Assembly: GCA_028826165.1 (NCBI GenBank)
Contig: JAPDFW010000011.1
Location: 248,001-312,000, forward strand
DNA length: 64,000 bases
Reading direction: 5' to 3'
Source of the DNA: Anaeramoeba ignava BMAN
Taxonomy: Eukaryota > Protista > Anaeramoebae
Shown here: positions 1-64,000 of the stretch, in pieces
Numbering within the stretch: the first letter of the stretch is position 1
Layout: each line of letters begins with the position of its first letter
Made by a program: the position numbers and the translations under genes
Notes under the pieces: model-generated
Database searches by the model: none
Told to the model about the DNA's origin: nothing
The model's input: the letters and a program-made list of their open reading frames with translations, nothing else

Positions 1-105
1 GATTTTGACAAATTTTAAGAAAATGAAAAACTCAAAAACTTTCCTTAATTTTTTTGAATTCATTTTTTTTCATTTTTTTTTCATTTTTTTTCTTTTAAAT
101 AAAAA

Positions 106-2596
106 ATGATTTTAATTCTAATTATTGCATCAATTATTTTTATTATATTTGGAGTGATTGTTTTAATGTAAATTAATAATAAAATTTAATTTAAAAAATT
201 AAATGATAAAATTTAAAAAAAAAATTTTTTTAAAAAAATTAAAAATAAAAAGCACTTTTTCAAAAATGAAAAACAAAATTAAAACAACAAATAATGAAAT
301 GATTAAATTAAAAGAAAATTATGATAAATTAAGTTTGGAAAAAGAAAAAGCAGAAAAACAACTTGAAAATTTTTCACAAAATATTTCTCAAGTTAATAAT
401 TTAGAATCAAATGAATTTCAAAAACAAATTGAACAACTTCAAACAAAAACTCAAAAACTCAAAACCAAAAAAAATGGTTTACAACAAAAATTATCTGAAA
501 AATACCAAGAATTAAGTCAAGAAAATGAAAAAAATCATGGATTACTTCAATCAATTGAAGAAATGAAAGAAAATCAATTAAAAGAAACAGATTCAATTAA
601 ATCAAAGTTTGAAGAAAAAATTCAAAATCTTCAATTTAGTCTTTCAAACTCTCAAAAATTACTTGATCAAAACAAAGAAAATGAAGATAAATCTTCCAAT
701 TATCAAACTAGAATTGAAGAATTGGAAATAGAAAAGGAACAATTACAACTAAAAATAACCAAAACAAAAAATAAAAGAAATGATTTAAAGCAAGAATACC
801 AAAATCTTGATCAACAAAAAAAGCAAATTGAAAATGAATACAATGAAAAATTAACAGATTCACAACAAAAAATACATTTAAAAGAAAGTGAATTAGGGAA
901 AATAACGGAAGAATTGGATAATAAAAAAGAAGAAATATCAAATATTCAAATTCAATTTGAAGAATATAAAAAGGATAGTGAAATTTTGGAAGATAAAATC
1001 AAGGACAAAGATGTTGAAATAATGAAATTGAAAAAGGAAGTTGAAGAAAAAGAAGAATTGGAACAAGAACTTAAAGATTTGAAGGAAAAAATGATTCAAG
1101 TCAAAGAAAAAAAATCGAATGTTAAAAAGGCATTTCAAGCTTTTCAACATCAATCAAAAATGATGGTTATGAAACTACTTTATTAAAAACAAGAAATTGA
1201 AAGTTTAAAAGAGTAAATTATCAACAAAAGATTTAGAGATGCAAAGACTTAAAGAAGAAGAAAAAAAAAGAACAAATGAAAATTTAATTAATTTGAAGCA
1301 ATCACAAATGGAAAGTAATTTATCTAAAGAAAATGTTAACAGATTGCAACAAAATATTACAGAAAAAGAAGATATTATTCAAAATAATAAAGAAGAGATT
1401 CGCAAACTTTATGAATCTAATAATTTACTTCAAAATCAAAATCAAAAATTCAAAGAAAAGGAAATTCAACTTCAATCTGAATTGGATTCATTAAAGCAAG
1501 AAATTCAACATGAAAAGAATACAAAAGAATTCTTGCAACAATCAATATTAGAATCTGATAAATCAACAGAACAAAATGCACTTTTTGAAGATGAAACATC
1601 ATTTCAAAGAAGTGAAAATTATGAAGAAAATAATTCGTTATCTAATCCTCAAAAAGAAGAAATACAAGAAGAAATACAAGAAGAATATGATCCATTATCC
1701 CAAACAAAACCAAAAGAGAAAAAACAGAAATCACCAAGAAAGAAAGATAATTTAATTAAAGAAACAAAACCAAAAGATAAAACAAAAGATAAAACAAAAG
1801 ATAAAACAAAAGATAAAACAAAAGAAGAAAATCCATTAATTGATGAAACAAAACCAAAAGAAAATGAAGACTTATTTGCAGAAACAAAACCAAAAGATAA
1901 AAAAGATAAATCACCAAAAAAGAAAGATAATTTAATTAATGAAAATCCATTAATTGAAGATTCAAAACCAAAAGAAAATGAAGATTTATTTGGAGAAACA
2001 AAACCAAAAGATAAAAAAGGTTTTTCATTTCCAAAACCAAAAGATAAAAAAGATAAATCACCAAAAAAGAAAGATAATTTAATTGATGAAAATCCATTAA
2101 TTGAAGATTCAAAATCAAAAGAAAATGAAGATTTATTTGGAGAAACAAAACCAAAAGAGAAAAAACAGAAATCACCAAAAAAGAAAGATAATTTAATTAA
2201 AGAAAATCCATTATTTGAAGATACAAAACCAAAACAAGATGTTTCATTTCCAAAACCAAAAGATAAAACAAAAGATGAAAATTCATTATTTGGAGAAACA
2301 AAATCAAAACAAGATAAAAAACTATTGGATAATGTTTTTCAAAATTTTTCAAAAACTACAACTCAAACTCAAAAATCTTTTTTTCAAACTGATAATTTAT
2401 TTCTTGTAAAGATTAAATATTTAATTTAATAATAAGGAAAAATTTATTCAAATAATTTATAAATATTTTTTATTAGGATGAAGACGATGACGATGATGAT
2501 GATGATATTTTTAGTTCTAAACCAAAAAAACAACAAACTAAACAAGATGATATTTTTAGTACATTGTCCAAAATTGAGAATCTTAAAAAAAATTAA
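106..2596 (+). CDS. N-terminally membrane-anchored long coiled-coil protein with C-terminal acidic DLF/NPLF repeats. Exons ~106-167, 253-2405 (frameshifted near 1150-1240), 2477-2596
   Basis: ATG at 106 gives hydrophobic MILILIIASIIFIIFGVIVL. A GT(168)..AG(252) intron joins it in frame to ORF 203..1186. ORF 1239..2429 continues the heptad coiled coil and KP-rich repeats. A GT(2406)..AG(2476) intron adds DEDDDDDDDIFSSKP...TAA at 2596. Confidence 0.7.
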
Positions 2597-3115
2597 TTCA
2601 ATTCAGTTTCAATTCAATTCCATTCTATTTAATCCAATTCAATATTCAATTCAATTCAATTTAATTCAATTCAATTCAATTTAATTTCAATTTAATTTCA
2701 ATTTAATTCAATTCCATTCTATTTAATTCAATTTAATATTTAATTCAATTTAATTCAATATTCAATTTAATTTAATTTAATTCAATATTCAATTCAATTT
2801 TAATTTAATATTTAATATTCAATTCAATTTAATATTTAATTTAATATTTAATTTAATATTTAATTTAATTCAATTTAATATTTAATTCATTTTAATTTAA
2901 TTCAATTCAATATTTAATTCATTTCAATTCAATTCAATTCAATTTAATTTAATTCAATTCCATTCTATTTAATTCAATTTAATATTTAATTCATTTTAAT
3001 TTAATATTCAAATCAAATCAATTTTAATTCAATTTAATTCAATATTTAATTCAATATTTAATTCAATTCAATTCAAATTCAATTCAATTCAATTTAATTC
3101 AATTCAATTTTTAAT
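2597..3115. repeat. Degenerate AATTC/AATTT microsatellite (intergenic)
   Basis: Imperfect tandem (aattc)n/(aattt)n pentamers. Confidence 0.85.
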
Positions 3116-3173
3116 AAATTCGAAAAAATCATTTTTTTCATTTTTCATTTGTTTCATTTTCAAAAAAAAAATA

Positions 3174-3830
3174 ATGCAAAGATTTTTTATTGTTTGTGGA
3201 GAACAAAACGCAAAAAAAACACACCAAATTCAAATTATATTCAATTTAATTAAAAATAAATTCAAATCAATTAATATTGGTGGATTTATACAAAAAAGAA
3301 TTTATGATTCAAAAAATAATTTCCAAGGATATGATTTATTACTTCTTCCAGAAATCAAAATATATCCTTTTGCAAGAATTAAACCAACTGAATTAAATAA
3401 AGAAATAACAAAAGAAATGAAACTCAAAAGAGATCCAAGAGAAAGATTTGATTTTGATAATTCTGTATTTAAAATTGTTGAAAATCAATTAAAAAAATTA
3501 TCTGGAAAAACAAACATTTGGATATTTGATGAACTTAGTAAACTTGAAGCACAAGGAAATGGTCATATTAATCCAATTAAATCACTTTGGGAAAAAGAAA
3601 AAAATTCAAATTCTTTGTTTTTATTTTCAATGAGAGATTTTCTTGTTCCAAAAATTATTCCATCAATTTTATCATCTGAAAAAGAAAATGATTCAATTCA
3701 AAACTTTGACAATTTAACAAAGAAATATAAAATTGAGAAACTTCAATTACCAACTGATTCACAAACTATTGAGAACTTCCAAATTTCTATTATAAATTCA
3801 TTATCCAAAAATTTAAATTTTAAAATTTGA
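3174..3830 (+). CDS. THEP1/NTPase_1-like P-loop NTPase, intronless
   Basis: hhhhG P-loop region FIVCGEQNAKKT, GGFIQKRI..GYDL strand pair, FDFD, Walker B IWIFDELSKLE.GNG. These match the NTPase_1/DUF2478 family. Confidence 0.7.
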   Translation: MQRFFIVCGEQNAKKTHQIQIIFNLIKNKFKSINIGGFIQKRIYDSKNNFQGYDLLLLPEIKIYPFARIKPTELNKEITKEMKLKRDPRERFDFDNSVFKIVENQLKKLSGKTNIWIFDELSKLEAQGNGHINPIKSLWEKEKNSNSLFLFSMRDFLVPKIIPSILSSEKENDSIQNFDNLTKKYKIEKLQLPTDSQTIENFQISIINSLSKNLNFKI

Positions 3831-3916
3831 TTTAAAATTTAAAATTTGATTTAAAATTTAAAGAAATAAAAATTCAATTTAACAATTTATTTTTAATTTA
3901 TTCATTTATAGAAAAT

Positions 3917-4922
3917 TTAGAATTTAAAATCTAAATTGTTGTTATACAAATTAAATAAATTTCGACATTCTTCTAATTGTTTAATTGAATAACCAGTTAC
4001 AAAAATAATTAAATCATCATCTGGAAAATATATTGATAAAATAGAAGCTGCAATTTCACTTGGGAAAAAATTAACAGAAATTGGATTTTTTATTACAATT
4101 TTAATCAATTTAATCATTTTTGTATAAATATCATCATCTTGAACAATAAATTGATTTTTTTCATTTTGAAAAATAAATATTTCCTTCTTTTCTTTATTTA
4201 CTTGAAGAAAAATTTGAAACTCTTGATAGAAAATATTCTAAAAAACTATTTACTGTTGTTGGAATAAAAGAATCTATTATTTTGATTAATTCAACTTCTA
4301 AATTACTAATTTGATTATAACTTTTTGATTTTTTATGATATTTTGGAAAAAACATTTGAAAACAAGAAATTGAAGGAACTTCTTCTTCATAAACTTTCCC
4401 AGCAATAGAAACACATGCTATTATTGCAAAATCACTTTGATTTTTTAAAGTTAAAGGTAAAGATGAAATCATTTTATCAAGATAATAAACAGCAAAAAAA
4501 AAAGTTTCATTTTGAAAATTTAATTTTGAACAAATTGTATCAATTTTTTGAATTGCTTTAATTCTAAATGAAAAATCAATAATTTCTTCTTCTTTTTCTT
4601 CTTTATTTTGTGATTTTGAAAAAATGGTTAAATTTTGGAAAATTTTTTGTTCTTTTTCAAACATTTTTTGTAATTGAATTGTTTGAAGTGTTTGAATTGA
4701 TATTTTAATTGGTGATTTTTCGTTTAAATCATTTTTAGAAATGAAAGAACATAAAAATTTATTTGGTATTAATTTTCTTTTTATTTGTATTTCTTTTGAT
4801 TTATTATTTGAATTAATTAATTGATTAATTTTTTCAATATTTTTTTCTTTTGATTGATTTGGAAAAAATGGATTTATATTATATTTAATTATATTTTTTT
4901 TAACAAATTTTGGAAAAATCAT
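3917..4922 (-). CDS. Cyclin (cyclin-box protein), split by a probable frameshift near 4195
   Basis: RIKAIQKIDTICSKLNFQNETFFFAVYYLDK, AIIACVSIAGKVYEEEVP and LEVELIK form the cyclin N box. The second ORF, FFPSEIAASIL, matches the cyclin C box. Confidence 0.85.
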
Positions 4923-5259
4923 TTAAAAAAAAAATGAAAAAAAATGAAAAATAAAAAAATGGAAAAAAAATTAAAAAATTTTTTAATTAAAAAATTAAAC
5001 TTAAAATAATAGATTTTTGAATAATAATTAATTTTAAAATGAATAATTTGAAATAAAAATGAAAAATTTTCTTGTTTTTTTTTTTTTGATCTTTATTTAA
5101 ATTTTTTTTTTTCAATTAATAAAAAGAAATTCATTTTTTTCTTTTGCTTTTACTTTTCATTTCTTTTAATTTTTTACTTTGTTTTTCTTGTTCTCTTTTT
5201 ATTTTGCTTTTTTGCTATATCAAAAATAAAGTGATCAAATAATTAAAAAACCAAAACAA

Positions 5260-7713
5260 ATGGGAATCAAACATTCTATTTCAACAGTTATTTCTTCAAG
5301 AAAGAAAAAATCTTTTTTAAAACTTCTTGGATTTTCAATTGAATCTATAATTTTAGTTAATAATTCAGATAAAATATTATATGCAAATTCAGTTGCTGAA
5401 AATTTCTTTTGTGATTCAACAAAAAAATCTTTAACACATTTTAAATTTTCAGAAATTAGTAATCAAAATCAATTCCAAATGAATAAATCTTTTCAAGAAG
5501 CTCAAATTGAAATTATTGATAAAATTATTAAGTAAAAAAAACTCAAAAAAACACAAAAGAAAATTTTTTTTTTTAAATCTAAACAAAAAACAAAAACAAA
5601 AAATCTAAACAAAAAACAAAAAAAATAGAGCAAATGATCAAGCTTATGATTTTGATTGGGTTATGAAAACAATATCTGGAAAAGAATTACTTGTTCATAT
5701 TTGGGTAAAACAATTTCATTTTATAAATATTCATTTAAATATAATATTGATTTAAATATTGATTTAAATATTTGATTTAAATATTTATATAAATATTGAT
5801 TTAAATATTGATATAAATATTGATTTAAATATTGATTTAAATATTGATTTAAATATTTATTTAAATATTGATTTAAATATTGATTTAAATATTTGATTTA
5901 AATATTTGATTTAAATATTGATTTAAATATTTATTTAAATATTGATTTAAATATTTGATTTAAATATTGATTTAAATATTGATTTAAATATTTATATTTG
6001 ATTTAAATATTGATTTAAATATTTGATTTAAATATAATATTGATTTAAATATTGATTTAAATATAATATTGATTTAAATATTGATTTTAAATATTGATTT
6101 AAATATATTTATTTAAATATTTGATATAAATATTGATTTTAAATATTGATTTAAAATATTTGATTTAAATATTTGATTTAAATATTAGATTTAAATATTG
6201 ATTTAAATATATTTATTTGATTTAAATTTTTATATAAATATTGATTTAAATATTGATTTAAATATTTGATTTAAATATTTGATTTAAATATTTGATTTAA
6301 AATATTGATTTAAATATTTATATTTGATTTAAATATTGATTTAAATATTTGATTTAAATATTGATTTAAATATTGATATAAATATTGATTTAAATATTGA
6401 TTTAAATATTGATATAAATATTGATTTAAATATATTGATTTTAAATATTGATTTAAATATTTGATTTAAATATTTGATTTAAATATTTGATTTAAATATT
6501 TGATTTAAATATTTGATTTAAATATTTGATTTAAATATTTGATTTAAATATTTGATTTAAATATTTGATTTAAATATTTGATTTAAATATTTGATTTAAA
6601 TATTTGATTTAAATATTTGATTTAAATATTTGATTTAAATATTTGATTTAAATATTTTGATTTAAATATTTGATTTAAATATTTGATTTAAATATTTGAT
6701 TTAAATATTTGATTTAAATATTGATTTAAATATTTGATTTAAATATTGATTTAAATATTTGATATAAATATTGATTTAAATATTCATTTAAATATTGATT
6801 TAAATATTTGATTTAAATATTTGATTTAAATATTGATTTAAATATTTGATATAAATATTTGATTTAAATATTTGTTTTAAATATTGATTTAAATATTGAT
6901 TTAAATATTTATTTAAATATTGATTTAAATATTGATTTAAATATTTGATTTAAATATTTGATTTAAATATTGATTTAAATATTGTTTTAAATATTTATTT
7001 GTTTCATTTAAATTTATTTATGAATTTAGGCAACTCTAATTGATTTTGGTGGAGAAATTTGTGTTCAACAAATAATTCGAAAAACTCCAAATTTTAAAAA
7101 AGCAGAAACTTCACAAAAATCAGAAACCTCACAAGAAAAAAATTCAGAATCAAATTTAGATTCAAATTCAGAAAAAAGTGGAATAATATCAAAAAACAAT
7201 TCATTTAATCAAATTGATGTTTCAAATCTTTCATCAACAGATAAAACATCAACAAGTTCTCAAGTAACTCCACGAATAAACACAAGAAATCCAACATTTT
7301 TATCAGTTGAAGATCAAGAATTTGAAGAAGATCTTGAAAATAAAATTGATACAACCAAAATGAAAATAAGAAGTTTTGATGATCCTGAAATTGAACTTAA
7401 AATTGTTGATGCTTTGAATTCAATCCAAAAACTATCTTTAGAATGGATTTCTTCTAAAAATTTATTTTTACAAGACATTTCAGATCGAATCCAATCAGAA
7501 CGTCAAAAGTTTCGTCAAAAATATAATCAACTTGAATCTCAATTACAAAGAAGACTTGGTGGATTTGAAGCTGAAAAAGAAGTTAAAAATTCTGTTGTGA
7601 AAAAAAATGAAAAACTTAAAAAACAACTTGATTCAATTAGTGAAATTATTAAAGAACAATCTCCAATTACACAAAAACTTTATCAAGAAGTTAAAAATTT
7701 GGAAACAAATTAA
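5260..7713 (+). CDS. PAS-domain protein with predicted N-myristoylation (MGIKHS) and C-terminal coiled coil. Exons 5260-5531, 5629-5704, 7030-7713
   Basis: ESIILVNNSDKILYANSVAENFF matches the PAS N-terminus, and FDWVMKTISGKELLVHIW|ATLI..VQQIIRK the PAS C-terminal strands. GT-AG introns at 5532-5628 and 5705-7029 join in frame. Confidence 0.75.
5735..7000. repeat. Intronic 12-13 bp minisatellite (AT(T)TGATTTAAAT)n
   Basis: Roughly 100 tandem copies of tattgatttaaa/tatttgatttaaa fill the 5705-7029 intron. Confidence 0.95.
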
Positions 7714-7853
7714 AATCAAGAAAAAAAAAAGTGGAACAAAAAAAAATATTTTTTTTTCTCAATTTCTTTTTTTAATTTTATGAAGAAATAAAAATAGGAA
7801 TCAAAAATCAAAAATCAATTTTTAAATTTTAAATTTAAATTTTTGTATTAACT

Positions 7854-10800
7854 TTAACTGTTTGAACTTTTTAATAATTTCTTTTTGCTTGTTTTAATAA
7901 TATAAGAGTTCTTTTCAATTTTTCTTCGATCTTTAATAGCAGGATCTTCATTCAAAAGTTCATCCATTAATTCTTCATCATAAATACGTGCCATCAATTC
8001 ACCTTCAAGAATAGATTTTAAAGGATTAACAAGTGAATACATGACAGTTTTTGGAACACTATCAAAAATGGATATTTTAACTGTTCTAAAATAAGATATA
8101 ACAACCTCTCTAACTAACCAAATATCTCGATTTGCTTGATTTTTTTCATGGAAAATTCCTTGTGCATTTCTTTTTAAACTTGAACACCAAGTTTTCAATG
8201 CTACTTCATTTTCTGCTAATAATTCCATAAATTCTCCTCCATCAACTGTATTTATTGGATGTCTTATTCTGAAATATGTTTTCAAGTTTTGTTCTGGTAT
8301 TGGATAATTTTTTGATTTACTAAAAATTGATTTTCTTCTTTTCGGTTGATCTGTTGGACCTTCTGGAAAATCTATTAATTTCTCTAAATTGGTTAATTTT
8401 CCAAAATGTCATGTTTGTGAATATTTTTTGTTTTATCAATTTTTTATATGCTTTTTGATTTAAATTTACTTGAAACCTCAGGATCATCTTTCTTTTCTTC
8501 AAGCTCTTTTTTTATTTTCTCAATATCATCAACTGTTTCAATAATGCATCCTTCCAAAGGAACAACTCCCAAAGCTGTTGGCTCTTTTGGACCAGAATAA
8601 TAAAACAAGGTTTTAGCCTTCAAAACAAACCAACGTCTTTGCCACTTCTTAGTTTTACTTCTTCTTTTTTCAAGCCATCCTTCCAAAATATCACTTTTTT
8701 TATCTTCAGTAAATCTTCTAATATGCAAAGTTGGATTTTCAAAATTAATATAAGCAAGTTCCATTCGAATAACTTGTTCTATAAGTTCCAATGTTGGTTT
8801 TGTTAATCTTTTTATTAATGCAATAGAAATTTCTAAGATTCTTGTTCGAAGCATTGGGAAATTTTCAAAATATTGAATCTTATTTGTTGTATCTGTAATA
8901 ATTCCTATCAACTCTTTTTCAACATCCATAATACATTTCTTGCATGGTTCAAATAATCTAAGAAGTCCAACTCTAATTGCCCAATGAAATGCTTTTTCAG
9001 GAATTCCCATTCTTGATATTGCTCCTTCTGAGTTTTGTATATATTTCGAAATTGCTAAATTAATTTTATCCAAAAAAAATTTTAACATAAATATATTTTT
9101 TTACATGAAAGAATATTTATTTTTACTTTCTTCATCTAAATCATCTTCAAGTCTTAAATCTTCAATATTATCATGTAAAGCTGTTGTATAATGATATTTA
9201 ATTTTAGCTCCTCCAAGTAATCTTTCTGAAAATTTTGAAACAACTGATCCATCAACATCTGAACTTGTTCCATCAATTAAATTTTTAAATTCTTGTGCAA
9301 ATCCTGATAAAGATCTAAATGCAATCTTTTTTTTTATTTTTATTTTTATTTTTATATTTATTTTCTTATTAAATTTAAATTATTATTAACCTGTTTTCTT
9401 TGAATTTCTCCTTCAGTTTCTCCAATTTTTTCTAATTCACTTTCTGTTTTTGATAAATTTTCATCAACACTTTTTGAAATTTCAGGAAGAGAATTTTGAA
9501 TATGTTGAATTAATTTCTATTAAAATATAAAATATCAACAATTAAAATATAAATATTTTTTATAAATAAATATTATTTAAAATATAAAATATTCTTTATA
9601 AATAAATATTATTTAAAATATAAAATATTCTTTATAAATAAATATTAATATTATTTAAAATATAAAATATTTTTTATAAATAAATATCAATATTATTTAA
9701 AATATAAAATATTCTTTATAAATAAATATCAACATTATTTAAAATATTTATAAAATATTTTTTATAAATAAATATCAATATTATTTAAAATATAAAATAT
9801 TTTTATAAATAAATATCAATATTATTTAAAATATTAAATATTTTTATAAATAAATATCAACATTATTTAAAATATAAATATCAATATTTTTAAAATATTC
9901 TTTATAAATAAATATCAACATTATTTAAAAATATAAAATATTTTTATAAATAAATATCAATATTATTTAAAAATATAAAATATTTTTATAAATAAATATC
10001 AATATTATTTAAAATATAAAATATTTTTATAAATAAATATTATTTAAAATATAAAATATTATTTATAAATAAATATCAACATTAAAATATTCTTTATAAA
10101 TAAATATCAACATTATTTAAAATATTAAAAATTTTTTATAAATAAAATCAAAATATTAAAATATTTAAAATATCAATAATATTTTAAAATATAAAAGTTT
10201 AAATAAATATCAATATTATTTAAAATAAGTACATAAATGAATATTAATATTATTTAAAAATATATAAAATATTTTTTATAAATAAATATCAATATTATTT
10301 AAAATATAAAATATTCTTTATAAATAAATATTATTTAAAATATTATTTTATTAAAAAAATATTTTAAAATATAAAAATATTTTTATAAAATAAATATTTT
10401 TTTAAAATATTATTTATAAAAAATATAAACATTATTTTAAAATATAAAATATTCTTTATAAATAAATATCAACAATATTTAAAATATAAAATATTCTTTA
10501 TAAATAAATAAAATATTATTTAAAATATATAAAATATTCTTTATAAATAAATATCAACAATATTTAAAATATAAAAATATTTTTTAAAAAATATAAAAAA
10601 TATTTAAAATTAAAATATTTTTATAAAATAAATATCAACATTATTTAAAATATTAAAATATTTTTATAAATAAATATCAATATTATTTAAAATATAAAAT
10701 ATTTTTATAAATAAATATCAATATTATTTAAAATATTTATAAAAAATATCAACATTTTTAAAATATTAAATATTTTTATAAATAAAATATCAACATTATT

Positions 10801-13800
10801 TAAAATATAAAAAAATAAATAAAATATCAATTTATTAAATAAATAAAATATTATTTTAAAAATATTAAAATATTTTTAAAAATAAAATATTTTTAAATAA
10901 ATATCAATATTTAAAATATAAAATATTTTTATAAATAAATATCAACATTATTTAAAATATATTTAAATAAAAATACATTTTTAAAAATAAAATATCTTTA
11001 TAAATTAAATATCAATATTATTTAAAATATTCTTTTTATAAATAAATAAATATTTAAAATATAAAAATATTTTTATAAATAAATATCAATTTATTTAAAA
11101 TATATTATTTAAAAATATAAAATATTTTTTATAAATAAATATCAATATTATTTAAAATATAAAATATTTTTATAAATAAATATCAACAATATTTAAAATA
11201 TAAAATATTATTTAAAATAAAAAATATTTAAAATATAAATATTTTTATAAATAAATAATATTTAAAATATTTTAAAAAATATAAAATATTATTTAAAATA
11301 TAAATATTCTTTATAAATAAATATATTATTTAAAATATAAAAATATTTTTATAAATAAATATCAATATTATTTAAAATATAAAATATTTTTATAAATAAA
11401 TATCAATATTATTTAAAATATAAAATATTTTTATAAATAAATATCAACATTATTTAAAATTGTAGCAAGATATCCAGATCCCATTTTATCTGCAATATGA
11501 GCATATTTTGGATGAGTTTGAAAGAATGTTTCTTCTGAACTCAAAGCTTCTTTTACTTTTTTCTTTTGGTCAATATCTTTTTGACCTCTATTAACAACTC
11601 CAATAAATTTCATTCCAAGTAAATCTCCATTAAGAATATCAAGTGCATCAGTTCCTTCATCCATTAAATCAAGTTTTGTTAAAACTCCAATTGTTCTTTC
11701 TCCTATAAAAGGAATCGAATCAATTTTTTGATTTTGATTTTGATTTTGATTTTGATTTTAATTTTGATTTTGAATTTCGATTTTGATTTTGAATTTAATT
11801 TTGAATTTTGATTTTGATTTTGAATTTGATTTTGAATTTGATTTTTGAAATGAAATTTTTACTTTTTGGATCAACACTTTTTGCTAATTTTAATGAATCG
11901 GAATTTGCAAGATCACTATTTGCAGGTGTTACTGCTAGAATGATACAATTAGGTCTTTTGATATAATTTAACACCATACTTTCAATTTGTTTTTCAATAT
12001 CTTCAGGTTGATCACCTTTAATAATTTTTAAATCAAAAATTGAATTTAATTTTTAATTTGGAATTTGAATTTGATTTTGAATTTGAATTTGAATTTGAAT
12101 TTAAATTGATTTTTGTTTTGAATTTGATTTTGAATTTAATTTGAATTTGAATTTGGAATTTGAATTGAATTTTGAATTTGATTTTGAATTTAATTTTGAA
12201 TTTTGAATTTGATTTTGATTTTTAATTTTGAATTTGAATTTTATTTTGAATTTGATTTTAATTTTGTTTTGGATTTGATTTTGAATTTTGAATTTGATTT
12301 TGATTTTGAATTTGAATTTTGAATTGAATTTTGAATTTGATTTTGATTTTGATTTTGAATTTAATTTTTAATTTTTGTTTTGGATTTGATTTTGAATTTG
12401 ATTTTTTGAATTTGATTTTGATTTTGAAATTTGAATTTTTGAATTTGATTTTTTGATTTTTGAATTTGAAATTTGAATTTAAGATTTGAAAAAGAAAGAA
12501 TACCAACAATTTAATTTTAATTTGAATTTTGAATTTTGATTCAATTTAATTTAAATTAACAACATTTTTTGAATTGAATAAGATTAATTGGTAATTGAAT
12601 TTTGATTTTTATTTTGAATTTGTAATTTGATTTTGATTTTCATTTGAATTTGAATTTGAATTTCATCAAAAATTTAATATTTTTGTTTATTTTTGAATCC
12701 ATATTTTTAATAAACAAAAATAAAATAATTTAAAAGAAATAATTTGAATTTTGATTTTGAATTTTAATTTTAATTTTTATTTGAATTTGAAATTTGAATT
12801 TGAAATTGGAAATGAATTGTAAAAAAGCATACTTCTTGTTACAATTTGATTACACTATTTAATTATAAATTTAAATTTAATTTTTATTTTTAATTTCAGT
12901 TTTAATTTTAATTTTTAATTTAAATTTAATTTTTAATTTTTTTTTTTAATTTTTTCAAATGAATTTTTCAAAATTTCATTTTAATATTTTTTTTATTTTT
13001 ATAAAAAAACTTTTATTTTAATTTTAATTTTTAATTTTATAAAATGAATTTTAATTTCAATTTTAATTTAATTTTAATTTTTACCTTTTTAATTTAAATT
13101 TTAATTTTAAAACAAATTGGTCTTCTTTTAATTTTAATTTTATAAATTTTAAATTTAATTTTTAATTTTTAATTTTAATTTTAATTTTAGTTTTAATTTT
13201 AATTTTAAATGAATTTTAATTTTAATTAAAATTTTAATTTGAATTTTAATTTTATAAATGAATTTTATAAATGAATTTTAATTTTAATTTTAATTTTAAT
13301 TTTAATTTTAATTTTAATATTAATTTTAATTTTATAAATGAATTTGAATTTTAATTTTAATTTTAATTTTAATTTTAATTTTATAAATGAATTTTAATTT
13401 TAGTTTGGATTTTAATTTTAATTTGAATTTTAATTTGAATTTGAATTTTAATTTTAATTTTGATTTCTGTTATTATTTTTGTTATTTTTACCGTGGTAGA
13501 AAATCTCTTCCAACAACACTTTCTAAAACACTACTTTTCCCAGAACTTTGACAACCAACAACTGCAATTTGTGGTAAATCAAGATTTGCAATTCTAAAAA
13601 TTGATTAATTCAATTTTTATTAAAAAAGAAAAAATAATTAAATTCATTTTTTATAAATTATTTTTAATTAATTTTTTCTCTTTTATTTTATATTTTTCTA
13701 TTTATTAACCCAAGTTTTGTAAATGCATCATGAAGTTTATTAACAATTTCAATGAGTAAACTTCCTTCTTTATTTGCATTTTTCATTTTTGATTGGGTAT

Positions 13801-13968
13801 TTGTTCTTCTTATTGAATTTTGTTTTTCTTTATTTTGTTTTTCATTTGATTTTTGATTTTGTTTTTCTTTGTTTTGTTTTTCTTTTGTTGAATTTGTTTT
13901 TGTGGTTTTTCTTCTTTTTATTTGTTTCTTTATTTGAATTTTTGATTTATTTTGATTTTTGAACTCAT
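7854..13968 (-). CDS. Dynamin with GTPase, middle, PH and GED domains. Multi-exon; the 12020-13490 segment is poor-quality consensus
   Basis: [38 protein letters not shown] (G1), [44 protein letters not shown] (G4), [75 protein letters not shown]. Confidence 0.92.
9517..11448 (-). repeat. Dynamin intron made of a ~41-bp tandem repeat
   Basis: Unit ataaataaatatcaa(t/c)attatttaaaatataaaatattttt runs across the whole intron. Minus-strand GT at 11448 and AG ending at 9517 join ILNN|KLIQHIQ. Confidence 0.9.
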
Positions 13969-14193
13969 TTTAAAATTTAAAATTAAATGAATAAAAATGA
14001 AAAAATGAAAAATGAAAAATGAAAAATGAAAAATGAAAAAAATTTTTAAAAATCCAAAGAAAGAAAAAAGAAAAATCATTTAGAAATCAATTTAGAAATC
14101 AATTTAAAAATTCATTTAAAAATCAATTTGGAAATCAATTTGGAAATCAATTTGGAAATCAATTTGGAAATCAATTTAAAAATCAATTTGGAA

Positions 14194-14628
14194 TTATTTG
14201 AAGTTAATTGATAATTTCGTTTTTTCTTCTTTTTTCTCTTCTTCTTTTTTTGGAATTGTTATTGAAAGAAATCCATCTTCAAAAGAAGCATCAGATTTTT
14301 CAATTTCAGCTAATTCTGGAAGTCTAAAAGATTGTTTGAAACTTGAATAACTTCTTTCACATCTAACTCTCTTTTCTTTTTCATCTTCTTTCTCTTCTTT
14401 TTTTACTTCATGTTCTCCGAAAATTGTTAACATTCTTGATTCTTTATCAAATTCAATGTTAATTGATTCTTTTGGAATATGAATTTTTCCTGAAATTTGA
14501 ATTTCTTTTTCTGTTTCTTTTATTCCAAGTTGTGCAAATGATTTTGTTTTTCTTTCCAAATTTGAAATCCATAAAGGTTCTTCTTTATCAAAAACTGAAA
14601 ATAAAGAAGGAAATCTAATAATTGACAT
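14194..14628 (-). CDS. Small heat-shock protein (HSP20/alpha-crystallin domain)
   Basis: IKETEKEIQI, LTIFGE, ERSYSSFKQSFRLP, ASFEDGFLSITIPK. Confidence 0.95.
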   Translation of the reverse strand: MSIIRFPSLFSVFDKEEPLWISNLERKTKSFAQLGIKETEKEIQISGKIHIPKESINIEFDKESRMLTIFGEHEVKKEEKEDEKEKRVRCERSYSSFKQSFRLPELAEIEKSDASFEDGFLSITIPKKEEEKKEEKTKLSINFK

Positions 14629-14764
14629 TTTTTGTTTTAATAATTAAAATCAAAAAAAATTTAAAAATTAAAAAAGAATGAAAAAGTAAAAATTTTTCTT
14701 TTCTTGGACACTTTTTCGTAATATCCTTGAAAGAAAAGTTTTTTCAAAAATTTTTATTTTTTTT

Positions 14765-15240
14765 AATTAATAAAATATAATTATTTTTAAATTAAAAGTA
14801 TTCTTTTAATAATAAATTTATTAATAAAAAATTTTTTTATTTTCAAATTAAATGATAATTCAAAACTATTTAAAAAATTGAATATAAATTAAATCAAAAT
14901 ATTTATTAATAAAATATAATTATTTTTAAATTAAAAAGTATTATTTTTAATAATAAAAATATTAATAAAAATATATTTTAAATTTATTTTCAAATTAAAT
15001 ATTAAATCAAAACTATTTAAAAATTTAAAAATTAAATATAAATTAAAATCAAAATATTCTTTTTAATAAATAAAAAATATAATTATTTTTTAAAAATTCA
15101 AAAATTTAAAAATTTATAAATTCAATAAATAAAATTATTAATAAAAATATTTTTTAAACTTATTTCTAAATTGAATATTAATTCAAAACTATTTAAAAAA
15201 CTAAATATAAATTAAATCAAAATGTTTATAAATAAAATAT
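14765..15240. repeat. Degenerate ~150-175 bp direct repeat, about 3 copies
   Basis: caaaactatttaaaaa...aatataaattaaatcaaaat recurs near 14861, 15008 and 15184. Confidence 0.6.
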
Positions 15241-15371
15241 CCAAAAAATTTAATAGAATTTAATAATAAATTATCTTGATTTGTTTCCTATTTATTGATT
15301 TGAAGAAATTTATTTGATTGAAAGTAAATTAAAATAAAATTCAATTTTGAAAAAAATGAATAAAAAAGTTT

Positions 15372-15541
15372 TTAAATGAAAAAAGTTTCAACTTCATCAA
15401 CAACCCATTTATCATAAGAACCAGCTAAATAACTTTTAGCTTCATTTGTTCCTTTTTGAATTCCATTAGGTGGATTATAACTAGAACCAAAATTTGAACC
15501 ACCAGGTTGTAAATTAGAATTTAAATAAAAATCATGTCCAT
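15372..15541 (-). pseudogene. Truncated 3' relic of a TLDc gene, paralogue of the 16391 gene
   Basis: Encodes GHDFYLNSNLQPGGSNFGSSYNPPNGIQKGTNEAKSYLAGSYDKWVVDEVETFFI*, nearly identical to the C-terminus of ORF 16391..17413. No upstream coding sequence is visible. Confidence 0.8.
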
Positions 15542-16390
15542 TTATTTTAATAAAGATATATAATTAATTTTAATAATATTTAGTAATAATTTAATTTAAA
15601 TTTATTTTATTTTAATTTGATATAATATTTTTATTTATTATATTAATATTTTTAATTATTTATTATTCCAATTTTAATTATAATAAAATATATTAAAAAG
15701 TGGAATAAATATATTTTAATAAAATATAAATAATAATATTTAATTTTTTAATTTTAATATTTATTTAATAATTTATTTTTAAATTTATTATTCAATTTTA
15801 ATTATAATAAAATATATTAAAAATAATATTTTTAATTTATTATATTTAATTTTTTATTTTTAATTTTATTTATTTTATTCCAATTTTTATTTTATAATAA
15901 AATATTATTTTAAAAACAAAAAATAAAAAAAAATTAAAAATTTTTAAATAAATTGAATTTAACATGATTGAATAAGATAAACTTTCTAAAAAAATAATTT
16001 ACTAATTATTCTATTTTTGATTTTGATTATAATTTATTAATATTTAAATATTAATTAATAATAAATTTTATTTGATTTTTTTTATTTTAATATTTTAATT
16101 AATGAATTTAAATTTAATTATTATTAATTTCTATTTTCAATTTTTATTTTTATTTATTATATTAAAAATATTCAATTTTTTAAAATTTATTATTTTTTTT
16201 TTTGGATTATTTTTTATTAATTAAATTTTTAATAAATATTTTAAATTAAAATTAAATTATTTAAAATTAAATTTGTTTCTTATTTATTATTTTAAAGAAA
16301 TTAATTTGATTAAAAGTAAATTAAAATTGAATTAAATTTTGAAAAAAAAAATTAAAAAAAAAGTTTGATTTTCTTATTATTAATTAATTT

Positions 16391-18029
16391 TTAAATGAAA
16401 TAAGATTCAAGTTCATCAACAACCCATTTATCATAAGAACCAGCTAAATAACTTTTCGATTCATTTGTATTAAAAGTAATTCCATTAGGTGGATTATAAC
16501 TATAACCAATATTTGAATAACCAGGTTGTAAATTAGAAACTAAATAAAAATCATCACCAAATACTGGACCAAGACTTAAATCAGAACGAATTGCCCAACC
16601 TTGTTTATATGTAAACTTTGCAGGTATTCTATCTCCTTTATCATTTCTTAATGAAAAAATAAATGCATTTGCATCATTAGTCCATCCTGTATTTCCATTA
16701 AATCCAACTTGAGTAAAACCTCCAAAAATAAAATTATCTTTTGTTTTGATAATAACTAATGTTTTTCCTTTTCCATCAACTGCTTTATGCCAATTTTGAG
16801 AATTAAATCCATCTCTTTTTGCTGAAAATCCTTTTTTCATTTTAGAAAAAAAATCATTATTATTTATCCATTCTTGTAATTTTTTAACATATTCTTCTTC
16901 TGTAATAATTCTTGTTTCTGAAAATTGAGGAAAATTCTTTTTGATTGGTTCCAATTTCTTTTGTAATTCCAAATCTTTTTCATATTCATCAAAAACAGGT
17001 TTCATTTTCTCAATTTCTTTGTTTTTATCTTCAACTTCTTTCTTCCATTTCTCTTCAATTTCAATTTTCATTTGTTGAATTTCTTTGTTTTTCTCTTCAA
17101 TTTCTTTCTTTTTATCTTCAACTTCTTTCTTCCATTTCTCTTCAATTTCAATTTTCATTTGTTGATTTTCTTTTTGATTGTCTTGAATAATTTTGTTTTG
17201 AATATCAACTAAAAAAGATTTAGGAAAAAAATCAAATTGTTTTAATTTATCAAAATCTTGTTTTGAAATTGAATCTTTATCAAATAATGAAAAAAAAGAA
17301 TGAAATAATCTTTTCTTTTCAATTCCCTTTTCTTTTTCTTTTTCTTTTTCTTTCTTTCCTTTTAATCTTTCGTTTCTTTTTTCAATCCAATTATTTAAAA
17401 ATTGAAAAATCAAATTGAAAAATTTCTTTTTTTTCTTGTTTAAATTGAATAAATTTGATAATTTCTTCTTTAGTTAAATTGAATAAATTTTCATTATTTT
17501 GAATTTGGGAAAAATTTTGATTTATTAATTCAAAACATTTTATTTCAATTTCATTTGAATTTAAATTTCGATTTTGGAATAAAAATTGGAAAAATTTGAA
17601 TAATTAATTGAATTTAAAATTTTTTTTGAATAAATTCTTTCAATAAATTTAATTTAAAATAAATTGAAATTTCCATTAATTGAATAAGATTTTCTTGATT
17701 CTCAAAAGAAATATTTCCATAATAAATATAACTCAAAATTGATTCCATTTCTTTTTATTAAATTGATTTAAAGAAATAGAAAGAGATTCTTGCCTTAATG
17801 ATTCATTAAAAAGGAGATCTTGAAGATAAAATTGATTTATGAACTTTAATTTCAAAAGGTTTTGATTTATTCTCAACAAAAATTGAAAAATCTTTAAATG
17901 AATTTTCATTTAAAAGGTTTGAATAATTTTAATTAAATTTTTGTTACTTTTTTTCTAAATTTTTCATTTCATTTTCATTTTTGATTTTTGATTTGCATTT
18001 TCAATTTGGTTATTATTATTATTATCCAT
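16391..18029 (-). CDS. BTB-(BACK)-coiled-coil-TLDc protein; 5' part is frameshifted (errors or decay)
   Basis: TLDc motifs FSAKRDGFNSQNWH, KTLVIIKTKDNFIFGGFT, AFIFSL, GPVFG, VDELESYFI. Upstream broken frames give BTB DFSIFVENKSKPFEIKVHKSILSSRS. ATG at 18029. Confidence 0.8.
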
Positions 18030-18354
18030 TTTTGTTTTTGTGTTTTTGTTTTTGTTTTTGTTTTTGTTTTTAAAAAGGAAAAATGAAAAATGAAAAAAAA
18101 AATAAATAAAAAGTGGATTTTGAAAATAAATAAAAATATAAAAATAAGAATAAATTTAAATTAATAATTAATTTAATTTTCTTTTTAATTTATTATTTTA
18201 AATTAATTTATTAATAAATTATTATTATTTTTTATTAATTTTTTTATTAAAAAAGGAAAATTATTTTAATTTAATTTTTAATTTAATTTTTTTTTTGGAA
18301 TTTAAAAATTATTAATAAATTTAAATTTTAAAAACAAATTTCCAAATTAATATT

Positions 18355-19835
18355 AATTCAATTTAATTCAAAAAAAAGATAAAATTTTAATTTAAAAAAA
18401 TCAATTTTCAAAATATTTTTAAATAATAAAATATTTAAATCTAAAACAATAAATTATTATTTTAATAATGAAATTAAATATTAAATTATATTTTTAAATT
18501 AATTTATAAATTAAATATTAAATTAAATCTATTCTTATTTTTATATTTATATGTTAAATATTTAAATAATAAAATATTTAAATCTAAAACAATAAATTAA
18601 TATTTCAATAACATAAAATTAAGTATTAAATTATATTTTTAAATTAATTTATAAATTAAATATTAAATTAAATCTATTCTCATTTTTTATATTTTATATG
18701 TTAAATATTTAAATAATAAAATATTTAAATCTAAAACAATAAATTAATATTTTAATAATAAAATTAAATATTAAATTATATTTTTAAATTAATTTATAAA
18801 TTAAATATTAAATTAAATCTATTCTTATTTTTTATATTTTATGTTAAATATTTAAATAAGAAAATATTTAAATCTAAAACATTAAATTATTTCAATAATA
18901 AAACTAAATATTAAATTATATTTTTAAATTAATTTATAAATTAAATATTAAATTAAATCATTTTTCATTTTTATATTTTATGTTAAATATTTAAATTAAT
19001 AAAATATTTAAATCTAAAACATTAAATTAATATTTTAATAATAAAATTAAATATTAAATTATATTTTTAAATTAATTTATAAATTAAATATTAAATTAAA
19101 TCTATTTTCATTTTTATATTTATATGTTAAATATTTTTAAATAATAAAATATTTAAATCTAAAACAATAAATTATTATTTTAATAATAAAATTAAATATT
19201 AAAATTATATTTTTAAATTAATTTATAAATTAAATATTAAATTAAATCTATTTTCATTTTTATATTTTTATATGTTAAATATTTAAATAATAAAATATTT
19301 AAATCTAAAACAATAAATTATTATTTTAATAATAGAATTAAATATAAAATTATATTTTTAAATTAATTTATAAATTAAATATTAAATTAAAATCTATTCT
19401 TATTTTTATATTTCTTTTAAAAAAATATTTAAATAATAAAATATTTAAATCTAAAACAATAAATTATTATTTTAATAATAAAATTAAATATTAAATTATA
19501 TTTTTAAATTAATTTATAAATTAAATATTAAATTAAATCTATTTTTATTTTTATATTTATATGTTAAATATTTAAAAATAATAAAATATTTAAATCTAAA
19601 ACAATAAATTATTATTTTAATAATAAAATTAAATATTAAATTATATTTTTAAATTAATTTATAAATTAAATATTAAATTAAATCTATTCTTATTTTTTAT
19701 ATTTATATGTTAAATATTTAAATAATAAAATATTTAAATCTAAAACAATAAATTATTATTTTAAAATAAAATTAAATATTAAATTATATTTTTAAATTAA
19801 TTTCTAAATCTAATATTAAATTAAACCTATTTTCA
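18355..19835. repeat. ~144-bp satellite, 10 copies, with a ~60-bp unique leader
   Basis: aatctaaaac anchor at 18438, 18581, 18728, 18871, 19011, 19156, 19302, 19448, 19593, 19737 (period 140-147). Confidence 0.95.
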
Positions 19836-20193
19836 TTTTTTATTTTTTCATTTTTCATTTTTCATTTTTTTTTGATTATGTAAGTTTTTTCGTAATTTAA
19901 AAAAAACTAAAATCCAATTTAATAATAAATAAACATAAAACAAGAAAATTCACATTAAACACAAACACAATAAAAATGGAATACTTATTAATTTAATATT
20001 ATTCCAAGAAAAAAAAATATTAAATTTTCTAACGAATTATAACGAAATAATTACAATTTAATTTTAATTTGAAAATGAAAATAAATTCTATTTGAATTAA
20101 TTTATTCTTGTTTAAATTATCTTTTTATTAATGGGAAAAAACAGAATTTTGTTTTGTTTTTCTTTTTATCCTTTTTTGAAAATAAGACAAAAT

Positions 20194-23100
20194 ATGGGAC
20201 AAATTCTTTCAGATCAAAATCCAAATCAATTTCAAAATCCAAATCAATTTCAAAATCCAAATCAATTTCAAGATCCAAATCAATTTCAAAATCCAAATCA
20301 ATTTCAAAATCCAAATCAATTTCAAGATCAATTTCAAGATCCAAATCAATTTCAAGATCCAAATCAATTTCAAAATCCAAATCAATTTCAAGATCAATTT
20401 CAAGATCCAAATCAATTTCAATTTCAAGATCAATTTCAAAATCCAAATCAATTTCAATTTCAAGATCAATTTCAAGATCCAAATCAATTTCAATTTCAAG
20501 ATCAATTTCAATTTCAAGATCAATTTCAAAATGAAAATTCAAATCAATTACAAAATGAAAATGAAGAAAAATCTCAAAAAATAGAAATATCAAAATTCTA
20601 TCAATTTCCTACTCAAGAACTTAATCAATTTTTAATTTCTGAACTTCTTTCAAATTATAAAACAATGTTTCAAAACGAAGAAAATTGTGATTTTACAATT
20701 TATGCTGGAAAAAACAATCAAAAAATTCCTTGTCATAAATCAATACTTAATTCAAGATCAAGATTTTTTTATGAAAATCATCACGAAAAATCAGAAACTG
20801 AAGAATTATATCTTCCACAATTTGGATATGATATTGTTAAACCAATTATTTCTTTTCTTTATGATTCAAAATTTCAATTTGAAGTAAACAAATTTGAAAA
20901 ATATTTCCAACTCGCAAAATATTTTAAATTAACAAGTTTAAGAATAAAAATTGAAAAAGATGTTTCAGAACAAATTAATAAAACCAATGCTATTTCAATT
21001 TATTTCAAAAGTATCTCTATTGAATCCAATTTTCTTTCGAATTTATGTGAAAAATTTATTCAAGACAATATTCATAAAATTATTGAAGAAAACCAAATTG
21101 AATCAATTAATAATAAAGAATTAAGAGAAATTATTCAAATGATTCAATTAACACCAAAAGAAAACAGAATTGAGTTGATTTGGAAATTATCTCAAGAGTG
21201 GAAGGAGAAATTCCAAAAAAGTAAAAAAAATTTAATCGATAAAGACAAATATATCGATCCAATTCAAATTCAAGAAATCACTGAGCAAATCCAAGATTTT
21301 CATATGATTATCGATAATATTAAAACGCATCGATACATTTCTTCTGATTCGAAAATTGGAAATAACCCCATTTTATCTTTAACTGATCAACTTCAGTTCT
21401 TGAATGAAAAAAATAAAGAATTACAACAAGAAAATGAAGAACTGAAAAGCAAACTCGAAAAACAAACCAATATCCTGAACAAAAATGATCAAGAAATCAC
21501 AAAAATGGAGGAATTGATTCAACAAAACGAAAACAACAAGCTAAATCTACCAAAACAGATCCTACAACCAAAAAAACAACCAATATTTTTCAAACTTGAA
21601 ACAAAAGAGAAATCCATTTCGGAGACTTTTTTCAATAATATTCTAAATCAAAATCAAAATCAAATACAAAATCAAATAAAAGATGATTGGGGAAATAATA
21701 ATCAACAATTAAAGAAACAAGATGATTGGGGAAATAATCAACAATTAAAGAAACAAGATGATTGGGGAAATAACCAATTAAAGAAACAAGATGATTGGGG
21801 AAATAATAATCAAATTCAAAATCAAAATCAAATACAAAATCAAATAAAAGATGATTGGGGAAATAACCAATTAAAGAAACAAGATGATTGGGGAAATAAT
21901 AATCAACAATTAAAGAAACAAGATGATTGGGGAAATAACCAATTAAAGAAACAAGATGATTGGGGAAATAATAATCAACCATTAAATCAAATACAAAATC
22001 AAATACAAAATCAAATACAAAATCAAATACAAAATCAAATACAAAATCAAATAAAAGATGATTGGGGAAATAATAATCAACAATTAAAGAAACAAAATGA
22101 TTGGGGAAATAATAATCAACAATTAAAGAAACAAAATGATTGGGGAAATAATAATCAACAATTAAAGAAACAAGATGATTGGGGAAATAACCAATTAAAA
22201 ATACAAGATGATTGGGGAAATAATAATCAACAATTCAAAAACAAATACAAAATGAAATAATCAACAATTAAAGAAACAAGATAATTGGGGAAATAATAAT
22301 CAACAATTAAAGAAACAAAATGATTGGGGAAATAATAATCAAATTCAAAATCAAAATAAAATACAAAATCAAATAAAAGATGATTGGGGAAATAACCAAT
22401 TAAAAATACAAGATGATTGGGGAAATAATAATCAACAATTAAAGAAACAAGATAATTGGGGAAATAATAACCAAATCAAATTCAAAATCAAATACAAAAT
22501 CAAATACAAAATCAAATACAAAATCAAATAAAAGATGATTGGGGAAATAATAATCAACAATTAAAGAAACAAGATGATTGGGAACCTTTGACAAAAGAGA
22601 AATATAGAGAATATCCAAAAGAATATAATTCATATCCAACAATAAAGACTAGTTACTACGGTCAAGAAATCAAGATTTCAGGAGCAAAAGAACAATTTCC
22701 AATAATTTCTCGTTTTGATAATAACTTACCTTTTTCTCCCCAAATTCAACAACTTTTACTTTCCAAAAATTGGGGATATCCATTAGCAATCCAAGCATTT
22801 TCATGGACACCAATTCTTCAAGGATTTGATTTTATTGGAGCTTCAGAAACTGGAAGTGGTAATTTTAAATTAATTTAAATTTTAATTTTAATTTTAATTT
22901 TAATTTTAATTTTAATTTCAATTTTAATTTTAATTTTAATTTTAATTTTAATTTTAATTTTAATTTTAATTTTAATTTTAATTTTAATTTTAATTTTAAT
23001 TTTAATTTTAATTTTAATTTTCAAAATTTGGATTATAAAATAGGAAAAACTCTTGCTTTTGCTCTTCCTGCAATCATGCATATTATTGCATATCAAAAAC

Positions 23101-24771
23101 AAAAATCCCAAAATCAACAACGATTTAGAAACAAAGGAGATGGACCGATTGTTCTTGTTGTATCACCAACAAGAGAATTATCGCGCCAAACATTCGATGT
23201 ATTTCAAGAATTTACACAAAAAACAAGTATAAAATGCATGAATGTTTGTGGAGGAAAAAATCGAAGAGAACAAGAATTTAGTTTGAAAAAAGGAGTCGAT
23301 GCTATAATTGCGACACCATCAAAATTAGTTGATTTCCTAAAAGCAGGAATTACCAATCTAAGACGAGCTTCTTTTATTGTTATTGATGAAGCTGATCTTC
23401 TTTTAGAAAATGGATTCCAACAAGAAATTCTTCATATTTTAGAAACAGTTCCTGTTCAAAGACAAATTGCAATGTTTGCTGAAGATTGGGTTCCCGAAAC
23501 ACAAGCAATTGCAGATCGATTTTTGAATCATCCAATTAAATGCATAATCGGAGATGCAGATCTTACTTTTGATTTGAATGTCAAACAAATTGTTGATATT
23601 GGTATTGAAAGTGAGAAATTTAACAGATTTGTTGCATTGATTAGTAGTATATATGGAAATGAAAAAATTTTGGTTTTTACAACTACGAAATTAAATGCAG
23701 ATGAATTAACGATATTATTAGGACAAAATGGGATTACAACTGTTTGTATTCATTCTGATAAAAATCAGGATGACAGAAAATTCGCTCTTGACATTTTTTC
23801 AGCCGGTATTTCACGATTAATGATTGCAACTGATGCTGCTTCTCCCATTTTGTAAATATTCTTCAAATTTCATTTTACATTTTCATTGACATTGTAATTA
23901 TATTGATAATTTATTTTTCATTTTAAAATATTTAGAGATACTTTAAATGTGAGCCATGTTATAAATTATGATTTTCCGGAAAATATTCGTGATTATATTC
24001 ATCGGCTAGCAAGAATTTACAAAGGTGGAAAACAAAGCAACTCTTTATTCTTTTTTTACAGAACCTCATTTTCCAAAAGCCAAAGCATTATTAGAAATCA
24101 TGAAAGAAACAACACAAGAAAAAATTCCTGATGAATTAATCCGATTAGCAGAACACAATTATCCGAATATATATGGAGATATTGATAATCATTCAAATAA
24201 TCCAAATTCAAATTGGAATCAAAATCAAAATCAAAATCAAAATCAAAATTCAAATTTAAATTGGAATCCAAATCCAAAATCAAAATTCAATTCAAATTGG
24301 AATTCAAATCCAAATACTAATTGGAATCAAAATAAAAATCAAAATCAAAATCAAAATTCAAATTGGAATAAAAATCAAAATCAAAATTCAAATTGGAATT
24401 CAAATCCAAATACTAATTGGAATCAAAATCAAAATCAAAATCAAAATCAAAATCAAAATCAAAATTCAAATTTAAATTGGAATCCAAATCCAAAATCAAA
24501 ATTCAATTCAAATTGGAATTCAAATCCAAATACTAATTGGAATCAGAATAAAAATCAAAATAAAAATCAAAATCAAAATTCAAATTGGAATTCAAGAGAT
24601 TTAAAAAAGGATAATGATAATAGCTTTAAAGGAAGAAGAAGTTTTAACCAAGATAAACATTATAATGATAATCACTCAGGATTTCGTGGAAAAAGAAATA
24701 TGAATAAGAATTCAAAAAGGAATTTTAATCAATCCCATTCACCTAAATCACCCCGAATTGATGATTGGTGA
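20194..24771 (+). CDS. BTB/POZ + coiled coil + (D/N)DWGNN repeats + DDX5/Dbp2-like DEAD-box helicase + N/Q/W-rich tail. Introns 22859-23043 and 23852-23935; indels at ~22240-22480 and ~24016
   Basis: [28 protein letters not shown] repeats are in frame with both the BTB ORF and [17 protein letters not shown] motif, SETGS|GKT, PTREL, DEAD, LVF, VINYDFP. Probable start MGQILS at 20194. Confidence 0.8.
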
Positions 24772-24859
24772 TTTTCTTTTCTTTGAATACAAAATCAAAT
24801 ATAAATCAAATCAATTTTGATTTGATAAATTTAATTTGATTGAAAGTAAAAGAAAATAA

Positions 24860-25345
24860 AATTCAATTTAATTCAAAAAAAAAGATAAAATTTTAATTTA
24901 AAAAAATCAATTTTCAAAATATTTTTAAATAATAAAATATTTAAATCTAAAACAATAAATTATTATTTTAATAATGAAATTAAATATTAAATTATATTTT
25001 TAAATTAATTTATAAATTAAATATTAAATTAAATCTATTCTTATTTTTTATATTTATATGTTAAATATTTAAATAATAAAATATTTAAATCTAAAACAAT
25101 AAATTATTATTTTAATAATAGAATTAAATATTAAATTATATTTTTAAATTAATTTATAAATTAAATATTAAATTAAATCTATTTTCATTTTTTATATTTA
25201 TATGTTAAATATTTAAATAATAAAATATTTAAATCTAAAACAATAAATTATTATTTTAATAATAAAATTAAATATTAAGTTATATTTTTAAATTAATTTT
25301 TAAATTAATTTATAAATTAATTTATAAATTAAATATTAAATTAAA
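24860..25345. repeat. Second copy of the leader + 144-bp satellite module (3 units plus a partial)
   Basis: Same leader aattcaatttaattcaaaaaaaa(a)gataaaattttaatttaaaaaaatcaattttc. Anchors at 24944, 25088, 25232. Confidence 0.95.
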
Positions 25346-25397
25346 TCATTTTTCATTTTTCATTTTTCATTTTTCATTTTTCATTTTTCATTTTTAA
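25345..25397 (+). promoter_or_regulatory. Tandem TTTTCATT initiator-like motifs just upstream of an ATG (representative site)
   Basis: The same strand-specific motif cluster precedes ATGs at 106, 3174, 43741, 47447, 61601 (+) and 4922, 13968, 18029, 30543, 32388, 34263, 39715 (-). Confidence 0.65.
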
Positions 25398-28300
25398 ATG
25401 TCATTCAATTTAAAATTTCCAACCATTTCTGTTGTGGAATCAAATAAACAGACTTATGAAAAAGCAAAGAGTATTTTTGAAAACTTAAAAAACAAACAAA
25501 AAAATGATGAAAAAGAATTTCACGAACTTTGGGATTTGGATCCACAAGGAATTCAACGGGTTTTCAGCGTGAGATCGATTAAATTACTATCAGGAATGTC
25601 CAAGGACAATCCAGAAGAACAAATTAAACTTATTGAGGAAGAAATAACATATTTAAAAGAAATAATTACTAAATTCGAAAAAGTATTGGAAGAAAACAAC
25701 AAACTTCAATCAAACCAAAAAAAAATCAATCAAGAAAGTCAAGAGTTATTGCAACAAATAAACTCAAACTTTCTTGAAATGGAAAATTATTACAAGGAAA
25801 AGAAAATGGAAGAATTAAAAATACAAATTGAGCAATTTCTGAATCAAAAATTTGAAAAACAATTAAAATTACAACAGAAATTAGAGCAAATAAAACTCAT
25901 TTTAGATAGACAATCACAAGAAATCAGACATAAATGTGGAGCCAAGTCCAAATTTGAACAAGAATTCCAGCAATTTGAAAAGCAAATGCAAGAATTTAAA
26001 AAAATATTACAAGGACAAAACGAAGAAAACATCCTCAGTTTAGAAAGAAAAATTCAACAAAAGAAACAAGAAATGAAAAATACAGAAGAGGAAAAAGAAC
26101 AAAAATCTCAAGCCATCAAAGAAATGAGAGAACTCCAAAAATCAATTATTCCAATTTCATCGCATTTCAAAGAAGAATGGTGCAATCAAATTGGATTGGT
26201 TGAAAATCGGTTTTTATTTTCTCCGAAAAAACTCAAAGCATTACCTTCCAGTGATTTTATCCCAATTTTAATTCGGAAGAAAGCACAAATATTAATGAAC
26301 ATGATCATGAATTCTTCTCCCTCTAAAAATAATGGATCCTTTGTAATTGTTACAGGTGTTTCTGGGGCTGGGAAATCATTTCTTCTTTTTCATCTAGCCT
26401 GCTTTTTTGCAGAATTTACGGTAAATCACCGCAAAAGAATGAAATCAAACATCAAATTATTTAAATGAAATTGAAATGGAAAAATCCAAATTCGAAATTA
26501 GTTCACATTTTTTTTTCTTTTTGATTCTTAGAAAAAAACAGATTTTTCTTCAATTCATCCACAAGATCCTCAAATCATTAATCAAAACGAAGAACATTTC
26601 CAAATCACAAATGAATTGAAACAGAATCAAAATCAAGAATCAAGAAACTCGAACAAGAATAGAAAAGTAATTGTAGTTTATTTGGCTAGATTAGAAAAAC
26701 TTCGAGAAAATGAGAATTATGAAGTTGCAAAGAAAATTATGGAAGATCTCTATAATAGATATGGGTCGAATTTTTTCTCGATTTTGGAAGTTCAGAATTT
26801 CGATGTTCAAATATTCACGAAGAAGGATCCTTCTGATGAAGAAAAGGAGAACACGATTAAAATATGCAGAACTGTTCTTGGAATTTTGCTAACAAATTCT
26901 GATCCAAATTTGTTTGTGATTTTCATTATTGATGAATTCAATATTCTATTTCGAAAACACAACCAAAAAGATCATATTCTTGACATTCTCTTGAAGCATT
27001 ATCAAAATACAAACATTTCGATGATATTATCTTGCCATTCAAGTTTTAATACATCCAAATTTGGAGAAAAAGGAAAAATTTATGAAGAATCCAAATTTAA
27101 ACTGAATACTTATAACAAAAATGAATTTGAAGTGATGATAGAATGGTCAAAAAGATTGGGAGGTTTACCTTCAGAAATGAAAGAAGAAGAAATTAGAGAA
27201 TTTACATCTTGTGTTCCTCGCGTTTTGAGTTATCTAACTGACTCATATGAAAACCAGAAAATTGGTACCGATGAACGAGTTAGTTGGATTCGAGAAGCTG
27301 AAAAATCAATTATTTCTGTGTATCAAAAAGAACTGGATTATATTGTCAAAAAATTTTACCCAAAAAATAATGAAAATCAATTATTGATCCCGAGCGAAAA
27401 AAACTCACAATTCAAATTAACGCAGACGGAACAAAATATGTTTCAGGGACTGGCATTATTAGCCGCGTCTATGTGTTTAAATCGACCTATTTGGGATTTA
27501 TCTGAGATTTGGCAAACTTCAGGATTATTTTTTCCTGTTGAAACTGATCTTCCGTCGAATCATATTTCAACCCAAAACCAACACAATATCCAAACTTTAC
27601 CGCAATCAAGAAAATACCTCCCAATTTCTAAATGGGTCAGAGACGCATTTTTCAAATTTGGAGTGCAAGATGAATTTTGGTTCATTAAACTTTTGCTTAT
27701 GTTGGATCACATTGGTGAGGCTTTGGAAATGTTTGTTCTCTATGCCTTTAATAAACAGGCTGATGGAATTCCACTCAGTTTAAACAATATAGATCTCACA
27801 GGAAAAGAAAGAGGTGGTATTTTTCAATTAACAATTAAAGAAACTATTTATCAAGAATATAGCAAACCATTAGATAATTTGTCCATCGGGACTTTTGTGA
27901 TTCTCTATAAATTTCATCCCGTGATCGATTTTGTTCTGTTAACAGAATCCAACGGAAAGAAGCAATTGTTTTATATCCAAGTTTCCAAATTAACGTACGA
28001 TCAACATACGATGAAAGTTGACAATTTAATAAGTTCCCAAATCCAAGATCCAATTAATCCCAAAAAAAAAGTATCGGTTCTTAAATATTATTCAGATTTA
28101 GCAAAAATGGATCCTCCCATTAATGATTCTGAACTGAAAACTGAAGAAATTGAACAAACTGAAGAAATTGAACAACCAACAAAAAAAGGTAGACACAGAA
28201 AGAAAGAAACCCAAAAATTCAATTCAAATGATAAATCAGAAGAAAAAACAAAAAAATCAACAACAAAATATAAAAGAAAAGATAAAGATTCAAAGAAAAG

Positions 28301-28550
28301 ATTAACAAAATCTACTCAAAAACTTTCTCGAAAAAAAATACAAGAAAAAAGAAAAATCATAACAAAACTTCCTCCAAATCATTACTATCTTTATCTTACT
28401 CCCAATCCAAATTTTCTTTCAGCTGATACTAAGTATGCTGCTGATGATGTTATTCTGCTTAATGGGAACAATTTTTTCTCTCTTGATATTTTTTCTTCGT
28501 GGCTTTTCCATTCATATTTCACTGAAACTGAATCCACAAAAAAAAATTAA
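25398..28550 (+). CDS. Crinkler/RHS-type effector: coiled coil + P-loop NTPase + PD-(D/E)xK-like REase. Intron 26421-26531
   Basis: Walker A VIVTGVSGAGKS, Walker B FIIDEFN, helical TSCVPRVL (GxP-like), REase FHPVIDFVLL...LFYIQVS, K/R-rich NLS-like tail. The GT-AG intron joins the two ORFs in frame. Confidence 0.75.
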
Positions 28551-28748
28551 GTTCCCTTTCACACAAATATTTCCCTTTTTTTTTCTTTTCCAAAAAATAA
28601 AACAAAAATGAATGAGATTTTATGTTTTAATCCAAAATCAATTTCCAAAAGTTTTCAAAAATGCTCCAAAAAGTATTTGGAAAATGACAAAATTTAAAAA
28701 CAAATATTTTCTTTGAATTTTAATTTTGAATTTGATTTTGATTTTAAT

Positions 28749-30543
28749 TTAAAAAATTAAACATTTCTTTTCTTTCTTTTTAATTTGATTTTGATTATTA
28801 AATTTGTTAATTAATAAATCAAACAAATTAGGATTTGTTTGATTTAATTGAAAATAATCAATTCCAATTTGAATTTCATCAATAATTTCTTGTGTAATTT
28901 GAATTCCTTCTTTAATTTGATTTGAATAAATCCAATATTCAAATATTTGAAATGATTCATCACTTAATTCACTATAATCTGTAACTTTATTAGATTTATC
29001 TTCTGTTACAGATAAAAACATTCCTCGATATAATTCACTTCTCATTATTAATATTAATTTTGGAAATTTATATTGTTTTTCTTTTCTTTCAATTATAAAA
29101 TCTTTTTCATTTTCATTTAAATAAATTCTTTTCATTGTTTCTTCTAATTTTTTCATTTGAATTTATAATTTCTTTAATTTCAGAATATAATTTTGGATTT
29201 ATTATTCTGTTGGAATAAATCATTTCAAATATTTGATTTGATTCTTGAATTGATTTTTTTGAAATAATTTCTTGAAGTTTTTCAATTTGATTTTGATTTT
29301 GATTTTGATTTAATCTATATTTTAATATTAATTTATGAGCTTCGATTATTTCTCCATTTTCGGTTTTGAATGAAATATCACAAAATTCTTTTCTTTCAAA
29401 TAATTTTATCAAATCTTCTTCAAGATTGAAAAAAGAAGGAGGAGAATAATAAAGAAATGAATGATGATATCCACAAGAAATATGATAATTGAAAATATTT
29501 TCATTAAATCTTAATTTAGGAAGTTCAATTTGAATTGGAATTAATTGATTATTTGTATCTCCAGTTCCTAATTGACCATGAGAATTATATCCAAATCCTA
29601 TTAATTTTGAATTAGAAGTTAAAATCAAAGTATGATCAAATCCAACAGAAAAATCAAGAATATTATCATCATTTTCAAATAAAGATGATTTGATTTCAGT
29701 AAATTCATAAGTATCTTCATTTTTGCCAAGTCCATTATTTTCATAATATCCACATGAATAAAGTTTTCTTTTTGGATTTTCATTTTCATCTTCAATCAAC
29801 ATTATTGAATGAGTATATCCACATTTAATATCAATTATTTTGCCTTTTGGAATATTTTGTATTTTGGTTAATTTCTGGATTTTTATTTCTTTTCTTATTG
29901 ATTCTCCTAATCCAACTTGACCAAATTGATTATCACCGAATCCAAATAATTCTTGATTTGAATTTAAAAGAAAAGCATGAGCTGAAGTATTTCCTGAAAA
30001 TATTTTAGAAACATTTTTCATCATTAAAATTAGTTTTTCTGTTTTTTGAAATGTTATAGTATCAACACCAAGTTGACCATAATCATTTGAACCAATTCCG
30101 TAAACATTTTGATTTGAAGTTAATAAGTAAATTGAACCATATCCAGAAACAATATCTTGAATTATTCTATCGTTTGTATCTTCAATTAATGATGAAATAT
30201 TGATAAATTCTTTTGGATTTTCTGAATTAATATTTTTTCCTTTAGCAAATACATTTCCTTCTTTTGTTAAAATAGCTTCATTTTCAAAACCAACAGTTAC
30301 TTTTTGAATATTTTCTTCAATTTGGATTTCTTTTTTTTCAGGTTTATGTTTTAAATATTCTATTGCTTTTCCATTTTCAAAAAGGAAAATTGTTGAATAG
30401 TTTCCTGTTGAAATTTGTTTAATTTGTTTTTCATTTTCATTTTCAAATTTAAATTTAAATTGAATTGGTTTTGTTATTGAATCTGGTTTATTTTTGATAA
30501 GTTTTGGAAATTGATTTCTTCCAAAAAATAAAATTTCATTCAT
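28749..30543 (-). CDS. RCC1 beta-propeller + tandem BTB protein, copy A (frameshift ~29150), ends KKKEKKCLIF
   Basis: RCC1 repeats GSNDYGQLG, GDNQFGQVGLG, GYNSHGQLGTG, VGFDHTLIL. BTB FCDISF..AHKLILKYR and KDFII..KLILIMRSELYRGMF. Confidence 0.9.
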
Positions 30544-30594
30544 TTTTGAAAAAGAAAAAAAATGAAAAAATGATTTTTGGATTTGAATTTTAAT

Positions 30595-32388
30595 TTAAAA
30601 AATTAAACATTTCTTTTCTTTCTTTTTAATTTGATTTTGATTATTAAATTTGTTAATTAATAAATCAAATAAATTTGGATTTGTTTGATTTAATTGAAAA
30701 TAATCAATTCCTCTTTGAATTTCATCAATTATTTCTTGTGTAATTTGAATTTCATTTTTAATTTGATTTGAGTAAATCCAATATTCTAATAATTGAAATG
30801 ATTTATTACTTAATTCACTATAATCTGTAACTTTATTAGAAGTATCTTCTGTTACAGATAAAAACATTCCTCGATATAATTCACTTCTCATTATTAATAT
30901 TAATTTAGGAAATTTATATTGTTTTTCTTTTCTTTCAATTATAAAATCTTTTTCATTTTCATTTAAATAAATTCTTTTCATTGTTTCTTCTATTTTTTCA
31001 TTTGAATTTATAATTTCTTTAATTTCATAATATAATATTGGATTTATTATTCTGTTGGAATAAATCATTTCAAATATTTGATTTGATTCTTTAATTGATT
31101 TTTTTGAAATAATTTCTTTAAGTTTTTCAATTTCAATTTGATTTTGATTTAATCTATATTTCAATATTAATTTATGAGCTTTGATCATTTCTCCATTTTT
31201 GGTTTTAAATGAAATATCACAAAATTCTTTTCTTCTAAATAATTTTATCAAATCTTCTTCAAGATTGAAAAAAGAAGGAGAATAATAATAAAGAAATGAA
31301 TGATGATATCCACAATAAATATGATAATTAGAAATATTTTCATTAAATCTTAATTTAGGAAGTTCAATTTTAATTGGAATTAATTGATTTTTTATATCTC
31401 CAGTTCCTAATTGACCATGAGAATTATATCCAAATCCTATTAATTTTGAATTAGAAGTTAAAATCAAAGTATGATCAAATCCAACAGAAAAATCAAGAAT
31501 ATCATCATCATTTTCAAATAAAGATGATTTGATTTCAGTAAATTCATAAGTATCTTCATTTTTACCAAGTCCATTATTTTCATAATATCCACATGAATAA
31601 AGTTTTCTTTTTGGATTTTGATTTTGATTTTCATTTTCAATCAACATTATTGAATGAGTATATCCACATTTAATATCAATTATTTTGCCTTTTGGAATAT
31701 TTTGTATTTTGGTTAATTTTTGGATTTTTATTTCTTTTCTTATTGATTCTCCTAATCCAACTTGACCAAATTGATTATCACCGAATCCAAATAATTCTTG
31801 ATTTGAATTTAAAAGAAAAACATAATTTGAAGAATTTCCTGAAAATATTTTAGAAACATTTTTCATCATTAAAATTGGTTTTTCTGTTTTTTGAAATGTT
31901 ATACTATCAACACCAAGTTGACCATAATAATTAGAACCAATTCCGTAAACATTTTGATTTGAAGTTAATAAGTAAATTGATTGAGCGCCAGAAACAATAT
32001 CTTCAATTATTCTATCGTTTGTATCTTCAATTAATGATGAAATATTGATAAATTCTTTTGGATTTTTTGAATTAATATTTTTTCCTTTAGCAAATACATT
32101 TCCTTCTTTTGTTAAAATAGCTTCATTTTCAAAACCAACAGTTACTTTTTGAATATTTTCTTCAATTTGGATTTCTTTTTTTTCAGGTTTTTGATTTAAA
32201 TATTCTATTGCTTTTCCATTTTCAAAAAGGAAAAAAACGGCAAAATTTGTAGATAAAATTTGTTTAATTTGTTTTTCATTTTCATTTTCAAATTTAAATT
32301 TAAATTGAATTGGTTTTGTTATTGAATCTGGTTTATTTTTGATAAGTTTTGGATATTGATTTGAACCAAAAAATAAAATTTCATTCAT
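30595..32388 (-). CDS. RCC1 + tandem BTB protein, copy B (intact, 597 aa), ends KKKEKKCLIF
   Basis: Single intact ORF with the same RCC1 and BTB motifs. Confidence 0.93.
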   Translation of the reverse strand: MNEILFFGSNQYPKLIKNKPDSITKPIQFKFKFENENEKQIKQILSTNFAVFFLFENGKAIEYLNQKPEKKEIQIEENIQKVTVGFENEAILTKEGNVFAKGKNINSKNPKEFINISSLIEDTNDRIIEDIVSGAQSIYLLTSNQNVYGIGSNYYGQLGVDSITFQKTEKPILMMKNVSKIFSGNSSNYVFLLNSNQELFGFGDNQFGQVGLGESIRKEIKIQKLTKIQNIPKGKIIDIKCGYTHSIMLIENENQNQNPKRKLYSCGYYENNGLGKNEDTYEFTEIKSSLFENDDDILDFSVGFDHTLILTSNSKLIGFGYNSHGQLGTGDIKNQLIPIKIELPKLRFNENISNYHIYCGYHHSFLYYYSPSFFNLEEDLIKLFRRKEFCDISFKTKNGEMIKAHKLILKYRLNQNQIEIEKLKEIISKKSIKESNQIFEMIYSNRIINPILYYEIKEIINSNEKIEETMKRIYLNENEKDFIIERKEKQYKFPKLILIMRSELYRGMFLSVTEDTSNKVTDYSELSNKSFQLLEYWIYSNQIKNEIQITQEIIDEIQRGIDYFQLNQTNPNLFDLLINKFNNQNQIKKKEKKCLIF

Positions 32389-32458
32389 TTTTGAAAAGAA
32401 AAAAATGAAAAAAATGAAAAAAATGATTTTAATTTGAATTTTAATTTAAATTTTAATT

Positions 32459-34263
32459 TTAATTTTTAATTTGATTTTGATTATTAAATTTGTTAATTAA
32501 TAAATCAAATAAATTTGGATTTGTTTGATTTAATTGAAAATAATCAATTCCACTTTGAATTTCATCAATTATTTCTTGTGTAATTTGAATTTCATTTTTA
32601 ATTTGATTTGAATAAATCCAATATTCAAATATTTGAAATGATTTATTACTTAATTCACTATAATCTGTAACTTTATTTGATTTATCTTTTGTTACAGATA
32701 AAAACATTCCTCGATATAATTCACTTCTCATTATTAATATTAATTTTGGAAATTTATATTGGTTTTTCTTTTCTTTCAATTATAAAATCTTTTTCATTTT
32801 CATTTTCATTTAAATAAATTCTTTTCATTGTTTCTTCAATTTTTTCATTTGAATTTATAATTTCTTTAATTTCAGAATATAATTTTGGATTTATTATTCT
32901 GTTTGAATAAATCATTTCAAATATTTGATTTGATTCTTTAATTGATTTATTTTGAAATAATTTCTTGAAGTTTTTCATTTTGATTTTGATTTTGATTTAA
33001 TCTATATTTCAATATTAATTTATGAGCTTCAATTATTTCTCCATTTTTGGTTTTAAATGAAATATCACAAAATTCTTTTCTTCTAAATATTTTTATCAAA
33101 TCTTCTTCAAGATTGGAAAAAGAAGGAGGAGAATAATAAAGAAATGATTTGTAATTTCCACAAGAAACATGATAATTGTAAATATCTTCATTAAATCTTA
33201 ATTCAGGAAGTTCGATTTGAATTGGAATTGATTGCCTTTTTGTATCTCCAGTTCCTAATTGGCCAAATAAATTTAAACCAAATCCTATCATTTGTTTTGT
33301 ATTTGAAGTTAAAATCAAAGTATGATAATATCCAATAGAAATTTCAAGAATATTATCATCATTTTCAAATAAAGATGATTTGATTTCAGTAAATTCATAA
33401 GTATTTTCATTTTTGCCAAGTCCATTAAATCGATGATTTCCACATGAATAAAGTTTTCTTTTTAGATTTTCATCTTCATTTTCATTTTCAATCAACATTA
33501 TTGAATAGTTATTTCCACATTGAATATCAATTATTTCACCTTTTGGAATATTTTGGATTTTGGTTAATTTTCTGATTTGTTTTTTCCGAAATCCTAATCC
33601 AAGAGAACCAAATCTGTTATTTCCACATACAAATAATTCTTGATTTGAATTTAAAAGAAAAACAAAATTTGAATAACTTCCTGAAAATATTTTAGAAACA
33701 TTTTTCATCATTAAAATTGGTTTTTCTGATTTTCTTGTTTTTCTGTTTAGATTTTTGTGTTTTTTAATAATTATTTTAGAACTAAGACTAAGTTGACCAT
33801 ATTTATTTGAACCAATTCCATAAGCATTTTGATTTGAAGTTAATAAGTAAATAGATTGATATCCGTAAGCAATATCTTGAATTATTCTATCATTTGTATC
33901 TTCAATTAATGATGAAATATTAATAAATTCTTTTGAATTTTTTGGATTAATATCTATTCCTTTGGCAAATACATTTCCTTCTTTTGTTAAAATAGCTTCA
34001 TTTCCAGAACCAACAGATACTTTTTGAATATTTTCTTCAATTTGGATTTTTTCAGGATTTTGTTGGTTTGGATTTCTTAAATATTCTATTGCTTTTCCAT
34101 TTTTAAAAAGGAAAATTGTTGAATAAATTCCTGATAAAATTTGTTTAATTTGTTTTTCATTTTCATTTTCAAATTTAAATTGAATTGGTTTTGTTATTTT
34201 TTCTGATTTATTTAGCAAAAGCCTTGGATTTTCATTTGAACCAAAAAATAAAATTTCATTCAT
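32459..34263 (-). CDS. RCC1 + tandem BTB protein, copy C (frameshifts ~32950 and ~32760), no CaaX
   Basis: Three overlapping ORFs collinear with copy B. Confidence 0.88.
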
Positions 34264-34314
34264 TTTTGAAATGAAAAAATGAAAAAAATGAAAAAATGAA
34301 TTTTAATTTGAATT

Positions 34315-37300
34315 TTAATTATTTTTTTTTTCATCTGAATCTAATATTATTTTTGATTCCAAATCATTTCTTGAATTAATCAAATTATTAATTTTTAAAA
34401 AATATTCAATTCCTTCATAATATCCATCTTTTTTAACTTCTTTGATTAGCTTTACACAATGAGGAGACGAGAAAACAAGAAGCATAAACTGTGCAAAATG
34501 AGAGAACACGACTCCTGGTTGTGATTCTTTGAGTTTCAAAAAGAGGAAATGAAAATGAATAAACATTTTGCTTTTTATAAAAAAATCAACAAATAATTCA
34601 ACATCTTTTTTAAGGCTTTTTTGTGGATCACGAAGATTGCTTCTTGGAAGTTTCATCTCTGGGTTTTCTGCCAATTTGCGCGAAAGACAATCATCCATAG
34701 AAAGCAATTTTGTGATGCATTTGATACTGTAAGGCAAATAGGCAGGATATTTTGTTTTGGATCCCTTTTTTGGCTTGAATGATATTCCCATCAATAAAAA
34801 CGGCTTGATTTTGTTTTTTGAAATGAGATACGAACAGAAAATATCGTTGTAATATATCATCTGATAGAAAAGTTTCCAGGAATGCTTTGCAAAAATCAAG
34901 CTCTCTTCATTCGAGCAAAACTCTTTGATTTTCTTTAAGAATTCTTCATTCTTGTAAATCAACTTCATGATCGTTTTTTCTCGAATAAGAAACCTGATCA
35001 CATCCAGAATGTCGGCTTTGAATTCGTACTCGTTTGAAGGCGAGTTTTCGATTATCAAAAGAAGACGTCCAATGTCTTCTGAAGTGATATTTATTGTTGA
35101 TAAATGGTTGTTTTTGGGATTTTTGCTTTTTATTTCTGGTTCGTTTTCAATTTTTTGCTTTTTTTGCAACTTTTGTGGCCCAATTTGCATCATTGAAAAG
35201 GAACTGTGTGATTTTTGCAATGGAGAAATTTGGCTCATTACTGATGTTTGGGGTTGTGAGTAAGAGAAATCATTGTTTGATTGATAGTGCGTATTTGAAG
35301 CCTGCAAATTTTGATTGTTTGATAAAAATCTCACGAAAGAAAGCAATAATTTCGCGAGGTTTTTCATTCCAGGAGAATAAAAATGCTGAGTTCCTATGTG
35401 TATTCTCATCAAGAGCTCTATAAGAAATGTTTCTCTTGTGATTGCAATGTGTTTAAAAGTCGAATTTACTTCGTTGGTGATTAAAAAACGGTAAATATGG
35501 CAGCACAAATCCACAACTAAACTTGAGATATGGGGTGGCAATTCAAATTTCACATCCTTTTTGAATATTAATTTGCTGACTTCCTGATTGTTTTTTTCTT
35601 GTCGTTTTTTTCTGTTGGATGTAAACTTCACATGCTCCAAACGCTTTGTTCTGTGTTTCCTCACAAACGAATATTTTTCACAACTAATCGCAGTATTCAA
35701 AGATTCGGTTCTTTTTGGACTAGCCATTGATTTCTGAACAAATTCCATTTTGGAGTGTGAAAATAAATCCTCAAATAAAACATGTGTTGCTGTTGCATAA
35801 TTCTCAGCAAAAAACACAAAAAATCTTGGATTTCTCATTGCAATCCATAGTTTATTTGAAGCTTCTTGCACGTGATGAAGCTTTGATGATCCCAATCTCC
35901 GAAGTTTGAAAATCAGTCCCACTTCGGGACTTTTTAATATCCTGAATAATTCATCACTTTCAATCTTCAAAATGTGCAATAACACAAACAAAAAATGTGT
36001 TGAAATGAACACTGATGATGAGCCAATTCCTCTGAAAACATATTTTTGAATAATTTCAGGTGATTCTGTAATCATGTTAATTATATCCACAAACAATTTC
36101 TTTATTTGATAAAGTACAAATTTTGCAATTGGTTGGAATGAATAAATACTTCTAAATAAAACATTTTCTGTATTTAATGAATCATAAATGAGCTGCAAGT
36201 AATAATGTGCTTGAATAACTTTCAAGAATTCATTTAATTGCTGATTTTCTCCAAATTTCTTGATTTTTAATTTTTAATTTTTTTAATTATTATTCAATAA
36301 ATAAATTTATTTATTTATTATTTTCTTCTTTTTACAATTTTTAATCTAAATTGAAGATCAGGAATATAAGGAAAAATATCTACAGGAATAGGTTTAAAAA
36401 AATTCATTGCATACGAAATTCTATATAAATATTTTAACTCTAAATTTTGCGTAAATTGTTCGAGTAGTGTTTTTCCTGTTATTTTTTGAAATAAATCAAT
36501 CACAAAACTGGATATTTTTGCATGAACAGAAACTGATTTGCAAGTTTCAAAAATATCCAATATTTCATGGAAATTTGTTTGTGTGATTGTTTGTTGTAGA
36601 ATATCTGATAAAGTAATTTTTCCTTTTTTTGTTGGCGTTTTCATTCTCCAATTTTTTATCATTTCAAAAAATTTATCCAAACACTAAAAAAAAATTTGTT
36701 TGTTTGTTTTAAATATTCATTTTTAGATCAATTTTTAAATTTAAATATTCACTTGTTCTGTTTGAATGAATTTTTTCAAATTTGATATATTCAAATCAAT
36801 CAATTTACGAACAATTTTCGAAGCTTTTTTTTCTGTACTTTTTTGAGTCTATATTTTGTTTTTCAATTCAATTAAATTAAATTAAATTCATTTCAATTAA
36901 ATTAAATTAATTTTTTTTTACATTTTCAGAAACATTTTTTGAATAAAATTTCTTGAATCGATTTCCATGTTCAAATTTTAGTATTTCGTTTTTTACTTCT
37001 TCAAGATATAATTTATCTTTTTTGATTTTATCAAGATTGAAAAATTCAGGAAAATTTTCTTGATTATTTAAATTACAATCTTGTATTTGATTGAAAGAAT
37101 TTTCCAATTCAATCAATTCCTAAAAATCAAAAATCAAATTTTAAAATTTAAATTAAAATTAAAATTAAAATTAAAATTTTCAAACCATTTCTTGCGATTT
37201 TATCCTTATTTGTTTTTCTATAATATTTTTTTGTTTAACTAAAACTTTTGAAAAAAATTCTTTGATTGAATCCTAAATTTAAATTAAAAATTCAATAAAA

Positions 37301-39715
37301 ATTTTGTTTTGTTTTGTTTTGTGAAAATTTTACAGAAGTTTCATTTGAAAGTTTTTTTCTTAATTCTTCTTTTGTTCTTTTTTGATTTGAAAAATTAAAT
37401 TTATAACCATTTTCTTTCAATTCTGTTTTTAAAGATGATTGAAAATTAGGATGAATCTAAAAAATCCAAAAAAAAAGAAATTTGGAATAAATTATGTATT
37501 TTTTAACCAAAAACATGAATGATTTGAAATTACAAATAATTCTTCCAAAGATTTTAGATAATCTTGAGACCAAGTATAAAAATTTCTATATAAATCTTCT
37601 GAATGGTCTCCTTCTTGAGTTAATGATATATCATTCTAAAATTTATAGTCAAATCAAATCAAATCAAAAAATAAATAATAAATCAATAATAAAAAGAATA
37701 TAAATAAATTTTTCACAGGTTGTGATTTTAAAGCAATTTGAGCTTCAAGTTGTTTTGAATGTAAAGGAATTGTTGATAATTTTGAAACACAAATTTGAGC
37801 CCATCTTCTAAATGCCCTATCATATTCAGATAAAGTTTGATAAAATTCTGGTTTTGGTTCTGGAGGAATTAAAAGAGAATTCCAAGGATCATTTTTCCTC
37901 AATATTTTTTCAATTTGATCTTCAAACAAAAAAGTGTCAAGTCTATGAAAATATTATATAAATATCTCTATATATTTTTTTAAAAAAAAATTTGAACAAA
38001 CATTTTTTCGTTTGTTGAAAAATAATTCATAAGTTCATATTCTTGTTCTGGATCTAATTCCTTTTCTTCAATTTCGTTTTCCTTTTTTGTTTGAAATTCA
38101 CTTTCACTAATAGAATCATTTAGTTGAATTTTATTATTTTGTGGATTTGGAATAGTTTCAAATCTTGCTTTTTGTTGTTCTTTATTTTTTTTTGAATTTA
38201 TTTTTTTTGGATTTATTTGGTTATCATCACTATCAATTGATTCTAAAAGAATTTTAAACAAAGAAATAAAAAAGGAGATGAATTTTGTTTTAAAATTAAA
38301 TTCCCAGTTATTTAATACCACTTAATTGAACACTTGTTATTCTAAATGAATTGAATTAAAATTAATTAATTAATTAATTAATTTGAATAAAATTGTTTTC
38401 TTTCTTTTTTTTGATTTTTAAAAAAATTTATATAAAAACCTTGGACTATTTTCATTTGGAATTTTAATATCAAAAAAATCAGCACTTTCAAATTCATCAG
38501 AAGTAAAATCAGTTTCAGTTATTTCATCACTAGAAAAAGAAATTACAGAAGATTCACTTTCAAATTCAGTTGAAGTGAGAGTAAATTGACTTGTATCAAA
38601 TTTCTAAAATATTTTCAATAAAATGTAAATAAAATATATTTCTTTTTTTGATTGATTATTTTTTATTCTTTTACATTTCTTATTCTTTGAATTGGTCTTG
38701 GATAAGCTCTTGAGATAGTTTTTGGTAATTGAAGATATCCAATATGATTTTCGACAATTTTATGCCAATCTAAAATGGCATTTTCAAACTAATATAAATT
38801 TTAATTTCAAAATGAATTTTAATTTCAAATTTTAATTTTAATTTTAATTTCAAAATGAATTTTAATTTCAATTTTAATTTTAATTTTAATTTTGATTTCA
38901 AAATGAATTTTAATTTCAAAATGAATTTTAATTTCAAAATGAATTTTAATTTCAAAATGAATTTTGATTTTAATTTAAAAATGAATTTTAATTTTGATTT
39001 CAAAATGAATTTTAATTTTGATTTTAATTTCAAAATGAATTTTAATTTTAATTTTAATTTCAAAATGAATTTTAATTTTAATTTTAATTTCAAAATGAAT
39101 TTTAATTTTAATTTCAAAATGAATTTTAATTTTAATTTCAAATTAAATTTTAATTTTAATTTCAAAATGAATTTTAATTTTGATTTTGATTTTAATTTCA
39201 AAATGAATTTTAATTTTAATTCCGAATTCATAAATACATCTTTAAATCTTTTATAGTTTTCTGGATCTGGAAACTTTGGAATTGATTCTAATTTTTTTGG
39301 TGCATATTTTTTTAATAATTCTTGTTGTTCTTCCCAATGACAATAAACTTCAAAATAAAAAAATTTTTTTTCCAAATAAAATTTCGAACAAAAAAATAAA
39401 AAATATAAAAGAAAATTAAATATAAATTTAAAAATTACATTTAGAAATATCAACATTTGAAAGTTCTGAATAATCATCATTTTTTGAAACATTTTCTAAA
39501 GAAAAAGAAAGTTTTTCTTGTGAAATTGGAAGATAATTTACATCATAAATTCCTCCATTAGAATCAACAAAATAAGGGAATTGATGTTGTCCCTTCTTCT
39601 CTTTAACGGAAATGGGTATTTTTTTCGTTTTAATTGATGGTCCTTTATAAATTCCTGTTAAAGATGTATATTTTTTTTTTGATTTTTGATTTTGAGAATC
39701 TATTGTTTTTGACAT
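34315..39715 (-). CDS. Large multi-exon helical scaffold protein, tentatively Dictyostelium Sca1/ScaA-like
   Basis: ATG at 39715 (MSKTIDSQ) and many GT-AG introns. Repeated motif FPDPENYKRFKD|FENAILDWH and DPWNSLLIPPEPKPEFYQTLSEYDRAFRRWA. Long ARM-like last exon. The family call is from recall only. Confidence 0.5.
38795..39225. repeat. Intronic hexamer-based satellite (TTTAAT/TTCAAAATGAAT)n
   Basis: Fills the intron between KRFKD and FENAILDW, and generates the spurious NF/LK ORFs. Confidence 0.9.
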
Positions 39716-40348
39716 TAATTTAATTATTTTTAAACCCAAAACTATTTTTAAATTAAAAATTAAAAATTATAAATTATAAAGAAATTTAAAATAATAATAA
39801 TAAAAAATGAAAGAAAAAAAGAAAAAATGAAAAAATGAAAAAATTTTTTGATTTTTTTTTTATTTTTTTAATCTAAAAAAAAAGATTTTGTTTGGTTTTT
39901 TTTTAAAAAGAAAAAAAATTGAAAAAAATTTCACACTCAAAAACCATTCCTAAAAAAGCAAAAAAATTAACTAGATAAAAGAAAGAATAAGATTGAATTT
40001 GATTTGAATTTTAATTTCAGATTTTGAATTTGATTTTGAATTTGGATTTTGATTTAGATTTTGAATTTAATTTTGATTTTGATTTTAATTTTAATTTTAA
40101 TTTTGATTTTTTTGATTTTGAATTTGATTTTAATTTTGATTTTAATTTCAATTTTGATTTTGAATTTGATTTTGATTTTGATTTGAATTTTAATTTCAGA
40201 TTTTGAATTTGAATTTGATTTTGAATTTGATTTTGATTTTGATTTTGATTTTAATTTTAATTTGAATTTTGATTTTGATTTTCAATTTGATTTTGATTTT
40301 GATTTAGATTTTGAATTTGATTTTGATTTTGATTTAGATTTTTGAGTT

Positions 40349-43300
40349 TTAAAAGACAATTTTCTTTTTCCCAATTTTCCAAATTTCAAGATAAAAAATA
40401 TTAAAAGAAGTTTTTGAGCATAAAGGAGGATTTTCAAAAGTTTCACAAGTTTGAGTTGAACCATGATATAAATCTCGAGTAATCCAAATTCCATAATGTG
40501 TTCTAAAAAATAAAAAAAAATCAAAATATAAATATATAAAAATAATTGTATATTTTTCTATTTTCATCTTTTTATATCAATTACACTCCTCCAAAAGCTA
40601 TAAATTCTTCATTTGAAACAACAAAACAATTATTATTATCTTTCCATCTCCAAACTTGAAATTTTGGATAAAATGAAAATAAAAACATTGAATTTGATCC
40701 ATAATAACAATATTCTTTTCTAAGTGATTCTTCGATATATGCTCCAAAAACCTTTATTCCAATTTTAAATTTATAAATAAATTTGTAATTAAATTTATAA
40801 ATAAATTTGTAATTAAATTTATAAATAAATTTGTAATTAAATTTATAAATAAATTTGTAATTAAATTTATAAATAAATTTGTAATTAAATTTATAAATAA
40901 ATTTATAATTAATTTATAAATAAATTTGTAAATAAATTTGTAAATAAATTTGTAAATAAATTTATAAATAAATTTGTAATTAAATTTGTAATTAAATTTG
41001 TAAATAAATTTGTAATTAAATTTGTAATTAATTTGTAATTAAATTTGTAATTAAATTTATAAATGAATTTGTAAATAAATTTGTAAATAAATTTATAATT
41101 AAATATTTAAATAAATTTGTAAATAAATTTGTAAATAAATTTATAATTAAATTTGTAATTAAATTTGTAAATAAATTTGTAAATAAATTTATAAACAAAT
41201 TTATAAATAAATTTGTAATTAAATTTGTAAATAAATTTGTAAATAAATTTAAACAGACTTCATTCTCTTCATTCTTAATACAAAATATTATATTATCTTG
41301 TTGTTCTGTATTTGCAAAAAATGTATGAAATGATGTTCCACTTTGATAAGTTCCATAAAGAAATTCCCAATCATATTTCCTTAAATATGAAGGTAATTCT
41401 AATTGAATCTTTTTTTTTTAAAAAAGAATAAATATGAAAATTTAAGCTTGAAATAATATTTTTTTTGCTTTGAATTTTACTGATTCGATCATTTCTTCTG
41501 TAAGAATTTTTGATTTTTTATCCAATTTAATTTTATAACGAGGTCTAATATGTCTTGGTTTTGAAACTTCAGTCTTTTTTTCTTCTTGATTATTTTCCTG
41601 TTCTTCATTTGAACCTTTTGATTTATTTCCTTCTTTTTGCTTCTTTTTACTTCTTGATTTCTTTTTCTTTTCCTTTTGTTTTTTTCTTTTAGCATCAAAA
41701 AGTTCTTCAACTAATTTTTGTCGATCTTTGAAATTTTTATTAATATATTGAGTCAATTTATTATGGATTTCTTGAATTCTAAAAATCAAGTTGAAATTAT
41801 ATTTAATTGATTAAAATTGTTTTCCTTTTTGTTTTTTTAATAATAATAATAATATACTCATCTGGTCCAGTAAAATGAAAAAGATTTCCATCTTTTAAAA
41901 CAATTTGTAATATTTTCCTTGTCATAAATCTTTAATTGAAAAAAAACAAAAATTTTTATTTTGAATTTTGAATTTTGAATTTTGAATGTTTTTAAATTTT
42001 TTTACTCATTCTTCCGAATTTTTTCTCCAGGAAGAGGAGGAAGTTGAACTATTAAAGAATCAACAATTGATTCAATTGTTGTGTGGAAAAAATATTCACC
42101 AATTTCGATATTTTCATCTAAAGAATGTTTTTGTTATTTTTTTTTGAATGAATGAAAAATAATTTGATTTTTTTTAAAAATAAATCCAATTTATCTTGTA
42201 CCATATTCAGGTTGAAAAATAAAGAAATATGGAGTCAAAGTTAAAGCTCCTTTAATTTCTAAAACTCCTTCTTTTAAAAAATTTGCAGGATGATGAATAA
42301 CTTGATCTGGACTATTTGATAAATTTTTTTTGTGACTTTTTTTTATCTTTTCTTTTCCAATTTCTTTAATTTTTTTATTTTGGATTTTTTCAATATCTTG
42401 TTTTTCAATATATTGAAAATCTTCTTGATTTTCTTGATTTTCTTCAATATTTTCAATATTTCCAATATTTTCCATATTTTCCATATTTTCAATATTTTCA
42501 ATATTTTTATCTTCTTGTTCAAAATTTTCAATCATTATAAAATCGTTATCTAATTGATCATTTTCATCCTCAATTTGAATTTGATTTTGATTTTCACTTT
42601 CAATTTGATTTTGAATTTGATTTTGATATTGATTTTCAATTTCATTTTGATTTTGAATTTGATTTTCAATTTGATTTTCAATTTCATCTCGATTTTGATT
42701 TTCAATTTCAATTTCGATTTCTTTTTCAATTTCCTTTTCAATTTCAATTTCAATTTGTTTAGGAATTTGTTTTGGAATTTGTTTAGGAATTTGTTTTTCA
42801 ATTTGTTTAGGAATTTGTTTTTCAATTTGTTTAGGAATTTGTTTTTCAATTTGTTTAGGAATTTGTTTTCAATTTGTTTTGGAATTTGTTTTGGAATTTG
42901 TTTTTCAATTTGTTTAGGAATTTGTTTAGGAATTTGTTTTTCAATTTGTTTTTCAATTTGTTTAGGAATTTGTTTTTCAATTTCCTTTTCAATTTGTTTA
43001 GGAATTTGTTTTTCAATTTGTTTAGGAATTTGTTTTTCAATTTGTTTAGGAATTTGTTTTTCAATTTGTTTAGGAATTTGTTTTTCAATTTGTTTTTGAT
43101 TTTCAATTTCATCTTGATTTTCAATTTGTTTTTCATCTTCAATTTCAATTTCAATTTCAATTTCATCTTCAATTTCAATTTCATCTTCATTTTGTTTTAT
43201 ATTTTTCTCTTTTTTTTTATTCTTAATTTTGTCTTTATTTGCAAGAAATTTTTGATAATTTTCTTGAGGAATATAAATTTTTTGATTTGGAAAAATCTAT

Positions 43301-43559
43301 AATAATAATAATCAAAAAAAAAAAGCAAAATTTTATTAATTAAAAATTTTAGTTTTTTGATTTTGCTGTTTTTGAATTTTTAATTTTATAAATGAATTTT
43401 TACAGAATTTGTAAACATGCGATTAAATGATCTTAAATCAGATGTTTTTATATAAAATTTAATCGCAATTCCAATTAAAGTTTCTCTTGGTGAAACAACA
43501 TAAACATAAGAATTTTCAGGAATAAATTTTGGAAGTGAATTTTTTGGGGGATTTGACAT
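40349..43559 (-). CDS. OXR1/NCOA7-like protein: LysM + KQI repeat + GRAM-like + TLDc (multi-exon)
   Basis: LysM YVVSPRETLIGIAIKFYIKTSDLRSFNRM..|IFPNQKIYIP. IKGALTLTPYFFIFQP. TLDc WEFLYGTYQSGTSFHTFF, FGAY, YYGSNSMFLFSF, GIWITRDLYHGSTQTCETFENPPL, LEIWKI. Confidence 0.85.
40765..41250. repeat. Intronic 12-bp minisatellite (AAATTT(G/A)TAA(A/T)T)n
   Basis: Tandem aaatttgtaaat/aaatttataaat inside a TLDc-domain intron. Confidence 0.9.
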
Positions 43560-43740
43560 TTAAATTAAGAAAAAAAAAACACAAAAAGTAACACTAACAA
43601 CAAATTAACAAAAATTTAAAAGAAAAAAAAAAGATTTGAAAGAAAAAATTAATGAGAAAAAAAAAATGAAAAAAAATTTTTTCATTTTTTCATTTTTAAT
43701 TTTTTAAAAAGAAAAGAAAAAGAAAAGAAAAAGAAAAGAA

Positions 43741-46700
43741 ATGGATTTATTTAAAAATGCAGAAAATTTAAGAGTTGATATTGAAATTGTAAAAAATGAT
43801 AAAAAAAGATATTTTCAATTTAGAGAAGTTCCAGGAGTTGAAAGATATGGAAGTGCAGTAGTTTTATATTCAAGTAATATACCAAAAAGAATAGAATTTT
43901 GGTATAAAAACTGGCGAATTGGTAAAATCAAATTTAAATTAAATTAAATTAAATTAAATTAAATCAAATTAAATTAAATTAAATTAAATTAAATTAAATC
44001 AAATTTAAATTAAATTAAATTAAATTAAATCAAATTAAATTAAATTAAATTAAATTAAATTAAATTAAATTAAATTAAATTAAATCAAATTAAATCAAAT
44101 TAAATTAAATTAAATAAAATCAAATTTAAATTAAATTAAATTAAATTAAATTAAATTAAATTAAATCAAATTAAATTAAATTAAATTAAATCAAATTAAA
44201 TCAAATTTAAATTAAATTAAATTAAATTAAATCAAATTAAATTCCTAAATCAAATTAAATCAAATTAAATTAAATTAAAATAAATTAAATTAAATTAAAT
44301 TAAATTAAATTAAATTTAAATTAAATTAAATTAAATTAAATTAAATTAAATTAAATTAAATTAAATTAAATTAAATTAAATTCAAAATTAAATTAAAATA
44401 AATTAAATTAAATTTTTTTCTTTTATTTTTTATTATAGCAAAAGTAAATATTTCTCAAAAACATTTAGTTCCAGCAAAAAACGCAACAGAATTCCCTCGT
44501 TTAAGTGGATTCTTAAGAAAACAAGGAGGAAGACATAAATCAATTAAAAGAAGATGGTTTTTATTGAAAGACTCAACCCTTTCTTATTACAAAAAAGAAA
44601 ATCAAAAAGAGCCAATTGATTCAATTGATTTGAGTAAAATCCAATTCATCTCCAAAACTAACGAACCAAACACCTTCCACTTATATACGCAATACAGAAC
44701 CTATGTTTGCATGACGGAAAATGAAGAGGAGCTTGAGTTGTGGTTTTCTATTATAAAATCAGTACTTAAATTAAGAAAACATGTTCAAAACAACTACAAA
44801 ACAATCGATAATTTTTATGGAAATCCTGAATCTTCGGTTGATGGCATAACAGAAAAAAACTATAAAACAATCACAGGAATTTCAGGTCACGGCTTGTTTT
44901 TGTATTTTGCTAAGAATTATTTAGTCAATTCTATGATAAAACTACTCAAACTCGGATTTATCCGAAAACAAGATTTGGAATACCTGAAATATTCAAATAT
45001 GCTATTAAACTGGAAAGATCCAGAATTACTGAAACTATTTATTCAACTCAACTTCTCCCGAGAAATTGATATCGATATCATCACCCTCAATCATTGGATC
45101 ACGTATTTCCAAGAAAATGAACCAAAATTAATCGATATCAGCAATCAGGAAAATTTCCCTTTCCAAGACGAAGATGGCGATAAATTCAAAAGCGAAAACA
45201 TGAAAAATATCGATTATGTTTATCAACTTTCGCAGAATTGGATCCCATCGCAAAAACAAACAAAAACACCGCAAAATCAACTGAAAATCCCTGTTATATT
45301 TTCCTTTAATAATGCAGATGAAGTCATTTCTCGTGACTACAGACTTCTTCACCAAACCGTTGATGATTGCGACAAAATAAGAGACAAAATCAATTCAACC
45401 TTAAAAGCAAATTCAATGATTAATTCCCAACTGCAGGAAATACTCAAATCAAACAGAGAAAAAAAGTCCCAATACGACAAATCGAGAGAACAAATCAAAA
45501 AAGAAAACGAACTTTTGAACGCATTAATTTCCGAATGGGAAAACCAAAAAAACCGTTTGGATGAAAAGAAGAAGGAAATTGAAGATCAAAAAATTCAACT
45601 TACTCACGATTTTTCCGATTTAAAAAGCAAGGAAAAAGACAGGATCGAAGAGCTCAACCAAGAACTCCAAGAAATTAAAGACCAGATCAAAAAACTCAAC
45701 CAAGAAATATCTCAAGAACAACAGCATTTGGCTCCAAAGCAAAAACTGTTCCAAAAAAATCAAGAAATCAAAAAAGATCGGAAATCAAAATTATCCGAAC
45801 TTGCCAAAAAACTGGAAAAATCAAATAACCAACACAAAGCCATTCAAGACGAGATTTCCAAATTAATTCAAGACACAAACTCCCAACAGGATCGAGTCTT
45901 CGAAATTAACAAAGCAAAAATTGCTGTGAATGAAAACTTGATCCAGAAAGAATCACTTCTGAATCAACAAATGGAGGAAATTTTAAAGCAGGAAAAGGAA
46001 ATTTCATCGCTAACAAAACAACTGGAAGATACTGTCCTTGCACTCTCAAATGCGCAAAAGGACTCGCTATCTCATCAAGAGGACACAGAAAAAAACCAGC
46101 TTAGATTCCAGGAAATAAACTCCAAAATTGAAATGAACCAGAAACTTCTTCAACAAGAAGAAGTTCTTCAATCGCAAATTCAAAATCTCATTTCTTCTTT
46201 GGAAAACAACGAAAATCCAAATGAAAATGAATTGAACCAAATTTTGGAGCAATTGTCTCAGTATGAAAACCAACAGGATAAAGAAATTGAGGAAATCAAT
46301 CTCCAAAATTCTCAGCTTGAATCACAAAATCTTGAATTAAATCAAAAAATCGAGGCTTGCAATAAAGAATATTCAAGCATCTCAACAGAAAATAGGAAAA
46401 GTGATATCAAAAGAATTACAATCACAAAACAACTCAAAACTGACCACCAAAAATTCGTCAACGAAACAAAACAAATTCAAGACTCTTATTCCAAAACAAA
46501 AGAAAATTTGCAATCTGTTTGTGATGTCTTGAAACAAGAAGCTTTCCGTTTAAAAAACGAGAAAGAAATGCAACCAATTTCTAATATAAATAAAGACCAA
46601 GAAAATCAAAATGCAAAAAATGATAACTCCTCAAACGAAACCATTGCGCTTATAATTTCAGACTTTGTTAATGCAATTTCCGCATTGCAATCAATTTTCG

Positions 46701-47170
46701 TCAAATATCAAAAATCAACTAATTTCGAAACAAGAAATAAAGAAATTCAAGAAATTGTTGAAAATGATTTTGCATTAAAAATCATAAATATTTTTTCTAT
46801 TGGTTTAAGATCAAACAAAACCACAATTTGGAAATTACTAGGAGCAATTTATCAGGAAATCAAACAGAAAAATGAATCAAATCATTTTGAATCAAAATTT
46901 ATTGAATATTATCAATTTTTCGACAATTTAAAAAAATATCAAAGAAAAAAAGCAGATGATTTAAAATTTCAAGTTTTTATTCAAAGATGTTTGAATAAAA
47001 AATGTATATCCCAATTTTTTGAATTGGTTTATCAGTTCAGACAAGTTTTATTAGATGAATTCTATCTTGAAGAAGAAGAAATGAAAGTTACATCAAGAAT
47101 AGTATTAGTTTTTCAACAAATGAAAAAATTATCACAATACAATTTTGATTTGAAAGAAGAAGTTAAATAA
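43741..47170 (+). CDS. PH domain + long coiled coil + C-terminal RUN-like domain. Exons 43741-43921, 44439-47170
   Basis: PH SGFLRKQGGRHKSIKRRWFLLKDSTLSYYK...ELELWFSII. RUN-like IINIFSIGL..TIWKLL..FQVFIQRCLN..EFY..LSQYNFDL. The intron is (TAAAT)n. Confidence 0.8.
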
Positions 47171-47209
47171 AAAAAATATATAATATTTTTATCAAAAAAA
47201 AAGAGAATT

Positions 47210-47293
47210 CGACGTGAACAGGATTCGAACCTGTACTCCCATCAAGAGAAACTGATTAGCAGTCAGTCGCCTTCACCTTTCGGCCACCACGTC
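47210..47293 (-). tRNA. tRNA-Ser (GCT)
   Basis: Reverse complement GACGTGG TGGCCGAAAGGTGAAGGC G ACTGA CT-GCT-AA TCAGT (long variable arm) ACAGG TTCGAAT CCTGT TCACGTC G. Downstream T9 Pol III terminator. Confidence 0.97.
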
Positions 47294-47446
47294 TTATACT
47301 CTTCTTTTCTTTTATTATTCTTATTATTATTCTTCTTTTTTTTTGCATTATTTTTAAAAAATATTTTTTGTTCTCTTTTAAAATTAAAATTAAAATTTTT
47401 TTTTTTCATTTTTTTCTTTCATTTTTTAATTTTTAAATAAATTCAA

Positions 47447-50400
47447 ATGAATGTTCAAAATTTTCAAGATTTAATCCAAAATGCGAAATCTATTCAAGAA
47501 AAAATCCAAATTATGGAACAACTTTTAAATCATATTTTTACATTATCAAATGAAGAAATTATAGAATTTATCTTTCCAGTTTTAAAAAATCAAGTACAAA
47601 CAACTTGGGAAATGGAAAATCAACAAGAAAAACAAGAATACCAATCAATAATATTAAAAGTGATTTCGCATCTTCCATTAATTCTCCACAAGAGAATTGA
47701 CAGAAAAACCGCACACAATATAATAGTTCTTTGCGGTACATTTTTAACAAAGGGAATCAAAGAGGAAACAGGGATATTAAGTATAAGAACGTTCAAAGAA
47801 ATTCTCAAAAAGTTCCCAAACATATACAGAGATTTTATCCCTCAAACCCTTAAATTAACACAAGGAATATTCATCTCAACAATTGAAAGATGCAAACAAA
47901 ACGAAAACTGGAAATATCTTCGAATGGAGGATAATATCCATCTTTCCAAAACTGCAAATGTGTTGATTGAATGGCTAGGATTAATAGAGGCCATTCTCAA
48001 AAAATATCCCCCGCAAAGTTTGGGTCAGAATATGCAACCCTTAGTGGATTACTGCACCCAAATCATTTGTTTGTTTAGTGATACCACTTTAAATTTCCAT
48101 TTTTTGTTGGTTATTAATAATATCTTGAGGAATTTTCCAAATATCACAATTGATTTCGCAAAGGTTATAAATTGCGCAACATCAGTTTTTATCCACGCAA
48201 ATCCAGAGCGTGTTAACGACAAGAAGAAAATACTCAACCTGATTTTGAGGTTGTTGGGAAACAAGCAAATTTTGGCAGAAAGCGAGGAAAATGCAACTCT
48301 TATTTTGGATTGTTTGCTTAACTACAACTTGTTTTCCCATGTCTTGCTCATAAAAAACTCAGCAAAATTAATTCTGTTCCAATTTTACAACACAATCTAC
48401 ATGCTATTCCGCGTCAATAGAAACAACAGCATCATTTCTAACTCGCATATTCGCAACTTTTTGAGGATTTATTTCCAATTTGTTTATGATCCAAACACAC
48501 CAATTTATTTGGATATTCTTTTCCAGTTTATTGTTCGCAAAATGATCCCCAAGTTGATCAAATCCTCTCTTCCCATCGAAGAGCTAATGCAAATCTTGCC
48601 TAGAATTCTCCAATCGTATGTGGACAAAATCCACTCTTTGTCAGAAATGGAGCAGAAATACCTGATTGGTGATGTGCAGGTGAAAAAATGCATCAATGAT
48701 TGGATGTCAATCAAAACTCGCTTGTCTTTCTCGTTCTTTGAATACTATCCCTCGCGTATTCAACTCAACGACTATTTCATCCACAATTTCTTGCTCAACA
48801 AGAAATCATGGGAACTCGACCAATCGCAGGAAATCACGCAGATTGAACGCAAGAAAGTTTCCCGCAAAATGATTGAATCTCTTCTTGATTATTTCACTTC
48901 AAATTTTCTTCTTGTTGTTGAGTCAATTTTGCATTTGAGAGAGAAATCAAACTCACAAATAGCAAATCCGCAATTAAACGAGCACATCTCGCTTTTGGTG
49001 GATGCTAACCAACAGAACACTCTGAGATTAAGCAAGGATCGTCTCTCCATTTTTGGATACTCTTTGCTCAGAAACTTTTTCCAGCAGATAATCTCAATCT
49101 ATGTCGATATGATTGTTGCTCACAAAACCACATCCAATAAAGAAAATCTTCAGCAGGAATTTTTCCAACATCAGAAAAAAAGATACCGCCATATCTGCCA
49201 CATCTTCCAGAGATTCCCTGCTGATCTTTTCGAAAAGATGTGTGTTGATTCCATTTCCTTTCTTTATAACGGATTGCAAAATGAAAAGGAGTTTCTGAGA
49301 ATGATCCGCATCATTGTCAAGCAAAGCTTCCCAAATATCAGATTTCTCGCCAATTTGCTTGATTTCTTGATCAAAAAAACCCCAGATTTTCTGAATCTTT
49401 CTCAAAACACACGAAATGCAATTTCCGATTTGTTTATTTTCTTGTTTTCCTTTTTGGATAAGAAAAAGCCAATCCAAAACCAAACAGAATCTCAAACACA
49501 AGAAATCACAGTCGAAATCCAAGACCTCAATTTATACAAGTACTCGCCAATAAAAGCATTACTTGATAATACCAACAGCATTAATACTAACAATTTAGAT
49601 AGCAAGGATAAAGTTGATCCAAACACAAATTTGATTGGAAACCATATTTCTCAAATATTCGCATTTGGTTTGCACAAAATTAACAGCAAATTCATCTCCA
49701 ACTTCCAAAAATCACCAGACTCATCTCTTCCTTTCCTCAGATTTCTGTCTCATTTATACCAAAATCTCCAGGAATCAGGCTCAGAAAAACAAATTGTTGT
49801 TTATTTAATTGACAAGTTCCAAGAGATTTCAAATTACTCTCCAATCAATCCCATTTTCGCAAAAATCACAAAATCAATCGCCAAGTTATGTTTCCATAAA
49901 TTTGCTTTCCATATCACATTTTTAGCCAAAAACTTCCAATCTTTTATCCACCAATCCAAAATGCTTTTGTACTCAAAAAAACCCGCACACAACACCATTT
50001 ATCTCAACTGGCTCAAGTTTTTGATCACCAATTTTAATTTAACTTATTTGGAACAAAAATTCAAACCAACTCAACTTGCTGTAATCCAAAAATTGATCCA
50101 AATATCATCCCAAGATCACTTTGACGAAAATTCGCAAAAAGCTTTTGAGATTCTTGGCAGATTTGCCTCTTTTTCTCGCAATCCCTTTGCTAAAAAGTTG
50201 CCTTTTTTTCAACCAAAAAGAAATACCAAGTCAGAATCCAAAATTATTCTTGATTTGTTTTTCCATGATGAACACACACAAATATTCCATTTGGACCTAA
50301 CTCACTTTATCAACGAAATGCTAGATAACATCAGCGGAACACACCAAACAACACACAAAAACGAGAACACAAGCTTTATTAATTTGCTTCAGACAATTCT

Positions 50401-53400
50401 CTTCAATTTGGTTTTAAGCATGAAATATTCACTTGAATCAAGTGATACTTTAAACAATTTAAATTCTTCCTTTCTATCAAATATTCATCCCCAAAAAAAT
50501 GAGGAAAAACCACCCAATTCATCCAAATCTTCGCGAATTTGGTGCGATTATTCGCTGTTAATTAAACTTTTCCACACACAATTTCTTTTGCAAAAAAATC
50601 AGGAATCTAAGTTATCAAATCAAATTTCCAAATTCTTGAGTCTCTTTCTTCAATTTAAAACAAACGGCGGTTCATTTGTAGACGATCTTCGCTCCACATC
50701 AAGAAATATTGACTACTATTCCATGTTCCAAATAAGGCATCTATTTTCTTCATCTCATGGAATGAAGCTTATCAAATCTCTTGTTGAATTTTTTCCAGTA
50801 TCTCATTCTTTCTTTAGTTTGCCTTTTATCCAGAAATTATTCTCAAACAAAATTGAGAACATTCAACCAAATTCTCAAGCTCAAAATAATATTCTTATTC
50901 AAACATTATCTATTCTTTCTGGATCACCTAAAACAAAGGACTTCTTTTCCAAGTATTGTCTGCAAATATTCAGATCTCTCGTTTTAATACTTGAACATCA
51001 ATTAGTGCCAATTTCTCAAAGAAACAATATGATTGAGTTGATGCAAACAATCATTTCAAATTTTTTTCCATCAAAAAAACTGATAATAATTCAAATTTAA
51101 CCTCAGTCAAAAATTTATCTGAAAAAATCCTCTGTTTATTATCAACTAAATTCTGGTCACAAAACAAATCTTTAAGAAAAGTTTGCAAAGTTTTAATTTC
51201 CAAAATATTTGAGAGTGTAAATTTCCCAATTGATGATGTATTAGAGAAATATTATTTGTCAAATATTCCACAAATTTCAAGTGAAATACAAACTGAAAAT
51301 GAAATACAAATTGAAAATGAATCAAAAATTGCAAATGAAAAAATAATTGAAAATGAATCAAAAATTGAAAATGAAAAAATAATTACAAATGAAAAAATAA
51401 TAGCGATTTGCGATGGTCTTTCATTCTTTCTCTTTTTAATCCAAGAAAATCCAATCACAAATCCTCAAAAACTAAATTTCAATCATCTTCCAATTTCTTC
51501 CTATATTATAAAAAATATTTACTCAGAAATAAACACAACCACAAATAAAAAACCCCAAGAAGTAAATGACACTCAAAAAATGGATATCAGCGAGAAATCT
51601 TCAAATAAAAACCAAGAATCAAAACAAACATCCAAAAATGAGAAACAAGAACCTGAAAAGGATCCCCAAAAAATACCAAGAAAATTATTAATTAAAAAAT
51701 CCCTAATCTTTCTTGTGAGAACAAGTTTCTATCTCGCAAATGATTATGAATTCGCCAAAAAACTCATCTTCATCATAATTAAGGGGATGTTCAAAGGCGA
51801 ATTTTTTGAACAATTCCAGAAAGCTTTCCAACTTTTCAACACATTATGTGAAAAATTTCAAGAAACAAAAGAAACAAGACTCAAATTGGTGATTAGCATT
51901 TTAAATCAAGAACAAATACAAGATTACTCAATTCATCATTTCAAAACATTGCGATTCATTGCTCAGTTGTCTCCTGTATTATTATCAGATTCTTTGATTT
52001 TCCGTGTATTTGACCAAGTTCTGCAAAATTTAGAACCCAAAAACATGGAAATAATTCTTGTTCTTTTGGATATTTTCGATCAAATGCAGAATACAGATAT
52101 TTATTTAAAAACAATATTAAGCAATAAAACTGTTTTAGAAAGTGTGCCTTTGATTGAAAATGATGATTTTTGGATTAAACTGGGCAAATGCTTAAATAAA
52201 TATCATCAGGAAACAATCGATTTCTTCTTATCAAATTTAAGTGATGAAAAGATGAATGAAAGATTGATTCTGTTGATCAACCAACAAGAAAATCATCGCA
52301 TACGCGAGTCTTTGCTTTCTTTTGATGGGAAATTCTCAATTCTTTTCCAGCAATACATGAGCCAATTTTCCCAATTTGTAGAGCAAATACCAAATCAATC
52401 TGCATCCGTTTCTGCAAAAGACCGAATTATTGCAAATCAAATTCTCGGAATATACCAAGTTTTGCTCAAATTCAAAAACTTTCTCGATGATACCCAAGAT
52501 GGAAATAATCACCCTTTAAATGATCCAATGGCAGAATCTTTGATAGGTTTAGTCTCAAAAATCATTTCTAAATTTTGGAGCGAAAATTATTCATTGAGTA
52601 GTGATTTTGATGAGATTGATGAGATTCAATTTTCAGTAAATCAAGAAAAAAAACAAAATACTTCTCAAAGAAAGGAAATGAAAAACATCCTCGTTTCCAA
52701 TTTCTTGGATATCCAGAAAATTGTTGATTGTCTTTGCAGATATTTGCTTGGCTATTTTTATCAAATCAAAAAATCAAACGAGGAAAAAATCCTTCAAAAT
52801 TTAGAAAATTTAGAAATGATCAATTCAAATACCATTTTATATGGAAACATATTTGTTGATCAAACCGCAAAAAGTAACCAAGAAATGGTTTTGCAAAACA
52901 AATTTGCGCTTCTTTTGATTTTGATATCTCTTTTTGGAAGTATTCCTTTCAAGTTTGATCAACTCAATCTCTTCCAATTTTTGATTGAGAAAATTATGGA
53001 GTTTGAAAGTTACCCAAAAATTGTTCAAGCCATTTTTGCCCATATCACAAAAAGACTCAAAGCAATTACGCATTCCATAGGGATTCACTTTATTTCCCAA
53101 ATCAATATTCTATTCCAGAGAATATTATTCCCAATATTCCAAAATCTCGTCATTTCACAAGAATTTTTCACAGATTTTTCTGATGAAGTCGCAAGAATAC
53201 TAAAGATTAACCAATTTTTTGATCCGGAAGTCAACAAGAAATTATTCGAAAAAAATTTCCTTCATTTAATAATATTTGAGGAATTCAAAATGAATCTTTT
53301 GCAAAGTTTGATTTCCATTGAAATATTTCCACAAACCTTAGGAATAGAAGATGTAAATCTTTTGCAGAAATCAAACCAATTAATACCTCACAAAACTCAG

Positions 53401-56400
53401 CACTTTTCTTCAATAGAAAACAAACTACTATTTCTTAAAACAAAAATTTTAATGAAAGGAGGAATACTTGGTTCAAATGAAGACCAAATTCTTCAAATAA
53501 TTTCTGAATTTATTGCGAAATCTGATTTTGAGGATGAAGAAGAGGATTTAGTGCAGAAAATGGTCACTGATTTATTGAATTTGGGGAATGAGCAATCACT
53601 AACAAATCAAAAACAAGAAGACCTGCAAAACGAACAAATCCATGAAATAGGAATGGATATCGAAATCCCACTTTTGGATGAAAAACCAAAATCAACATTT
53701 CATTCCAAAGTTATTGAGTTGATCCAAAATCAAATCGCTCAAGCAAGTCTCAGTTCATCAGTCACTTTCAAATTTCTTGTTAGTATAATTGTCAAAAACA
53801 CAAGCTTTTTTTATGATTTAAATGAAAAGGCTATTGTGCTAATGATTCACCATTTCCAGTGTGGAATGAGTGATTTAAATTTGGGGATTGATATTCTATC
53901 ATTTGTTGTCGATTGGTTTGGAGATTTGAAGAAGAAATCCGAACCAACATTTTCACAACTGCAAAAACTTCGATTGCAAGAAGAGATTTTCTCTATTCTC
54001 ATTGCATTCAGCCATTTGCTTTCTGTCTCTTCAGGCGTTTTTTCACGAATAAAGAATATTTTCAAGAGATGCTGCTTAATTTTCGACAATCTCAACATTT
54101 CCTTTTCAGGGAATCTAACTCAACCAACAAGGATTTTATCGTTGATTAAAGTCCCCATCAAATATAATAATTGGAGCTTTAAATTTGTTCATGAGCAAAA
54201 CTTGGATAAATTGATTCAAACAATTCTGCTCAATTCTGATTTGGTTGATAAAGAGATCATCCAAAATGTAATTTTTATATTCACAAGCTTTATCCAAAAC
54301 AAGGAAAGTTTTGATGGAGATGCCTTGCAATTTATCGATGATCTCACAAATGAAATCAACAATGTTCTTGCAAAACTAGACTTGATGAAATTCAAGTTTG
54401 CAATAATTGCTGAGTATTTCCTGTTTTTGTACCAACAAATACCCCATTTATTCGCCAAACACGCATTGAAATTCTATCATTTCCTAAAACAAGCTCAAGT
54501 CATTCATGATTTCGAATCACACCACGAAATTGAGATGAAAAACCAGTCTAATTTTCATCAAGCACAAAATATCATCATTTCAGAAACCATTAATAATCAA
54601 CAACCACAAAATTCAATGCAAAACTACCCTAACCAAATAATCGAGAATAATCAGTTGATGAACCAAAACAGTGTCTTGGCAACAAATTCCATTCTTTTAC
54701 AAAATCTCGAGATAATTATTCACACTATCCTACTTCTCAAACCAGAACCATCCAAATTATTTGAAATAATGATAGATCTTGTTGAAAGCGCCAAATCACC
54801 CGCATTTTTATCAGTTCTTCTTGACCAATGCTTTGCAATACTCGATTCAAACACAGATCCTATTCTTTTCCTCAAGGAAATAACCCACAAAAACGATCCC
54901 AAAAGCAACACGTCACAAATGAAAATTGAAACGAAAAAAGAAAAAGTGGACGAAGATCCTTCAAATGAGTTAATACCCAAATTGGCGTATGAAATCCCCA
55001 AGGATTTATCAGAAAAATTTGTTCATTCTCTCATGAAGAGATTTAATCTTGTGATGGAAAAATGCTTTGATTTAGTAAAAGAAAAGTTTTTTGGAATTTT
55101 GATTGGATTGTGGAGAAAAGATCACAGTTTGGTTGAAGTTTTAATCAAATACCCTCATGTTTTGCTAAAAGGAGTTGGAGCATGCTCGCAAATACCCCAA
55201 ATAAAAAAGGGTGTTTCTGAAATCTTGGGATGGGCAACAAAGAGTAAATCTCTTGAAATGAAAATTGAAACATCAATACTACTGTTTCTTAATGTCTCGC
55301 AGTTTGATTTCTTCTGTTTCCATGATTTCTTTGCAAATATTGTTAGAATTGTAATCGAAACTTTTATTGAACAATCTGAGAAAAACCAAAATAGCAAAAA
55401 TATCGCGAGTATTCACTCCATTTTGAATCAGATTTACAATCTTATACAGAAAGAGTCAACAATTTTATGTTCAATTTTGCCTGATTTTCTGGATCAAGTT
55501 TTGGATAAAGTGATAAACACACACGAAAAAAGAAAAAACTTCATCCAAATATGCTTGGAAATTATGCTCAAATCTTCTGTCGTTGAAAACCACGGCAAAC
55601 AAAGGGAGGAAACCAAGATCCAAGAAGAAAGAATACTTTCTGAGTTTTTTGGAGCAATTTCAAGAATTCCTGAAGTGGTTGATATTCCTGCGCAAATATC
55701 ATCATTCATTTCACAGAAATATCGAATCGAGAATCAAATTGCGTTTTTAATTGAAAAAAATATTGAAATGAAATCAAAAATTGAAAATCATCATCTCATC
55801 TCAGAAATCAAAATCCCATTTGGAATCGAAGATGCAAAAAAAGAAGGAAGAATTGGCAATTTTCGGGAGTTGTTAAGATATTACAAAAAAATTGGTGAAA
55901 ATGAATTCATTTTTGGATTATGCGATGGAGTTATTCAAGAAAGCGAGAAAAGAAAGGCAAATTATTATCAGATGATTGAGAAATTTGACAAATCGGAAAA
56001 AATTGTAATGAGATGTCTCAGAAAATTATCAAGCACAACAAATCAAAACCTTGCTAAGAAAAACGAGAATGTGGAAACAAATTATGGTTTGGATGAAGAG
56101 CAAAGATTTCTGGAAGATGAAATTTGTCGGGATTTATGGGTGGATGCATCAAAAAACATACTGAATTATGAATCTTTATTAGAATTTGCAAAAGAAACTT
56201 TTAACTTTGATTTGGTTCTTGAAAGTTTATATCGTTTAGGCAATTTTGAAGCAATCCAAGAAGTGATCAAGTTCCATAATTTTGTACCGAACAATTTCCA
56301 GAACCATTTGATTGAATTTGTGTCTGGATTGATGATTTATGCAAATGGAAATGTTGGTAAATATTTTGATATGGAGAATAAAGATGGGAAAGAACAATAT

Positions 56401-59400
56401 TTTTTTACTGGAGAAATACAAGAGAAAATCAGGTTGGGATACCACAAATTAATATATAATGTGATCCAATTATTCAAGAACTTATTCAATTCAAATCAAT
56501 CGAGGAATCTTCTACCGCAAATTGATTCAGTTTTGGATGTAGTTCAAGAAGTTGTTGAAATTGGAGAGTTTTCCGATATTCTTTTGAATTTCAAGTCGGA
56601 TAATCTGGAAATCATTTCGGATGATTTTCGGTTTTTTTCTCAAAACTTGAACGCAAAAATCCCCAACAAAACAGAAAAGATCTCTTTTTGGAATTCCTTA
56701 ATCACAACAAGAATGCACATGCTTTCGTTTTTCAAGGGATTGGAAAGAGCTGAGACAAAGAAATCAATGCAAAAAGAAAGTGGAATGAATGTGGATGCAA
56801 ATTTGAAAACGGAAAAATTTAGAGCAATTCTAGATGAAGCAGTTGTTGAAAACGTGCTTAAATTAACAAACAGATATCGTATCAACCAAATGCATAATTT
56901 GCTTCTTCTTGGTTATTATCCCGAAAATGAGAATCGCAACTACTCATTGATTCCAAATCAAGGAAATTCTCTTATGCAAATGGCTCAAAGATCGCAATTC
57001 AGTACAATAAATACTTTCCACAAATTAAAAATTCAACTCAAAAGTTTCGATAGCTTGATTCGCAAAACCAAACAGAAACTGAAAAGAACACCAAATAAAG
57101 CATATTCATATTCACAAAAACCAATCCCCACAAAAATGAACCAACTTTTCAAAGACGTATCACACTTTTTCTTAGTCAAACCCCCAACTATCCAACAAGT
57201 TTTAGTTAATACTCAACAATCCGAAATTGGATCTCTTCAAGCAGAGATTTACTCTCATTTGAACGAAGATTTGAAAGCAAGCGATATTTTCCTTCAAGGA
57301 ATAAACCAAGAGAAAAACATCAACAAAAATTGGGAAAGATGGGGAGATTTCAACCAGAAACTGTTCCGAAAAAGCAAAGAGAAAACTTTCCTGAAAAGAT
57401 CGCTTGATTGTTATATTCAAGCAATACTTCTTGGAGGAGATCAGTTTGGTTCCTCTTGTTTCAAAGGTGGTTTATCTAGCCAATTTCTGTGAAAATTTTG
57501 ATTTGAAAGAAAGTGAACAATTATCTATTTGGATTCCCTGGATTCAGCAAATTATTGATAGTGCTTATACCCTTGATTACTTAGAAAATCAAAACTTGAA
57601 TCAAGAATCTTTTTTTGAGAAAATATTATCTGCAATTTCGAAAAATTCTCCACAAACACTTTATTACTCTCTCAGAAGCCATGCTCATCCAAAATCAACG
57701 GAATCCAAAAAAAGAGAGGTTTCAATGAATATTTTCCTTAAAATTTTGGAGGATATCAATTTGGATCAAGACTCAAAAAAACAAATTGAAAAAATTGAAG
57801 AAATGCTCGAATTAATTGTGGATAATTTCCGACCTGAAATTGAGGAGGAACTTGTTTGCGAATTGAGGAAATTGCTTAGTGATTGTTGGTCGTTTGTTTT
57901 TTTTCACTTGGATTCTCCTCAAACAGAACTATCTCTATTTAATAATTTAATATCGGAAATTATTCAACAAATTGAAGATACTTATATCGCAAAAATTCAA
58001 CAAAGAAACGAAGAAAGAAAGCAAGTACTAACATCATTAGATGAAGAATCAGCAAATATTCTTTCTAGATTCTCAGAGATTTTTAGGCAATATACCATTT
58101 CCTCATTCCAAAAATTTCGTGATGATGTTTTGAATAAAACCCTTAATTGCAATTCTTGTTTCGATACAATCAAAATAATTCGGCAATGGATTGAAGAGAT
58201 TGAAATGTGGCTTGAGAAAAAGCATTTAGCAACGAACGTCAACCAGATTAGTCTTGAATCCGAAGAAGGATGGCAAAGCATTGCGATTCCAGGACAAAAT
58301 TTATTTTTCAATTTATCAAGCACCAAAAAAACACAATCTTCAGAAAGAATCAAAATTTTCCAAATTTACTCCGAAATGGAAAAAGTGGATCAATACAAAA
58401 ACATTTCGCGAAGATTTTTTTTCCGCGGCGACGATGGGTTTGAGTATCCGTATTTACTACAATCACAATACTGGAATCATTCAAGTTCCAAATCAAGAAT
58501 TTTGCAATTAATTCGTTTTATAAATATTATGATTAATAACGAGTTACAGTCAGTAAATCGTCCTTTGAGAATCAATCATGTACCTGCTATTACCCAAATT
58601 AACAAGGAGATTGTGCTTTTATCTGAATTCAATTTGCGAGATCTTTCTCACAATAATTTTATATTCAATCCATCCAAATTCTGGGTTATGAAAAACAAGG
58701 ACAATCTCAAGAACAGAGAAAATAATATATCATCCAAATATAACGAAATGATTTCTCTGTATGATATTATGAAAATTCACCAAATCAATGGCAAATCAGA
58801 TTTATTTGGGATTATTGAGGAATATCTTGAAAAAATAATAAGTTCCAGAAAATCTCCTGACGAGAAGGTTTCTGATTTAGATATTGCCGATCAAAACAAC
58901 CAAATGGAACTAGAAAAAGCTGAGAATGTTGATTCCTCAAAGTATTTGTCTTTGTTTCCAAATGATCCACGATTGAGATATTTTCTCGAAGTTTCCGAAA
59001 AGCATGTTCCAAATGATATTATGAAGAAATTTATTTTGCAATGTTTTGGTTCTTTTGATGATTTTTCAAATTTTCGGAAACAATTTATATCCCAATTATC
59101 AGTAAATTATTTATTTCAATATATTTTGTCGATTGATTCACCGAGCATTTTTGATTTCCAATTCTTTTTAAGAAGTGGGAATCTTTCTTATTATCACAAC
59201 TTCATTCCGAATTACAACAAAGAATATAAAATTCTTGAATCTTTTGAGAACAAAATCGATAAAGTACCTTTCCGATTAACTCCTAATATGATGAGTTTTA
59301 TGACTGAAATTGGAGTGAAAGGGTTATTTCAATCAACAGTAATGAATGTATCAAAAACACTTTTGGAAAAGAAAAATCGTTTTAAAAATGTTATTGATGT

Positions 59401-59644
59401 TTTGTTTCTCAATGAAATGGTTTTCTTTAATTTTTCAGAAAGCGAAATGGGAATTGAGGATATTTTCCGATTCAAAAAGAATAATGTTCATTCTGTTTTT
59501 GATAGAATTGAGGATTTAAGTAATTTTAAAAAGAGCACTAATACAAATTCCAATTCCAATACTTCTTGTGATGAATTAATTAAGATCTCAACAAATATTA
59601 AGATAATTTCTGAATTAAGTCCATCATTTTTTGCTTGGTTTTAA
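47447..59644 (+). CDS. TRA1: TRRAP/Tra1-like PIKK pseudokinase (~4000 aa); breaks at ~51080-51255 and ~57440 are probably errors
   Basis: HEAT region including AFEILGRF, FAT region, WIPWIQQI..PQTLYYSLR, IPGQ, RRFFFRGDDGFEYPYLLQ, FRKQFISQL, VPFRLTPNM, FATC end LSPSFFAWF*. No DRH/DFG catalytic motifs. Confidence 0.88.
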
Positions 59645-59689
59645 ATATAATTTTAATTTTAATTTTAATTTTAATTTTAATTTAAATAA

Positions 59690-61405
59690 TTTTAAATAAT
59701 AAATATTAAAATAAATCAATTATTTATTTTGGAAATATTTTAAATATATTAAATCTATTATTTATTTTGGGAAATATTTTAAATATATTAAATCTATTAT
59801 TTATTTTGGAAATATTTTAAATAAGATCTTAAATTAAATCAATTATTTATTTTGGAAATATTTTAAATAAGATCTTAAATTAAATCTATTATTTATTTTG
59901 GAAATATTTTAAATAAGATCTTAAATTAAATCAATTATTTATTTTGGGAATATTTTAAAATAATAAATATTAAATTAAATCTATTATTTATTTTGGAAAT
60001 ATTTTTAAATAATAAGATCTTAAATTAAATCAATTATTTATTTTGGAAATATTTTTTAAATAAATATTTTAAATAAATTAAATCTATTATTTATTTTGGA
60101 AATATTTTAAATAATAAATATTAAAATTAAATTTATTATTTATTTTGGAAATATTTTAAATAATAAATATTAAAATAAATTTATTATTTATTTTGGGATA
60201 TATTTTTAAATAATAAATCATCTTAAATTAAATCTATTATTTATTTTGGGAAATATTTTAAATATAATTAAATTTATTATTTATTTTGGAAATATTTTAA
60301 ATAATAAATCTTAAATTAAATCTATTATTTATTTTGGAAAATATTTTAAATAATAAAATCTTAAATTAAATCAATTATTTATTTTGGAAATATTTTAAAT
60401 AATAAATATTTTAAATTAAATTAAATCTATTATTTATTTTGGAAATATTTTAAATAATAAATATTAAATTAAATCAATTATTTATTTTGGAAATATTTTA
60501 AATAAATAATTAAATCCAATTATTTATTTTGGAAATATTTTAAATAATAAATATTAAATTAAATCAATTATTTATTTTGGAAATATTTTAAATAATAAAT
60601 ATTAAATTAAATTTATTATTTATTTTGGAAATATTTTTAAATAATAAGATCTTAAATTAAATCTATTATTTATTTTGGAAATATTTTAAATAAATCTTAA
60701 ATTAAATCTATTATTTATTTTGGAAATATTTTAAATAAGATCTTAAATTAAATCAATTATTTATTTTGGAAATATTTTTAAATAATAAATATTAAATTAA
60801 ATCAATTATTTATTTTGGAAATATTTTAAATAATAAATATTAAATTAAATCAATTATTTATTTTGGAAATATTTTAAATAATAAATATTAAATTAAATCA
60901 ATTATTTATTTTGGAAATATTTTAAATAAGATCTTAAATTAAATCTATTATTTTATTTTTGGAAATATTTTTAAATAAGATCTTAAATTAAATCTATTAT
61001 TTATTTTGGAAATATTTTTAAATAAGATCTTAAATTAAATTTATTATTTATTTTGGGAAATATTTTAAATAAGATCTTAAATTAAATCAATTATTTATTT
61101 TGGAAAATATTTTAAAATATATTAAATCAATTATTTATTTTGGAAATATTTTAAATTAGATCTTAAATTAAATCAATTATTTATTTTGGGAAATATTTTA
61201 AATAAGATCTTAAATTAAATCTATTATTTATTTTGGAAATATTTTAAATAAGATCTTAAATTAAATCTATTATTTATTTTGGAAATATTTTAAATAAGAT
61301 CTTAAATTAAATCAATTATTTATTTGGGAAATATTTTAAATAAGATATTAAATTAAATCAATTATTTATTTTGGAAAATATTTTAAATAAGATCTTAAAT
61401 TAAAA
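59690..61405. repeat. ~46-49 bp satellite, about 35 copies
   Basis: Unit ttattttggaaatattttaaataagatcttaaattaaatc(t/a)attat. No spacers. Confidence 0.95.
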
Positions 61406-61600
61406 AATTTAAAAAGAACGTTAAAAAAATAAAAAAAAGGAAATCTTATTTTAAATAAATTTTTTGGTTTATTTAACTTAATTTAAATTAAATTTAATTA
61501 AATTAAATAAAAGAAAAGCAATCCAAAAAATAAAAAAAACACAAAAAATTTTTTTTCAATTTTTTATTTTTCATTTTTTTCTTCTCAAAAACAAAAAAAA

Positions 61601-63474
61601 ATGTCTTTATTAAAATTTGGTAAAAAAAAGAAGAGTCAAAATAAAACGATTGATTTTTCGAAATTAGATATTTCATATATAACAAAACAAATTATTGTAA
61701 TGTCATTTCCAGCAACGAAAATAGAAGGGAAACATCGACACAAAATAAATGATATTGCAAAGTAAAAAAGACAAAAGAAAAAAATTAAAAAGAAAAAAAT
61801 TAAAAAGAAAATCAATTTAAAAAATTTTTTTATATTTTAAAAAGTTATCTTGATGAAAAACATTTAAATAAATATAAAGTTTATAATTTATGTTCAGAAA
61901 AATCTTATGATACTTCTAAATTTCATAAGAGAGTTGAAATGTTTCCAATTGAAGAAGATCATCCTCCTTCTTTAGAAATGATTATTTCTTTTTGTAAATC
62001 CGTTGAAAAATGGATTTTAGAAGAAAAAGATCGTCTTGTTGTTATTCATTCTAAAACTGGGAATGTATTTATTTTGATCCACCCAAAAAAAATAATCTTT
62101 AATAATATTTAATAAAAACAATCACCAAAAAATAAAATTAAAATTAAAATTAAAATCAAAAATTAAAAATAAAATTAAAATTAAATTTAAAAATTAAAAT
62201 TAAAAATAAAATTAAAATTAAAATTAAAATTAAAATTAAAATTTAAATTAAAATTAATATTAAAATTAAAAATTAAAATTAAAATTAAAATTAAAATTAA
62301 AATTAAAATTAAAATTAAAATTAAAATTAAAATTAAAATTAAAATTAAAATTAAAATTAAAATCAAAATTAAAATTAAAATTAAAATCAAAATTAAAATT
62401 AAAATTAAAATTAAATAGAGAAGAACAAGTGTAATGGTTTGCTGTTATTTACTTTATAATAAAACTGTTTCAACAGCAGAAGATGCAATATCATTTTTTG
62501 AAACTTTAAGATCAACAGATAATAAAGTTTGGGATTAAATTAAGAAATAATGCAAAAGAAAAAAAACTCTATTAAACATTTTATAATAAATAGGAAAAAC
62601 CAAATCCAAGTCAAATTCGTTATATTCATTATTTTGAAGATTTAGTTAAAAATGGAGTTAAACCAAAAAAAATTTGTTATTTTCAAAGAATTGTTGTTGG
62701 ACCTTTAAAGAAAGTTGATATAAATTCACATGATAAATGTAAATCCAAAATAAATATTTAAAATAAAATATTTAAAATCCAAAATAAAATATTTAAAATC
62801 CAAAATAAAATATTTAAAATCCAAAATAAATATTTAAAATCCAAAATAAATATTTAAAATCCAAAATAAATATTTAAAATCCAAAATAAAATATTTAAAA
62901 TAATATATTATTTAAAATAAATATTTAAAAATAAATACTTAAAATCAAAAATATTTAAAATCAAAAAGGTCCAAATGTTTCTGTTCATACATTAAATGGA
63001 AAACTTTTATATTCAAGTCATGTAATATTTTAATAAAAATATTTCTTATTCAAAATAAAATTTTTTTTGAATATTTATTAATTAATCATGAATTTAAAAA
63101 AAAAATAGGAAAAAAATAAAGAAGGTTATGTTTCTGTTGATTCAAAAAAAAAAGTTTTAATAATCCTTCCTGATCCTGTTCCGTTAATTGGAGATTATAA
63201 GATCACTTTTTATAATTATAACGTACTTGACATTTTTTATTCAAATTTAATTTTTCCAATTAATTATTTTTTATCCGATTTTTGGTTCATATTTTTTTAT
63301 ATTTAGTCAACAATTTTTGTTTGTTGTTTTAATACTTCTTATATTAAGCAAAATTATATTAAATTTAGACAAGATGAACTTGATTCATTTGATAAGAAAC
63401 ATCAAAAAAAAGAAGGTGTTTCAGTTGAATTATTTTTTTCTTATTCTGAGAATGCTCAGAATAAATCAGGTTAA
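61601..63474 (+). CDS. PTEN-like phosphatase + C2 domain protein with catalytic Cys->Ser (multi-exon, missed by the ORF track)
   Basis: IIVMSFPA..EG, YLDEKHLNKYKVYNLCSEKSYDTSKF, FPIEEDHPPSLEMIISFC, VVIHSKTGN|RRTSVMVCCYLLY, PSQIRYIHYF, PLIGDYKITFY, LDKDELD-like segment, VELFF. Confidence 0.88.
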
Positions 63475-63484
63475 ACATCTAAAA

Positions 63485-63830
63485 AATTCAAATTCAATAT
63501 TAAATTCAAATCCAAATTAAATATTAAATTAAATATAAAATTCAATATTAAAATTCAATATTAAAATTAAATATAAAATTAAATATAAAATTAAATATAA
63601 AATTAAATATAAAATTAAATATTAAATTAAATATAAAATTAAATATAAAATTAAATATAAAAATTAAATATAAAATTCAATATTAAATTAAATATAAAAT
63701 TCAATATAAAATTTAATATAAAATTCAATATAAAATTCAATATAAAATTCAATATTAAAATTCAATATTAAAATTAAATATAAAATTCAATATAAAATTC
63801 AATATAAAATTCAATATAAAATTCAATATT
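63485..63830. repeat. ~13-bp AT-rich minisatellite (AAATT(A/C)AATATA)n
   Basis: Tandem aaattaaatata/aaattcaatata. Confidence 0.85.
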
Positions 63831-63848
63831 ACACCTTTTCAACTTTGG

Positions 63849-64000
63849 TTTAAACCTTTTGCAAAAATATTTAAACCTTTTGCAAAAATATTTAAACCTT
63901 TTGCAAAAATATTTAAACCTTTTGCAAAAATATTTAAACCTTTTGCAAAAATATTTAAACCTTTTACAAAAATATTTAAACCTTTTGCAAAAATTTTAAA
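63849..64000. repeat. 21-bp tandem repeat running off the window
   Basis: (aaaccttttgcaaaaatattt)n, about 7 copies, with internal palindrome ttttgcaaaa. Confidence 0.9.

Follow-up and report, generated by a model that had tools for sequence, protein, structure and literature searches.

The window, the whole 64,000-nucleotide stretch of Anaeramoeba ignava DNA analysed here, carries on its forward strand a block the size of a transcription unit in which a BTB domain, an array of WG motifs and a DDX5-type DEAD-box helicase follow one another in that order. At the DNA level this domain order holds. We consider it about an even call that the block is a chimeric gene, specific to the A. ignava lineage, which encodes one protein and whose frame breaks are likely errors. 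The preliminary description of the locus knew of no described protein with a BTB-WG-DEAD architecture, and the searches agree with it. Word-index searches and a search of representative sequences (the widest covering proteins of up to 1,804 aa, with A. ignava entries missing) retrieved no protein that joins a BTB to a DEAD domain, nor, outside A. ignava, any orthologue with the BTB-WG-helicase architecture. Homologue searches were run exon by exon, and none was retrieved through the WG array. If expressed, the locus would join a BTB adaptor, a disordered region of aromatic repeats and a DEAD-box core in a combination not previously described, and would be a clear natural case of a domain captured at the level of the exon, within a BTB family that is expanding fast.

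Architecture of the locus

The BTB domain, the WG array, the helicase and an NxNW tail all lie on the + strand within a single block of coding-level GC content that has no intergenic gap. GC content is 0.19-0.36 across 20050-24800, with a microsatellite intron as the sole dip, and falls to 0.03-0.06 in the flanks. From the ORF list and the sequence, the probable start codon (MGQILSDQ..) opens a low-complexity head at 20194..20532, and a further in-frame ATG lies upstream at 20131. In the head, an 18-nt unit encoding (D/N)PNQFQ is repeated about 18 times (TRF period 18, 18.4 copies), which gives a low-complexity N-terminus with periodic Phe. It is followed by the BTB domain with its conserved helical extension and coiled coil (20563..21655, placed by Pfam and by alignment to paralogues) and by the WG array in its N/Q/K-rich matrix (21680..22590, placed by a list of motifs by frame, TRF and three-frame translation).

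The helicase is divided among three exons. Translation places the first part, with the Q-motif region (GYPLAIQ) and the opening residues of motif I (SETGSG), at 22591..22858. Intron 1 (22859..23043, GT..AG, phase 1) is recognized from its sequence, TRF, a GC content of 0.05 and the gene structure of paralogues; it consists nearly throughout of (TAATTT)27 and splits GSG/KT of motif I at a position identical in the paralogues. The core exon (23044..23851) is supported by Pfam DEAD and Helicase_C matches and by residue alignment to DDX17 (6uv0). Intron 2 (23852..23935, 84 nt, GTAAAT..TTTAG), identified from sequence and frames, lies inside motif V, and the open frames of the paralogues break at the equivalent place, right after ..RGL of that motif. 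The last exon (23936..24771), assigned from translations and DNA alignment with the helicase paralogues C46 and C50, encodes the rest of motif V, motif VI and the NxNWN tail. Apart from BTB, DEAD and Helicase_C, and a weaker overlapping ResIII match, Pfam recognizes no other domain in the locus.

Tryptophan repeats

The array at 21688-22580 contains exactly 19 (D/N)(D/N)WGNN motifs and one final DDWE, so that the earlier estimate of about 19 is exact. The spacing then given, about 12-14 aa, needs a small revision: a periodic array it is, with W-to-W distances mostly of 11-13 aa and outliers of 20 and 34. The immediate motif context is DDWGNN, and Q makes up 25% of the whole array, K 12%, I 6.5% and L 5.8%. 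As DNA it is a tandem repeat (TRF period 39, 22.6 copies), and the word GATTGGGGAAATAAT occurs 12 times within it and twice elsewhere in the 42.8-Mb genome, both times as incidental WD40 hits. Besides the window locus, C46 alone in the A. ignava genome carries a WG array. A look-alike search of the ESM Atlas with the array returned sub-threshold bacterial hypothetical proteins only.

The tail is W-punctuated, as had been described, and comprises 11 NxNWN motifs (24199-24595; TRF period 108) followed by a basic SFKGRR/SGFRGKR stretch and by ..PRIDDW with a TGA stop, ending at 24771.

The BTB half

The reported BTB domain is confirmed by a PF00651 match at ~20659-20970 (E=1.7e-15; 57.6 bits, where the cut-off is 20.5) that spans profile positions 2-108 of 110. 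The module is 66% identical in alignment (67% in BLASTP) to P0001 and 75-80% identical to genomic paralogues, in which the helical extension after the BTB domain is also conserved. Judged by homology, the BTB half is the first exon of a gene from a family of BTB–coiled-coil–ARM adaptors, which in A. ignava numbers more than 110 loci with about 16 close copies. Homology to these paralogues ends at ~21655, which is their exon-1 splice donor (..NLNESK|GTAAAT), and at the place equivalent to the N-terminus they read MS(D/N)SSKEIDS... The family also has truly dead copies that are full of stops, for example C17 and C60:1523637.

The BTB–ARM paralogues P0001 and P0002 have in common with the window protein the BTB domain, the helical extension and a C-terminal partner-binding region, but in the window a WG array and a helicase stand in for the ARM domain, and the cullin-contact position, hydrophobic-x-E (φ-x-E), reads H-H-E by eye. 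An AlphaFold2 model of the BTB module (pLDDT 53) was too poor for a fold search.

The helicase half and its relatives

Both helicase domains score above the curated Pfam cut-offs (DEAD, PF00270, E=1.4e-28; Helicase_C, PF00271, E=4e-11). Among solved structures, the best relatives of the core are DDX17 (6uv0, 2.9e-53) and Dbp2 (8ark, 2.2e-46), against 4e-32 for DDX3X, and the tree places the window copy inside the DDX5-like clade; the assignment to a Dbp2/DDX5 type is therefore upheld. Because the core is of the DDX5/17 type, the analogy with Vasa that had been drawn is weak (Vasa 2db3, only 4e-28). Vasa/DDX4 and DDX3/Ded1 resemble the window protein in their acidic-Trp C-terminus (..IDDW in the window, ..DDDGW in the paralogues; compare ..ADDWD in P0006) and in disordered flanks rich in aromatic residues or RG, yet the window core is clearly closer to DDX5/17.

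The motifs that are kept are Q (PLAIQ), I (GSGKT across the intron), Ia (PTRELS), an Ib-like motif (TPSKL) and II (DEAD). The full catalytic set of a DEAD-box protein is not found in the window copy, for motifs III, V and VI are degenerate: AED stands in place of SAT, TDAAS before intron 2 and then SPILD in place of ARGLD, and HRLARIYK in place of HRIGRTGR. The paralogue C46 retains TAT, ASRGLD and HRIGRTAR at these positions. The frame that leads into the helicase (22262-22858) is without an ATG; with none before motif I, the helicase cannot start independently.

Two helicase paralogues are found in A. ignava, C46 with 70% identity and C50 with 59%, neither with a BTB domain; the C50 gene and P0005, annotated 'ddx5-related [Anaeramoeba ignava]', are identical. 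C46 and C50 carry, like the window copy, an N-terminal W array, the Q-motif block and the intron positions, and they have an RG-type tail that ends in ..DDDGW and a stop. In the tree the three form a species-specific clade with 100/100 support on a long stem, sister to the DDX5-like genes of A. ignava itself. Branches are long for the window copy and C50 and short for C46, whose motifs are intact. The W arrays vary greatly among the three, and C50 is without most of the W residues. These comparisons show a W array inherited from a helicase family in which the BTB domain is absent, and arrays that are older than the fusion.

Frame breaks, selection and competing readings

As assembled, the locus contains three one-base frame shifts besides the two GT..AG introns. 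The first 13 WG motifs share the frame of the BTB domain, as had been claimed of the whole array, but a TAA at 22258-22260 follows a shift located somewhere in ~22237-22262, and no single ORF spans the locus. The next five motifs lie in the +1 frame (22262-22475), until a second break at ~22462-22482 compensates for the first. From 22480 the last WG motif and the start of the helicase lie in the first frame again; the array was said to run directly into the helicase, and at this junction it does, although two one-base shifts lie inside the array. The 71 codons between these two breaks encode perfect WG units throughout. The third break is one extra base within 24029-24036, in motif VI, where C46 and C50 carry an A7 run.

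Introns across these breaks were considered and rejected. Those in the array cannot be bridged by an intron, since there is no GT anywhere in 22200-22600. Around the motif VI break, all GT..AG pairs nearby have a coding-like GC content (0.28-0.40), and a 13-nt pair at 24025-24037, like the others inspected, would delete conserved residues. Programmed frameshifting was set aside, there being no slippery-site logic and the same type of break in unrelated genes. We infer that the three breaks most likely stem from errors of Nanopore assembly that were left uncorrected, because the assembly is an early Nanopore one (MinION R9.4/9.5 reads assembled with ABruijn v1.0 and polished by three rounds of Racon, by Nanopolish and by two rounds of Pilon; PMC11550330) and because other genes break in the same way. 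Two breaks fall within the repeats of the motif-intact paralogue C46; of nine BTB paralogues, three have breaks solely inside their coiled-coil repeats; and a PIKK gene in the window has a frame break in unique coding DNA without an intron-like bridge. The breaks at all of these places are indels, with no nonsense substitution among them. The density at the present locus, three breaks per 4.6 kb, is high and counts against the single-gene reading, as do the lack of an orthologue among the proteins searched, the H-H-E at the cullin-contact position and the low pLDDT of the BTB model. Public sequencing runs that match the stretch are of DNA or of unknown type only, with no RNA run on record. The locus also gives warning that repeat-rich genes in the A. 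ignava assembly have probable frame errors, by which annotation will be misled.

Both halves are kept open by selection. The BTB half has a dN/dS of 0.35-0.45 and the helicase half one of ~0.7, and the ~670 codons of helicase and tail, which are 75-80% A+T, include no nonsense codon. Simulation of neutral drift predicts 5-8.5 stops in helicase exon 2 and 4-8 in the BTB exon; none is seen in either (P of no stop ≤0.005 and ≤0.01, respectively). A long-dead pseudogene is rejected by these simulations. The dN/dS of ~0.7 and the loss of three catalytic motifs would also fit a gene that is decaying, and this bears on a reading that we regard as possible but somewhat unlikely, namely that the fusion is real but recently inactivated. 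At least one of the three breaks would then be genuine, the product would be at most a BTB–coiled-coil protein of 688 or 709 aa with 13 WG motifs that ends at 22260, and the helicase would be a young, untranslated relic. The stop and the frame breaks of the assembly as deposited accord with this, as do a helicase half without a start of its own and the birth and death of genes, dead copies included, in the BTB family. Against inactivation stand the absence of nonsense codons where drift predicts 5-8 in exon 2 alone, the perfect WG units between two array breaks of which the second restores the frame exactly, and the nature of the breaks, which are indels only, lie in an A-run in the case of motif VI, and recur in the motif-intact C46 and in the conserved PIKK gene.

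It is highly improbable that the fusion is itself an artefact, with a BTB exon and a WG-helicase gene that are not adjacent in the genome joined across low-complexity DNA coding for N and Q. The join does adjoin low complexity of the AATCAA type, which is common genome-wide, and the assembler was early and the polishing limited (PMC11550330). However, the BTB-to-WG join is in frame, falls exactly at the exon-1 boundary of the paralogues, and is interior to a long contig (C2, at position ~269.6 kb), and 56% of the sampled words of the stretch also occur in a run from a different sample and study (X4). Moreover, the copy is at most 80% identical to any other BTB copy and at most 70% to any other helicase copy, and therefore the assembly offers no second source locus.

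Proposed origin and function

Taken as a single chimeric gene, the locus would have arisen when a paralogue of the W-repeat DDX5-like helicases had its own first exon replaced by exon 1 of a BTB–coiled-coil–ARM gene. The captured exon would have brought the low-complexity head, the BTB domain, the helical extension and the coiled coil; by this replacement the BTB frame would continue through the WG array and enter the helicase. With the breaks corrected, a single protein of ~1,435 aa is predicted. The anatomy, the origin of the two halves, the selection on both and the motif decay are demonstrated; the working of the protein is a proposal. The BTB domain and the coiled coil would dimerise or oligomerise the protein, and the BTB domain may dock it on a cullin-3 ligase, with the WG-helicase part occupying the position of the ARM substrate-binding domain of the parent family. 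The helicase, which keeps its RNA-contact and Walker motifs, is probably an RNA-binding protein with a slow or dead ATPase that serves as a clamp or scaffold and not in unwinding. The periodic aromatics (F at the N-terminus, 19 WG, 11 NxNW and the terminal acidic W) may act as many weak docking or 'sticker' sites, for which PIWI proteins are one candidate partner. Overall, the protein would be a multivalent RNP scaffold or adaptor.

The preliminary description went further, and proposed that the WG array is an Argonaute/PIWI hook and that the BTB domain recruits cullin-3, linking small-RNA effectors to ubiquitination (compare ZSWIM8-CUL3) or to granule assembly. We judge this unlikely, although several observations speak for it. 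The genome holds three Piwi-domain loci, so the proposal does not fall for want of them, and about eight cullin loci, counted at family level. The array has 19 W residues, 11-13 aa apart, in a context rich in D, N and G, residues among those favoured for AGO binding (W, G, N, S, A and D; PMC2910046), and ciliate GW proteins are reported to bind PIWI-clade proteins (cited in PMC12477606). Red yeasts have independently evolved GW-rich helicases of the DDX5-like type (P0142, P0126, P0124), and the WG-helicase part stands where the parent family has its substrate-binding domain. On the other side, the Argonautes of A. ignava appear from their sequences to be of the PIWI clade only: one Piwi tail ORF matches animal PIWI at 1e-68 and AGO2 at 1e-36, a second is PIWI-clade by its C-terminus, and the third locus shares that C-terminus. 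According to a 2025 survey (PMC12477606), the Trp-binding pockets are conserved in the AGO clade, whereas in the PIWI clade all three vary strongly. L, I, K and Q abound in the spacers of the array; of these, L and I, like M, Y and C, are disfavoured in domains that bind AGO and belong to the residues least to be expected there (PMC2910046). The W arrays also pre-date the BTB fusion, and their variation extends to C50, with few of its W residues left.

The most elaborate version, a full-length PIWI-directed cullin-3 adaptor in which WG motifs dock PIWI–small-RNA complexes, an ATPase-dead clamp holds the RNA and a BTB dimer brings CUL3 for ubiquitination, we hold to be quite improbable. Were it true, a deep-branching protist with PIWI-clade Argonautes alone would have evolved its own, independent analogue of ZSWIM8-type turnover of Argonautes, and the BTB-less C46 and C50 would be non-degradative PIWI cofactors.

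Comparison with known systems

Cullin-3 BTB adaptors with a second interaction domain include ARMC5, SPOP and the KLHL proteins. For the helicase core, DDX5/DDX17/Dbp2 (p68/p72) are the best sequence relatives, and in them, as in the window protein, disordered tails flank the core. The window protein differs from them in its degenerate motifs III, V and VI, in W-repeat arrays instead of RGG-type extensions, in its acidic-Trp end and in the N-terminal BTB fusion.

The Ago-hook proteins (GW182/TNRC6, NRPE1, SPT5L, SDE3 and Tetrahymena Wag1/CnjB) likewise have reiterated WG in a hydrophilic, low-complexity, N/D/G-rich region that is presumably disordered. This likeness is compositional only. The window spacers are rich in Q, K, L and I, and the Argonautes read in this genome are of the PIWI clade. 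The UBA/Q-rich/PAM2/RRM organisation of GW182/TNRC6 is not found by Pfam in the window protein. SDE3, too, has an Ago hook and a helicase in one protein (PMC2910046, PMC12477606), but it is a UPF1-like SF1 helicase and the window protein is a DEAD-box one.

The W-repeat helicase trio of A. ignava, one intact and two degenerate, offers a compact system for the role of periodic Trp beside a DEAD-box core, whether in partner docking, PIWI binding or condensate formation. Proteins from Rhodotorula (P0142), Sporobolomyces (P0126) and Rhodosporidiobolus (P0124), each annotated 'hypothetical protein', have a DDX5-type core with 13-18 GW/WG motifs in disordered flanks on both sides. Unlike the window protein, these red-yeast (Pucciniomycotina) helicases, which are uncharacterised, have G/S/A-rich and not N/Q-rich flanks, intact motifs and no BTB domain. 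Because they form a separate clade in the tree, their GW regions were independently acquired, and these unrelated cases suggest that the combination of a W-rich region with a DDX5-like helicase is recurrent.

Structure of the BTB–WG–helicase gene

The window is eukaryotic DNA of very high AT content, with genes at 19-36% GC and intergenic DNA at 3-6%. The gene that joins a BTB domain, a WG array and a DEAD-box helicase keeps coding-level GC on the forward strand from 20131/20194 to 24771, unbroken save for a (TAATTT)27 microsatellite. The assembly does contain this BTB–WG–helicase architecture, and the inventory of parts in the preliminary description is correct, including its count of 19 WG motifs. 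The single clean ORF attributed to the gene does not hold, as three frame corrections are required to read BTB domain, array and helicase together.

The first ORF extends from 20131, with the start more likely at 20194 (MGQILSDQ), to a TAA at 22258-22260. It opens with about 18 copies of a (D/N)PNQFQ repeat and continues with the BTB domain (PF00651, E=1.7e-15); a helical stretch that is conserved, a coiled coil and 13 (D/N)(D/N)WGNN motifs complete it. The likely MGQILSD start (20194-20211) matches MGxxxS, the consensus for N-myristoylation. The next five WG motifs (22262-22475) are encoded in the +1 frame, and the first frame is regained from 22480 with the last WG motif and a DDWE. The repeats had been described as running in frame from the BTB domain into the helicase; this is so for the 13 motifs and the last one, but not for the five that lie between.

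From 22480 the helicase frame reaches the Q-motif and the GSG of a DEAD-box helicase without any ATG. Pfam recognizes both helicase domains (DEAD 1.4e-28, Helicase_C 4e-11), and the nearest solved relatives of the core are DDX17 and Dbp2, in agreement with the Dbp2/DDX5 type first proposed. Two GT..AG introns on the same strand split motif I (22859-23043) and motif V (23852-23935), the former being built almost wholly of the hexanucleotide microsatellite (TAATTT)27. The third one-base shift lies at 24029-24036, in motif VI. The tail 3′ of it carries 11 NxNWN motifs and a short basic stretch of the SGFRGKR type, and its tryptophan punctuation and PRIDDW-stop terminus are as originally read. The protein has three disordered regions with strictly periodic aromatics (F, WG and NxNW). 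By sequence the core belongs to the DEAD-box DDX5/17 lineage, yet it departs from that lineage in its catalytic motifs: motifs Q, I, Ia, Ib-like and DEAD are kept, and canonical III, V and VI are missing.

Origin of the two halves

The A. ignava genome contains two close paralogues of helicase exon 2, located on contigs C46 (G000:C46:575789-580514, L017 4789-9514; 70% identity) and C50 (L018 6564-8888; 59% identity), and the remaining DEAD-box genes do not exceed about 43% identity. The C50 gene is identical to P0005, the NCBI entry "ATP-dependent RNA helicase ddx5-related [A. ignava]". Both paralogues share the intron positions of the window gene and its TIETTYQxQxIKISG..FPIISxF block, and no BTB domain is present in either. 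The N-terminal array of C46 comprises four DDNNWDDQ units followed by about 20 QQKQDNW(G/E)NDN units, and that of C50 has three units of DDNSWDDQ and a small number of DNWRKDN; most tryptophans of the C50 repeats are substituted (YNSRNDNQ units), the frame nonetheless being intact. Each ends in a RGRRNFNRDNDNDSGF-repeat tail, long in C46, that terminates in DDDGW-stop (KDDDGW-stop in C46); a C-terminal acidic Trp is conserved in all three genes. At the 5′ end, C46 has a small exon of its own (MSEKEK) and the C50 protein begins MEQFLS. The C46 exon is followed by an intron (L017 ~4959-5190) that is likewise a hexanucleotide microsatellite, (TAAAAT)n.

A maximum-likelihood tree unites the three W-repeat helicases in one clade (100/100) with a long stem, and places a pair of ordinary A. 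ignava DDX5-like genes as its sister group (95/91). Inside the clade the window copy pairs with C50, and both have long branches and motifs that have decayed, C50 reading GNGKN in motif I, DETD in motif II, HRIGRVAQ in motif VI, and also SST; the branch of C46 is very short and its motifs (TAT, ASRGLD, HRIGRTAR) are intact. Because the BTB-less C46 and C50 genes of this clade also carry a W array and a terminal acidic Trp, these two features are traits of the helicase family that predate the BTB fusion.

The top-scoring matches to the BTB part are A. ignava proteins. In the genome, more than 110 loci match the BTB module, and identity for some 16 of these is 56-74% in the search and 75-80% over the core. 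P0001 and P0002, both annotated "protein aardvark", are BTB–coiled-coil–ARM proteins. In each paralogue read, exon 1 ends in FINQISNLNESK directly before a GTAAAT donor, and a short intron separates it from an ARM part opening DSI(E/K)E. DNA alignment shows that the homology of the window gene to these paralogues reaches exactly their exon-1 donor position, ~21655, past which the sequence is that of the array, its own spacer and then the initial DDWG; no ARM remnant is present downstream of ~21655 in the window gene. The simplest history is that a copied exon 1 from a BTB–ARM gene fused with the body of a W-helicase paralogue and took the place of the first exon of the latter. The window gene is lineage-specific and probably young (dS about 0.25-0.3). 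In this genome the BTB domain is a promiscuous module, combined with a wide range of other domains.

The BTB paralogues begin MS(D/N)SSKE and are without Gly2, unlike the likely start of the window gene. Elsewhere in the window, a tandem trio of paralogues, each with an RCC1-like propeller, occupies 28752-34302 on the reverse strand, and Pfam places a C-terminal BTB domain in two of the three. A short ORF directly downstream of the third (32462-32779) is BTB-like by eye, and Pfam recognizes no domain in the ORF at 34318-36273. The ankyrin-repeat genes flanking the C46 and C50 paralogues show, also by eye, two BTB-like stretches with KVHKLIL motifs in their C-terminal halves.

Frame breaks and maintenance of the gene

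Introns cannot account for the frame breaks, since there is no GT dinucleotide in 22200-22600 and, around motif VI, the GC content of the available GT..AG pairs is coding-like; those inspected would also remove conserved residues. Decay of a long-dead pseudogene is excluded by the absence of stop codons from both the BTB half and helicase exon 2. Measured against the closest paralogues, nucleotide divergence is 12.4% for the BTB half (dS 0.25-0.30, dN/dS 0.35-0.45) and 18.5% for helicase exon 2 (dS ~0.28, dN/dS ~0.7). When neutral substitutions were simulated at the local base composition, 5-8.5 stops were expected in helicase exon 2 (P(no stop) <=0.005) and 4-8 in the BTB exon (P(no stop) <=0.01, even with half the divergence on the window lineage), so that two stop-free halves are improbable under neutral drift. 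Selection has maintained both halves of the gene, purifying selection having conserved the BTB domain and coiled coil. What remains after the simulations is either very recent inactivation or sequence errors.

Several observations favour sequence errors. The defects are single-base indels throughout, with no nonsense changes. The one in motif VI is a surplus base where both helicase paralogues carry an A7 run, and those in the array are 220-240 nt apart and cancel exactly, perfect WG units still being encoded between them. Comparable defects are found in C46, with its intact motifs (a missing T at ~5520 and +2 nt at ~9238 in L017, both within repeats), and three of nine BTB paralogues lose frame only within coiled-coil repeats. 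A very large PIKK-type gene on the forward strand (47447-59641), encoding a FAT domain followed by a PI3K-like kinase domain, provides an internal control on how often the assembly contains indels: its frame change at 57395-57489 falls in unique, GC-normal coding DNA where only coding-like GT..AG pairs exist, and is probably a one-base assembly error. [quoted passage not shown] The frame breaks are probably artefacts, and the balance tips modestly towards all three being so.

In the close BTB–coiled-coil paralogues L022 (C72), L024 (C24) and L036 (C86), the sole defects are frame changes in the QQKDQEINQFKQSI coiled-coil repeats, which can be seen to read NKKIKKLINLNNL in the wrong frame; the WG array of the window gene shows this pattern too. 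Of the words sampled from the stretch, 56% occur in a sequencing run of unknown type that belongs to another sample and another study, and among the sequencing runs on record none of RNA holds the stretch. A tRNA-Ser(GCT) gene (47210-47293, reverse strand) lies in the short gap between two long forward-strand protein genes.

Argonaute binding, putative function and relation to known systems

The proposal that the WG array binds a PIWI domain through its tryptophans draws on the DDWGNN local context and the 11-13 aa spacing, both like those of Argonaute hooks, on the precedent of SDE3 for a hook and a helicase in one protein, and on the independent evolution of GW-rich DDX5-like helicases in red yeasts. 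Candidate partners are also present in the genome, at three Piwi loci (C55 ~344 kb, C141 ~54 kb and C109 ~79 kb; L011-L016) and about eight cullin loci. The Piwi loci, however, point to the PIWI clade: one tail ORF compared with solved structures gives ~1e-68 for animal PIWI versus 1e-36 for AGO2, all three end in the PIWI-type CQYA(H/S)KL..LY(Y/F)L, and no AGO-clade gene was seen with PF02171. A 2025 survey (PMC12477606) reports that the three Trp pockets are conserved among AGO-clade proteins but vary greatly among those of the PIWI clade. L, I, K and Q are abundant in the array spacers, L and I being among the least expected residues of known AGO-binding domains (PMC2910046), and the arrays of the three W-helicases differ widely. 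Trp-dependent PIWI binding is unlikely, and a full PIWI–CUL3 coupler would be more improbable still.

In the inferred working of the protein, the BTB domain and coiled coil would form a dimer or oligomer, and the helicase core, hydrolysing ATP poorly, would hold RNA as a clamp or scaffold. The W and F repeats may supply multivalent weak contacts, to a folded partner or mutually, as in condensate-forming DEAD-box proteins. As the WG-helicase body would occupy the slot of the parental ARM substrate-binding domain, it is natural to propose that the protein may serve as a cullin-3 adaptor; it belongs among BTB proteins and is a putative CUL3 adaptor.

The gene represents, as far as its sequence indicates, a new and lineage-specific domain architecture assembled from known parts. 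The earlier view that it lacks a described precedent stands, no second BTB+DEAD protein having been found in length-windowed searches, made one exon at a time, whose coverage of A. ignava and A. flamelloides is uncertain. The array resembles Ago-hook proteins in motif and partial composition only, and the protein is a member of neither the GW182 nor the Vasa group, the suggested likeness to Vasa giving way to the DDX5/17 affinity of the core. The uncharacterised red-yeast DDX5-like helicases P0142 (Rhodotorula araucariae), P0126 (Sporobolomyces blumeae) and P0124 (Rhodosporidiobolus odoratus) carry 13-18 GW/WG motifs (SGWG, GGWG) in the disordered regions that flank their intact core on either side, and their combination of GW motifs and DDX5 is independent in origin because they form a clade of their own.
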